Shown: positions 1 to 43,045 of the stretch, in pieces | How positions within the stretch are numbered: position 1 is the stretch's first letter | How the letters are laid out: the number at the start of each line of letters is the position of its first letter | Origin: Candidatus Roizmanbacteria bacterium RIFCSPHIGHO2_02_FULL_40_13b | GTDB taxonomy: Bacteria; Patescibacteriota; Microgenomatia; UBA1406; HO2-37-13b | Reading direction: 5' to 3' | NCBI GenBank assembly: GCA_001789445.1 | Contig: MFZQ01000010.1 | Span: forward strand, 1 to 43,045 | Length of the DNA stretch: 43,045 nt | Program-made: the position numbers and the translations under genes | Notes under the pieces: model-generated | What the model saw: the letters and a program-made list of their open reading frames with translations, nothing else | What the model was told of the DNA's origin: nothing | Databases searched by the model: none

Positions 1-2
1 CA

Positions 3-224
3 ACAGGATTGTATATTTTTGATAAACGATGTTTTGAAATTATTGAAACCATTAAACCGTCATCTCGGGGCGAACTTGAGGTTGTGGATATTCAAAACTT
101 TTACGCTAATGAGGGGTCGCTCGTTTGGCATGAAATCGATGGATTTTGGCAAGATGCAGGCACATTTGACACACTTCTTTCGGCAAATCTGTACTGGGCC
201 CGCAAAGCTGGTGTGAAAATATGA
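3..224 (+). CDS. C-terminal part of a sugar-phosphate nucleotidyltransferase (glucose-1-phosphate thymidylyltransferase/SpsI-like), truncated by the window edge
   Basis: Frame is open from position 3: TGLYIFD...PSSRGELEVVD...WQDAGTFDTL matches the RmlA/SpsI C-terminal motifs (PSxRGELEI, WxDAGT). Confidence 0.85.
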   Translation, partial: TGLYIFDKRCFEIIETIKPSSRGELEVVDIQNFYANEGSLVWHEIDGFWQDAGTFDTLLSANLYWARKAGVKI

Positions 225-994
225 AAAAACCTCTTTTTACTTCACTTTTGTTTGTTTTCTCCGTGCTATTTTTCACACTAAATATGTCTGTACTTGCACA
301 ATCTAATTCAAATACACCCCATTTCGATTTCGATCCCAATATCGTGAAAAACATTGTGTGTGCAATATTTAATTGCAATAGTGGAGGGATAACACCTACT
401 CCAAACCCAAATCCAACAAATGCACCGTATCCAACCGCACAGCCATTCCCCACAACAAATCCTGCAATAACACCTCCTGCAGGCACCTGTATGCCACCAG
501 GCGGTCCCTATTCGTGCGGAACCCGCAATCATCCAATAAATGGATGTGGTCACTGTGGCATTGGGTATCCACGAGCATCTTATTGTAAAGCTGACGATAC
601 TGCACGAAATGCCGGAGGAAATGCAGAGGCAATAGATATCACACATAAACCACTTGCCAGTGTGCCCTTACCGTTTATAAAAGGTCATAGCGTTATTTGG
701 CACCACGATTTAGATACATTCTTTAGTGATAATTCTGACCCCTATGCATCATATCAAGAATATTCGGGAACTGACACTGTTACCAGAAAAAAGTATATTA
801 TTAGATATTTGCATACACAACACAGATCAGGAATTCCATTAGGTACAAATGCAAATTCAGGAGTTGAAGGAGTAAAGGTTTGTCTACAATGGGTTCGCAA
901 TGGTGCAGTTACACAAGGAAACCATATTCATATACAAATCTATGATGGACAAATCAAAAAATGGGTTGAAGCAACGGACTATTATTGTAACTAA
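221..994 (+). CDS. Secreted protein with Pro/Thr linker, Cys-rich segment and degenerate M23/LytM-like C-terminal domain
   Basis: Hydrophobic N-terminal signal; PTPNPNPT linker; AIDI, IRYLH and GNHIHIQ resemble the M23 motifs GVD, YAH and GPHLH. Confidence 0.55.
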   Translation: MKKPLFTSLLFVFSVLFFTLNMSVLAQSNSNTPHFDFDPNIVKNIVCAIFNCNSGGITPTPNPNPTNAPYPTAQPFPTTNPAITPPAGTCMPPGGPYSCGTRNHPINGCGHCGIGYPRASYCKADDTARNAGGNAEAIDITHKPLASVPLPFIKGHSVIWHHDLDTFFSDNSDPYASYQEYSGTDTVTRKKYIIRYLHTQHRSGIPLGTNANSGVEGVKVCLQWVRNGAVTQGNHIHIQIYDGQIKKWVEATDYYCN

Positions 995-1027
995 TGTCAT
1001 CCCGAATTTATTTCGGGATCTAAATAT

Positions 1028-1570
1028 ATGATTGATCGAAATAAACTAATTATCGGAGGTATCGGAGTCGCAATTCTTTTCTTTATCTTCTTTTTCGTTC
1101 TCATGTCTGCATTTTTTCCAGGAAAGAAGACTGATAATACAAACGTTGAGCCTACACAACCAGTTAATGTGATAGCACCAACATCCTCAAATATTAATGA
1201 ACCAACTTCGTCAGTTTCCACAGAAATTGTACCCACAGAACTCCCTGCTAAAGACGGCGTACAACTTATCACAATTAATCCACCAGATGGAGCACGGGAA
1301 GTAGATACTATTGAACAAATTTTCATGACATTTTCAAGTCCAATGAATGAAGGTCGTTTTTACTTTTCAGTCAACCCAAAAACTCCAACATTTATTCATA
1401 CCGAAGGAAATAAAGTGATTATCACTCCAGAAAATACATGGAAAGTTGGTAAAAATATCATTTCAGTATTTGGTATCTCTGAATCAAATTCTGGCACTCG
1501 GCTTTCAACACCGTTTGAATATAGTTTTGAAGTCGTTCCCTTACCAACTCCAGAATCTGGCATAGAATAA
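1028..1570 (+). CDS. Membrane-anchored protein with bacterial Ig-like (Big_5/SbsA-like) domain
   Basis: N-terminal TM helix, P/T/S-rich linker, then INPPDGAREV...MTFSSPMN typical of Big_5. Confidence 0.65.
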   Translation: MIDRNKLIIGGIGVAILFFIFFFVLMSAFFPGKKTDNTNVEPTQPVNVIAPTSSNINEPTSSVSTEIVPTELPAKDGVQLITINPPDGAREVDTIEQIFMTFSSPMNEGRFYFSVNPKTPTFIHTEGNKVIITPENTWKVGKNIISVFGISESNSGTRLSTPFEYSFEVVPLPTPESGIE

Positions 1571-1576
1571 TGACGA

Positions 1577-1606
1577 TTGACACCCTCCTACTAATTACTC
1601 TACAAT
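1577..1606 (+). promoter_or_regulatory. Sigma70-type promoter upstream of the REP cluster and VirB6-like gene
   Basis: TTGACA (1577-1582), 18-nt spacer, TACAAT (1601-1606). Confidence 0.6.
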
Positions 1607-1620
1607 GAAATTAGTTACAC

Positions 1621-1772
1621 CGTCATCCCGAGCGCAGCGAGGGATCCTATAAAGGTGTCATTCCCACGAAGGTGGGAATCTATACAGATAGATCCCCTGC
1701 CGGCCGGCAGGCAGGCCGATCAGGTCGGGGATGACAACAGAAGGGAGATCCTGAAACAAGTTCAGGATGACA
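1621..1772. repeat. Cluster of four YGTC-tagged REP-like palindromes (two forward, two reverse), one carrying a nested 20-bp palindrome
   Basis: CGTCATCCCGAGCGCAGCGAGGGATCC (1621-1647); TGTCATTCCCACGAAGGTGGGAATCTA (1656-1682); TAGATCC[insert]CCGATCAGGTCGGGGATGACA (1689-1736); GAGATCCTGAAACAAGTTCAGGATGACA (1745-1772). Confidence 0.9.
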
Positions 1773-1788
1773 GGAAATTATTTACCTT

Positions 1789-3531
1789 ATGTGGATCTAT
1801 CTTAAAGCAATTTTTGGCTCTTTATACCCAAAATTCGTCAAAATTACGGTTGTTTCCGCAGTGCTTTTCATTGTCATCATGGCTTTTATTCGGCTTGGAT
1901 TTACACCTAATAAGTCTACTCCAACAACAACAGAAATCATGGAAACGAAGCGTGAAATGCTTTATACCGTGTTTGATCGACCCGAGTACAAAACTAAACA
2001 GGGAAAACAGTTTGCCAAAGTACAAAAAGGAGTCTATTGTGGGTTATTTGGAGAATTTTGTAATGATGATCCAAAAAACATACGTAATGATTTTTCGAAG
2101 AGTTTATTTGGATATATTGGGAATATTATGATCATTCCTTTGGCCAACCCCCCTGCTTCAGGAATCGCATATATACAAGAGTCTATACAAGAAGCAGGAT
2201 TTACGCCAAAAGCAATAGCTGCAGAAGGAATAGGATTTGCCAGTATAAGACCCTTCTTGGCTATCTGGAAAGCATTCCGCAATATGGCCTATCTAATTCT
2301 CGTTATTGCCATAATCGTTATCGGGTTTATGATCATGTTTCAATTTAAGATTGATCCGCACAGTATTATTTCAATTGAAAATGCGCTTCCCCGCATTGTC
2401 GCCACACTCCTTGTTATCACATTTTCTTATGCCATAGCCGGACTTCTCATCGATGCAACATATTTAATAATATTATTTGTTTTTCAGATATTTTCGTCAA
2501 CAGGACTTGCAATATTTCGAAATAGTGACTTACAAAGTACATATCTAACAGGAAACATATTATCACTTGTTGGTTCCGGTGATAATGTGGTTGGCACCAA
2601 CATTGGTTTTACCGGTATATATTTGAATGCATTGATAAATATATTTAGCTTAATACCTTTTTGGTTAAAAAACGTGCTCATTTATGTAATGACTGTTATT
2701 ACAATACTTTTAAGTACTCGGTTTGGAATTGGATTAATCCCTTTAATTACGAGCTTAATGGGAAATACGGCAGTTGCAGGAGAAGTACAATTAGTAATTG
2801 GAGGGTCTATAGAAGCAAAAATTGGTAATATACTAGGAAGTGTATTTTCCATGGGTCTAGGATTATTACTAGGCATCATTGTAGTTTTTCTTGGTTTAAT
2901 TTTATTCGCAATAGTTGGTATATTATTTCTCTATTTCAGAATTGTTTTTTTACTCATCGGCGCATATGTTCAAATTATTATCCGAATAATGTTTGCCCCA
3001 ATTTTGCTCATGCGTGAAATAATTCCCGGGCAAAAAAGTTTTGCTTACTGGTTAAAAGTAATTTTCGGACATCTGATGGTTTTCCCAACGGTAATCGCAC
3101 TTTTACTGGTTGTTCAATTAATCCAGAATGTAGGTTTTGATCCAAGATGTACGGGATTTAGTTCTTATCTTCCAGGTTATTGCAAGACTCATTTTTCATT
3201 ACCATTACTGTACGGATTTAATACTAGTGCTTTAGCAATGATTATTAGCGGCGCATTTCTTTTTGCAATTCCCGATCTGACTCGTAAAGTCGTGAAGTCG
3301 ATTGCCGGAGAATCATCTATTCCAGTAGGTCCAGGCATATTGTTCGGAGGTGCAGCCGCACTTACTGGCACAGCAATTGGAAGCATATCTCAATTAGATT
3401 CACTTAATCGGGCTATAACAGGTAAAAGTGGACTTGGTGGCGGGTTTGGCAATATAGGAAGAATATTAACTGGTAAAGCTAAAAGTACTCCTAAAGCTTC
3501 AACTGATGGAGACGGAGGAGAAGATGGTTGA
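1789..3531 (+). CDS. Polytopic membrane protein, VirB6/TrbL-like (CPR type)
   Basis: IWKAFRNMAYLILVIAIIVIGFMIMF...ALPRIVATLLVITFSYAIAGLLID pattern, many TM helices, Gly/Ala-rich C-terminal tail. Confidence 0.6.
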   Translation: MWIYLKAIFGSLYPKFVKITVVSAVLFIVIMAFIRLGFTPNKSTPTTTEIMETKREMLYTVFDRPEYKTKQGKQFAKVQKGVYCGLFGEFCNDDPKNIRNDFSKSLFGYIGNIMIIPLANPPASGIAYIQESIQEAGFTPKAIAAEGIGFASIRPFLAIWKAFRNMAYLILVIAIIVIGFMIMFQFKIDPHSIISIENALPRIVATLLVITFSYAIAGLLIDATYLIILFVFQIFSSTGLAIFRNSDLQSTYLTGNILSLVGSGDNVVGTNIGFTGIYLNALINIFSLIPFWLKNVLIYVMTVITILLSTRFGIGLIPLITSLMGNTAVAGEVQLVIGGSIEAKIGNILGSVFSMGLGLLLGIIVVFLGLILFAIVGILFLYFRIVFLLIGAYVQIIIRIMFAPILLMREIIPGQKSFAYWLKVIFGHLMVFPTVIALLLVVQLIQNVGFDPRCTGFSSYLPGYCKTHFSLPLLYGFNTSALAMIISGAFLFAIPDLTRKVVKSIAGESSIPVGPGILFGGAAALTGTAIGSISQLDSLNRAITGKSGLGGGFGNIGRILTGKAKSTPKASTDGDGGEDG

Positions 3532-3569
3532 CATGGCGGAGAAGGTCATTAATAGAATCCTTCAGTATC

Positions 3570-4352
3570 TTATTTGAACCCTGGTAATCCCAATATATTT
3601 ACTCCAATTATTTGAAGTATCAGAACGGAAAATAAGATTAGTAGTAGACCGAATAAACACGATTTGATTTGCTCACGAGCTTTTTGGATTGTTTCTGGGT
3701 TTCCTTGTGAAGTCTGTATGGTTATTGAAGCGTAAATTATACAACCCAATGCAATTATTCCACCAAACCCTACTCCAGTACGTAGTAAAAATTCAGAAAT
3801 GAAAGTGGAAAAATCTGTTTTAATACACGCAAGTCCTGTCAAAATCCCCCCAGAATCTGCACACTTAATACAGTCATCTTTCTCAGGACTTTTTTCATCA
3901 TATTGATTACAAATTTCATTTAATTTTTTTATGTTAGCTCCCGTCTGGGGGTTTTTTGAACTACATACACACATATTTTTTACTATTCGACCGGTTTTAG
4001 GATCTTCTCTGTCTTCATATATTGGAAAACTACCAATGCACTGGGGAATAAGCTTAGCACTATATCCATCAATTGTTCCGTCAACAGCACCTATTATGCC
4101 ATTTCCTACGGAGTTAAATATTCGACCTAATATTGGAATATCAGCTATCTTGTCTTCTATTGGTTGCACTTTTTCTCGAAAAGTTGGGGGTCTACAACAT
4201 TGATCAATACCTTTAAAATCAGCGATTCCACATGAATGTTTCAAAACTTCAGGGAGTTCGATTGTGGGAGTTGGAGTTACTGCATAAACAGAAATATTTA
4301 CACTTAGAAGATAAAATAATGTAGCAATTGCGAAAATAATACGTAGTCTCAT
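3570..4352 (-). CDS. Pilin-like protein: signal peptide, Cys-rich domain and C-terminal VirB2/TrbC-type pilin hairpin
   Basis: C-terminal GGIIALGCIIYAS...TSQGNPETIQKAREQIKSCLFGLLLILFSVLIL motif; TATAAT 6 nt before the ATG. Confidence 0.75.
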   Translation of the reverse strand: MRLRIIFAIATLFYLLSVNISVYAVTPTPTIELPEVLKHSCGIADFKGIDQCCRPPTFREKVQPIEDKIADIPILGRIFNSVGNGIIGAVDGTIDGYSAKLIPQCIGSFPIYEDREDPKTGRIVKNMCVCSSKNPQTGANIKKLNEICNQYDEKSPEKDDCIKCADSGGILTGLACIKTDFSTFISEFLLRTGVGFGGIIALGCIIYASITIQTSQGNPETIQKAREQIKSCLFGLLLILFSVLILQIIGVNILGLPGFK

Positions 4353-4398
4353 ATTTTGATTATATACCCCACAGTATTCAAATAGTAAGGGTATAAAG

Positions 4399-7300
4399 TT
4401 ATGTCACCTTTATATCCTCTGACCCTTTTTTAGCCGAAATCACCCCAAGCGCAATCAGGGCAAGAATGAATGCAGGTAAATAGTTATGTTTGAGTACTTC
4501 CCGCCAATCTGAATTACTCCATGATTTTAAGTCGCGATAGGTAAATGTATTGATATGATCTCGTACAAACATTTTTTTACCTTTTATCCCCCGACCAATT
4601 ATTGGAATTCTCTGTAATACTCGTCGCGTCAAATTATTGTCTACTTCAGTATATTTAACCCCAAGTCCTTTGGGAGGATCACGCTTGAGTTTTCCATCTC
4701 GATACAAATACTCCGCCCATCCAGCTTCTGTATCTTTATTCCATGACCATATTGGCTCTCCAGGATCAATAAATCGGCCCGATACCGATTTTTGTTTAAA
4801 ATTTGCCCAGTATCGTTGTGGTTGCAATTTCCACCATTTATTTGCATCATCATCATTCTTGAAAAACATATTAATGAGTTGTGCAGCGCGGAAATCTACC
4901 ATATAGGCAATTTCGCTATTGAGTTGTTTTTGAATGGGTTGTTTCAAAGAACCAATCCATTTGGCAAGCGGTTCATAACCGGCTTGTGGGCCTTTATCTC
5001 GAGCCGCCTTTGCTCCTTCTTTCATCACATGATATAGCTCCGTTGTTCTTGTATGAAGTGTCTCTGCACAATCAGCCGCTTGTTCTGCGTCTCGTTTTAC
5101 AATATCTGGCCCTGCCGCCGCAACATTAATAAATTTCATTGCTACCGAAGGTTGGGAGACTGAATGTCCAAACACATTTTCAGTTAATGCACTCGACCAC
5201 CAAGCGGCGCGGCTCTTAACCTTACCTTCCGTAACTTTTTTCTCGACCGCCTCAAAACGCTTTTTGTCTTTTGTCTCAAGTCCTGCGAGCGCTTTGTTCC
5301 TGCGAATATCATCCATATCAGGCGGCTTAACGATCTGTTTTTTTATCGTGGCATAAACTTCAACAGTATCTTGGATAAGCTTTTTTCTCTCCGCCTCATC
5401 CATATCTTTATCTTTGGCAAATCGCGTTTCTAGTATATCTCTTATATATTTCTCATCAACCATTACTCCCTTCCCTCCCATTACAGAGCTTTTCAGAGAA
5501 TCCAGATCACCATACAAATTTTTGTGAGGAGTGTCTTGGATTTTTTCCATTTGGGCGCTCGCATCAATGCGTAGTTTTTCCTGCACATAAATAAGATTTG
5601 CCAACGCTTTGTCTGCCCGTTCTTTTGCATCTTTTTCATGCCCACTTCCTCCTTCTTTTGCTAAAAAATCGCCTTGTACCTGTGAAAATAGCGTGACTCC
5701 ATATTCGGTCATTCTCTGTTTTTCCATGGTGATAAAATGTGCGGGGAGTTGTTCGAATGTCATCACTGTTGAAACATGGTTTAATATTTTTATAAGTCTG
5801 TCTTGTCGTGAGCCGATATAGACGTCTTTTGTTAAGATTTCTCCGATATATTTTCTCAATGCTTCTTTTGTTTGAAGATCAGGGTCAAGAAGTTGTCTTC
5901 CCATGTCATTAACCGTTCCACCCCCATCGGAAAAATATCGGTCAAAAAAGAAATCACCCAGACTTTGGACCGCTTCAACAAATTCCGGTGGATTTGTTTT
6001 GCCCGGCATATCTCCCGTTTTGTTGATTATGTACTGTTGCATGAAGTTTTCAACAATAGGAATACCAATATTTTCAACCCGTTTCCAAGAATTAACAAAC
6101 TTTAATCTATCTCCATCTGGCCCTTTGGGATCTATATCCAATTTATCTTCAGTATTTCCTTTAAATTCTGGCATGAGCCATGTATTGTATCCTTCCCGTA
6201 CGCGCCAACCCGTATTTGTTCCCCACCCTCCTACTTTTGTAATATTTCCCAAATCAATAAATTGCTTTTGCCCGTCCAAAAATGAATCAGCAAACCCCAT
6301 TCTGCCCATTGCAAATGAGTCGTTCCACCTAGCTCTTCCTATTTTGGTCCATTCTGTGCTGTCATATTTCACCTTAGTCATGTCGATTGTATATGGCAAC
6401 CACACTGCTTCAGCCAAATGTTTATCTTTCGAGATCGTATTCGTCATCTTGGCCGTTTCAAACATGTCAAAATATCCTCGCATATATCCAGAACCGGTGA
6501 GAGTGGAGGAACCATCATATTTTAAGTTTGGATCGGCCCATGAAACCATCTCATGAAATCCAAAATCGAGGCCGAAATACATGGTTCTACCCATGTGAAA
6601 CGCCCAGTTAATGGCCCATTCAGGAGTTTCTTCACCAAATTGTTCACGAAGTTCGTCTTTCACCCGCCGTTCGGCCGCTGGCATTGACTCCAAAAATCGC
6701 TCAAGCATTCGTGGATCTTTTTGCCAGCCATTTTCCAGGAAAAGTCGAGCGTAACTGGACTGAAACTTTTGCTTGGAAGCCTGTACAACATCGTTATACG
6801 GAAGTCTGAATGCGGTATCTATGCGATCTGCTGTGAAGTGTCCTTCGGCATACCCACCAATCTGTTTGAAAAATGATTCTGGTCCTTCGCGCCCTTCTTT
6901 TGGTCCAAGTGTGGTCAAAAGCTTGAAGTTATGGCCAAATTCTATTGTTCCTTGCCCTGTTTCAAGGACTTCTCGCAGATATTCCGCAAAGTCACTTATA
7001 TCAGTTTCGCCGAGTTCTGTTGCGGCAAGCACAGCCTCTTCAAGCTGACCGCTTTGATCATTGAGTACCACCGACTTTCTCTTTTCAAGTCGCCTGAATT
7101 GTTTTTCTTTGAGACTTTTTCGAACGTCTGGTTCAAGTGACATATCCGCAGATTTAATCTTTGATTGTTCTTTAAGCCCATTAAGCATGGTCGAAAATAC
7201 TTGTGCCGCGTTTTGTGGATTATCTTGAAAGTTTCCCGCATTTTGTGCTTGTTTCTCAAAGAATTCCCGTGGTTCTTCGTCTAGAATTGGGGAATAGATT

Positions 7301-8184
7301 GCCATGAGGGAGTTCATTACGAATTTTGTTGCTTCTTCAGACACCATTTCCCGCGCTTTATCTGCTGAAACTGCAACTTTTCCCTTTGCAACAGCCGCTT
7401 CATCTGGATTCATTAGTTTTCTAACTTCCTCTTGATAATGCCTAGCAAACTCTTCGGGGTCACGTATTGTATCAAACCACTCGAGGTCCTTCGTACTCAT
7501 TCGGTCCTCAAGTCTGGTTTTCAGAGTTGCTATATCTTCTTCTGATCGAGACGGCCGCCTTTGTCTTTCTTCCTTCTCTCTTGGTCGTTCTGGCGGCGGA
7601 ACATCTGCCTCTGCCATTTGGGTGAGTTTTTCTATGGCCTTTTCGGCTTCTTCAACATGCCATTTATCTTCTCTTCTTTGTCCAAGCTCAAGTCTTAATT
7701 TTGCATCCTTAACCTTGTTTATTAGCTTACTCGCGATTGCTTTACCTATTCGTTTATCAAGTCCAGTTCTATGTGCTACATATATTCCAATTTCAGCAAT
7801 TGCAGCATCTATCCCCAAAGCTCCCTCTGCAACACGTCCTAAAATTGGAACAATATCCTTGTAATGATTGTCTATGAAGTCTTCAACATGTAGGGCCTCA
7901 ATTGCTTCGCGTATTTTAGGAGGAAATTTTTTATCTACTTCCTCTATTGTTTCAGATTCGCCTCTCTCTGCCGCTTCCTCTTTAATTTTTTCAGTGATTT
8001 TTTGGATATTTTTTAGAACAGCCTTTGCGGCTTTTTTGTCTGGATCATCTTCGGGAACATCACGCCTTGCAAGCTTTGCGGCTGCTTGCTTTAGTAATTT
8101 CTTGAGCCACTCCCATAACTCAACCCCCTTTTTGTCTTTCGGAATAATTCCATTCTCTGGACTGGTTGTATCAGTTTCGACCAT
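4399..8184 (-). CDS. Very large (~1260 aa) charged, probably helical hypothetical protein with one C-terminal TM segment
   Basis: Long uninterrupted ORF; first ATG at 8184 (MVETD); only hydrophobic stretch is YLPAFILALIALGVISA near the C-terminus; no family recognised. Confidence 0.75.
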   Translation of the reverse strand: MVETDTTSPENGIIPKDKKGVELWEWLKKLLKQAAAKLARRDVPEDDPDKKAAKAVLKNIQKITEKIKEEAAERGESETIEEVDKKFPPKIREAIEALHVEDFIDNHYKDIVPILGRVAEGALGIDAAIAEIGIYVAHRTGLDKRIGKAIASKLINKVKDAKLRLELGQRREDKWHVEEAEKAIEKLTQMAEADVPPPERPREKEERQRRPSRSEEDIATLKTRLEDRMSTKDLEWFDTIRDPEEFARHYQEEVRKLMNPDEAAVAKGKVAVSADKAREMVSEEATKFVMNSLMAIYSPILDEEPREFFEKQAQNAGNFQDNPQNAAQVFSTMLNGLKEQSKIKSADMSLEPDVRKSLKEKQFRRLEKRKSVVLNDQSGQLEEAVLAATELGETDISDFAEYLREVLETGQGTIEFGHNFKLLTTLGPKEGREGPESFFKQIGGYAEGHFTADRIDTAFRLPYNDVVQASKQKFQSSYARLFLENGWQKDPRMLERFLESMPAAERRVKDELREQFGEETPEWAINWAFHMGRTMYFGLDFGFHEMVSWADPNLKYDGSSTLTGSGYMRGYFDMFETAKMTNTISKDKHLAEAVWLPYTIDMTKVKYDSTEWTKIGRARWNDSFAMGRMGFADSFLDGQKQFIDLGNITKVGGWGTNTGWRVREGYNTWLMPEFKGNTEDKLDIDPKGPDGDRLKFVNSWKRVENIGIPIVENFMQQYIINKTGDMPGKTNPPEFVEAVQSLGDFFFDRYFSDGGGTVNDMGRQLLDPDLQTKEALRKYIGEILTKDVYIGSRQDRLIKILNHVSTVMTFEQLPAHFITMEKQRMTEYGVTLFSQVQGDFLAKEGGSGHEKDAKERADKALANLIYVQEKLRIDASAQMEKIQDTPHKNLYGDLDSLKSSVMGGKGVMVDEKYIRDILETRFAKDKDMDEAERKKLIQDTVEVYATIKKQIVKPPDMDDIRRNKALAGLETKDKKRFEAVEKKVTEGKVKSRAAWWSSALTENVFGHSVSQPSVAMKFINVAAAGPDIVKRDAEQAADCAETLHTRTTELYHVMKEGAKAARDKGPQAGYEPLAKWIGSLKQPIQKQLNSEIAYMVDFRAAQLINMFFKNDDDANKWWKLQPQRYWANFKQKSVSGRFIDPGEPIWSWNKDTEAGWAEYLYRDGKLKRDPPKGLGVKYTEVDNNLTRRVLQRIPIIGRGIKGKKMFVRDHINTFTYRDLKSWSNSDWREVLKHNYLPAFILALIALGVISAKKGSEDIKVT

Positions 8185-8353
8185 AGGCACAAGAATGGAA
8201 CTGATAAGCAAAAAGGAGAGGGATGCGCGCCAGAGGCACTCGTTTTGAAGATATCCAATGCTGAGGATTACGTTTGATGTAATTCATCCTACAAACATTG
8301 TAATGTAATTGATTATAGCACACAAGCGCGGTGAATACTATAAGAAGAACTAT

Positions 8354-8414
8354 TGTCATTCCCGCGAAGGCGGGAATCTATTTGAATAGATCCCCGATCA
8401 GGTCGGGGATGACA
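8354..8414. repeat. REPIN-like inverted doublet of the TGTC-tagged palindrome
   Basis: TGTCATTCCCGCGAAGGCGGGAATCTA, 6-nt spacer, TAGATCCCCGATCAGGTCGGGGATGACA. Confidence 0.9.
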
Positions 8415-8485
8415 AGAAATGAGATTTCATATTCTTTTCATAATTGATTTATATAATCCCGCTTCAGTTATAAATTTATACTGTT

Positions 8486-8704
8486 ATGAAAGGAAATTTT
8501 GTGTACGACAGGTTGGGCGAGTCGGTCATTGATGGCCGGCGCGCGGCCGGAATGACCCAAGAAGACTTATGTGGTCTGACTAGAATTGATCGAACATTCT
8601 TGGGTAAAATCGAGAATGGAAAAGCAAACCCCTCATTCAAAACAATGATGAAGATTTCTCGAGCGCTTAAGGTTAAGATGAGTGTGTTATTCCAAGGAAT
8701 CTGA
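8486..8704 (+). CDS. XRE/Cro-C1 family helix-turn-helix regulator
   Basis: RRAAGMTQEDL...IENGKANPSFKTMMKISRAL, a classic HTH_3 pattern. Confidence 0.85.
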   Translation: MKGNFVYDRLGESVIDGRRAAGMTQEDLCGLTRIDRTFLGKIENGKANPSFKTMMKISRALKVKMSVLFQGI

Positions 8705-9193
8705 AAAAAGTGAGAAGTCATCAACCGGTCCATCTTTGGTCTTTTTTTCGATAATAAGCTTTCGTTCTCGTCCTTCCCCTTCTGAAGTGGAGGTAAGATC
8801 GGGATGATTTTTACTAATATATTCGTGAATTAATTTGCGCTCATATGCCGAAAATGACTGAAGTGACGCTTGTCGATTTTCTTCTTTCACTCGTGTAGCC
8901 ACATTCTCTGCAATTCCTTCAACTCGTTCTTTTTGACGTTCTCGATAGTCACCAATATTGACTGCAATGTTGACTTTTTTTCCAAATTTCTTAAATAGAA
9001 TTGCTTCAAGAACTGTTTGTAAAGATGAAAGTGTTGCACCGAACTTTCCAATAAGCAGTGAACTATCTTCGCTTTCTTCAATGGTAACTAAATATACATC
9101 TCCCTCTTCTTTGGTAATTGTCGGTTCCATTGAAAATCCCATTTTTCCCAAAAGCTCGAGCGTAAGCGTCTTGATTACTTCTTGTTCTTCCAT
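8687..9193 (-). CDS. jag: Jag/KhpB (EloR) RNA-binding protein with KH and R3H domains
   Basis: LIGKFGATLSSLQ (KH), AYERKLIH and SEGEGRER (R3H); directly downstream of yidC. Confidence 0.9.
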   Translation of the reverse strand: MEEQEVIKTLTLELLGKMGFSMEPTITKEEGDVYLVTIEESEDSSLLIGKFGATLSSLQTVLEAILFKKFGKKVNIAVNIGDYRERQKERVEGIAENVATRVKEENRQASLQSFSAYERKLIHEYISKNHPDLTSTSEGEGRERKLIIEKKTKDGPVDDFSLFSDSLE

Positions 9194-9194
9194 A

Positions 9195-10001
9195 TTATTT
9201 TTTTGGAATTTTTACAAGTAATGATTTAAGCGGATTGCCTTTGTATTGAATGATGCTAAATATTGAGAAAACGTTCCAATAAAGGGAGAGTCCAGCAGGG
9301 AGAACATAGGCAAAATATCCAATCATGAGTGGGAAAATATACAGCATTTGTCCAGACATCATCGACTGCATATCGGTTGATTTTTCACCTTCTTTTTTGG
9401 GTTTGGGAGGAGTTTGGGACATAGTCACCTTGACTTGATAATATTGTAAAATCGCAGTGATGACGGGAATAGCCAAGTAGTGCAATCCATACTTTGGAAA
9501 GTTAGATGGGGCAATACCAATATTGAATCCAAAAAACCACGGATCAATTGTTGCTATTTTCAAAAATGGAATATATACAATCTTATTGACTGCAACTGCT
9601 ACTTTCGTAATTGGTTCACCCGCCAAAAAAATGTTAAGTGCCTGATATAGACCAATAAATACCGGAATTTGGACGAGCGCATAGAGACAACCTGCCGCTG
9701 GATTTACCCCCATTTCTTTATACAATTTCATTTGTTCTTCTTGAAGTTTTTTCTTATCGTCCTTGTGTTTTTCACCCAATATATCTAAATGTGGTTTCAT
9801 TTCTTGCATTTTTTTTGCCATGTCAATTTGTTGACGTGAAGCAGGGTTGAGAAGAAGTCGAATTGCAACCGTGAGTGCAATTATCGAAAATCCAAATGAT
9901 CCAGGTAATCCAATCGCGCTGAAAATGAAGTTGAAAAATAAGAGAACATTAATTGTTGGGACAATTAGAATTGCATTAAATAGGCCTGATGTAAGATCCA
10001 T
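9195..10001 (-). CDS. yidC: Membrane protein insertase YidC/Oxa1
   Basis: GFSIIALTVAIRLLL, EQMKLYKEMGVNPAAGCL, QIPVFIGLY and LPAGLSLYW motifs. Confidence 0.95.
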   Translation of the reverse strand: MDLTSGLFNAILIVPTINVLLFFNFIFSAIGLPGSFGFSIIALTVAIRLLLNPASRQQIDMAKKMQEMKPHLDILGEKHKDDKKKLQEEQMKLYKEMGVNPAAGCLYALVQIPVFIGLYQALNIFLAGEPITKVAVAVNKIVYIPFLKIATIDPWFFGFNIGIAPSNFPKYGLHYLAIPVITAILQYYQVKVTMSQTPPKPKKEGEKSTDMQSMMSGQMLYIFPLMIGYFAYVLPAGLSLYWNVFSIFSIIQYKGNPLKSLLVKIPKK

Positions 10002-10007
10002 AATATT

Positions 10008-10157
10008 TTATAGTTTGGTAGCAACAGCTAAGCGTACTCGCCCTTTTAACCTTCGACGGGCCAGTACTTTTTGACCACCCTTGGTTTGCATTCGGCTCAA
10101 AAACCCATGCTTTCGCAATCTTTTTAATTTTTTTGGCTGGTATGTCCGTTTTGTCAT
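10008..10157 (-). CDS. rpmH: 50S ribosomal protein bL34 (absent from the ORF track, 49 aa)
   Basis: Manual translation [49 protein letters not shown]; ATG overlaps the valS stop (ATGA). Confidence 0.97.
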
Positions 10158-12268
10158 AATTGTTCCTCCAGTATACTACGTTCTTCACCATTAAAAACGT
10201 TCCACAACGCTTCTGTAACAAATGGCATGAATGGATGAAGAAGAACGAGAGAGTCCAAATATACTTCTTCAAGTTTTTTCGTAAGAGTAATATTACCAGA
10301 TTGAGCCTCAACTTTCAACTGTTCAATGTAAAAATCAGCATATCGGTGCCAAATAAATTCGTATAAACTATTGAGAGCGCTTGAAAATCTGTACGCCTCC
10401 ATATCCTTCATTACTTGTTTTTTGAGAGTTTGGAATTCTTTTTCAAGATCCTCAATTGTCATTCTGGAGGGAACGGAGTGACCGATAGGATCTACTTGAG
10501 ATTCTATCGCTTGCGCTCCAGAATGACGTGTCATCATTAAAAACCGTCCCATATTCCAAATTTTATTCGCAAAATTCCGCATTGAGCGAACTTTGTCTTC
10601 AGAAAAAGAGATGTCATTTCCCTCACCCGTCCCAAAAATAAGTGCTGCCCGAAGCGCATCTGCCCCATATTTTTCAATCATAATCATTGGATTAACCACA
10701 TTTCCTCGACTTTTACTCATTTTTGCACCTTTACTGTCTCGAATCAAGCCATGTAAGAAAATCGTGTTAAAAGGAGTTTCGCCTGTCATGTAAATCCCAA
10801 GCATCATCATTCTACACACCCACCAGGGCAAAATATCATACCCTGTTTCCATGACAGACGTTGGATAAAAGTAATTAAAATAGTCTTCTCCGAGCGCTTT
10901 GAGTGTGGCTACCGGCCATTGTCCCGATGAAAACCATGTATCAAATGTATCTTCATCTTGAACTAGATTTGATTTTTTGCAGTGTATGCAAGAACTTGGT
11001 GCTTGACCATCTGTCACCGTCCACTCACTACAATCTTCACACTTCCATGCCGGAATCCGAATTCCCCACACAATTTGACGGGAAATATTCCAGTCATGAA
11101 AATTGGTGAGCCAATTAAGCGCATGTTTTTCAAACTTCTTAGGAACGATTACCGTCTCTTTCTTTTTAAGTGCTTCGAGGGCATTGTCTGCGAGCGGTTT
11201 CACCTTCACATACCATTGAGCAAGAGGAAGTGGCTCAAGCGTTTTGCCACACTTATAACATGTCTTCAAAACGAGTGTATGTTTCTTTGCTTCAAGCTTG
11301 AGATCTTCCTCCAAAAGAGCTCTAGCTGGGGCGACACGCATTCCATCATATTTCGTTCCTGTTCCATAGAGTTTTCCATCAAAACCGATCACCTGAATGC
11401 TTGGAAGATTGTGTTTTTTTCCAATCTCAAAATCATTAAAATCATGCGCTGGAGTGACTTTTACGGCGCCCGTTCCAAAGTCCATATCAACATATTCATC
11501 TGTAATGATTGGGATTTCTTTATTAATAACAGGAATTAATGCAATCTTACCGATTAGTGAGCTATATCGTTTATCTTTCGGATGAACCATAAGTGCAACA
11601 TCTCCAAACATCGTTTCTGGACGAGTAGTGGCAACTGTAATACTTCCACCTCCTTTTATGGAGTATTCTAGATGAAATAAGCCTCTTTCGACTTCAACTT
11701 CTTTATCAAGTACTTCAAGGTCAGAAAAGGAGGTTCCATCAAATGTGCAATAATTTACGAGTCGTTTTGAACGATAGATAAGTCCATCGTCGTGTAACTT
11801 TTTGAAAGTTTTGTACACAGTTGAAACGATTTTTTCATCAAGGGTAAAGAGAGTTTTACTCCAATCAAGACTAAATCCAAGTGCGCGAAGTTGAGTTTCC
11901 ATCGTCCCTCGATTTTTAATAACAAAATCCCAAATCATTTTGTAGAGTGTCTCACGATCGTAATCAAACCGACTTTTATCTTGTTTTTTTAGGTGTTTTT
12001 CAAATACAAATTGTGTTTCAAATCCAGCATGATCTGCCCCAGAAAGCCAAAATGTGGAGTATCCCCTGAGTTTTTTGAATCTAATCATAATATCTTCATA
12101 CGTATACATGGCGTGTCCCAAGTGAAGATCAGCATTCGCGTTTGGAGGAGGGAGAATTATGGTAAAGGGCTTTTTTTTGGGATCTATTTTTGCTTCAAAA
12201 TAGCCTTTTTTTTCCCAAAAATCATAAATCTTTTTTTCGTGGTCACTAGGAATAAATTTCGAGTCCAT
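10154..12268 (-). CDS. valS: Valine--tRNA ligase, short form lacking the C-terminal coiled-coil arm
   Basis: [13 protein letters not shown] (HIGH), [24 protein letters not shown] and KMSKS; probable start MDSKF at 12268. Confidence 0.97.
10457..10528. repeat. 72-bp YGTC-REP doublet inserted in frame in valS
   Basis: TGTCATTCTGGAG...CTCCAGAATGACG, exactly 24 codons ([24 protein letters not shown]); one half nearly matches 40581-40609. Confidence 0.9.
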
Positions 12269-12333
12269 ACTACGGGCAAATATATCAAAAAGTGGTTGAT
12301 ATTTCAATCTAAAAATACTAACCTGTTCATGGT

Positions 12334-14490
12334 ATGAATTGGATTACTCAAACATTGTGGTGGTATGTGTGCCTCTTGGGACTTGGACTCGTGTCCATAC
12401 CTTTTACAAAACGTGTTTTTGGAAAAAACTTTTTTGATTTTGGGTATTCATTTGCAAAAACGATCACGTTAATTTTTGTCACATACAGCGCCCTCACGCT
12501 GGGAGTCATGCGTATAGTTCCCTTCACACAAAGCGGTTTGCTTTTTATAGTTGGTGCCTTCGGGTTATTAAATATCTTGATTTTCCGACATAAAAAGAAG
12601 GAGAAAAAAAAAGGATCACCTCTAAATATGAACCAAATCGGTCTAATTGTGTTTGAAGAAGTCCTTTTTTTGGTTTGTTTATTTGTATGGGTTATCGTGC
12701 GGGGGCAGGAGCCATCTATTCATGGACTTGAAAAATTCATGGATTTTGGATTTATAAACTCAATCTTGCGAAGCACCTACTTCCCACCAAAAGATATGTG
12801 GCTTGCCGGGCACTCGATAAATTACTACTATTTTGGGCATTTAAGCGGGGCTGTACTTACTAAACTATCCAACATTCCTTCAAATTATACATACAACTTA
12901 ATTCTTGCCTCAATTTTTGCGCTCGGTGTAACACAAACATTTAGTCTCTGTTTCAATGTGATACACCAAATTCATAAAAAAATAAAAATATCATTTATTG
13001 CTGGTGTTATTGGAGCATTTTTACTCAATTTCGCCGGGAATTTACACACAATATATGCATTTACAGCTGGATATCAGGGAGATAAAGCTCCTGAATTTTG
13101 GAAAATACTCACTAAATTTACTCCACAATCGTATTGGTACCCAAATGCGACCCGTTTTATCCCCTTTACAATCCATGAATTTCCAATTTATTCATACGTA
13201 GTGGCCGATCTTCACGGTCATGTGTTTGATATTCCATTCGTACTATTGACACTTGCTGTGCTTTATATTCTTATAATAAACGGAATTCCCAAAAGACCCA
13301 TCTTCCACCATCCATTTTCTACCCTCTACCCTTACATCCCCACCCTCGCCCTCGCCTTTCTCTGCGCCGTTCATTACATGACAAATGCGTTTGACGGGCC
13401 TATATACATGCTCATTTCGATGGTTATTCTCTTATTCCTGTTAAAAGATCTTAAGAAGCTATTCGTGCATATTTTGGTCTTAGGAATTGGTTTTATTGCC
13501 TTCACTATTCCATTTGCAATAAATTTTGTGCCATTTGTATCTGGAATTGGCGTCAATTGTGCTCCAAAATTCCTTGTTCAATACGGAAAAATTGGTCCAT
13601 TTTTGTTTGAAAAAGGCAACTGTCAAACATCACAAGTATGGATGCTTGCTGTATTATGGGGATTTTTTATCTTTAATTTTGCGTTTTTTGTACTGAAACT
13701 TTTACATGAAAGAAAAAATGAGGGTTCAGCACAAACCAAAACTGATTACTTCATAATGATTCTTTTTATGGTGAGTACAATCCTGCTTATTGTTCCTGAA
13801 TTTTTCTATATAAAAGATATTTATCCTGCACACTTTAGAGCAAACACAATGTTCAAGCTTGGATATCAGGCATTCATGATGATGTCTGTAGCATCAACAT
13901 ACACATTTATTCGGTTAAAACAGGGAATACGAGTCAAAGATCCTATCTCAATAGTGTATCTTGTGCTATTTGCTCCTCTCTTTTTCCTAGTTGCAATTTA
14001 CCCAACATTTGCAATTGGTTCGTATTACGGCACTTTGAAAAAGACTCCCCAGCTCAACGGATCGCTGTGGGTGAACGATAGCTATCCCAACTACGTTCGC
14101 ATGATCGATTTCATGAACAAAAATGTTAGTGACCAGCCCACAATACTTGAGGCCCAAGGAGACTCGTATACCGACTTTAATGTAGTTTCAGCGTATACAG
14201 GGATACCTACTGTTGGAGGATGGTGGGTACATGAGTGGTTGTGGAGAGGAAGTGCGGAAGTGATTGGAAAACTTATCCCTGATATACAAAATATCTATGA
14301 AAGTGCCGACATGGACCTAACCAAGAACCTTATTAAGAAGTTCGATATCAAATACATTATCGTTGGACCAAATGAACACAAAAAATACACCAATTTAGAC
14401 GATAAAAAAATACGAAGTTTAGGTAAAGTTGTATTCGAAACAAAATCGGGAATAGATGTTCAAACTAGTTATATTGTAAAGATACTTTAA
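12334..14490 (+). CDS. DUF2298 (Chlor_Arch_YYY) polytopic membrane protein, probable GT-C-fold glycosyltransferase
   Basis: EKFMDFGFINS, PPKDMWLAG, INYYYFGH, IHEFP, DLHGH and RANTMFK motifs. Confidence 0.85.
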   Translation: MNWITQTLWWYVCLLGLGLVSIPFTKRVFGKNFFDFGYSFAKTITLIFVTYSALTLGVMRIVPFTQSGLLFIVGAFGLLNILIFRHKKKEKKKGSPLNMNQIGLIVFEEVLFLVCLFVWVIVRGQEPSIHGLEKFMDFGFINSILRSTYFPPKDMWLAGHSINYYYFGHLSGAVLTKLSNIPSNYTYNLILASIFALGVTQTFSLCFNVIHQIHKKIKISFIAGVIGAFLLNFAGNLHTIYAFTAGYQGDKAPEFWKILTKFTPQSYWYPNATRFIPFTIHEFPIYSYVVADLHGHVFDIPFVLLTLAVLYILIINGIPKRPIFHHPFSTLYPYIPTLALAFLCAVHYMTNAFDGPIYMLISMVILLFLLKDLKKLFVHILVLGIGFIAFTIPFAINFVPFVSGIGVNCAPKFLVQYGKIGPFLFEKGNCQTSQVWMLAVLWGFFIFNFAFFVLKLLHERKNEGSAQTKTDYFIMILFMVSTILLIVPEFFYIKDIYPAHFRANTMFKLGYQAFMMMSVASTYTFIRLKQGIRVKDPISIVYLVLFAPLFFLVAIYPTFAIGSYYGTLKKTPQLNGSLWVNDSYPNYVRMIDFMNKNVSDQPTILEAQGDSYTDFNVVSAYTGIPTVGGWWVHEWLWRGSAEVIGKLIPDIQNIYESADMDLTKNLIKKFDIKYIIVGPNEHKKYTNLDDKKIRSLGKVVFETKSGIDVQTSYIVKIL

Positions 14491-14519
14491 GGCTCTGCTA
14501 GGCTCCATTTAAATGGTAC

Positions 14520-14548
14520 TTGACAATTAAAATAAAGTCTGCTATTGT
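14520..14548 (+). promoter_or_regulatory. Sigma70-type promoter with no downstream ORF (candidate sRNA promoter)
   Basis: TTGACA (14520-14525), 17-nt spacer, TATTGT (14543-14548) preceded by TGC (extended -10). Confidence 0.6.
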
Positions 14549-14554
14549 TATCTA

Positions 14555-14640
14555 ATACTCCGAAGAAGCGGAGAGTTCCACGAAGAGCATTACTATACGT
14601 CGTGCCCCTTTTATACGAACGGTAGTGATGCTCTTTTTTA
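14555..14640 (+). ncRNA. Candidate ~85-nt small RNA with two hairpins ending in a U-tract
   Basis: CTCCG/CGGAG hairpin, then long stem AAGAGCATTACTA...TAGTGATGCTCTT followed by TTTT; own promoter upstream; no Rfam family recognised. Confidence 0.45.
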
Positions 14641-14650
14641 TTTTCTGTAG

Positions 14651-14803
14651 TTATAGTCTAAATGAGATGACCGGTACATGAAGATTTCTCTTTTTTAAGC
14701 TTGCAAATTGGTCACGTGCAAATATTCCTGCTTCTTGAACACTGTATGCCTTCTTAAAAATACCTGCATCAAATTTAAACCGCACTTGTATTTTGCTTTT
14801 CAC
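14651..14803 (-). CDS. Small basic protein, 50 aa (MKSKIQVRFKFDAGIFKKAYSVQEAGIFARDQFASLKKRNLHVPVISFRL)
   Basis: GTG start 9 nt downstream of a TTGACA-17-TACAAT promoter; the longer track ORF (14860) would start upstream of this promoter. Confidence 0.6.
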   Translation of the reverse strand: MKSKIQVRFKFDAGIFKKAYSVQEAGIFARDQFASLKKRNLHVPVISFRL

Positions 14804-14812
14804 AATAGGTGC

Positions 14813-14841
14813 ATTGTAAATCAACCTATATTCTTTGTCAA
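14813..14841 (-). promoter_or_regulatory. Near-consensus sigma70 promoter for the 50-aa ORF
   Basis: TTGACA (14841-14836), 17 nt, TACAAT (14818-14813). Confidence 0.75.
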
Positions 14842-14984
14842 GTCCTATAGAAATTATCATTCATGCTATAAGGCATCCTGTAATATGAGAGGTTATGTAT
14901 AGAGCTATACGAAAGCCCCTTTAATTCATTAATACCTTTGTGGATACTATGTGGACTGCAAAATTGTGAAGAAATTCGGATGTA

Positions 14985-15731
14985 TTATGAGGTTTTCTGG
15001 AATAAATCTATGCGTTCTGTCTTTATCCCATCTACTTCCCAGGCAGTAAATTGGTCAATCTGGCTTTTTTTAGTCACACCGTATACAAATACTAGAAACC
15101 CGAATGTTTTGAGGTCTTTAACGAAATTTTTAGTGGCAAATCGTGAATAGATAGTAATGCCGTCTACTGCAACTTTTTGAAACTTCTTTCGTAGGATATA
15201 TACGATGGCTCTTGAAAAAAATATAGATGTCAAAAGAAGTAATATCTTAACTACAAATCTTCTTGTAAAATCATACGTGTCTTTTGGATTGTGCGTGAGA
15301 CTATATATTCCATTAGGATAGGCTTCTTCGATTAAAAATAGTGTTTCAAGACTAAAACAGTCAATATAGAGCTTATTCTGAAATTTATTTCGTTTTAAAA
15401 AATCAACAAGCGCAGTAGTGCAACTTTCATCCTTAATATCTATATTAATAATCTTTTGATACTTATTTGCCAGTTGCATTACTTCGTACAGAGTGGATAT
15501 TCCCAAATGTTTTATTTCTGAATAGAGTAAGCTATCAATCCAAACTCGTTTTCCATTGATATATACCCCCCGATCATGATGAATTGCGATGACACCGTCT
15601 TTTGTAAGCCTAATATCTACCTCAACACCGTCAATATAGTCTTTGGAAAGCGATTGTTTGATCGTTTCACGTTTATTTTCAAAGACACCCGCTCCTCCCC
15701 CTCTGTGGGCTATAAATAATGTTTTATTCAT
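14985..15731 (-). CDS. Glycerophosphodiester phosphodiesterase (GDPD) family protein
   Basis: IAHRG, EN, VEVDIRLTKDG..IHHD and VDGIKT motifs. Confidence 0.9.
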   Translation of the reverse strand: MNKTLFIAHRGGGAGVFENKRETIKQSLSKDYIDGVEVDIRLTKDGVIAIHHDRGVYINGKRVWIDSLLYSEIKHLGISTLYEVMQLANKYQKIINIDIKDESCTTALVDFLKRNKFQNKLYIDCFSLETLFLIEEAYPNGIYSLTHNPKDTYDFTRRFVVKILLLLTSIFFSRAIVYILRKKFQKVAVDGITIYSRFATKNFVKDLKTFGFLVFVYGVTKKSQIDQFTAWEVDGIKTERIDLFQKTS

Positions 15732-15739
15732 ACGATGAT

Positions 15740-15761
15740 ATTGTTAAATTGTTAAATTGTT
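15740..15761. repeat. Octamer tandem repeat (ATTGTTAA) x ~2.7
   Basis: ATTGTTAA ATTGTTAA ATTGTT; reverse complement of the unit at 17680-17711. Confidence 0.6.
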
Positions 15762-15805
15762 TAAGCGAGAATTCCTATTATACGAACTATTTGGATACCT
15801 TATTC

Positions 15806-16150
15806 TTGTCATTCCCGCGAAGGCGGGAATCTATTTAATTTTCTCACTAATATCATCCCAATCAGGATTTTTCTCCTCTATGAGCCTAATTTTCCAGGCT
15901 CGGTTCCATTTCTTAAGTCTCTTTTCTCTGTAAATTGCATCTTCTGGTTTATCAAATATTTCAAAATAAACAAGATAGTGTACTCCATATTTTTTAGTGA
16001 ATCCTTCGATCAAGCTTTGTTTATGTTGCCACGTTCTTTTTTGAATATTATCTGTCATTCCAATATACAAGATTCCATTCTTTTTACTTGCTAGGATATA
16101 AGTATAATAGTTTTTGCTCATATGGATTCCCGCCTTCGCGGGAATGACAA
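15806..16150. mobile_element. Candidate 345-bp element: GIY-YIG nuclease gene bracketed by perfect 26-bp inverted REP-like repeats
   Basis: TTGTCATTCCCGCGAAGGCGGGAATC at 15806-15831 and its exact reverse complement at 16125-16150; mobility is inferred. Confidence 0.6.
15831..16121 (-). CDS. Stand-alone GIY-YIG nuclease (96 aa)
   Basis: YYTYILAS...LYIGMT...R..QHK...FTKKY...LVYFE...AIYREKRLKKWNRAWKIRLIEEKNPDW; start MSKNY at 16121, since the upstream extension is translated repeat DNA. Confidence 0.92.
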   Translation of the reverse strand: MSKNYYTYILASKKNGILYIGMTDNIQKRTWQHKQSLIEGFTKKYGVHYLVYFEIFDKPEDAIYREKRLKKWNRAWKIRLIEEKNPDWDDISEKIK

Positions 16151-16156
16151 ACATTA

Positions 16157-16236
16157 TAGATCCCGTCTCTATTCGTGGACCTAAGGCCTCCGCGAACCGG
16201 CGGTTCCCCTTGGGCGCAAAATACGGTATCAAGCGA
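16157..16236. repeat. 80-nt GC-rich hairpin element, copy A
   Basis: TAGATCCC...GGTATCAAGCGA with stems GATCCCGT/ACGGTATC, CCTAAGG/CCTTGGG and CCGC/GCGG; same length and similar ends as 20079-20158. Confidence 0.6.
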
Positions 16237-16243
16237 AAACATA

Positions 16244-17062
16244 CTATGTTAGTTTATTCAGCCTCTTTTTGATGTTTTGAAAATGGCCGATCATTTCGTC
16301 CTCAAAGCTTTTTGGCTTTGATTGATTGTAGTAATCTCCCCCCATTTTATAATCAAATATCTTTTTCTCCACTCCACCAGTTCGTAGTGATTGAACTGTT
16401 GCGAGGCTATATTTACGAAGCAACGTTAATCTGCCTTCCCGTTTAAATCGACGAATTGACACTCGCATTGAAACTTGCTTTACTATTTTAGTTTGGACAC
16501 CCATTTCTTTGGCTCTTCGTACAATCTCATGATCTTCAGCCATGAAAAGCTTCTCATTAAAACCTTCTAAATGATTGAAGAAGTTTCGTTCAAAAATCAT
16601 TCCGAATCCAAGTGATAGGGGGAGATTTGTAATTTGGGACGCATCAACAACCCAATTGAGCATATTAAAAAATGCTTTATCTTGGAAAAACCGTTCAATT
16701 GAAAAATATTGGGGTAAACACAATAAATATTTATATATAAGTAAGTTTTTTTTGAGACGAGTAAGAAAAGATGGCAATATACGTATATCTGCATCAAAGA
16801 AAACGAGATATTCTCCTGTAGCCTGTTGTGCTCCTATATTACGTTGGTATGAAACGCTTCGCTTTTTTACAGAAATAAGTTTGAGTGGAATTTTGTCCTC
16901 GAAACTTCTCACAATCTGGGGAGTTTTATCTTCTGAATTACCATCAACAACTATGAGTTCGAAATCGCGCTCTTCTTGTTTCTCAATATCGCCCAAAAGC
17001 TTGGGCAACATTTTCTCTTCATTGAGGGTTGGGATAATGATGGTAAAAAATGGCGGTTTCAT
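16244..17062 (-). CDS. Family 2 glycosyltransferase
   Basis: IIIPTLNEE, VVDGNSEDKT, RNIGA, FFDAD and EDHE motifs. Confidence 0.92.
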   Translation of the reverse strand: MKPPFFTIIIPTLNEEKMLPKLLGDIEKQEERDFELIVVDGNSEDKTPQIVRSFEDKIPLKLISVKKRSVSYQRNIGAQQATGEYLVFFDADIRILPSFLTRLKKNLLIYKYLLCLPQYFSIERFFQDKAFFNMLNWVVDASQITNLPLSLGFGMIFERNFFNHLEGFNEKLFMAEDHEIVRRAKEMGVQTKIVKQVSMRVSIRRFKREGRLTLLRKYSLATVQSLRTGGVEKKIFDYKMGGDYYNQSKPKSFEDEMIGHFQNIKKRLNKLT

Positions 17063-17097
17063 AATACAATGTTCAATCTGCGTATATTATAATACTT

Positions 17098-18285
17098 ATG
17101 ATGAAGATTGCAATTTTCTCCGATGCGTTTTATCCGCAAGTTAATGGTGTGGTCACTCATATTTTGAATATCGTACCACTTGTTGCAAAAAAAGCAGAGG
17201 TTCACTTATTTGTACCCAACTTCAACAAACCATATCCCGAAAAAATTGAGAATTGCTTTATACATTATGTACCAAGTTTACCGCTCCCCGTTTACCCAGA
17301 TTTTCGCCTCACATCAATCTATTATCCAGGACTCATGGACAAAATTAAGAAAATCAATCCAGATATTATTCATGTTGAGGCACCAGCAACGCTGGGCTGG
17401 TGTGGAGTGATTATTGCCCAAAAATTGCATGTTCCGATTGTAGGAACATTTCATACCTATTTTACCGATCCAGGATTTTTGAGAATTATGAAGCTCGATA
17501 TTGTAGGTCTTGATAAAGCGAAGTGGTTTATCAATGCACTCTGGAAATACTCAAATTGGTTTTACAACAAGGCAGTTGTGACGATTGCCCCGACAAAATT
17601 GGTCGCAAATGATCTCATTAAGCATAAAATTAAGTCAAAAGTAGAAGTAATAAGCGTAGGTATCGATACAAAACCATATCAGCAATTTAACAATTTAACA
17701 ATTCAACAATTCAAAGAAAAATACATTCTAAGTTTGGGTCGGATTGCTCAAGGAAAATCGCTTGATATTTTGGTCAAAGCATTTGCGAAAGCGAGTAAGG
17801 ATGTGCCTGATGTACGACTCAAAATAGCTGGTGACGGCCCTATGCTTGCGGAACTTAAGAATTTGGTAAAAGAGCTCGATATTGAGGAAAAAGTTGACTT
17901 TATTGGGTTTTTACAGAGAGATGAAAAAGTGGCACTGTTTAAGAATGCTACGTGCTTTATTTCAACAAGTATTAGTGAAACATTCGGACTTACTTTTTTG
18001 GAGGCCATGAGTTGTGGAACTCCGGTAATTGGAGCACGTGCCGGAGGAAGCTATGAAATTATCAAAGATTATGGAATTACGTGTGAGGCAGAAGATATTG
18101 ATGCGTTCACAGAAGCGATCATACAAGTTTGTACGGATGAAAAACTGCATAGTGAGCTTTCAAAAAAGGCCCTTGAAGGGGTAAAACCGCATACTGTAGA
18201 AAAAACCGCCGAAAAATTGCTTGAACTTTACGCTTCAGTAAGTACTACTTCTTCTGCGCCACGTACATCTCCTCAACTTCCGTAA
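17098..18285 (+). CDS. Family 4 (GT-B) glycosyltransferase; start may be the second ATG at 17101
   Basis: IAIFSDAFYPQVNGV, GTFHT, LGRIAQGK and SETFGLTFLEAMSCGTPV. Confidence 0.92.
   Translation: MMKIAIFSDAFYPQVNGVVTHILNIVPLVAKKAEVHLFVPNFNKPYPEKIENCFIHYVPSLPLPVYPDFRLTSIYYPGLMDKIKKINPDIIHVEAPATLGWCGVIIAQKLHVPIVGTFHTYFTDPGFLRIMKLDIVGLDKAKWFINALWKYSNWFYNKAVVTIAPTKLVANDLIKHKIKSKVEVISVGIDTKPYQQFNNLTIQQFKEKYILSLGRIAQGKSLDILVKAFAKASKDVPDVRLKIAGDGPMLAELKNLVKELDIEEKVDFIGFLQRDEKVALFKNATCFISTSISETFGLTFLEAMSCGTPVIGARAGGSYEIIKDYGITCEAEDIDAFTEAIIQVCTDEKLHSELSKKALEGVKPHTVEKTAEKLLELYASVSTTSSAPRTSPQLP
17680..17711. repeat. Octamer tandem repeat (YAACAATT x4) inside the GT4 inter-domain linker
   Basis: CAGCAATT TAACAATT TAACAATT CAACAATT, translated as QQFNNLTIQQF. 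Confidence 0.65.
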
Positions 18286-20026
18286 GAGAGGTTGCGTCAG
18301 TTGGCCGCTTGTCTTCTCTAATCGCCTCAAGACGCGGGAAACGAAGTGCATATCCAGGTACATCTACCTCAAAGCCTCCTCCACTTTTTGTACGTTTGAG
18401 CAAACGTCCCGCGGTGTGAATTGATGATCGAGTGAGTTCATCTGCGCGAATTTCAAGCACTATTTCTGGTTTTACCCACACGTCCGGATTCATCAGGTCA
18501 TCACAGTCATAAAGCGCTGGTTTTGCGCTCGATTTGAGCACTTGAGATTTTTTGAACATAAGTCTCCATTCATCATCCGTCAGGCCTGTTCCAATCTTTG
18601 CAACAGTTACAAATTTATCTGTTTTTACATCATATACTCCCACAAGAATTGCGCCAATTCCAAACCCAGACCGTTTCCCCTTACCAAAATCGTAGCCCAT
18701 GACTAAACAATCGATCGTGTCATCTATTTTTGAGCTATAACTCCGTTTATATTTTATCCAGTTAAATCCACGAGCTCCAGGCTGATATGGACCGTCGTCT
18801 CGCTTGATCATAATTCCTTCCAAGCCCTTTGAGATTGCGTCTTCAAACTCGATCTCAATTTGATGAGAATTTTCCATTTTTTGTAGCGGCGAAATGAGAA
18901 TTGTATCAACTGCAACATCTCCTGATACTTTTATGGTGCTATTAAGTAATAATCGTCTCTCAATATGTGGTTTATGGATGAGATTTTGACCGTTTAAATA
19001 GAGAATATCGAACGCAAAAAGTCGAAGTGGAATCTCCACCACTTTTTCACTAATATTGTATTTTCTTTTTCGTTGAACTGTTTCTTGAAATGGTAAAAAT
19101 CCACCCGTTTGAATGTCATATCCAATTGCTTCCCCTTCAAGAATAATCTCCTTGGCCGTAACTTCTTTTTCTATTCCAGCAACAATATCCGGATACATGT
19201 GTGTCACGTCATCAAGTCCACGTGAATAGAGTTTTGTATCGTGCTTATTATGATGAATTTGTAGACGAAATCCATCATATTTGGGTTCAATTATTCCTCG
19301 TTCCACTTTTTCCATGATTTTCTCAACCGAAGCCAAGCGTTCTGCCTTCATCATAATAATGGGAGTGAAAAGAACGGGACCTATCTTTGAAAGTCCTTCA
19401 ATACCCTTTTCTTTTATTGTTTTTCCCAAGAGCCCGAGATCCGGGTTAACCTGATACACTTCCTCTATTTGTTTCCGAAGCGTTTTTCCTCCGGTGAGCA
19501 TCCATGAAAAAGCATCAAGAATCGTCATATCAGAAAAGCCCAAACGAAGTGTATTGGTTGGAATTCGAGCGATAAATCGACACGAAAGTGCATCGAGGCT
19601 CTGTGCAAGCTCGATAATGATCGAGGCCTTGATATCTTGTGAACCAGTGCCCGTAACTTGAGTAAGTTTATAGAGTTTTTCAAAAACTTCTTCAATCGAA
19701 AGGTCGCTCTCCCCAATTACTGTTATACTTCCTCGAAGCTCCTCAATTGTTGTCCCTAAATCACCATTTTTCTGGTACACCTGGTCAAATTGTTTTTTAT
19801 CAATTTGTAAGCCTGAAATAAATGCTTTTGTAAGAAGCTTTTCTGCCATACCAAAATCAGCTTTTTTATAGAGCGGAACAACGCTACCTTGCAATAAATA
19901 GAGTACTTTATCAATTTCCTGCGCGTTTGTCACAGTAAAAAGTTCCGCCAAAATCTCCGTCATTGTAAGCCGAGAAGGCGTTTTTTCTATCCGATCAAAA
20001 AATAAGGAAAGTTCGTGGAAAGTCAT
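18245..20026 (-). CDS. lig: ATP-dependent DNA ligase (archaeal/LigB type with N-terminal DNA-binding domain)
   Basis: EPKYDGFR (motif I), ILEGE, FDILY, EGIMIK, WIKYK and LRFPR. Confidence 0.95.
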   Translation of the reverse strand: MTFHELSLFFDRIEKTPSRLTMTEILAELFTVTNAQEIDKVLYLLQGSVVPLYKKADFGMAEKLLTKAFISGLQIDKKQFDQVYQKNGDLGTTIEELRGSITVIGESDLSIEEVFEKLYKLTQVTGTGSQDIKASIIIELAQSLDALSCRFIARIPTNTLRLGFSDMTILDAFSWMLTGGKTLRKQIEEVYQVNPDLGLLGKTIKEKGIEGLSKIGPVLFTPIIMMKAERLASVEKIMEKVERGIIEPKYDGFRLQIHHNKHDTKLYSRGLDDVTHMYPDIVAGIEKEVTAKEIILEGEAIGYDIQTGGFLPFQETVQRKRKYNISEKVVEIPLRLFAFDILYLNGQNLIHKPHIERRLLLNSTIKVSGDVAVDTILISPLQKMENSHQIEIEFEDAISKGLEGIMIKRDDGPYQPGARGFNWIKYKRSYSSKIDDTIDCLVMGYDFGKGKRSGFGIGAILVGVYDVKTDKFVTVAKIGTGLTDDEWRLMFKKSQVLKSSAKPALYDCDDLMNPDVWVKPEIVLEIRADELTRSSIHTAGRLLKRTKSGGGFEVDVPGYALRFPRLEAIREDKRPTDATSLTEVEEMYVAQKK

Positions 20027-20078
20027 ACTCGTTATTATACTAGAGAGATCGAGGGCTGGAGAGTTAGATAATCGAGCG

Positions 20079-20158
20079 TAGATACCTGTTTCGAGAACAA
20101 CTGGGGTGCCAGTTTAAAGCGGGGGTCCCCACTTGTTCGAGAAATGGGTATCAAGCGA
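20079..20158. repeat. 80-nt GC-rich hairpin element, copy B
   Basis: TAGATACC...GGTATCAAGCGA with stems GATACCTGTTTC/GAAATGGGTATC, GAACAA/TTGTTC and TGGGG/CCCCA. Confidence 0.6.
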
Positions 20159-20163
20159 GATTA

Positions 20164-20346
20164 TTATTTAAATAAAAACAAGTATGCCAGGGCGATGATG
20201 ACGAGAAATACGATTCCGACAATGAAGATGAAAAATCCATCCTCTTGGTGGACCATTTTGTACAGTCCTTCGAACATGAAGGTGAGAGCAAAAAGCGAAG
20301 GTAGAACGAAGGCAATATAAATAAATTCAGGCGCTTTAGTGTCCAT
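20164..20346 (-). CDS. Small two-TM membrane protein (60 aa)
   Basis: ATG 12 nt after the Fic stop; two clear hydrophobic helices. Confidence 0.65.
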   Translation of the reverse strand: MDTKAPEFIYIAFVLPSLFALTFMFEGLYKMVHQEDGFFIFIVGIVFLVIIALAYLFLFK

Positions 20347-20358
20347 TCTAATTTCATT

Positions 20359-21402
20359 CTACACCATTACATACCGTGCCGCTTTTGTTTTCCCAATTTT
20401 CTTGATAATCCCTTTTTCTATGAGATCTTTAACATCACGAAGTACTGTATCTTCTGAAACATCATCAAATACAGAGTTAAATGATTGATTCTGCAAATAT
20501 CCGATACTTTGAATGTACTCGATAATCTTCGTTTGTCGATCCGTCAGGAAGACTTGTTTTCCCCCCAATTTCTGTTTCAAATATGTATCTTTTGAAAGTC
20601 GAAGTACATTTAACTTAACTCTCTCAAACTCAATAGATACGCCCCGGACAAAGTATTCAAGCCAAGAAGTGAGGTCACCATCGGAAGCCTTATGTAAATT
20701 TTCATAGTACGAGTATGCGTCTTTGTCATAAAACTCCTCAAGCGAGAAAAAACGACGAATATCATATTTTCCTAGGAATAAGATGAGTGTTGCAAGCGCC
20801 CTCGACACTCGCCCATTTCCATCGATAAACGGGTGGATGCGAACAAGCTCGTGATGCACAATACCAGCTTTTAATATTGGGTGAATTTCTTCGTCACTGT
20901 ATTTATTGATCCAATACAGGAATTCACGCATGAGAAATGGAACTTCAAGTGGTGCGGGAGGGCGAAATGTAATCTCTCCATTTTCACTATTTCGAATAAC
21001 CACTTGCTTCGTGCGATATTCTCCCGACTGATCTTCTGGCAAGATTTTGTGCACTACTACTCGGTGCAACTTTTTAATAAGTGCCTCGCTCACCCGCTCA
21101 ACTTCCCGTTCCGTCTCATCTTCAATTACCTCCAAAACTCGCCGGTAATTGATAACTTCCTGTACATCTCGAGCATGACCTAAAATATCCCGGCCCAACA
21201 GTACGTCTTTTGCTTCAGATAGATTTAGTTTATTTCCTTCAATATGCGTGCCATGGTGTGATTGGCGAATTATTGCGTCTTCTCGAAATCGTTTTTCCCA
21301 GAGTGGCAAAAGCGGCGCATCGGCAATTACTTCACGAGCCCCTTCTATCTTGCCAATATTACGAAGTAGTGTGTTTGTGATGGTATATTTGGGATCAAAC
21401 AT
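20359..21402 (-). CDS. Fic-domain AMP transferase with N-terminal inhibitory motif and C-terminal winged HTH
   Basis: HPFIDGNGRVSR catalytic motif; THIEGN motif; VSEDTVLRDVKDLIEKGII wHTH; start MFDPKY. Confidence 0.92.
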   Translation of the reverse strand: MFDPKYTITNTLLRNIGKIEGAREVIADAPLLPLWEKRFREDAIIRQSHHGTHIEGNKLNLSEAKDVLLGRDILGHARDVQEVINYRRVLEVIEDETEREVERVSEALIKKLHRVVVHKILPEDQSGEYRTKQVVIRNSENGEITFRPPAPLEVPFLMREFLYWINKYSDEEIHPILKAGIVHHELVRIHPFIDGNGRVSRALATLILFLGKYDIRRFFSLEEFYDKDAYSYYENLHKASDGDLTSWLEYFVRGVSIEFERVKLNVLRLSKDTYLKQKLGGKQVFLTDRQTKIIEYIQSIGYLQNQSFNSVFDDVSEDTVLRDVKDLIEKGIIKKIGKTKAARYVMV

Positions 21403-21412
21403 TATCCTGTCA

Positions 21413-22465
21413 TTATAAGCTTGAAGGTAGTTGGTTATCAATAGTCCTCGAAGATAAGAACCTAAAGTCTGTAATTTTATAGAGTATTGTGTCGATAAGA
21501 ACGCTGAAATCTGTTCCTACATCTTTTATGTCTAAAATTTGTGTTTTTATTCGTTTTGTGCGATTTTGGATATCATGGCAAACGCTTATTGTTATGCCAT
21601 ATTCATCAGATTTTGTCTGGAACCATTCCAAATCCTTTTTTGAAGCTTCTTGCGAACCAAAAAAAGAAAGAAACTGTTTTTTATCCGATTCATTTACTCT
21701 TTCAAGAAATAACGTGGTAAAAACCGTATTTTTTCCTTCCTTAATATCTGAATCTGCGGGTTTTCCGATACTCTTTTCTTGTCCAAACGATCCAACAAAA
21801 TCATCATATATTTGAAATGTTATTCCTAAATCGAGTAATATCCGCGACCACATATCAATCTCTTTTTGCGAAGTTTGCGCAAGTACCATACCCATACCAG
21901 CCGGTTTTTCAAATGTATATTGTGCTGTTTTTAGTTTCATTACCGTGAAAATATCATCATTTTTCTGAACATCCAAATATTCTCCAATGAGTGTTTCTTG
22001 CTTGAATGAATTATATAGTTTGTTAAGAGAGTCTTTTTGTTTTATTGGCATTTCAAGGTGAGTAAGCGCGTCAATATATAGTTCGTCAGCTATGGTGAGC
22101 GCAAGATCTCCCAAAAGGATCGCCGTTTCAGTTCTGTAAAGCTCGTGAATCGTTGCTTTTCCTCGACGGAGTGATGATTTATCGATAATATCATCGTGAA
22201 TAAGTGCGAGCGCATGTACAAATTCTATTGAAAGCGCTACTTTCCAAATTTCAGAGTCTTCTACTTTGGTACTTTTCCAGTTTTGGTATGCAAAATAAAA
22301 AATCGCAGGGCGGATATGCTTACTTTTTCGATTCATAAATTCAGAAAGTATGTCTATAAGTTTTGATCCGTCGGAATGAACTAAGCTATACGCTTCTTTT
22401 TTTTTGAGAAGATATATGTTGAGTTTTTTTAGAAATAAAGTATCAAAATCTTCTAGAAGTTTCAT
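21413..22465 (-). CDS. Trans-polyprenyl diphosphate synthase (FPP/GGPP synthase family)
   Basis: KHIRP, LIHDDIIDKSSLRRGK, GD, KTA, FQIYDD, GK and DIKEGK. Confidence 0.92.
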   Translation of the reverse strand: MKLLEDFDTLFLKKLNIYLLKKKEAYSLVHSDGSKLIDILSEFMNRKSKHIRPAIFYFAYQNWKSTKVEDSEIWKVALSIEFVHALALIHDDIIDKSSLRRGKATIHELYRTETAILLGDLALTIADELYIDALTHLEMPIKQKDSLNKLYNSFKQETLIGEYLDVQKNDDIFTVMKLKTAQYTFEKPAGMGMVLAQTSQKEIDMWSRILLDLGITFQIYDDFVGSFGQEKSIGKPADSDIKEGKNTVFTTLFLERVNESDKKQFLSFFGSQEASKKDLEWFQTKSDEYGITISVCHDIQNRTKRIKTQILDIKDVGTDFSVLIDTILYKITDFRFLSSRTIDNQLPSSL

Positions 22466-23142
22466 TTTCCAAATCTCCTTTCTCGTGAAGAAAATTCAGT
22501 AACGATTTTCTCAAGTTCACTATCTTTAAAATCGGGAAAAAGTGTATCTGTAAAAAACAATTCGCTATAAACTGATTGCCACGGTAAAAATCCAGAAAGT
22601 CGATGCTCTCCGCCGGTTCGTATAATAATATCCGGGTCAGGAGTACCAGCAGTATCAAGTGCTGAATCAAAATCGGCCTCCGTTACTTTCTCCTTACTCG
22701 TATGAGTGTTCACCGCGCGGATTATTTCATCACGACCACCATAATTTAACGCAAGAATTACTGTAATCGCCTTGTTGTCTTTAGATTCTTCTTCAACTTT
22801 TGTAATTATCTTACGAAGGTCGTTAGGTAGCTCTTCAATATTTCCAATAAATGTAAGCTTGACATCTTTCTCTTGCAGTTTTGATACATCTTTGCTGAAA
22901 TGAAGCTTCATTAATTGAAACAATATCGCCATTTCACGTTCGCTTCTTTTTCTTTCGTTTTCCGTAGAAAGGACCCAAAATGTAATATATGGAATACTCA
23001 TACGAGCCGCTTTTTCAACAAGTTCGAAAAAAACATGTTCTGCTGAATATTTATGACCAGTATCTTCTGGCAATCCCTTGGCCCGTGCCCAACGCCTGTT
23101 GCCATCACAAATAATAGCCACATGTTGTGGAGGTTTGTCCAT
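22462..23142 (-). CDS. uppS: Undecaprenyl diphosphate synthase (cis-prenyltransferase)
   Basis: HVAIICDGNRRWA, STEN, NYGGRDE and DPDIIIRTGGEHRLSGFLPWQ. Confidence 0.96.
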   Translation of the reverse strand: MDKPPQHVAIICDGNRRWARAKGLPEDTGHKYSAEHVFFELVEKAARMSIPYITFWVLSTENERKRSEREMAILFQLMKLHFSKDVSKLQEKDVKLTFIGNIEELPNDLRKIITKVEEESKDNKAITVILALNYGGRDEIIRAVNTHTSKEKVTEADFDSALDTAGTPDPDIIIRTGGEHRLSGFLPWQSVYSELFFTDTLFPDFKDSELEKIVTEFSSRERRFGK

Positions 23143-23159
23143 ACTATCTTTAGTCGTAG

Positions 23160-23188
23160 TTGACAGTAAAAATCATTTGTACTACACT
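23160..23188 (+). promoter_or_regulatory. Sigma70 promoter of the pilin pair (leaderless)
   Basis: TTGACA (23160-23165), 17 nt, TACACT (23183-23188), ATG 6 nt later. Confidence 0.75.
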
Positions 23189-23194
23189 CTTCCT

Positions 23195-23494
23195 ATGCGA
23201 CCACTATTTGCACTTGAGATCGATTCATCTATTTATGCGCCTGCCAACGTTCCATCAATCGGTTCACTTATGAATGTCTTTATTCCGCTTGTAATGACTA
23301 CTGCTTCTATTATTTTTTTATTTATGCTACTTTTTGGAGGATTCAAGATTTTGACGGCGGGGGGAAGTGCCGAAAATTTTAAAAAAGCTCAACAATTGAT
23401 CACGTGGGCAGTTGTTGGTTTTGGTTTGATTGTGTTGAGCTTTCTCATTGTAAAAGTGATAGGATATATTACGAACGTACCAATTTTATTATGA
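23195..23494 (+). CDS. VirB2/TrbC-type pilin (CPR pilin)
   Basis: IIFLFMLLFGGFKILTAGGSAENFKKAQQLITWAVVGFGLIVLSFLI; start MRPLFA. Confidence 0.85.
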   Translation: MRPLFALEIDSSIYAPANVPSIGSLMNVFIPLVMTTASIIFLFMLLFGGFKILTAGGSAENFKKAQQLITWAVVGFGLIVLSFLIVKVIGYITNVPILL

Positions 23495-23919
23495 AACTAG
23501 CACAAGATGTAGGCGACGCATTTGGAAAAATAACTCCACCTCCCGGTGCATTCAATGTCGATCCAGTGTATGGACTGGGTAAAATTATCACCACTGGTAT
23601 CCAACTGGTACTTGCAGCTGCAGGAATTATGCTTCTTTTCTATCTCATGTGGGGAGGATTTGATTGGCTTATGTCAGGAGGCGACAAAGAAAAACTCATG
23701 CAGGCACAGCAAAAATTAACAAATGCAATTATTGGACTGTTTGTTATTATTGGTGCACTAACGATATTTACATATGTTACTGGAAATTTACTTGGTATTA
23801 TCAAGGTGGGTAACGGTTTTCACTTCACGCTCCCAACACTTGATGATACAAAAATAGAAAGTCGTCCAACCCCTTGTCTACTACCTCCAGGAAAAGGCGG
23901 ACCCCCTGTTCCGTGCTAA
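23491..23919 (+). CDS. VirB2/TrbC-type pilin (CPR pilin)
   Basis: LLFYLMWGGFDWLMSGGDKEKLMQAQQKLTNAIIGL; ATGA coupling with the upstream pilin. Confidence 0.85.
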   Translation: MKLAQDVGDAFGKITPPPGAFNVDPVYGLGKIITTGIQLVLAAAGIMLLFYLMWGGFDWLMSGGDKEKLMQAQQKLTNAIIGLFVIIGALTIFTYVTGNLLGIIKVGNGFHFTLPTLDDTKIESRPTPCLLPPGKGGPPVPC

Positions 23920-24503
23920 ATAAATGGAATTCTTGAAAGCGATAAAAAATATAAGCCGTACGAATATGGCACAAGGAGCATTCCATACAGAATCATTAAA
24001 AATATCGTTGTTGTAAAATCTGTCTTTAAATTAAAACGAATCCCCAAGTAGAGAAGTGTCAATTTCCATAAAAATATAGTTACAGATAAACAGATATATA
24101 CAATGCTAAAAAATATTCCTAATGAGGAATAACTTCTTGGAGGAGGAAGACTGATAAATAAAAATAGTGTGAGATAAAACCAGATAAGTGTTGGGATAAG
24201 AGTAAAGCTGAATGTATTAATAATATGAAGCAGTTGTACTTTTGGCTTTGTAAAAAAAGACATCGTATAAAAAAATATGATCGATGGAATAAACGTTAAA
24301 ATAAAACTAATAAATCCACCCCATCCTCTTCCTGCAAAATAGTTTGAAAGTAAAAAATAACTAAAAACAAAAAATAAGACTCCGTAAACTTGTCCACTAT
24401 AAAAAGTGGAGGAGAATCGTCGCATTGTTTTATACGGAGAAAATATGAGTCCAGAAATCGTGTTGATAAATAAAACAATTGAGGTTAAGAGTTCAGAAAC
24501 CAT
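23916..24503 (-). CDS. Yip1-like multi-pass membrane protein
   Basis: GLIFSPYKTMRR N-terminal motif and about 5 TM helices; start MVSELL overlaps the upstream gene. Confidence 0.65.
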   Translation of the reverse strand: MVSELLTSIVLFINTISGLIFSPYKTMRRFSSTFYSGQVYGVLFFVFSYFLLSNYFAGRGWGGFISFILTFIPSIIFFYTMSFFTKPKVQLLHIINTFSFTLIPTLIWFYLTLFLFISLPPPRSYSSLGIFFSIVYICLSVTIFLWKLTLLYLGIRFNLKTDFTTTIFLMILYGMLLVPYSYGLYFLSLSRIPFI

Positions 24504-24729
24504 ATTGAAGGATGCTTGCAAGTCTGACTACTAAATATCCAATAGAGAGATAGAGCGAAACTACCAACAGTATTGCGACAGGAATATATATTTGAAATGG
24601 AAGATATTTTAATCGTGAAGTGATTGTTCTAAAAACTCCATCTAAAATTGTATTACTAAATTTATTTGGTGAAATAACATACACTTCATTAAGTTTTTTT
24701 TGTAAAGATAGGTATGTTTGATCACTCAT
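24493..24729 (-). CDS. Small single-TM protein (78 aa), candidate anti-sigma factor
   Basis: Start MSDQTY overlaps the sigma stop; soluble N-terminus plus C-terminal TM. Confidence 0.6.
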   Translation of the reverse strand: MSDQTYLSLQKKLNEVYVISPNKFSNTILDGVFRTITSRLKYLPFQIYIPVAILLVVSLYLSIGYLVVRLASILQYGF

Positions 24730-25273
24730 AATTTTTATATTCTGCAATAAATGCGCGCCTAGCTCTAAATAACAAACTTTCGGTTGTTTTAAACGGCTGA
24801 CCAAGTGTATCTGCAATTTCCGCAACAGAAAAGTCCTCTATGTACTTTAGTCGTAATATATGGGCATAATCATGCGGAAGTTGCGTTAGAACATGAGTTA
24901 TTTTTTTTAAGAGATAATCCCTGTCCAGTTCATCATCAAGAAGAACGGTCGCGAATGAGTCAATAATAAAAGCTGGAATATGAGAGAAAAATATTTTTCG
25001 AATCTTTTTTCGGCGCAGTTTATCGATAATTTTATATTTTGCAATGGAAAATAAATATGTTTTTAAACTCGATTGACCTCGGAAATCTCGAAGTCCTTCA
25101 ATAAAATTCAAAAAAACGTCTTGCATAACTTCCTCCGCTTCCCCATGATCAGCAATCGTTTTTTGAATAAAAGAGAAAAGTGGCTTTTTGTGTTTGGAAT
25201 AAAAGGTAAAAAGTGCCCGCTCATCTCGATTGATGAGATGAGAGAGGAGCTTTTGGTCCTGAATCGAAAGCAT
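24722..25273 (-). CDS. ECF RNA polymerase sigma factor
   Basis: AEEVMQDVF and FRGQSSLKTYLFSIAKYKIIDKLR (region 2); LKYIEDFSVAEIADTLG...SLLFRAR (region 4). Confidence 0.93.
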   Translation of the reverse strand: MLSIQDQKLLSHLINRDERALFTFYSKHKKPLFSFIQKTIADHGEAEEVMQDVFLNFIEGLRDFRGQSSLKTYLFSIAKYKIIDKLRRKKIRKIFFSHIPAFIIDSFATVLLDDELDRDYLLKKITHVLTQLPHDYAHILRLKYIEDFSVAEIADTLGQPFKTTESLLFRARRAFIAEYKNYE

Positions 25274-25293
25274 ACACTAATTATATCATTAAA

Positions 25294-25378
25294 TTCTCCC
25301 TCTCTCCCAATCCCCCCATCTTCCTCTCCCCACCTCCCACACCCCCTATCTCCCATACTCCTCCTCACCTCCTCTTTT
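25294..25378. repeat. Pyrimidine/C-rich low-complexity tract with ~8-9-nt degenerate periodicity
   Basis: TTCTCCCTCTCTCCCAATCCCCCCATCTTCCTCTCCCCACCTCCCACACCCCCTATCTCCCATACTCCTCCTCACCTCCTCTTTT contains no G. Confidence 0.7.
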
Positions 25379-25394
25379 AGAGTATAATAACCCC

Positions 25395-26351
25395 ATGCTT
25401 ATCGACGAAGTCCAAATAGATGTTCATGCCGGAAATGGTGGTCACGGTAGTGTTTCGTTTCGTCGTGAAAAATTTGTGCCAAAAGGCGGACCAGACGGTG
25501 GAAATGGAGGAAAGGGAGGGGACATATATTTTATCGGTGTTTCAGATCTCGGCGCTCTTTTACAATTTCAATCTAAAAAAGAAATTCGGGCAGATGATGG
25601 AAAACCCGGTACAGCTAAAAAATGTGAAGGGCATGGAGGAGCAGACTTATTGATTCGAATTCCTATTGGGACAAGTGTTCTTGACCTGCTAACAAATAAG
25701 ACAGTTGAAATTGAAACCGTTGATCAGAAAGTGCTTATCGCAAAAGGCGGATGGGGAGGAAAAGGAAATTTTGAACTGCGAAGCGCCAGCAATCAAACCC
25801 CGATGAGCGCACTTCCTGGCAAGCCCGGAGCGTTTACGACACTCCTCTTGAACCTTCGATTCATTGCGGATGTTGGATTTATTGGACTTCCAAATGCGGG
25901 TAAAAGTAGCCTTTTAAACGCACTCACCAATGCGCATGCAAAAATTGGGAACTATCCATTTACAACGCTGGAGCCAAACTTAGGAAAAATGGATCATTTA
26001 ATCTTGGCAGATATTCCGGGGCTCATCGAGGGCGCACATAATGGAAAAGGGCTCGGAACAAAATTTCTCAAACATATCAGTAAAACAAAACTTCTCGTTC
26101 ACTGTATCGACTCATCTTCGGAAGATGTTCTGGGAGACTACAAAACGATTCGAAAGGAGCTTGAAGAACACGATGAATCACTCCTCTCAAAACCAGAGAT
26201 CATCGTTCTCACCAAATCTGATCTGGTAGATAAAAAAGAGATGAAGAAAAAAGTAACAGCTTTGAAAAAACTTAAGAAAGAGATACTCGTTTGTTCCGTG
26301 TTGGATGATGAAGAACTTAAGATCCTCAAACAAAAAATACTTACTATTTAG
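25395..26351 (+). CDS. obgE: GTPase Obg/CgtA
   Basis: FRREKFVPKGGPDGGNGGKGG, GLPNAGKSS, YPFTT, DIPGLIEGA and TKSD. Confidence 0.97.
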   Translation: MLIDEVQIDVHAGNGGHGSVSFRREKFVPKGGPDGGNGGKGGDIYFIGVSDLGALLQFQSKKEIRADDGKPGTAKKCEGHGGADLLIRIPIGTSVLDLLTNKTVEIETVDQKVLIAKGGWGGKGNFELRSASNQTPMSALPGKPGAFTTLLLNLRFIADVGFIGLPNAGKSSLLNALTNAHAKIGNYPFTTLEPNLGKMDHLILADIPGLIEGAHNGKGLGTKFLKHISKTKLLVHCIDSSSEDVLGDYKTIRKELEEHDESLLSKPEIIVLTKSDLVDKKEMKKKVTALKKLKKEILVCSVLDDEELKILKQKILTI

Positions 26352-26366
26352 GGCTTTATAATAATA

Positions 26367-26389
26367 CTTTTAACTCCGGGGGTTCAAAG
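26367..26389. repeat. 23-bp palindrome, copy 1
   Basis: CTTTTAACTCCGGGGGTTCAAAG, 22/23 identical to 39302-39324. Confidence 0.7.
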
Positions 26390-26404
26390 GATTGTTGGGA
26401 CAGC

Positions 26405-26461
26405 GAGATCCTGAAATAGATTCAGGCCTTGGCTCTGGAGCCACAGGCTCAAGAGATGACA
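26405..26461. repeat. YGTC-REP copy (reverse) interrupted by a 29-bp insertion
   Basis: GAGATCCTGAAATAGATTCAGG[CCTTGGCTCTGGAGCCACAGGCTCAAGAG]ATGACA versus the intact copy at 1745-1772. Confidence 0.8.
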
Positions 26462-26493
26462 ATGGATACTTCTTCTTGCTATACTGAACTCTT

Positions 26494-27678
26494 ATGCTTA
26501 GAAAAAATAGAAGTTTACTTATTATCGCCCTTATTGCGATGGTGAATATGCTGGGATACGGAATTATTATTCCGATTCTCTATGCATATTCAAAAAAATT
26601 CGGGCTTACAGATTTTCAAAATGGTTTACTTTTTGCAAGTTTTTCAGTTTGTCAATTCATCTCAACACCGATAATAGGACGACTTTCAGATAAGTATGGA
26701 CGGCGGCCCCTCCTCCTCGTTTCAATTATTGGGACGGCTGGTTCTTTTTTTATAATGGCATTTGCACCAAATGTTCTTTTCCTCTTTTTGGCTCGCATGC
26801 TTGATGGAATTACTGCCGGAAACATTCCAGTCGCGTTCGCCGTGATTTCCGATTCTACCAAACCAGAAGAACGTGCAAAAGCGTTTGGATTCGTGAGCGC
26901 CGCATTTAATTTTGGGTTTATTTTCGGCCCCGCAATTGCCGCAGTTACTGTAGGTATTAGCGCTTCGCTTCCTTTTATTATCGCAGGATGTGTTACTGTT
27001 GTTGCCGCCACACTAACATATCTTTATTTACCTGAAACAAATAAACATATGGGTGAAGTACGCCATGGAAAACTATTTGATTTTCCACGTATGGCACGCA
27101 CCCTTTTCGATCCAAATGTTGGCGCAACCTTCTTCATTTCTCTTGTCTTCTTCCTTGCGTTTGCGTGTGCTCTCATTTATGGATTCCAACCATTTACATT
27201 GAAAGTTTTGCACATTTTACCATCACAAAATGCAATCCTCTTTACGATGTTTGGTATTGTTGGGTTGATTTCTCAAACATTCCTTGTTGGACGTTTTTCA
27301 AAAAAGTTGGGAATCAAAACATCGTTTTCGATCTCACTCTTTTTCACCGCCGTTTCATTGCTTATAATGTTTTTCTCACGATCAATTCCCATTTTTATAA
27401 TTGCATCAATTATTCTTGGACTCTTTAATAGTTTTGTACAAACACTCATTCCGACAATCCTTTCCCAAGAAACTGATGAAAAGTCGCAAGGAACAATTAT
27501 GGGACTTAATGCGTCATATCAAAGTTTGGGTATGATTATCGGGCCAATTTTGGGCGGATTTATTGCAACAATTGCAATCCCTCTTCCCTTTTTAGTCGGA
27601 GCCGGATTAGTTTTAGTCTGTTTCTTTATGTCATTTTACGTCATGCGACCGGATGTAAAAAAAGAATCTGTGTTTTAG
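26494..27678 (+). CDS. MFS transporter, TetA/DHA1-like
   Basis: GRLSDKYGRRP motif A, ARMLDGITAG, GFIFGPAI; 12 TM helices. Confidence 0.92.
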   Translation: MLRKNRSLLIIALIAMVNMLGYGIIIPILYAYSKKFGLTDFQNGLLFASFSVCQFISTPIIGRLSDKYGRRPLLLVSIIGTAGSFFIMAFAPNVLFLFLARMLDGITAGNIPVAFAVISDSTKPEERAKAFGFVSAAFNFGFIFGPAIAAVTVGISASLPFIIAGCVTVVAATLTYLYLPETNKHMGEVRHGKLFDFPRMARTLFDPNVGATFFISLVFFLAFACALIYGFQPFTLKVLHILPSQNAILFTMFGIVGLISQTFLVGRFSKKLGIKTSFSISLFFTAVSLLIMFFSRSIPIFIIASIILGLFNSFVQTLIPTILSQETDEKSQGTIMGLNASYQSLGMIIGPILGGFIATIAIPLPFLVGAGLVLVCFFMSFYVMRPDVKKESVF

Positions 27679-28274
27679 GAAGTGGTGAGAAATTGATATA
27701 GCTTCATTCCAATAACTGATCCTATGAGTGGACCAATAATTGTTGAAGGTGCAAGCGAATTTGCTCCAAGCGCAACTGCCGGATTCAAAAATCCAGGTGC
27801 TCCGATCATTGAAGCAACGCTTGCTCCTAAAAGAAGTGAGCCGCCAATTACCACTCCTTTGACCATATCTGGCATCTTCCCCAAAACCGTTGCCGCAATT
27901 CCAAATGTAAAAAAGACTGTTCCAACTATTTCGCCAACCATCACAGCATTCAACCCCATCCAATTGAGCCCAATAATATCTATATCAAGTGACTTTAAGG
28001 CAATAAATGCAAGAATTCCTCCAATACATTGGGCGACAATATACCGTATTGCTTCTTGAGAGTCAATTTTCTTGATTGAAAAAAGACCTACGGTGACTGC
28101 AGGATTAATATGACAACCCGAAATACTTCCTATTGTGTATACAAATAATGCGAGGATAAGTCCGGCGAGAATGGGGATGGGAATGGGGAAATCGGTCGTA
28201 TTTGCCCCAAGTAAGAGTATGAAAGTTAATGAGAATGTCCCGATCACCTCTGCAAGCAATTTTTTATTCGCCAT
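27675..28274 (-). CDS. Aquaporin / MIP family channel
   Basis: AEVIGTF, ISGCHINPAVT and second FLNPAVA. Confidence 0.93.
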   Translation of the reverse strand: MANKKLLAEVIGTFSLTFILLLGANTTDFPIPIPILAGLILALFVYTIGSISGCHINPAVTVGLFSIKKIDSQEAIRYIVAQCIGGILAFIALKSLDIDIIGLNWMGLNAVMVGEIVGTVFFTFGIAATVLGKMPDMVKGVVIGGSLLLGASVASMIGAPGFLNPAVALGANSLAPSTIIGPLIGSVIGMKLYQFLTTS

Positions 28275-28359
28275 GTTGTGGTAATAATAATGTGATAGTA
28301 TCTATATGTCAATAGTTTGTTCATAAAATGTACACTTCGGGTGTGTATATGTGTGTATA

Positions 28360-28917
28360 TTAGTTGTTGTAGCGGCCTTTTAGATACTTTTCCAGCTCGG
28401 TAAGTGCAAATCGTCGAGGATTTGTTTTATCATAATGAGCTCGATTCATTTCACCTCTTGTTTGAGTATAGCCATCTGGAATAAATAGTACATCCCATCC
28501 AAAACCATCATTTCCTCTTGGTTTGTCTGAAATTGTTCCTTTTATTATTCCAATACAAACCTTCATTTCTTTTCCATCGTAAAATCCAATTCCAACCTCT
28601 CCCCGTGCCCTTTTATCTGTAAAATGTGAAACCATATCACAAATTCCCTCATATTTTATTTCTAGTTCAAAATATTTAATCAAGGTCCCCGGTAACCTCC
28701 CCATTGCTGAAATAACGAGAGAAACATCATCTACTAAAACAGGAGATTTAACAATAGAATACGCTTCGCGGAGTTTGTGCTCGACAACTTCCGTAAGATC
28801 AAGAGATTGAATTTCTGCAAGCTCAAGTTTATGATGTTCAACCGGTATTCCTAGATATCGGCTCATTTGCATAGCTTTTGAAGAATTTCCTGTGATAAAG
28901 GTTAGCTTTTTATTCAT
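28360..28917 (-). CDS. Ham1/RdgB/ITPase-family non-canonical purine NTP pyrophosphatase
   Basis: FITGNSSK, EIQ, VDDVSL, LPG and PRGNDGFGWD. Confidence 0.9.
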   Translation of the reverse strand: MNKKLTFITGNSSKAMQMSRYLGIPVEHHKLELAEIQSLDLTEVVEHKLREAYSIVKSPVLVDDVSLVISAMGRLPGTLIKYFELEIKYEGICDMVSHFTDKRARGEVGIGFYDGKEMKVCIGIIKGTISDKPRGNDGFGWDVLFIPDGYTQTRGEMNRAHYDKTNPRRFALTELEKYLKGRYNN

Positions 28918-28975
28918 GTGTTTATTTTACTACAAAGCCCGTCATTATAGGCTGGAAGTTTGGTAGAATTAGATC

Positions 28976-30046
28976 ATGAAACTTTCTGTCGGAATCATCG
29001 GCCTTCCAAACGTTGGAAAGTCCACACTTTTCAATGCACTCCTAAAAAAACAGGTCGCGTATGCGGCCAATTATCCTTTTGCAACAATTGAGCCAAATGT
29101 GGGGGTTGTGGAGGTACCGGATTCGCGGCTCGGTGCGCTTGCAAAAGTGATTGGAAATAATCCTCCGATTGTTCCTGCAGTGGTCGAGTTTTACGATATT
29201 GCTGGACTTGTGGCTGGAGCTTCTAAGGGTGAGGGATTGGGTAATAAGTTTTTATCTCATATTAGGGAGGTTGCCGCGATTGTACATGTTGTACGTATTT
29301 TTGAGGATTCAAACATCACACATGTATCTGAAAAAATTGATCCAGCGTCTGACATCGCAACAATTAACACCGAACTTATTTTAGCTGACCTGTCCACTTT
29401 AGAAAAATATAAGGAGCCGAAAGGAAATGCTTCAAAGGAAGACGTGGCCACGTTTGACGTGGTGAAAAAGTTGCGAGTGGCACTTGATACTGGGACAGCC
29501 GCACGAGATGTAGAGCTTGATGAGAAGGAACAGGAGGCGATTAAGCAGTTGAATTTGCTCACCATGAAACCAGTGTTGTTCGTGTTTAATACGTCAGAAG
29601 AACAGCTGGAAAACCCCTCCTCGATCGAGCTTCCTAAAGGAACTGAAGAAAGTATGTATTTTTGTGCAAAGCTTGAAAATGAGATTGTGGAGCTTTCGCT
29701 TGATGAACAAAAAGAGTATTTGAATCAATATGGACTTGAAGAAACAGGACTGAATCGACTCATTCAAAAAACATATGAGCTACTGGGGCTTATCTCCTTC
29801 CTAACCGCAGGTGAAAAGGAAGTACGCGCGTGGACCATTCACAAAGGAGATACGGCGGTTATCGCAAGTGGTGAAATTCACACAGATTTTATGAAAAATT
29901 TTATTAAGGCCGAGATTGCACCATTTGATGCATTTGTGCAATTGGGTGGTTGGCTGGGAGTTCGGGAAAAAGGAAAGGCAATTCTGGCTGGAAAAGATTA
30001 TATTATGAAAGATGGGGATGTGGTTGAGTTTAAGATTGGAGTTTGA
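28976..30046 (+). CDS. ychF: Redox-regulated ATPase YchF
   Basis: GLPNVGKSTLFNAL, NYPFATIEPN, DIAGLVAGASKGEGLGNKFL, EVRAWTI and IHTDF. Confidence 0.97.
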   Translation: MKLSVGIIGLPNVGKSTLFNALLKKQVAYAANYPFATIEPNVGVVEVPDSRLGALAKVIGNNPPIVPAVVEFYDIAGLVAGASKGEGLGNKFLSHIREVAAIVHVVRIFEDSNITHVSEKIDPASDIATINTELILADLSTLEKYKEPKGNASKEDVATFDVVKKLRVALDTGTAARDVELDEKEQEAIKQLNLLTMKPVLFVFNTSEEQLENPSSIELPKGTEESMYFCAKLENEIVELSLDEQKEYLNQYGLEETGLNRLIQKTYELLGLISFLTAGEKEVRAWTIHKGDTAVIASGEIHTDFMKNFIKAEIAPFDAFVQLGGWLGVREKGKAILAGKDYIMKDGDVVEFKIGV

Positions 30047-30071
30047 GAAAAGAAATCTCTATAATGATTAC

Positions 30072-30521
30072 ATGAACGTCCTCATTGCGTATGCGACAAA
30101 TTCCGGAGGTACCTATTTCGCCGCGCAGACTGTAAAAAAAGTACTCGAGGCTAAAAAGTTCAGTGTTACTACCGCAGAAGTAGAGGATTTGAGTCCTCAT
30201 GATTTTAAAAAGTACGACCTTATAATCCTCGGCTCGTGTAGTTGGAATTATAAGGATTTAGAGGGCCAGCTCCCGAAAAGTTTTGAAGAATTTGTAAAAA
30301 ACACTCCTGCAAACTCGTTGCAAAATAAAAAGTGCGCAGTATTTGGTTTGGGAGATAGTGAATATTTATATTTTTGCGGAGCTGTTGGAATTTTGGAGAA
30401 GTACATACAAAAAAACGGAGGAACGCCGATTACAGATTCACTGCGAATCGATGGATACTACAAACATGAAAAAGAAAATAATGAGAAACTTGAGAAATGG
30501 GTACATTCGCTACCTCTTTAA
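30072..30521 (+). CDS. Short-chain flavodoxin
   Basis: AYATNSGGT, LGSCSW and VFGLGDSEYLYFCGA; start MNVLI. Confidence 0.9.
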   Translation: MNVLIAYATNSGGTYFAAQTVKKVLEAKKFSVTTAEVEDLSPHDFKKYDLIILGSCSWNYKDLEGQLPKSFEEFVKNTPANSLQNKKCAVFGLGDSEYLYFCGAVGILEKYIQKNGGTPITDSLRIDGYYKHEKENNEKLEKWVHSLPL

Positions 30522-31186
30522 TCTTCGATTTTATACCCAAATCCATATACAGTCTTTATGAGTTTTCGCCTAAATCCCCGGTCAACTTTTATTCGTAAAT
30601 TTTTTACATGCGCGTCAACAATATTTTGAAACGCTTCATAATCACTTTCCCAAACATGATCAAGAATCATGGCTCGCGTTACTACTCGTCCAACATTAGT
30701 CATTAAGTACTGCAAGATTGCCATTTCTTTTCGTCGAAGATGTAACAATTTATTCCCTCGGCGTACTCGGGCATTTTCAATATCAAATTGCAAATTTCCA
30801 ACAGACAAAATCAATAGTTTTTTGTGTTTTGAAGTTCGGCGAATCAGTGAGTGGACTCGGGCAAGAAGCTCTCCTTTGTCAATTGGTTTGACCAAAAAAT
30901 CATCAGCACCTACGGTAAGTGCATGTATTTTGTCGGTTGTATGCGCACGTCGTGCCAAAACTAAGAGTGGAATCGTACTGTTCTCTAATCTGATTGCGTA
31001 ACACAACGTGTTTTTCTTTCTATTACAGATTTCAAAATCAATTATAATAAGGTCATACGTATTGATAAAACCTAGGTTTGTTCGAATATTTTTTGGGAAT
31101 AAAACGGTTATCGAATGTGCTTCGTTTAGTGCTTCGTGTATAATACACGACTCCTGTTTATCGTCTTCTATGAGTAGAATATTCAT
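30518..31186 (-). CDS. OmpR/PhoB-family response regulator (no adjacent kinase)
   Basis: LLIEDD, DLIIID, GADDFLVKP and wHTH VDAHVKNLRIKV...IKTVYGFGY. Confidence 0.92.
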   Translation of the reverse strand: MNILLIEDDKQESCIIHEALNEAHSITVLFPKNIRTNLGFINTYDLIIIDFEICNRKKNTLCYAIRLENSTIPLLVLARRAHTTDKIHALTVGADDFLVKPIDKGELLARVHSLIRRTSKHKKLLILSVGNLQFDIENARVRRGNKLLHLRRKEMAILQYLMTNVGRVVTRAMILDHVWESDYEAFQNIVDAHVKNLRIKVDRGFRRKLIKTVYGFGYKIED

Positions 31187-31294
31187 TCTTTCGCAAAAAT
31201 TCGAAAATAAAAGGAGAAGGAGTTTTTAAAACCGCAGTAGTTGAATAGTGTTTATGTACTGTCATAGTAGCATAATGCTGCCATAACCGCCCAT

Positions 31295-31322
31295 AGTATA
31301 ACTTATTCTTTTATGTTGTCAA
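31295..31322 (-). promoter_or_regulatory. Sigma70 promoter for the response regulator, followed by a 27-bp imperfect palindrome (31261-31287)
   Basis: TTGACA (31322-31317), 16 nt, TATACT (31300-31295); GTCATAGTAGCATAATGCTGCCATAAC. Confidence 0.55.
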
Positions 31323-31349
31323 GCGGTATTTATTGCTAGAACAGGCAGA

Positions 31350-32567
31350 CTACTTATGCTGGAGAATTATTCCGAATGGAGTAGCACGTCCTTGTGGAAT
31401 AATATACCCACCACTCCACAGACTCGTTGAGGCTCCACTATCTAAATTGAGCGCATTTTGCACACCAAGAGCTTTGAGAACATGTGCGACTTCCGCAACG
31501 GTCGCGTTTTGAACAACGCCAATATAAACAGTGCTTCCAGTTGCGCCGATGAAACTTCTACTTCCTTTACTTCCCCGTTTTGGCTCCCCATCACCATTAA
31601 AGACAATGTTTCCATCAAGGACTAAAAGCGGCTGACTTGTGATAACACTGTCAACTCCCGTATCCCGTCCCCATTGGGAAGATTGGCCAACAAATCGAGC
31701 TGAACTTCCCGAGAAAATAACCGCCGGAACTGAACTGTACACGTTATTATCTGAATTAAAGTAATGCTTTGCCTTGTTCATGATAAGCGTATCGAACGAG
31801 TTTTTCTTACCATCACAGCTTGGGTATGAGGCTGGGCAAAAATACGGCCCGTTAATTCCCGCAAAACCCCCACTACGGGTAGTGTAATCGGCAAGTGAAA
31901 GAACCGGACAATCATTCCCACAATCACCGTCAGACGCAGTATCGACGACGACTCTCGTCGAATTAAGGTCAGCAGAAACGATATCCACCAAATAATCTCC
32001 AATATCTGCCGATACCTTTTGTCGTCGGTAACCGGAAGAAGGAGGCACATTATTTGCAACTATATTTTGGGGAATTGAAAATGTGGAACTTACTTGAGTT
32101 TGTTGCGCTGAAATATCTGCGCTAAGTTTATTTAGTGTTGCTTCAGCCGAAGCATAGTTTCTTTTGGATAAGAGCTCGAGTGCCGAAACATATGCCTCAT
32201 CAAACTTACTTGTTTTTGTGCTACTTTCTCGAAACTTAATAAGCGATTCATAAACAGTCACACTTTTTTTATACGAAGACTCTATTGCAGAAATCGTTTT
32301 CTCCAAATCCTTATTACTCTTGTATTGATCCTGACTTTTGAGAATCTCTAGCTCTTTTTGCGTTTGCTTCATGGATGAAAGTGTTTGTGTGAGCTTATCA
32401 TCAAGTGCTTTTCCATGCGTATCGAGTGTGTGAGCTTTTGAGTTCAAGATCACTGTTTGGTAGGTGAAAAATATTGAGATTCCAAGAACAGTTGAAAGAA
32501 AAATAGAATAGAATAATCTGTTTCTACGCTCAACATCATTAAAAAGATCTATAAGTGCTTTTTTCAC
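31350..32567 (-). CDS. Membrane-anchored coiled-coil protein with phosphodiester glycosidase (NAGPA/DUF2233) domain
   Basis: N-terminal TM, coiled coil, GINGPYF, RSFIG and ALNLDSGAS. Confidence 0.8.
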   Translation of the reverse strand: MKKALIDLFNDVERRNRLFYSIFLSTVLGISIFFTYQTVILNSKAHTLDTHGKALDDKLTQTLSSMKQTQKELEILKSQDQYKSNKDLEKTISAIESSYKKSVTVYESLIKFRESSTKTSKFDEAYVSALELLSKRNYASAEATLNKLSADISAQQTQVSSTFSIPQNIVANNVPPSSGYRRQKVSADIGDYLVDIVSADLNSTRVVVDTASDGDCGNDCPVLSLADYTTRSGGFAGINGPYFCPASYPSCDGKKNSFDTLIMNKAKHYFNSDNNVYSSVPAVIFSGSSARFVGQSSQWGRDTGVDSVITSQPLLVLDGNIVFNGDGEPKRGSKGSRSFIGATGSTVYIGVVQNATVAEVAHVLKALGVQNALNLDSGASTSLWSGGYIIPQGRATPFGIILQHK

Positions 32568-32573
32568 GTCTGT

Positions 32574-33458
32574 CTACAGCTTACCAAAAAGCTGGGCGTG
32601 AAATCCACTAGATCGTTTTACCTGTAAATCCTTATTGAGGATACAGTATTCAAATTGGAAATTTATTGAAAAGTTTTCTGGCGGAACCATAAATAGAGCA
32701 GTTGCAAGCCCATCAGCAAGTGCTGCAGAGTCCGCGATTACCCAGGAGGCAATAATTTCTTTTGGTGAAGAAAGTGTTTGCGGATATATTATATGATTGT
32801 ATTTTCCCCATGCTCTTCGATTTGTTGCCGAGCTACACATGCATCCATATTTCATCTTTATTGTTCCAATAATTTGTGTTGTATTAAGCGGATTTTCAAG
32901 TCCAACAGTAATCTCTTTGTCATTTGAAACATACGAAATATCTCCGCTTCCGTTTACGAGAAACCGTTTTACCCCTTTTTCTTTTAAAAAGGAAGTTGCT
33001 GTATCAACTAAAAATCCCTTTCCTACTGCTCCAAAATCAAAAAGCACCGGCTCCTTCACTTTTATTGTTGTGGTATCGATGATCTTAACTGTTTCAAAAA
33101 GATCGGGAACTTTGTTGATCTTTTTTTGAGAAATCAGTGAGTAATCGGCATCATACCCAAGTTCTTCAAGTGTATGACCAATAAACGGAGTAAGCTTTTT
33201 CTCTGATAAATCGTAAAGTTTGAAGTAGAGCTGGAGTATCTGAATAAATTCTTCAGGAACTTTTATTTTCCCTGTTTTATGTGAAATCTTCGAAACAAAT
33301 GAGTTTTTGATGAATCGTGAGTAGGTATTGTCAAACTCATGAGACTTATGAGTAATTTCTGAAGTGATACTGGTAAAAGCATCCTCTTTAATCTGGTCCC
33401 AAATGCTTATTTCCCACGTTGTCCCCATACTTTCATAGGCAAGTTTTTGGGGAAGCAT
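32574..33458 (-). CDS. apbE: FAD:protein FMN transferase ApbE
   Basis: MGT, DFGAVGKGFLVD, VNGSGD, SS, HII.P and ADGLATALF. Confidence 0.92.
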   Translation of the reverse strand: MLPQKLAYESMGTTWEISIWDQIKEDAFTSITSEITHKSHEFDNTYSRFIKNSFVSKISHKTGKIKVPEEFIQILQLYFKLYDLSEKKLTPFIGHTLEELGYDADYSLISQKKINKVPDLFETVKIIDTTTIKVKEPVLFDFGAVGKGFLVDTATSFLKEKGVKRFLVNGSGDISYVSNDKEITVGLENPLNTTQIIGTIKMKYGCMCSSATNRRAWGKYNHIIYPQTLSSPKEIIASWVIADSAALADGLATALFMVPPENFSINFQFEYCILNKDLQVKRSSGFHAQLFGKL

Positions 33459-33463
33459 ATTTT

Positions 33464-33916
33464 TTATGCTTTTGCTTGGGCTTTTATCTTTTCAAGTGCG
33501 TCCATAAATCCTTTTGGAGTGAGGGATGAACCGTTGACAACAGTGAGTGCGATTGAATCGATAGGTTTCCCAACTACTTTTTCACTAAATCCTGCCTTGA
33601 AAAGACCTTGCATTCTTTTTGTGGTGGTGTGTGTACCAAGACCCGTAAACTGTGCAGATGCGACGATGTCATCCTTAAGTGTCATCGTAATATCGATTTG
33701 CTCCGGACCATTTGGGGAAACATACCCCCCTTTTGCTTCATAGGTGCCATTTTTATATGTTGATTGTGTAGTTTCGTCAGGAGTTGTTGTCTCTATTGTC
33801 ACTGTATTTTTTTCTTCAATACCTACTGTTGGTTTTTTATTCAAACCAAATTGCCAAAAACCAAATCCGATAAGTGCAACAACGATAAGACCTATAATAA
33901 CGTATTTTGTATTCAT
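33464..33916 (-). CDS. Membrane-anchored FMN-binding (FMN_bind-like) protein, probable ApbE substrate
   Basis: N-terminal TM; YKNGTY..Y.SPNG..I.ITMTL; VNGSSLT variant of the [S/T]GA[S/T] motif; start MNTKY. Confidence 0.8.
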   Translation of the reverse strand: MNTKYVIIGLIVVALIGFGFWQFGLNKKPTVGIEEKNTVTIETTTPDETTQSTYKNGTYEAKGGYVSPNGPEQIDITMTLKDDIVASAQFTGLGTHTTTKRMQGLFKAGFSEKVVGKPIDSIALTVVNGSSLTPKGFMDALEKIKAQAKA

Positions 33917-33942
33917 GAATCTGATTATACTATACTTTATAT
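33917..33942. promoter_or_regulatory. Compact bidirectional promoter (two back-to-back -10 boxes in 26 bp)
   Basis: TATAAT on the minus strand (33929-33924) 7 nt before ATG 33916; TATACT on the plus strand (33931-33936) 6 nt before ATG 33943. Confidence 0.6.
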
Positions 33943-34851
33943 ATGCTTGAAATGCTAAAAAAGTTTGCAAATCTAAAAAATCCGCTTTTCCAATTTTTCC
34001 TCTATCTTCTGGCGTTTGCGTTTCTTTCAACATTCGATCTTTTCATTTCTGGATCTGGGCAGAAAGAAATAATTCAGTATGGATCAAATTTTGCAGTAAC
34101 CGTTGTAAGCGCCCTCGTTGTATATTATTTCGTTCGTTTCAAGTTGAACTTTGTAACTAGTAATCCATTTAATTTTTTCATTTCTTGTTTGATTGCGTAT
34201 TTACTTCTCCATCCAACAAACCCGTGGTGGTTTTTTGTGATAACGGTTCTATCGATCGCCGTTGGAAAGTATTTTGTGAAATTTAATAATATGCCGATTT
34301 TTAATCCAGCCGCCCTGGGAATTGTATTGGCGACAATAATAACGAGAGTTCTCTTTCTTTTAAAACTTGCACCAGATTATGTACTCGTTTCGTGGTGGGG
34401 AACGGATATGACCCAACAATTTTTGACCAAAACTCCCTTATTTTATATAGTTGCCGCACTGCTACTTCTTCGATTTATGTACTTTTCCCACAAATTTAGA
34501 AAACTGTATTACATGGCAACTTTTTGGATAGTGTACGTAGCATTCATCATCGTATACAGCGTACTGACAAATAATCAAAGCGTTCTAACAATCAATTCGT
34601 TTGCGATGATGGTATTTGTAACCACTGGATTTTTTTCGTTTGTGATGCTCACCGAGCCAAAAACTTCACCTATTTTCAGCAATCAACAAATTATTGTGGG
34701 AATTTTAGCCGCAGTATTCTTATTTGCAAACAATACATTTTTCGCCTCGCTCCCCATCGATCCATTTTTGAACACTGTTCTTGCGGCAAATTTGATGGTA
34801 TTTGTGTTTGGGTACTTTAGAAAGTTGACTTCAGGAATAGCCGAAGGTTGA
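33943..34851 (+). CDS. RnfD/NqrB-family membrane protein
   Basis: GKY....PIFNPAA, SWWG and MLTEPKTSP motifs; about 10 TM helices; adjacent to FMN-bind and apbE. Confidence 0.8.
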   Translation: MLEMLKKFANLKNPLFQFFLYLLAFAFLSTFDLFISGSGQKEIIQYGSNFAVTVVSALVVYYFVRFKLNFVTSNPFNFFISCLIAYLLLHPTNPWWFFVITVLSIAVGKYFVKFNNMPIFNPAALGIVLATIITRVLFLLKLAPDYVLVSWWGTDMTQQFLTKTPLFYIVAALLLLRFMYFSHKFRKLYYMATFWIVYVAFIIVYSVLTNNQSVLTINSFAMMVFVTTGFFSFVMLTEPKTSPIFSNQQIIVGILAAVFLFANNTFFASLPIDPFLNTVLAANLMVFVFGYFRKLTSGIAEG

Positions 34852-34852
34852 G

Positions 34853-35152
34853 TTATTTAGATGGAGTTTTCTCGATAGAAGCTCGTTCAATAAGCCACAT
34901 TCGTGCTAAAGTTGTTGGATTTATTCCTTTGGATCTGGCTACTTTTTCAATTTTTTCTTTTATTGATACTTGAATTCGAATCGACATAGTAGCCTCTTTT
35001 TCAGGCTCGATTAATGGTAGTTCGGATAAAGGTGTCTTGGGATTATCAAATAAAGGTGAAGTATCATGTGTATCCCAGAAATCAGCTTCTTCATCTAAGG
35101 TTTTGAATGGTTTAATTGGTTTGGGTTTATAGATAGTTTTTTTCTTTGCCAT
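34853..35152 (-). CDS. Orphan BrnA/CopG-like (RHH) antitoxin
   Basis: PFKTLDEEADFWDTHD and MSIRI...ARSKGINPTTLARMWLIE; start MAKKK. Confidence 0.8.
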   Translation of the reverse strand: MAKKKTIYKPKPIKPFKTLDEEADFWDTHDTSPLFDNPKTPLSELPLIEPEKEATMSIRIQVSIKEKIEKVARSKGINPTTLARMWLIERASIEKTPSK

Positions 35153-35158
35153 ATAAGG

Positions 35159-35187
35159 AGTGTATGACATTGTCATACATTTGTCAA
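35159..35187 (-). promoter_or_regulatory. Promoter with perfect 19-bp palindromic operator for the orphan antitoxin
   Basis: TTGACA-17-TACACT, ATG 6 nt later; TGTATGACA-T-TGTCATACA at 35161-35179. Confidence 0.8.
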
Positions 35188-35195
35188 GTGGTAAA

Positions 35196-35378
35196 TTAGA
35201 GCATTTCTCCATCATCCCCAATATCCCAATCAATTTCTCCACTCTCCTCCTTTCTTTTCTCGAATGAGATTTTGAGTTCGACGACCGAGATTTCTCGATC
35301 TTGATCTTCGGCCAATGTCATGGCACGGCACGCCGGACAATCAGTACACCTCCCGAAAGAGAAATCATTTTTTTTCAT
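35196..35378 (-). CDS. Small hypothetical protein (60 aa) with CxxCxxC
   Basis: TACAAT 8 nt before the ATG; CTDCPAC; acidic tail partly encoded by low-complexity DNA. Confidence 0.4.
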   Translation of the reverse strand: MKKNDFSFGRCTDCPACRAMTLAEDQDREISVVELKISFEKRKEESGEIDWDIGDDGEML

Positions 35379-35408
35379 ATGCGAGGATTGTACGAAAGAC
35401 TCTTTTAT

Positions 35409-35417
35409 TTATCCACA
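35409..35417 (+). promoter_or_regulatory. Consensus DnaA box
   Basis: TTATCCACA in an intergenic region; only one box seen here. Confidence 0.4.
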
Positions 35418-35477
35418 GCATACATGCCGCAAAAGTGAGGTTTTAGATTGTTAGGAAAGGATTATTTTGAGCTTATA

Positions 35478-36011
35478 TCACCATTTCATATAAGAGACAA
35501 ACTTACTCAAAGATCGTTTGTAGTACTTATCTTCGATTTTTTCAAAAGCCTCAGGAACAGAAAGCCACCGACAACTATGAAACTCACTCATGTTAATGGA
35601 CATTTTCTGTGGTGGTTGTTCAAGAACATAAAATGTATCGTAGTGTTCTCGACATAATTGAGGAGGATTATCAATATCGACTATTTGCATACTAAAAGGG
35701 CCAGCAAGATCCGAAGGTTTTACTTCAAGACCAAGCTCTTCCTTAATTTCTCGAGTTAGTGCCATTATTGGGAGTTCTCCAATATCGATATGTCCTCCAG
35801 GAAATAACCACATTTTTGCTTTTTTATGATCGACCGCAAAAACTTTTTTTGAATCGGGGTTATAAATAACGACCATTACACAACAATGACTGAGCGTATT
35901 CTCATCACGAGTTAATTTCCTCTGTTGAAGTCGCGAACTCCACCGATCATATTCAAAATCATCAATAATTGAAGGTGTTAGATGTTGAAGTAAGTAGTTT
36001 TGCAAATCCAT
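35478..36011 (-). CDS. NUDIX hydrolase
   Basis: WLFPGGHIDIGELPIMALTREIKEELGL Nudix box. Confidence 0.92.
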   Translation of the reverse strand: MDLQNYLLQHLTPSIIDDFEYDRWSSRLQQRKLTRDENTLSHCCVMVVIYNPDSKKVFAVDHKKAKMWLFPGGHIDIGELPIMALTREIKEELGLEVKPSDLAGPFSMQIVDIDNPPQLCREHYDTFYVLEQPPQKMSINMSEFHSCRWLSVPEAFEKIEDKYYKRSLSKFVSYMKW

Positions 36012-36018
36012 CAGATAA

Positions 36019-36420
36019 CTAGTCTATCAAATCTTTTTCTTTTAAGTGTGCGAGAATAATCTTATCAACCGGAGAAAGTATGCTGAGGTTAGTTGTTGAG
36101 TCATGCCATGCAATTTCTTCAACTTCCATTGACGGTACAAGGTCACCTTCATATTCTCCGGTGTAACAGGTCATTTGTACAAAAACTCCTTCTGGTTTCC
36201 CGTGGGCTTGCGCTTTGAATATCCCAAGATATTGGAGTGTATATGGAAGAAGATTTACAGAAAGTTCCTCTCTTATTTCCCGTATGAGTGTTTCTCGATC
36301 TGATTCTCCAGGTTCCCGCTTCCCACCCGGCAAATACCACACATCCTTCCCTTTCGAACGCGTCGAGAGAATTTTTCTATCTTTTAAATAAATCCACGCA
36401 ATTTTATCAATGAGATCCAT
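36019..36420 (-). CDS. NUDIX hydrolase
   Basis: YLPGGKREPGESDRETLIREIREELSV Nudix box. Confidence 0.93.
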   Translation of the reverse strand: MDLIDKIAWIYLKDRKILSTRSKGKDVWYLPGGKREPGESDRETLIREIREELSVNLLPYTLQYLGIFKAQAHGKPEGVFVQMTCYTGEYEGDLVPSMEVEEIAWHDSTTNLSILSPVDKIILAHLKEKDLID

Positions 36421-36456
36421 ACAAAAAAGATTATATCAGAAGAAGTTATGGTGATA

Positions 36457-36741
36457 TTACTTGAAATCTTGTTGTTCTTTTTTGATCTGTTCTGCCAGGA
36501 ATATTTTCATTAATGACTGATACGGCACGTCACGTGAATTTGCAATTTGCTTTATTCTCATGAGCATAAAACTGGGAAGTCGCAGAGAAATAGATTCTGT
36601 AGAGGGTTTTAGTCGAGAAAGATCAAGCTCGACAGGCTCAAGTTGATCTAAATAATCAGTCAGATCATGGGTATCCCAAAATTTTCTCTCTTCATCTTCA
36701 TTCTTAAAATGTGGAATTAATTTAGTTTGTTTATTTTTCAT
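36457..36741 (-). CDS. BrnA/CopG-like antitoxin
   Basis: PHFKNEDEERKFWDTHD and ISLRLP...ANSRDVPYQSLMK; overlaps the brnT stop. Confidence 0.9.
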   Translation of the reverse strand: MKNKQTKLIPHFKNEDEERKFWDTHDLTDYLDQLEPVELDLSRLKPSTESISLRLPSFMLMRIKQIANSRDVPYQSLMKIFLAEQIKKEQQDFK

Positions 36742-37018
36742 ACAACTCCTTTTCTTTTTTACTTTGTTTTCTAGCTGAAACTACTCTTATTCTAGAATTT
36801 CTCAAAGTAAATGTAATATATAAATATTTTCTGTGGTTAGTTATTCCAAGTAAATAATATCTTTTTTCAATTTGTGAATGTTTAATATCTTTATAAATCT
36901 TAATTGGTTTGTTAAAAAAGGCTTCTTCTGCTTCTTTATGGTAAATTTTGTGCTTATCAAGACTTTTATTAATATTACCATCATCCCATTCAAAAAATAA
37001 AGGGGATGGTAGATTCAT
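36731..37018 (-). CDS. brnT: BrnT-family ribonuclease toxin
   Basis: FEWDDGN...KH...EAEEAF, HS..EKRY..LG and FTLR...IRVVSAR. Confidence 0.92.
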   Translation of the reverse strand: MNLPSPLFFEWDDGNINKSLDKHKIYHKEAEEAFFNKPIKIYKDIKHSQIEKRYYLLGITNHRKYLYITFTLRNSRIRVVSARKQSKKEKELYEK

Positions 37019-37024
37019 GAATTA

Positions 37025-37054
37025 AGTATATTACAGTAATATACAATTTGTCAA
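37025..37054 (-). promoter_or_regulatory. brnTA promoter with perfect 19-bp palindromic operator
   Basis: TTGACA-18-TATACT, ATG 6 nt later; GTATATTAC-A-GTAATATAC at 37026-37044. Confidence 0.8.
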
Positions 37055-37680
37055 GGGGTTTTCTTTTTCCAATCTCCACTCGTGAACCGATTTCGGCTAT
37101 TTTTATGCCAATCGTGGGGATTTGATTTTTGTAGTGATTTCCACAAATTTTTAGCTGTTTGTGTAAATAAAAATTCCTTCGCAACACGTGTTCGAATTTC
37201 TTTCCAATTATCCGAAAAACGGAGTCCCTTAAATTCTTGCTCACGTATTTCAAAATCAATCGTCAAATTGTCCGCATCCTTAAGAATTTTTGACTCTATC
37301 GATTTCCGTTCTTCATATTCTGCAAAGAGAGCCAAAAATTCTTTTTCAATCGCAGTTCCGCCAAGCATATCGGCAATTCCTAACTTATCATTACGAATCA
37401 CATATTGACGAGACAGATAATCGACGTCGCCTACGCGGCTTTCAACGATGTCATGGGCAAGTGCCATCTTCATGAGTTTTTCTGTGTTTACGTTTTTTTC
37501 ATATTGGGCGATAAGGAGTGCGATCCATACGATTCGAAAGTGATGTTCAGCCAAGTTTTCAAAATCCGGATTTAAGAATCGTTTCCATGTGCGGGCAACA
37601 TAGCGTAGTGTGCCGATTTCATACAAAAACTCCAGATCCCGTTTGGCAAATCCCTTACTTGGACTTTTCCCCTTTTTCAT
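37051..37680 (-). CDS. HD-domain hydrolase (YfbR/HDDC2-like 5'-deoxynucleotidase family)
   Basis: ENLAEHHFR, MALAHDIVESRVGD and KDADNL; start MKKGK. Confidence 0.85.
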   Translation of the reverse strand: MKKGKSPSKGFAKRDLEFLYEIGTLRYVARTWKRFLNPDFENLAEHHFRIVWIALLIAQYEKNVNTEKLMKMALAHDIVESRVGDVDYLSRQYVIRNDKLGIADMLGGTAIEKEFLALFAEYEERKSIESKILKDADNLTIDFEIREQEFKGLRFSDNWKEIRTRVAKEFLFTQTAKNLWKSLQKSNPHDWHKNSRNRFTSGDWKKKTP

Positions 37681-37724
37681 AGGGAGTAGTATAGCACATA
37701 CTATTTTTGTGATAGAATACAAGT

Positions 37725-38642
37725 ATGAAAGTGATTTTTGCAGCGCCGAAAACTAACTTTCCACCACAACTCCTTGAAAAACTTGTCAGGTATGCAGAAT
37801 ATCAATTCTTTGAAGAAAATCCAATTGATATTCGAAATATTAAAGAACTCAAAGAGCCCGGTGATAAAATCCTTATTCCATTTCCAGAACCGATGGCGTG
37901 GAAATTTCCTAATGAATATATTAAAGAAATTCCTGACTTAAAAGCAATTTGTTTATCAACAACTGCTTTTAGTTGGGTTGATGGAGAACTTGCACGAAGC
38001 TTAAATATTCCATTAACCTATGTCCCTAACGTACCAAATGGAGTTGCAGAAGGAGCAATATTCGCAATGCTCGCACTTGCCAAAAGGTGGGCAACTAGTT
38101 TTAAAAATAAATCATTTGAATTCAAACCAAGTAATTTTCTCCTTGAAATTCAAGGTAAGACAATTGGAATAATCGGGCTTGGAAAAATTGGGTCGCGAAT
38201 TGCACAAATAGGAGAAGGAATGGGGGGGGAAATTGTCTATTGGTCAAAACATACTAGAAATAATAAGTATAAATATCTTGAACTTGAAGAACTTATGAAG
38301 ACAGCGGACTTTATTTTCCCAGCAGCTTCAGTTACTCCTGAAACAGAAAAATTTATTACAAAAGAACTGCTCGATATGATGAAACCAACAGCATCGCTCA
38401 TTGCAATTGTGAACACAAAGATTATTGATATTGAGTATGTTCTCGAAAAAGCTCAAAAAGGAGAAATATTTGGACTTGCAATTCAGTCAGGAACTACAAC
38501 GGTTGAAGATTATGAGGGAAATGTTTTTGTAACTCAAGAAAATAATTGGTATACCAAAGAAACTGTTGAAACAAAAATGACGACCCTCATCAACACAATC
38601 ATTTCTGTAATCGAAGACAAGCCAATCAATGTAGTGAACTGA
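37725..38642 (+). CDS. D-isomer-specific 2-hydroxyacid dehydrogenase-like NAD(P)-binding protein with degenerate active site
   Basis: VAE and GKTIGIIGLGKIGSRIA Rossmann motif, MKPTA; canonical Arg, Glu and His not evident. Confidence 0.75.
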   Translation: MKVIFAAPKTNFPPQLLEKLVRYAEYQFFEENPIDIRNIKELKEPGDKILIPFPEPMAWKFPNEYIKEIPDLKAICLSTTAFSWVDGELARSLNIPLTYVPNVPNGVAEGAIFAMLALAKRWATSFKNKSFEFKPSNFLLEIQGKTIGIIGLGKIGSRIAQIGEGMGGEIVYWSKHTRNNKYKYLELEELMKTADFIFPAASVTPETEKFITKELLDMMKPTASLIAIVNTKIIDIEYVLEKAQKGEIFGLAIQSGTTTVEDYEGNVFVTQENNWYTKETVETKMTTLINTIISVIEDKPINVVN

Positions 38643-38654
38643 TATACTATCCTT

Positions 38655-39278
38655 ATGTCACAAGTATTTATTTTTGGTGCAAGTATGGCATATGGAGTGG
38701 GAAGCACGGAGGGAAGTTTTGGCGATATGTTGAAGCGAAAACTTCATGAAGAGATGTATTCTGATGGAGGAGTTGGTGAAAAGCATGAGGTATACAATTT
38801 TACAAAACCCGGGGCAACAATCGAATTTGTACTTGATAATTATGAAAATCAAATTGAACAATATAGAAAATCAGGAAAATTAATCGCCATCGTCCACGTT
38901 GGTGGAAATAATGCGAAAGCAAAAGATGCGCCAGAAAATTGGGTTTCAACTGGGGAAGAGTTTAGAAGTCTTGCAAAAAAATTATTGAGCAGTTTAGCTG
39001 GAAAAATTGATAGTGTGATTTGGGTTGAGCTCGCGCCTGTTGACGAAAGTAAGACAACACCACGAGGAACATCGTATTTCTATAACCATCGATTTGTAGA
39101 GTTCAACAAAATATATGCTGAAGTCTGTGCACAAATGAATATTCCGTTTATTGAAACAGGGATTGGGCCGGACGAATGGAAAGAAAAATATTTGTATGAA
39201 GACGGACTGCACCCTAACACCGCCGGACAGAGATTGATTTTTGAGAAAGTGTGGGAAGAGGTTAAAAAACTAATCTAG
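38655..39278 (+). CDS. SGNH/GDSL hydrolase
   Basis: FGASMAYG (block I), G (block II), GGNN (block III), DGLHP (block V). Confidence 0.88.
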   Translation: MSQVFIFGASMAYGVGSTEGSFGDMLKRKLHEEMYSDGGVGEKHEVYNFTKPGATIEFVLDNYENQIEQYRKSGKLIAIVHVGGNNAKAKDAPENWVSTGEEFRSLAKKLLSSLAGKIDSVIWVELAPVDESKTTPRGTSYFYNHRFVEFNKIYAEVCAQMNIPFIETGIGPDEWKEKYLYEDGLHPNTAGQRLIFEKVWEEVKKLI

Positions 39279-39301
39279 TATTTTAGGTTTTCATAGCAAT
39301 C

Positions 39302-39324
39302 CTTTTAACTCCGGGGGTTAAAAG
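39302..39324. repeat. 23-bp palindrome, copy 2
   Basis: CTTTTAACTCCGGGGGTTAAAAG; contains the stop codon of the FtsK-gamma ORF. Confidence 0.7.
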
Positions 39325-39476
39325 TGGCGTTGCAACTCTTCAATCTGCCGCAAGATTCGTTCAGCTCGCGTAAATCCTATTTTGAATTTTCGAGCGATAA
39401 GTTGCGCTAGTGGAAAGTCGAATTTATTGAGATAGGCGAGAACCTCTGGAACAAGCGGGTCTTCGATGTTTTGCAT
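39318..39476 (-). CDS. Stand-alone FtsK gamma-domain-like mini-protein (52 aa)
   Basis: EDPL....L...IARKFKIGFTRAERILRQIE resembles FtsK-gamma (DPL...QRRFRIGYNRAARIIEQLE); TATAAT 7 nt before the ATG. Confidence 0.65.
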   Translation of the reverse strand: MQNIEDPLVPEVLAYLNKFDFPLAQLIARKFKIGFTRAERILRQIEELQRHF

Positions 39477-39606
39477 AGTGAGAATTATACTATAATCAAT
39501 AGCTTTTCTAACAACCCAAACCACCCCCGAGGTGAGAGATTAATTATTGGTGTATAATAAACCTTTATTAATCCTATAAGTTTTGTAACAAAACAGTACA
39601 TCAAAT

Positions 39607-40425
39607 ATGGCAGGAGCAGAAAAAGGTAGTTTATTAGATTCCTACGCAGTAGCAGATGTCGTCACCGATCCTCGTTGGGTTGTATTGCAACCAAAGCCGA
39701 AAGCACGAAATTTATCTCCCGAGTTTGCAGAGATTTTTAATAGAGAAAAATATCTGATAAAAGGACGAGTGAGGCTTGTAATTGATGGTCAAGTATATCC
39801 TATTCATTTTGAACGATTTGGATCAGATGCTCCAGGAGATGAATCTTCTCGAGTTTTTTTCACACCAGATGAAGGGTATAACGGACGCAGATCTGTAGTA
39901 ACAATTTCTCCAAATGACTTTACAATTGGTTTGTTCGCGGATGGCCATAAAGCAGATTTTGCAAAAGAACCTTTTCCTGTTTGTGATGATGGACATAATC
40001 GAGTAGTAAGACCCACTGGTTCTATATTTTTAGCCAATCGTGACGATTTACGTAGAGGGGTTCAAGGTGGAACAATTAGAACAAGAGTGAGAGAATTAAG
40101 AATATCTGTGACAAATCCAAATTTATTTGATGCTCCCATATTTAGAAGGCAAATAACTCGCCCATTTATGTATGATCATAGAGGATTAAAACAAGTTGTA
40201 TCAGGGGCTATGGACGGATCAAGTTCTATAAGAGATACTGATAGTTTGACAGAAGGAACCGTCGCCGCAGTAATGGCACAGCTGGACCCCCGTATTGATT
40301 ACGATTCTGACTATGAATGGTATACCGGCGGACCAGAATTAAAAATTACATACCCGCCAGCAGTCGAAATTGCCCAAATGATGGTTTTTTCATGGAAACT
40401 TAATGGTCAAGAATCGAGAGATTGA
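39607..40425 (+). CDS. Hypothetical cytoplasmic protein (272 aa)
   Basis: Long ORF with upstream TG-TATAAT; no recognisable motif. Confidence 0.65.
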   Translation: MAGAEKGSLLDSYAVADVVTDPRWVVLQPKPKARNLSPEFAEIFNREKYLIKGRVRLVIDGQVYPIHFERFGSDAPGDESSRVFFTPDEGYNGRRSVVTISPNDFTIGLFADGHKADFAKEPFPVCDDGHNRVVRPTGSIFLANRDDLRRGVQGGTIRTRVRELRISVTNPNLFDAPIFRRQITRPFMYDHRGLKQVVSGAMDGSSSIRDTDSLTEGTVAAVMAQLDPRIDYDSDYEWYTGGPELKITYPPAVEIAQMMVFSWKLNGQESRD

Positions 40426-40433
40426 TAATTGGG

Positions 40434-40504
40434 CTCGGGGACAAGGATTTGAACCTCGATTAACGGATTCAGAGTCCGTTGTCCTACCATTAGACGATCC
40501 CCGA
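40434..40504 (-). tRNA. tRNA-Gln(CTG)
   Basis: TCGGGGA acceptor stem, D-arm GTCTAATGGTAGGAC, anticodon arm ACGGA-CTCTGAA-TCCGT, T-loop GTTCAAATC; discriminator G is followed by CCCA, so CCA is not exactly encoded. Confidence 0.95.
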
Positions 40505-40539
40505 AGTATATGCATATTGTATCATCTTATGGCTGTTGG

Positions 40540-40627
40540 GAGATCCCGAAATAAGTTCGGGATGACAGATAAACATATTAGGATTCTATCGCTTCGCTCC
40601 AGAATGACAGGTGGGATCAGGATGACA
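40540..40627. repeat. Three tandem reverse-oriented YGTC-REP copies (the last is partial and overlaps the tkt stop)
   Basis: GAGATCCCGAAATAAGTTCGGGATGACA (40540-40567); GGATTCTATCGCTTCGCTCCAGAATGACA (40581-40609); TCAGGATGACA (40617-40627). Confidence 0.85.
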
Positions 40628-42491
40628 ATTGAAGTATCTCTTTCACCTTACTCACTATAGCCTCTGCATCGATTTCTTCATATTTAAGAAGTGCTTCCGG
40701 ACTCCCACTTCTGGGCATTTTGTTGACGAAAAGAGAATGGATGGGAATATTACTTCCCGAAAGCGCCGATGCCACCGCTTCCCCAACACCTCCTTCTTTA
40801 TAATGATCTTCAACGGTGAGGATTGCTTTTGTCTCCTTTGCCGCTTTTTCAAGTGTAGAAATATCGAGTGGTTTTATGCTGTACAGATCGATGACTCGCA
40901 CTTTTACTTTCTCGAGTGTAAGCAGTGTTGCGGCTTTCAGCGCTTGGTGAAGGGTAATTCCACACGCGATGATGGTCACTTCATCCTTGGTACTTGAAAG
41001 CAACGTTTTGGAGCCTCCAATTTCAAACTTCTCATCAGAATCATAAAGAACCGGAGTTTGGGCCCGAGTTAACCTGATATATGCAATTCCGGTCTGCCGC
41101 GCCATCGCCTCCACAAGTTTATCAGTCGAGACCGCGTCTGACGGATACAAAACTACGCTATCAATCATCGATCGGAAAAGCGAGATATCCTCCAGTCCCA
41201 TTTGTGACGCCCCGTCTTGACCCATTGAGACTCCGGCATGAGATCCGGCAAATTTAATGTTTGCATTTGAATATTGACTCATACGGATTTGATCGTGCGC
41301 CCGAGATAAAAACGAGGCAAATGTTGAAACAAACGGCATTTTTCCCATCGCGCTCATGCCTGTGGCCACCCCAACCATATTTTGTTCGGCAATAAACATC
41401 TCAAAAAATCGTTCTGGATACTTGTGTGCGAAAACCTCTGCGAATGTGGAGTTATCGAGCCCGGCGTCCATAACGACAAGATTTGGATATTTTTTCTCAA
41501 TTCGAGTGATTGCATACCCATACGCCTGGCGCGTGGCAATCATGTCCCCTTTCTGAAATGAGGGAATTTTTATTTGATCTTCTTCTGTAGCTATTTTTCT
41601 AAAAAGAGTTGGGTGTGGATGTTGTTTTCCTTCCGGCTTGGGAAGCGATTTGCGAAAGCCCAGATCAACTTTCCCAAGCTCTGCAAGCGCTTGGGCAAGC
41701 TCTGGTTTCGAAAGCGCTTTTCCATGCCATCCTTCTTTATTTGCTAAAAATGAGATTCCCTGACCCTTCACCGTTCGTGCAAGTATCGCAACCGGCTTTT
41801 TTTTCATCCCGCGTCTTTTTTTGTATGCATGGAGAACAGATAAAATATCGTGCCCATCATGAACGATAATCGTGTCCCATCCAAAAGATCGAAATTTATC
41901 AGAATAACCCCTCAGATCCCATCCAAACATCGTCGGCCCTGTTTGTTCCAGCCGACTTACATCAATAATTGCGGTAAGGTTTCCCAGTTTGTAGTACGCG
42001 GCCAACTGCGCAGCTTCCCAATTTGAACCTTCGGCCATCTCGCCGTCACCCAAAAGAACATATGTTTGAGCATCCGTGCCATCCAGATATTTTGCGACCA
42101 TCGCCATTCCGACCCCATTTGACAGTCCAATTCCAAGGGAGCCGGTAGCAACATCCGTATACGGAAAAGTGAGTGTGGGATGACCTTCAACACGACTTCC
42201 GAAAGCGCGCAACGTGTGCATTTCTGGAAGTGGAAAAACACCCGCACCAACCCACAATGAGTAAAAGAGCGGAGCCGCGTGACCTTTTGAAAAAATAAGA
42301 CGATCATTATAAATTGATTTTGGGTCGCGTGTGTCGTACGTAAAGTTTCCACCGAAAAAAAGCGCAGTCATGAGTTCGACAGCAGAAAGACACGATGTGG
42401 GGTGTCCTGATCCCGCATTAGATGTTGAGGTGAGAACCAAATATCGCATAAGCACGCCCATCTTTTCGATTTCATTAATTTCATTTCTCAT
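40617..42491 (-). CDS. tkt: Transketolase (single-chain, ~620-aa type)
   Basis: SGHPTSCLS, SKGHAAP, GHP, TGSLG, GDGEMAEGS (TPP motif), IAEQNMV, DGASQM and EDH; probable start MRNEI. Confidence 0.95.
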   Translation of the reverse strand: MRNEINEIEKMGVLMRYLVLTSTSNAGSGHPTSCLSAVELMTALFFGGNFTYDTRDPKSIYNDRLIFSKGHAAPLFYSLWVGAGVFPLPEMHTLRAFGSRVEGHPTLTFPYTDVATGSLGIGLSNGVGMAMVAKYLDGTDAQTYVLLGDGEMAEGSNWEAAQLAAYYKLGNLTAIIDVSRLEQTGPTMFGWDLRGYSDKFRSFGWDTIIVHDGHDILSVLHAYKKRRGMKKKPVAILARTVKGQGISFLANKEGWHGKALSKPELAQALAELGKVDLGFRKSLPKPEGKQHPHPTLFRKIATEEDQIKIPSFQKGDMIATRQAYGYAITRIEKKYPNLVVMDAGLDNSTFAEVFAHKYPERFFEMFIAEQNMVGVATGMSAMGKMPFVSTFASFLSRAHDQIRMSQYSNANIKFAGSHAGVSMGQDGASQMGLEDISLFRSMIDSVVLYPSDAVSTDKLVEAMARQTGIAYIRLTRAQTPVLYDSDEKFEIGGSKTLLSSTKDEVTIIACGITLHQALKAATLLTLEKVKVRVIDLYSIKPLDISTLEKAAKETKAILTVEDHYKEGGVGEAVASALSGSNIPIHSLFVNKMPRSGSPEALLKYEEIDAEAIVSKVKEILQLSS

Positions 42492-42492
42492 A

Positions 42493-43045
42493 TTAGAATG
42501 CGACAACTGCAGTTTGACAATTTCCTACCCAGCCCATCCCAATTTGGTGTATTCCTGGATTCATAATGATGTCGTGATGTGCACTGCTTCCCATCCATCC
42601 ACCAAATACTGCTTCCGGCGAACCATACCCCATTCCTAAAACTTCCCCATATGGATTTCCTGAAAATCCAGCATCTCGTGCCCGACTAGAAAAATCAGAT
42701 CCATCAGTTCCTGTATGATTAAGCTGATTATGATCGCATACATCCTTCGAGTGTCTTCGTGAAGCTGTGGTGAGTGCGTCGTTTGTTGAAAGCTGGGAAA
42801 GTCCCTGCCGTTGCCGCTCACTATTAATAAGCGTGATCGTTTGCGATTCAGGGGAAGAAGATGAAGGAGCTGCCTGCCCGCCATTACCTTCGGCTTCAGC
42901 CGTTGGCAGGCGGGGAGTACTCGAGGGCTCGAGCCGAGGCGAAGGAGAAGGAGTTGACGTTGGTATTGGAATTGTAGGGGCGGGGTCTTCCCGCCCTTTA
43001 GTAGGGTCGGGAAACCCGACCCCTACATCGGTTTTTGTACCCATA
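42493..43045 (-). CDS. CAP/SCP-domain protein with repeat-derived Pro-rich linker (5' end probably outside the window)
   Basis: LINSERQRQGL, HSKD, H, GE and WMGSSAHHDIIM CAP motifs. Confidence 0.85.
   Translation of the reverse strand, partial: MGTKTDVGVGFPDPTKGREDPAPTIPIPTSTPSPSPRLEPSSTPRLPTAEAEGNGGQAAPSSSSPESQTITLINSERQRQGLSQLSTNDALTTASRRHSKDVCDHNQLNHTGTDGSDFSSRARDAGFSGNPYGEVLGMGYGSPEAVFGGWMGSSAHHDIIMNPGIHQIGMGWVGNCQTAVVAF
42973..43027. repeat. GTAG-tagged REP doublet in frame within the CAP gene
   Basis: TGTAGGGGCGGGGTCTTCCCGCCC-tttagta-GGGTCGGGAAACCCGACCCCTACA, translated as VGVGFPDPTKGREDPAPT. Confidence 0.85.

What the first reader, a model, noticed from the sequence alone, without database searches (positions are those of the whole stretch)
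15806..16150. GIY-YIG nuclease bracketed by YGTC-REP inverted repeats: candidate RAYT/REPIN-like system run by a different enzyme
Seen: a 96-aa stand-alone GIY-YIG gene fills the space between two perfect 26-bp inverted repeats (TTGTCATTCCCGCGAAGGCGGGAATC). Its TAG stop starts at the inner edge of one repeat and its ATG is 3 nt from the other. A TATAAT at 16158-16153 would start transcription inside the repeat, making the hairpin the 5' leader. About 12 more members of the YGTCAT...GATC/GAATC palindrome family occur at 1621-1772, 8354-8414, 10457-10528, 26405-26461 and 40540-40627. Established: GTAG-tagged REPs flank, and are processed by, RAYT HUH transposases. CGTC/TGTC-tagged REPs (akin to Neisseria dRS3 and Rickettsia palindromic elements) have, to my knowledge, no established dedicated mobiliser. 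Inference: the GIY-YIG protein recognises or cuts these hairpins and spreads them, so the cassette is the autonomous unit and the doublets are non-autonomous derivatives.
Basis: partly seen in the sequence, partly recalled or inferred. Interest (0 to 1): 0.88.

Follow-up and report, generated by a model that had tools for sequence, protein, structure and literature searches.

The report
Ssn nuclease gene with hairpin repeats
A tiny GIY-YIG nuclease gene sits between two inverted copies of the genome's commonest hairpin repeat; this pairing is real, but it matches the Ssn single-stranded-DNA nuclease and repeat system published in 2025, so it is a new example of a known kind.

Summary
A 96-aa single-domain GIY-YIG gene (15831-16121, minus strand) is bracketed by perfect 26-nt inverted TTGTCATTCCCGCGAAGGCGGGAATC hairpins. 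The 0.86-Mb genome holds 50 copies of this hairpin and a second bracketed gene copy.

The core idea is already in print. Chenal et al. 2025 (PMC11893778) describe the Ssn family: about 94-aa GIY-YIG proteins flanked by NTS/SRM hairpins. These proteins bind the hairpin only as ssDNA and cut just upstream. That paper also draws the RAYT/REP analogy.

The window's repeats match the published NTS consensus at 26 of 28 positions. They also fit the published SRM search pattern.

I reproduced the association: 51 of 82 homologous genes from many phyla have GTC-tagged hairpins on both sides.

Three points go beyond what I read in that paper's main text:
- The two cassettes share homology only from tag to tag.
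- Five relatives have the GT2 and GDPD genes abutting with no insert.
- Tandem half-hairpin arrays cluster beside ssn genes.

That Ssn spreads the repeats remains unproven. The common doublets pair two different hairpins, so they are not simple deletion derivatives of the cassette.

The parts
15831..16121 (-). ssn-like gene: a 96-aa single-domain GIY-YIG nuclease (stop codon included).
   Evidence: ORF. Pfam PF01541 E 4.3e-16 over residues 4-78. Y8, Y19, G21, H33, E66 and N85 are invariant, and R29 is in 99%, of the 96 aligned homologues.
15806..15831 (+). NTS/SRM-type hairpin with the tag TGTC on the + strand. It abuts the stop codon, and its tail C is the G of TAG.
   Evidence: Matches the published SRM pattern. 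8-bp stem, 4-nt loop, -8.9 kcal/mol as ssDNA.
16125..16150 (-). The same hairpin in inverted orientation (tag on the - strand), 3 nt upstream of the ATG.
15804..16153 (.). The duplicated unit: the stretch shared with the second cassette at contig C21:34237-34579. Similarity starts 2-3 nt outside each TGTC tag and stops there.
   Evidence: Pairwise alignment. Within the gene, 22 of 291 nt differ, giving 11 synonymous and 8 non-synonymous codon differences.
15732..15805 (.). Extra intergenic DNA between the cassette and the GDPD start. It has no counterpart in relatives.
   Evidence: The GT2-GDPD gap is 512 nt here, against -8 to +17 nt in 5 relatives.
16151..16243 (.). Extra intergenic DNA between the GT2 stop and the cassette. 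It holds the lone TATAAT at 16158-16153 (- strand).
   Evidence: No promoter pair was called there.
8354..8414 (.). Typical hairpin doublet: an ATTCCCGC-type hairpin, a 10-nt spacer, then an inverted ATCCCCGA-type hairpin, with tags outward.
   Evidence: Folds at -19.8 kcal/mol, z -5.7.
1621..1772 (.). Cluster of four tagged hairpins of different stem types.
10457..10528 (.). Long palindrome with two outward tags (ATTCTGGA type). This is the type that flanks the third Ssn paralogue on contig C14.
40540..40627 (.). Three tagged hairpins or hairpin remnants.
995..1024 (+).

Best explanation
This is a member of the Ssn system: a small single-domain GIY-YIG endonuclease gene embedded between two inverted copies of its cognate hairpin repeat (NTS/SRM, the CGTC-1 REP class).

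By homology with the characterised enzymes (inferred for this protein): the protein binds the folded hairpin only when the DNA is single-stranded and only in one orientation. For binding it uses the hairpin sequence plus the C just after the stem. For cutting it uses the GTC just before the stem. It cleaves a few nucleotides 5' of the tag with Mg2+ and does not touch duplex DNA or RNA.

In this cassette the two hairpins face outward. The predicted cuts therefore fall just outside the unit, one on each strand.

Shown here by sequence: the cassette has been copied as a unit within this genome. It sits as an insertion in an otherwise tight GT2-GDPD gene junction. Its hairpin is the commonest repeat of the genome.

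Inferred: the cassette entered this lineage, the hairpins expanded with it, and the nuclease acts on hairpin-bearing ssDNA (taken-up or replicative).
For: Protein. It is 96 aa and consists of one GIY-YIG domain. Y8, Y19, G21, H33, E66 and N85 are invariant, and R29 is present in 99%, of 96 aligned homologues. The characterised N. meningitidis SsnA is 94 aa, and its Y6A, Y17A and E64A mutants lose cutting (paper). Equating those residues with Y8, Y19 and E66 here is my positional inference.

Repeat. Both arms equal the published NTS consensus CGTCATTCCCGCGMAVGCGGGAATCYRG at 26 of 28 positions. They keep the GTC before the palindrome and the C after it, which the paper found critical. Both arms fit the paper's SRM search pattern, which has 46 hits in the genome against 0-5 in 10 shuffles.

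Copy number. There are 50 copies within 4 mismatches of the 25-mer.

Second cassette. It is 92% identical in protein and has the same bracket. A third paralogue (46% identity) is bracketed by a different tagged hairpin type.

Across phyla. Of 82 homologous genes in 80 loci, 51 have GTC-tagged hairpins within 100 nt on both sides, 25 on one side and 6 on neither. That is 127 of 164 flanks, against a background of 0.21 hairpins per 100 nt elsewhere in the same loci.

Among 30 relatives. All 6 genomes (own included) with 4 or more hits of GTCATYCCCG..CGGGRATC carry an Ssn homologue. The three same-genus genomes have 0 hits and only the distant paralogue type.

Insertion. The GT2-GDPD gap is 512 nt here. 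It is -8 to +17 nt in the 5 relatives' loci (of 11 fetched) that keep that adjacency.
Against: No direct comparison with N. meningitidis SsnA or CDD cd10448 was possible with these tools. Family membership of the protein therefore rests on size, domain, conserved residues and the cognate repeat.

No biochemistry exists for this protein.

The geometry is not universal. Taking the nearest hairpin on each side, only 26 of 82 homologues show the tags-outward arrangement seen here. Another 9 are tags-inward and 16 are in direct orientation.

Six relatives carry an Ssn homologue but have no hit of the narrow hairpin pattern, and two have 1-3 hits without a homologue.

The ATCCCCGA-type hairpin (33 copies by the loose count) has no gene of its own in this genome.

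The empty-site comparison is with distant relatives (GT2 43-49% identical by tblastn). It shows that the insert is derived, not how it arrived.
Confidence: 0.88

Rival explanations
1. Autonomous mobile element. The hairpin-ssn-hairpin cassette moves by means of its own nuclease, and the hairpin doublets are satellites mobilised in trans, as REPINs are by RAYTs.
For: Two cassettes share similarity only from 2-3 nt outside one tag to 2-3 nt outside the other. That is where the published enzyme cuts ('a few nucleotides upstream').

The cassette is an insertion into a junction that is tight in 5 relatives.

Distribution among relatives is patchy, and hairpins and gene occur together.

The best homologue in the species-wide scan is 70% identical and comes from another phylum, while the best among 30 relatives is 56%.

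Half-hairpin tandem arrays lie just outside terminal hairpins, at 0.26 per kb near ssn genes against 0.03 per kb elsewhere in the same loci.
Against: GIY-YIG nucleases hydrolyse DNA and, by established knowledge of the superfamily, form no covalent intermediate. The HUH cut-and-rejoin chemistry of RAYTs is therefore not available.

The published enzyme cuts only one strand orientation. Each strand of the cassette would thus be cut once, at its 5' border, which does not excise a unit.

The doublets are heterodimers of two hairpin types, while the cassettes are homodimers.

Only two copies define the borders, and 2-3 shared bases can be chance.

No empty-site variant was seen in the metagenome contigs laid.
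Confidence: 0.3
2. Host-serving ssDNA restriction, as proposed for Neisseria. The nuclease trims incoming hairpin-bearing single strands during DNA uptake and so tunes recombination. The repeats are kept for that purpose and were spread by ordinary recombination or by another enzyme.
For: This is the only in-vivo phenotype known for the family: a 5-fold rise in transformation with NTS-bearing DNA in the ssnA knockout (paper). This genome has a ComEC-type uptake channel match (PF03772, E 4.9e-41). The two copies differ at 11 synonymous and 8 non-synonymous codons, which is consistent with a protein under selection.
Against: The ComEC match contains 2 in-frame TAA stops that I did not resolve. 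Nothing here links the repeats to particular gene classes. A host-serving role does not explain why the gene itself sits between the repeats in so many phyla.
Confidence: 0.3
3. The tagged hairpins are mobilised by the genome's HUH tyrosine transposases, and the GIY-YIG gene is a passenger or a target.
For: The genome has 4 matches to Y1_Tnp PF01797 (E 3e-7 to 8e-5; 3 of 4 over the curated cut-off) in ORFs of 230-248 aa carrying an HFHF-type motif.
Against: Each of the 4 is flanked by its own, different inverted hairpins. None has a GTCAT-tagged hairpin of 8 bp or more within 400 nt. Di Nocera 2013 likewise found no tyrosine transposase gene flanked by CGTC repeats (passage).
Confidence: 0.04
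4. Chance or generic terminator hairpins that merely happen to flank a small gene.
For: The left arm followed by a T-rich tail is called terminator-like on the + strand.
Against: That call is on the strand opposite to all three genes. Hairpins are present on 127 of 164 flanks across phyla against 0.21 per 100 nt background. The bracket is identical at the second copy. The hairpin sequence co-varies with the Ssn variant in relatives.
Confidence: 0.01

Closest known systems
Ssn family (SsnA of Neisseria meningitidis, CDD cd10448 GIY-YIG_unchar_3) with NTS/SRM repeats. Chenal et al., Nat Commun 2025, PMC11893778.
   Same: Single-domain GIY-YIG protein of about 95 aa. The gene is flanked on both sides by hairpins. 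The repeat is almost letter-for-letter the NTS (26 of 28). There are many dispersed copies, and the host has a small, probably symbiotic-type genome.
   Different: The tag starts with T instead of C, and the tail is CTAT/CCAT instead of CYRG. The host is a 0.86-Mb genome, while the paper's main text does not mention Patescibacteria. This genome has two cassette copies plus a third paralogue with its own hairpin type. Activity is untested for this protein.
CGTC-1 REP family, equal to the dRS3 of Neisseria. Di Nocera et al. 2013, PMC3733652.
   Same: 8-bp stem beginning with AT, a 4-nt loop, and a CGTC tag that 'is changed to TGTC ... in many repeats'. There is a short unpaired tail, and most copies form tag-outward dimers that are often heterodimers (passages).
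   Different: That paper found no dedicated enzyme. Here, and in the 2025 paper, the enzyme gene sits between two copies.
RAYT/REPIN systems (IS200/IS605-type HUH Y1 transposases with GTAG-tagged REPs).
   Same: A small gene bracketed by inverted copies of the genome's dispersed hairpin. The hairpins are mostly in doublets, and recognition is of a folded hairpin in ssDNA with a 5' tetranucleotide tag.
   Different: The enzyme fold and chemistry differ (GIY-YIG hydrolysis against HUH/Tyr covalent transfer), and so does the tag (TGTC against GTAG). For Ssn, cutting has been shown on one strand orientation only, and no strand transfer has been shown.
GIY-YIG homing endonucleases (I-TevI type).
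   Same: The catalytic domain, and a gene sitting inside or next to its own recognition sequence.
   Different: There is no DNA-binding domain (96 aa in all). TIGR01453 scores 20.7 bits against a cut-off of 56.05. The characterised relatives use ssDNA rather than duplex DNA as substrate.
UPF0213 protein BH0048 (PDB 1zg2).
   Same: A small stand-alone GIY-YIG protein. It is the only solved structure found by sequence (E 2.1e-4).
   Different: The similarity is weak, and I know of no link to repeats for it.

Membership tests
Ssn nucleases (cd10448) with SRM/NTS repeats | Single-domain GIY-YIG protein of about 94-100 aa with no extra domain. | tested here: met
   96 aa; PF01541 covers residues 4-78 and is the only Pfam hit.
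Ssn nucleases (cd10448) with SRM/NTS repeats | Assignment to CDD cd10448, or blast E < 1e-10 to N. meningitidis SsnA (the paper's criteria). | not testable with these tools
NCBIfam has no model over its cut-off. PDB holds only 1zg2 at E 2e-4.
Ssn nucleases (cd10448) with SRM/NTS repeats | The catalytic Tyr of GIY, Tyr of YIG and Glu (Y6, Y17, E64 in Nm SsnA) are present. | tested here: met
   Y8, Y19 and E66 are invariant in 96 homologues. The correspondence to the Nm numbering is by position, not by alignment.
Ssn nucleases (cd10448) with SRM/NTS repeats | Gene flanked 5' and 3' by SRM hairpins. | tested here: met
   Both arms match the published pattern HGTCWYN(0-2)YYVSBRHN(0-5)WNVSBRGN(0-2)RNCYNB and match the NTS consensus at 26 of 28.
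Ssn nucleases (cd10448) with SRM/NTS repeats | GTC directly 5' of the palindrome and C directly 3' of it (determinants of cutting and binding). | tested here: met
   TGTC-ATTCCCGC GAAG GCGGGAAT-C at both arms. The determinants are as stated in the paper.
Ssn nucleases (cd10448) with SRM/NTS repeats | Many dispersed copies of the cognate repeat in the same genome. | tested here: met
   50 copies within 4 mismatches. 73 hits of the narrower pattern against 0 for its backward-read control.
Ssn nucleases (cd10448) with SRM/NTS repeats | Binds and cuts only ssDNA, in one orientation, a few nt upstream of the repeat. | not testable with these tools
   This needs purified protein and oligonucleotide assays.
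RAYT/REPIN | HUH motif plus catalytic Tyr (Y1 transposase, PF01797). | tested here: not met
   The protein hits only GIY-YIG. The genome's 4 Y1_Tnp matches lie elsewhere and have other flanking hairpins.
RAYT/REPIN | GTAG tag at the REP 5' end. | tested here: not met
   The tag is TGTC.
RAYT/REPIN | Dispersed repeats mostly as inverted doublets. | tested here: met
   33 of 50 copies are in doublets, 27 of them with a 10-nt spacer.
GIY-YIG homing endonucleases (I-TevI type) | Nuclease domain joined to a DNA-binding domain; family model TIGR01453. | tested here: not met
   96 aa in all; TIGR01453 scores 20.7 bits against a cut-off of 56.05.
CGTC-1 REPs (Di Nocera 2013) | 8-bp stem starting with AT, 4-nt loop, CGTC/TGTC tag, short tail. 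| tested here: met
   the family is described in the passages.

The most novel reading that the evidence does not exclude
The hairpin-ssn-hairpin cassette is a self-propagating element of a kind not yet demonstrated. Ssn nicks at its two outer borders, one per strand, start copying of the unit and of stray hairpins into new sites by repair synthesis rather than by transposase chemistry. The tandem half-hairpin arrays that lie just outside terminal hairpins in 14 of 97 loci would be the scars of aborted rounds. This would make Ssn the missing mobiliser of all CGTC/TGTC-tagged REPs.
Probability: 0.25. Interest if true: 0.75.

Novelty: new member of a known kind. Interest (0 to 1): 0.3.

Why it matters
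The window adds a clean, compact example of the Ssn nuclease-and-repeat pair in a very small genome. It has two near-identical cassettes and a third paralogue with its own hairpin type, which is convenient material for testing enzyme and repeat specificity.

It therefore opens no new question by itself.

Three things stay open and are made slightly more testable by this locus. One is whether the cassette moves as a unit. Another is whether Ssn cutting drives the spread of the hairpins. The third is what produces the half-hairpin tandem arrays next to cassettes.

Tried and rejected
Literature.
- GIY-YIG with 'repetitive extragenic palindromic': 0 papers.
- GIY-YIG with MITE and bacteria: 5 papers, none relevant by title or abstract.
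- GIY-YIG/REPIN/RAYT/'REP sequences' with at least 2 terms: 61 papers, 20 listed. In the listing, no paper that holds 'RAYT' also holds 'GIY-YIG'.
- The Ssn paper surfaced only with GIY-YIG plus CGTC (8 papers) and with the hairpin query.
- A follow-up search for SsnA / 'single-stranded nuclease' / NTS / GIY-YIG from 2024 found 22 papers, 20 listed. By title, none is about Ssn mobility. One preprint (10.64898/2026.09.22.753630, passages only) merely uses SsnA-associated repeats as a benchmark class.
- I could not see the supplements of any paper. The Ssn paper's Supplementary Data 3-5 may already list Patescibacteria or multi-copy genomes.

Protein membership. NCBIfam gave only a sub-threshold intron-endonuclease hit, and PDB gave only 1zg2. 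I found no allowed way to obtain N. meningitidis SsnA for a direct comparison.

Promoter. The consensus scan called nothing at the TATAAT.

Population variants.
- The stretch 15200-16800 is held almost whole (0.92-0.97 of the sampled words) by 8 coded runs from 5 studies. One of these may be the source of the DNA.
- I laid the contigs of X2, X9, X10 and X11. Contigs break at both hairpins and none bridges GDPD to GT2 without the cassette.
- The listed joints skipping 282-295 nt have sides of 18-30 letters and 10-19 foreign letters between them. They are hairpin doublets from elsewhere in the metagenomes, not empty sites of this locus.
- Contigs cannot show rare variants, so this says nothing either way.

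Deletion-derivative idea. I looked for doublets made of two ATTCCCGC-type hairpins in the genome and found none apart from the two cassettes.

Loose hairpin finder. The finder returns 314 calls, many of them spurious A+T-rich matches. Only its top families are used.
Full report
WHAT IS THERE

On the minus strand, an ORF from the ATG at 16121 to the TAG at 15833-15831 encodes 96 aa. It matches Pfam GIY-YIG (PF01541) over residues 4-78 at E 4.3e-16 and matches nothing else.

The ORF is bracketed by TTGTCATTCCCGCGAAGGCGGGAATC at 15806-15831 and its exact reverse complement at 16125-16150. The stop codon shares its G with the last base of one repeat. Three bases separate the ATG from the other repeat.

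Each arm is itself a hairpin with an 8-bp stem and a 4-nt loop (-8.9 kcal/mol as ssDNA; z -4.4 and -3.6). The unpaired TGTC tags point away from the gene.

The neighbours are a GDPD-family gene (14985-15731) and a family-2 glycosyltransferase gene (16244-17062), both on the same strand as the small gene.

Only the promoter claim fails. TATAAT is there (16158-16153, minus strand), but no -35/-10 pair is called, and the second gene copy lacks it.

THE GENOME

The window is part of a 59-kb contig of an 857,712-base, 32-contig genome with 39% G+C. The genome is rated 90% complete.

The 25-nt repeat occurs 50 times within 4 mismatches. Of these copies:
- 30 form doublets with an inverted hairpin of a second type (ATCCCCGA stem);
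- 3 form doublets with other partners;
- 4 bracket two gene copies;
- 13 stand alone.
In 27 of the doublets the spacer is 10 nt.

A looser finder shows a family of TGTCAT-tagged hairpins with different stems: ATTCCCGC 57, ATCCCCGA 33, ATCCCGAA 14, and four types with 5-7 copies each.

tblastn finds a second gene copy at C21:34265-34552 with 92% protein identity and the same bracket. It finds a third paralogue at C14:101570-101851 (46% identity), bracketed by a different tagged hairpin type (ATCCTGGA/ATTCTGGA with long loops). Six more distant GIY-YIG hits lack such brackets.

IS IT GENERAL?

A scan of one genome per prokaryotic species found 579 relatives. The best 80 loci (49-70% identity) come from Acidobacteriota, Planctomycetota, many Proteobacteria, Ignavibacteria, Desulfobacterota and three named candidate-phyla groups.

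I searched 100 nt on each side of the 82 genes in these loci for a GTC tag followed by a stem of at least 7 bp. Of the 82 genes, 51 have one on both sides, 25 on one side and 6 on neither. That is 127 of 164 flanks. Elsewhere in the same loci the density is 0.21 per 100 nt.

Orientation varies. Taking the nearest hairpin on each side, 26 genes show tags outward as here, 9 show tags inward (typical of Bradyrhizobium) and 16 show direct orientation. The remaining 31 have a hairpin on one side only or on neither side.

In 17 loci from 30 unnamed relatives of this genome, 16 show a tagged hairpin next to the gene (by eye). The stem sequence changes with the protein variant.

THIS IS PUBLISHED

The link was found only when I searched GIY-YIG together with CGTC.

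Chenal et al. 2025 (PMC11893778) is the key paper. I read the abstract, Results parts 1-2, the section on the family, the Discussion and some Methods passages, but no supplements. The paper reports the following:
- It defines the Neisseria NTS as CGTCATTCCCGCGMAVGCGGGAATCYRG.
- Homologues of the 94-aa GIY-YIG protein SsnA (CDD cd10448) have an SRM nearby in 71% of cases and on both sides in 42%.
- 81% of genomes with more than 200 SRMs carry the gene.
- SsnA binds the repeat only as ssDNA, only in one orientation, and cuts a few nucleotides upstream.
- The Y6A, Y17A and E64A mutants bind but do not cut.
- The C after the palindrome matters most for binding, and the three bases before it matter most for cutting.
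- In N. meningitidis the enzyme lowers transformation by NTS-bearing DNA.

[quoted passage not shown] It compares the system with IS200/IS605, REPs and BIMEs, and it raises domestication and repeat expansion as a hypothesis.

Di Nocera et al. 2013 (PMC3733652; abstract and passages) had classed these hairpins as CGTC-1 REPs, equal to dRS3 in Neisseria, and had concluded that they lack a dedicated transposase.

MEMBERSHIP

The window's arms match the NTS consensus at 26 of 28 positions. The first base is T instead of C and the last is T instead of G. Both arms fit the paper's degenerate SRM pattern, which has 46 hits in the genome against 0-5 in ten shuffles.

The protein has the size and single-domain build of Ssn. 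Y8, Y19, G21, H33, E66 and N85 are invariant, and R29 is present in 99%, of 96 aligned homologues.

I could not run CDD or compare directly with SsnA. NCBIfam and PDB gave nothing decisive. I therefore file the locus as an Ssn member at about 0.9, with that one criterion untested.

It is not a RAYT. It has no HUH/Tyr domain and no GTAG tag.

WHAT THIS LOCUS ADDS

(a) Unit borders. The two cassettes align from 2-3 nt outside one TGTC tag to 2-3 nt outside the other, and not beyond. In the gene, 22 of 291 nt differ, giving 11 synonymous and 8 non-synonymous codon differences. Almost all of these lie in the first third. The borders coincide with where the published enzyme would cut on each strand. 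With two copies this is only suggestive.

(b) Insertion. The GT2 protein was found in 25 of 31 genomes searched (own included), and 12 loci were fetched, one of them the window's own. In 5 of the 11 loci from relatives a GDPD gene follows GT2, with a gap of -8 to +17 nt. Here the gap is 512 nt, made of the 345-nt cassette plus 93 and 74 nt of other DNA. These relatives are distant (GT2 43-49% identical by tblastn).

(c) Co-occurrence among relatives. The pattern GTCATYCCCG..CGGGRATC has 73 hits here and then 55, 18, 12, 8 and 4 hits in five relatives, all of which carry an Ssn homologue. It has 3, 3 and 1 hits in three others, one of which carries a homologue. It has no hits in 22 genomes, six of which have a homologue, mostly of the distant paralogue type. 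The three same-genus genomes have no hit. Related genomes are not independent, so I give counts and no test.

(d) The best homologue in the species-wide scan is 70% identical and comes from a Terriglobia genome. The best among the 30 relatives is 56%. This suggests transfer between phyla.

(e) Half-hairpin arrays. Immediately outside some intact hairpins lie tandem repeats of a unit made of about 7 nt of flank plus the tag and the 5' stem arm. There are 2 to 7 units, the last being the start of the intact hairpin. Both sides of the C21 cassette have such an array. In the 97 homologue loci examined there are 17 arrays within 200 nt of ssn genes, in 14 loci (0.26 per kb). Elsewhere in those loci there are 12 (0.03 per kb). 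The word 'tandem' does not occur in the Ssn paper's main text.

(f) The genome also has four HUH Y1-transposase-like ORFs. Each is flanked by its own, different inverted hairpins and none by TGTC-tagged ones.

HOW IT MOST LIKELY WORKS

Shown for relatives and inferred here: the protein recognises the folded hairpin on a single strand and hydrolyses the strand a few bases 5' of TGTC.

Shown here by sequence: the cassette has been duplicated as a unit, is an insertion at this site, and travels with its hairpin family.

Inferred: the cassette is, or recently was, mobile, and the hairpins expanded after its arrival.

Not shown: that Ssn cutting causes the spread. Three things argue against a RAYT-like mechanism:
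- the hydrolytic chemistry of GIY-YIG enzymes (established knowledge of the superfamily);
- the single-orientation cutting, which gives one cut per strand;
- the doublets, which pair two different hairpins while the cassettes carry two identical ones.

A repair- or replication-based copying that starts from border nicks remains possible, and the half-hairpin arrays would fit it.

A host-serving role in trimming incoming ssDNA, as in Neisseria, is equally open. A ComEC-type match exists in the genome, though with two unresolved in-frame stops.

VERDICT

The mobiliser claim is still a hypothesis. The doublet-derivative and promoter details are not supported.

This is a new member of a known kind, and the interest is modest (0.3). 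The most novel reading still open is a nick-primed, nuclease-driven spread of cassette and hairpins. I put it at about 0.25.

Noticed in passing
Contig C21:34200-34227 and 34570-34620 of the window's genome; C13:72039-72087; C18:15043-15072; loci L011, L058, L001 and L053 near their ssn genes: There are tandem arrays of half-hairpins, each unit being about 7 nt of flank plus the GTCAT tag and the 5' stem arm. They have 2-7 units, the last being the start of the intact hairpin, and lie immediately outside it. They are about 9-fold denser within 200 nt of ssn genes than elsewhere in the same loci (17 arrays in 65.8 kb against 12 in 439 kb). They are not mentioned in the Ssn paper's main text.
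   Followed up: partly
Genome contigs C22:6651-6938, C23:15670-15909, C18:18990-19253 and C18:17234-17455 (loci L114-L117): There are four ORFs of 230-248 aa with weak Y1_Tnp (PF01797) matches and an HFHF-type motif. Each is bracketed by its own inverted hairpin that is unlike the TGTC-tagged family. They look like RAYT/TIRYT-type units living beside the Ssn system.
   Followed up: partly
Genome contigs C25:6551-6793, C32:10195-10470, C31:5351-5545 and C8:3773-3970: More distant small GIY-YIG ORFs (tblastn E 6e-10 to 6e-3) lie directly next to what look like tRNA gene ends. They have G+C-rich palindromes upstream that are not of the TGTC type. They may belong to a different GIY-YIG subfamily with its own context.
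   Followed up: no
Contig C14:101480-101960 of the window's genome (locus L112): A third Ssn paralogue (46% identity) is bracketed by ATCCTGGA/ATTCTGGA-type tagged hairpins with long, variable loops. The same-genus relatives carry only this paralogue type, flanked by GTCATTCTGAG/GTCATCCTGAGCG hairpins (L101-L103).
   Followed up: partly
window 15794-15847 and 16118-16171: In four groundwater or soil metagenome contig sets, the two hairpin bins collect summed contig depths of 300 to 19,000, against about 3-7 for the flanks. The same hairpin is therefore shared by very many contigs, probably of many organisms, in those communities.
   Followed up: no
Genome contig C13:28025-28771 (locus L093): A ComEC-type competence channel match (PF03772, E 4.9e-41) has two in-frame TAA stops inside the match. 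It could be a broken gene, two genes or an alignment artefact.
   Followed up: no
window 16160-16243: The 93 nt between the GT2 stop and the cassette hold a G+C-rich palindromic stretch (around CCGCCGGTTCGCGGAGG) and end in ...GACGGGATC, like the tail of another hairpin. This may be a remnant of an older repeat insertion.
   Followed up: no
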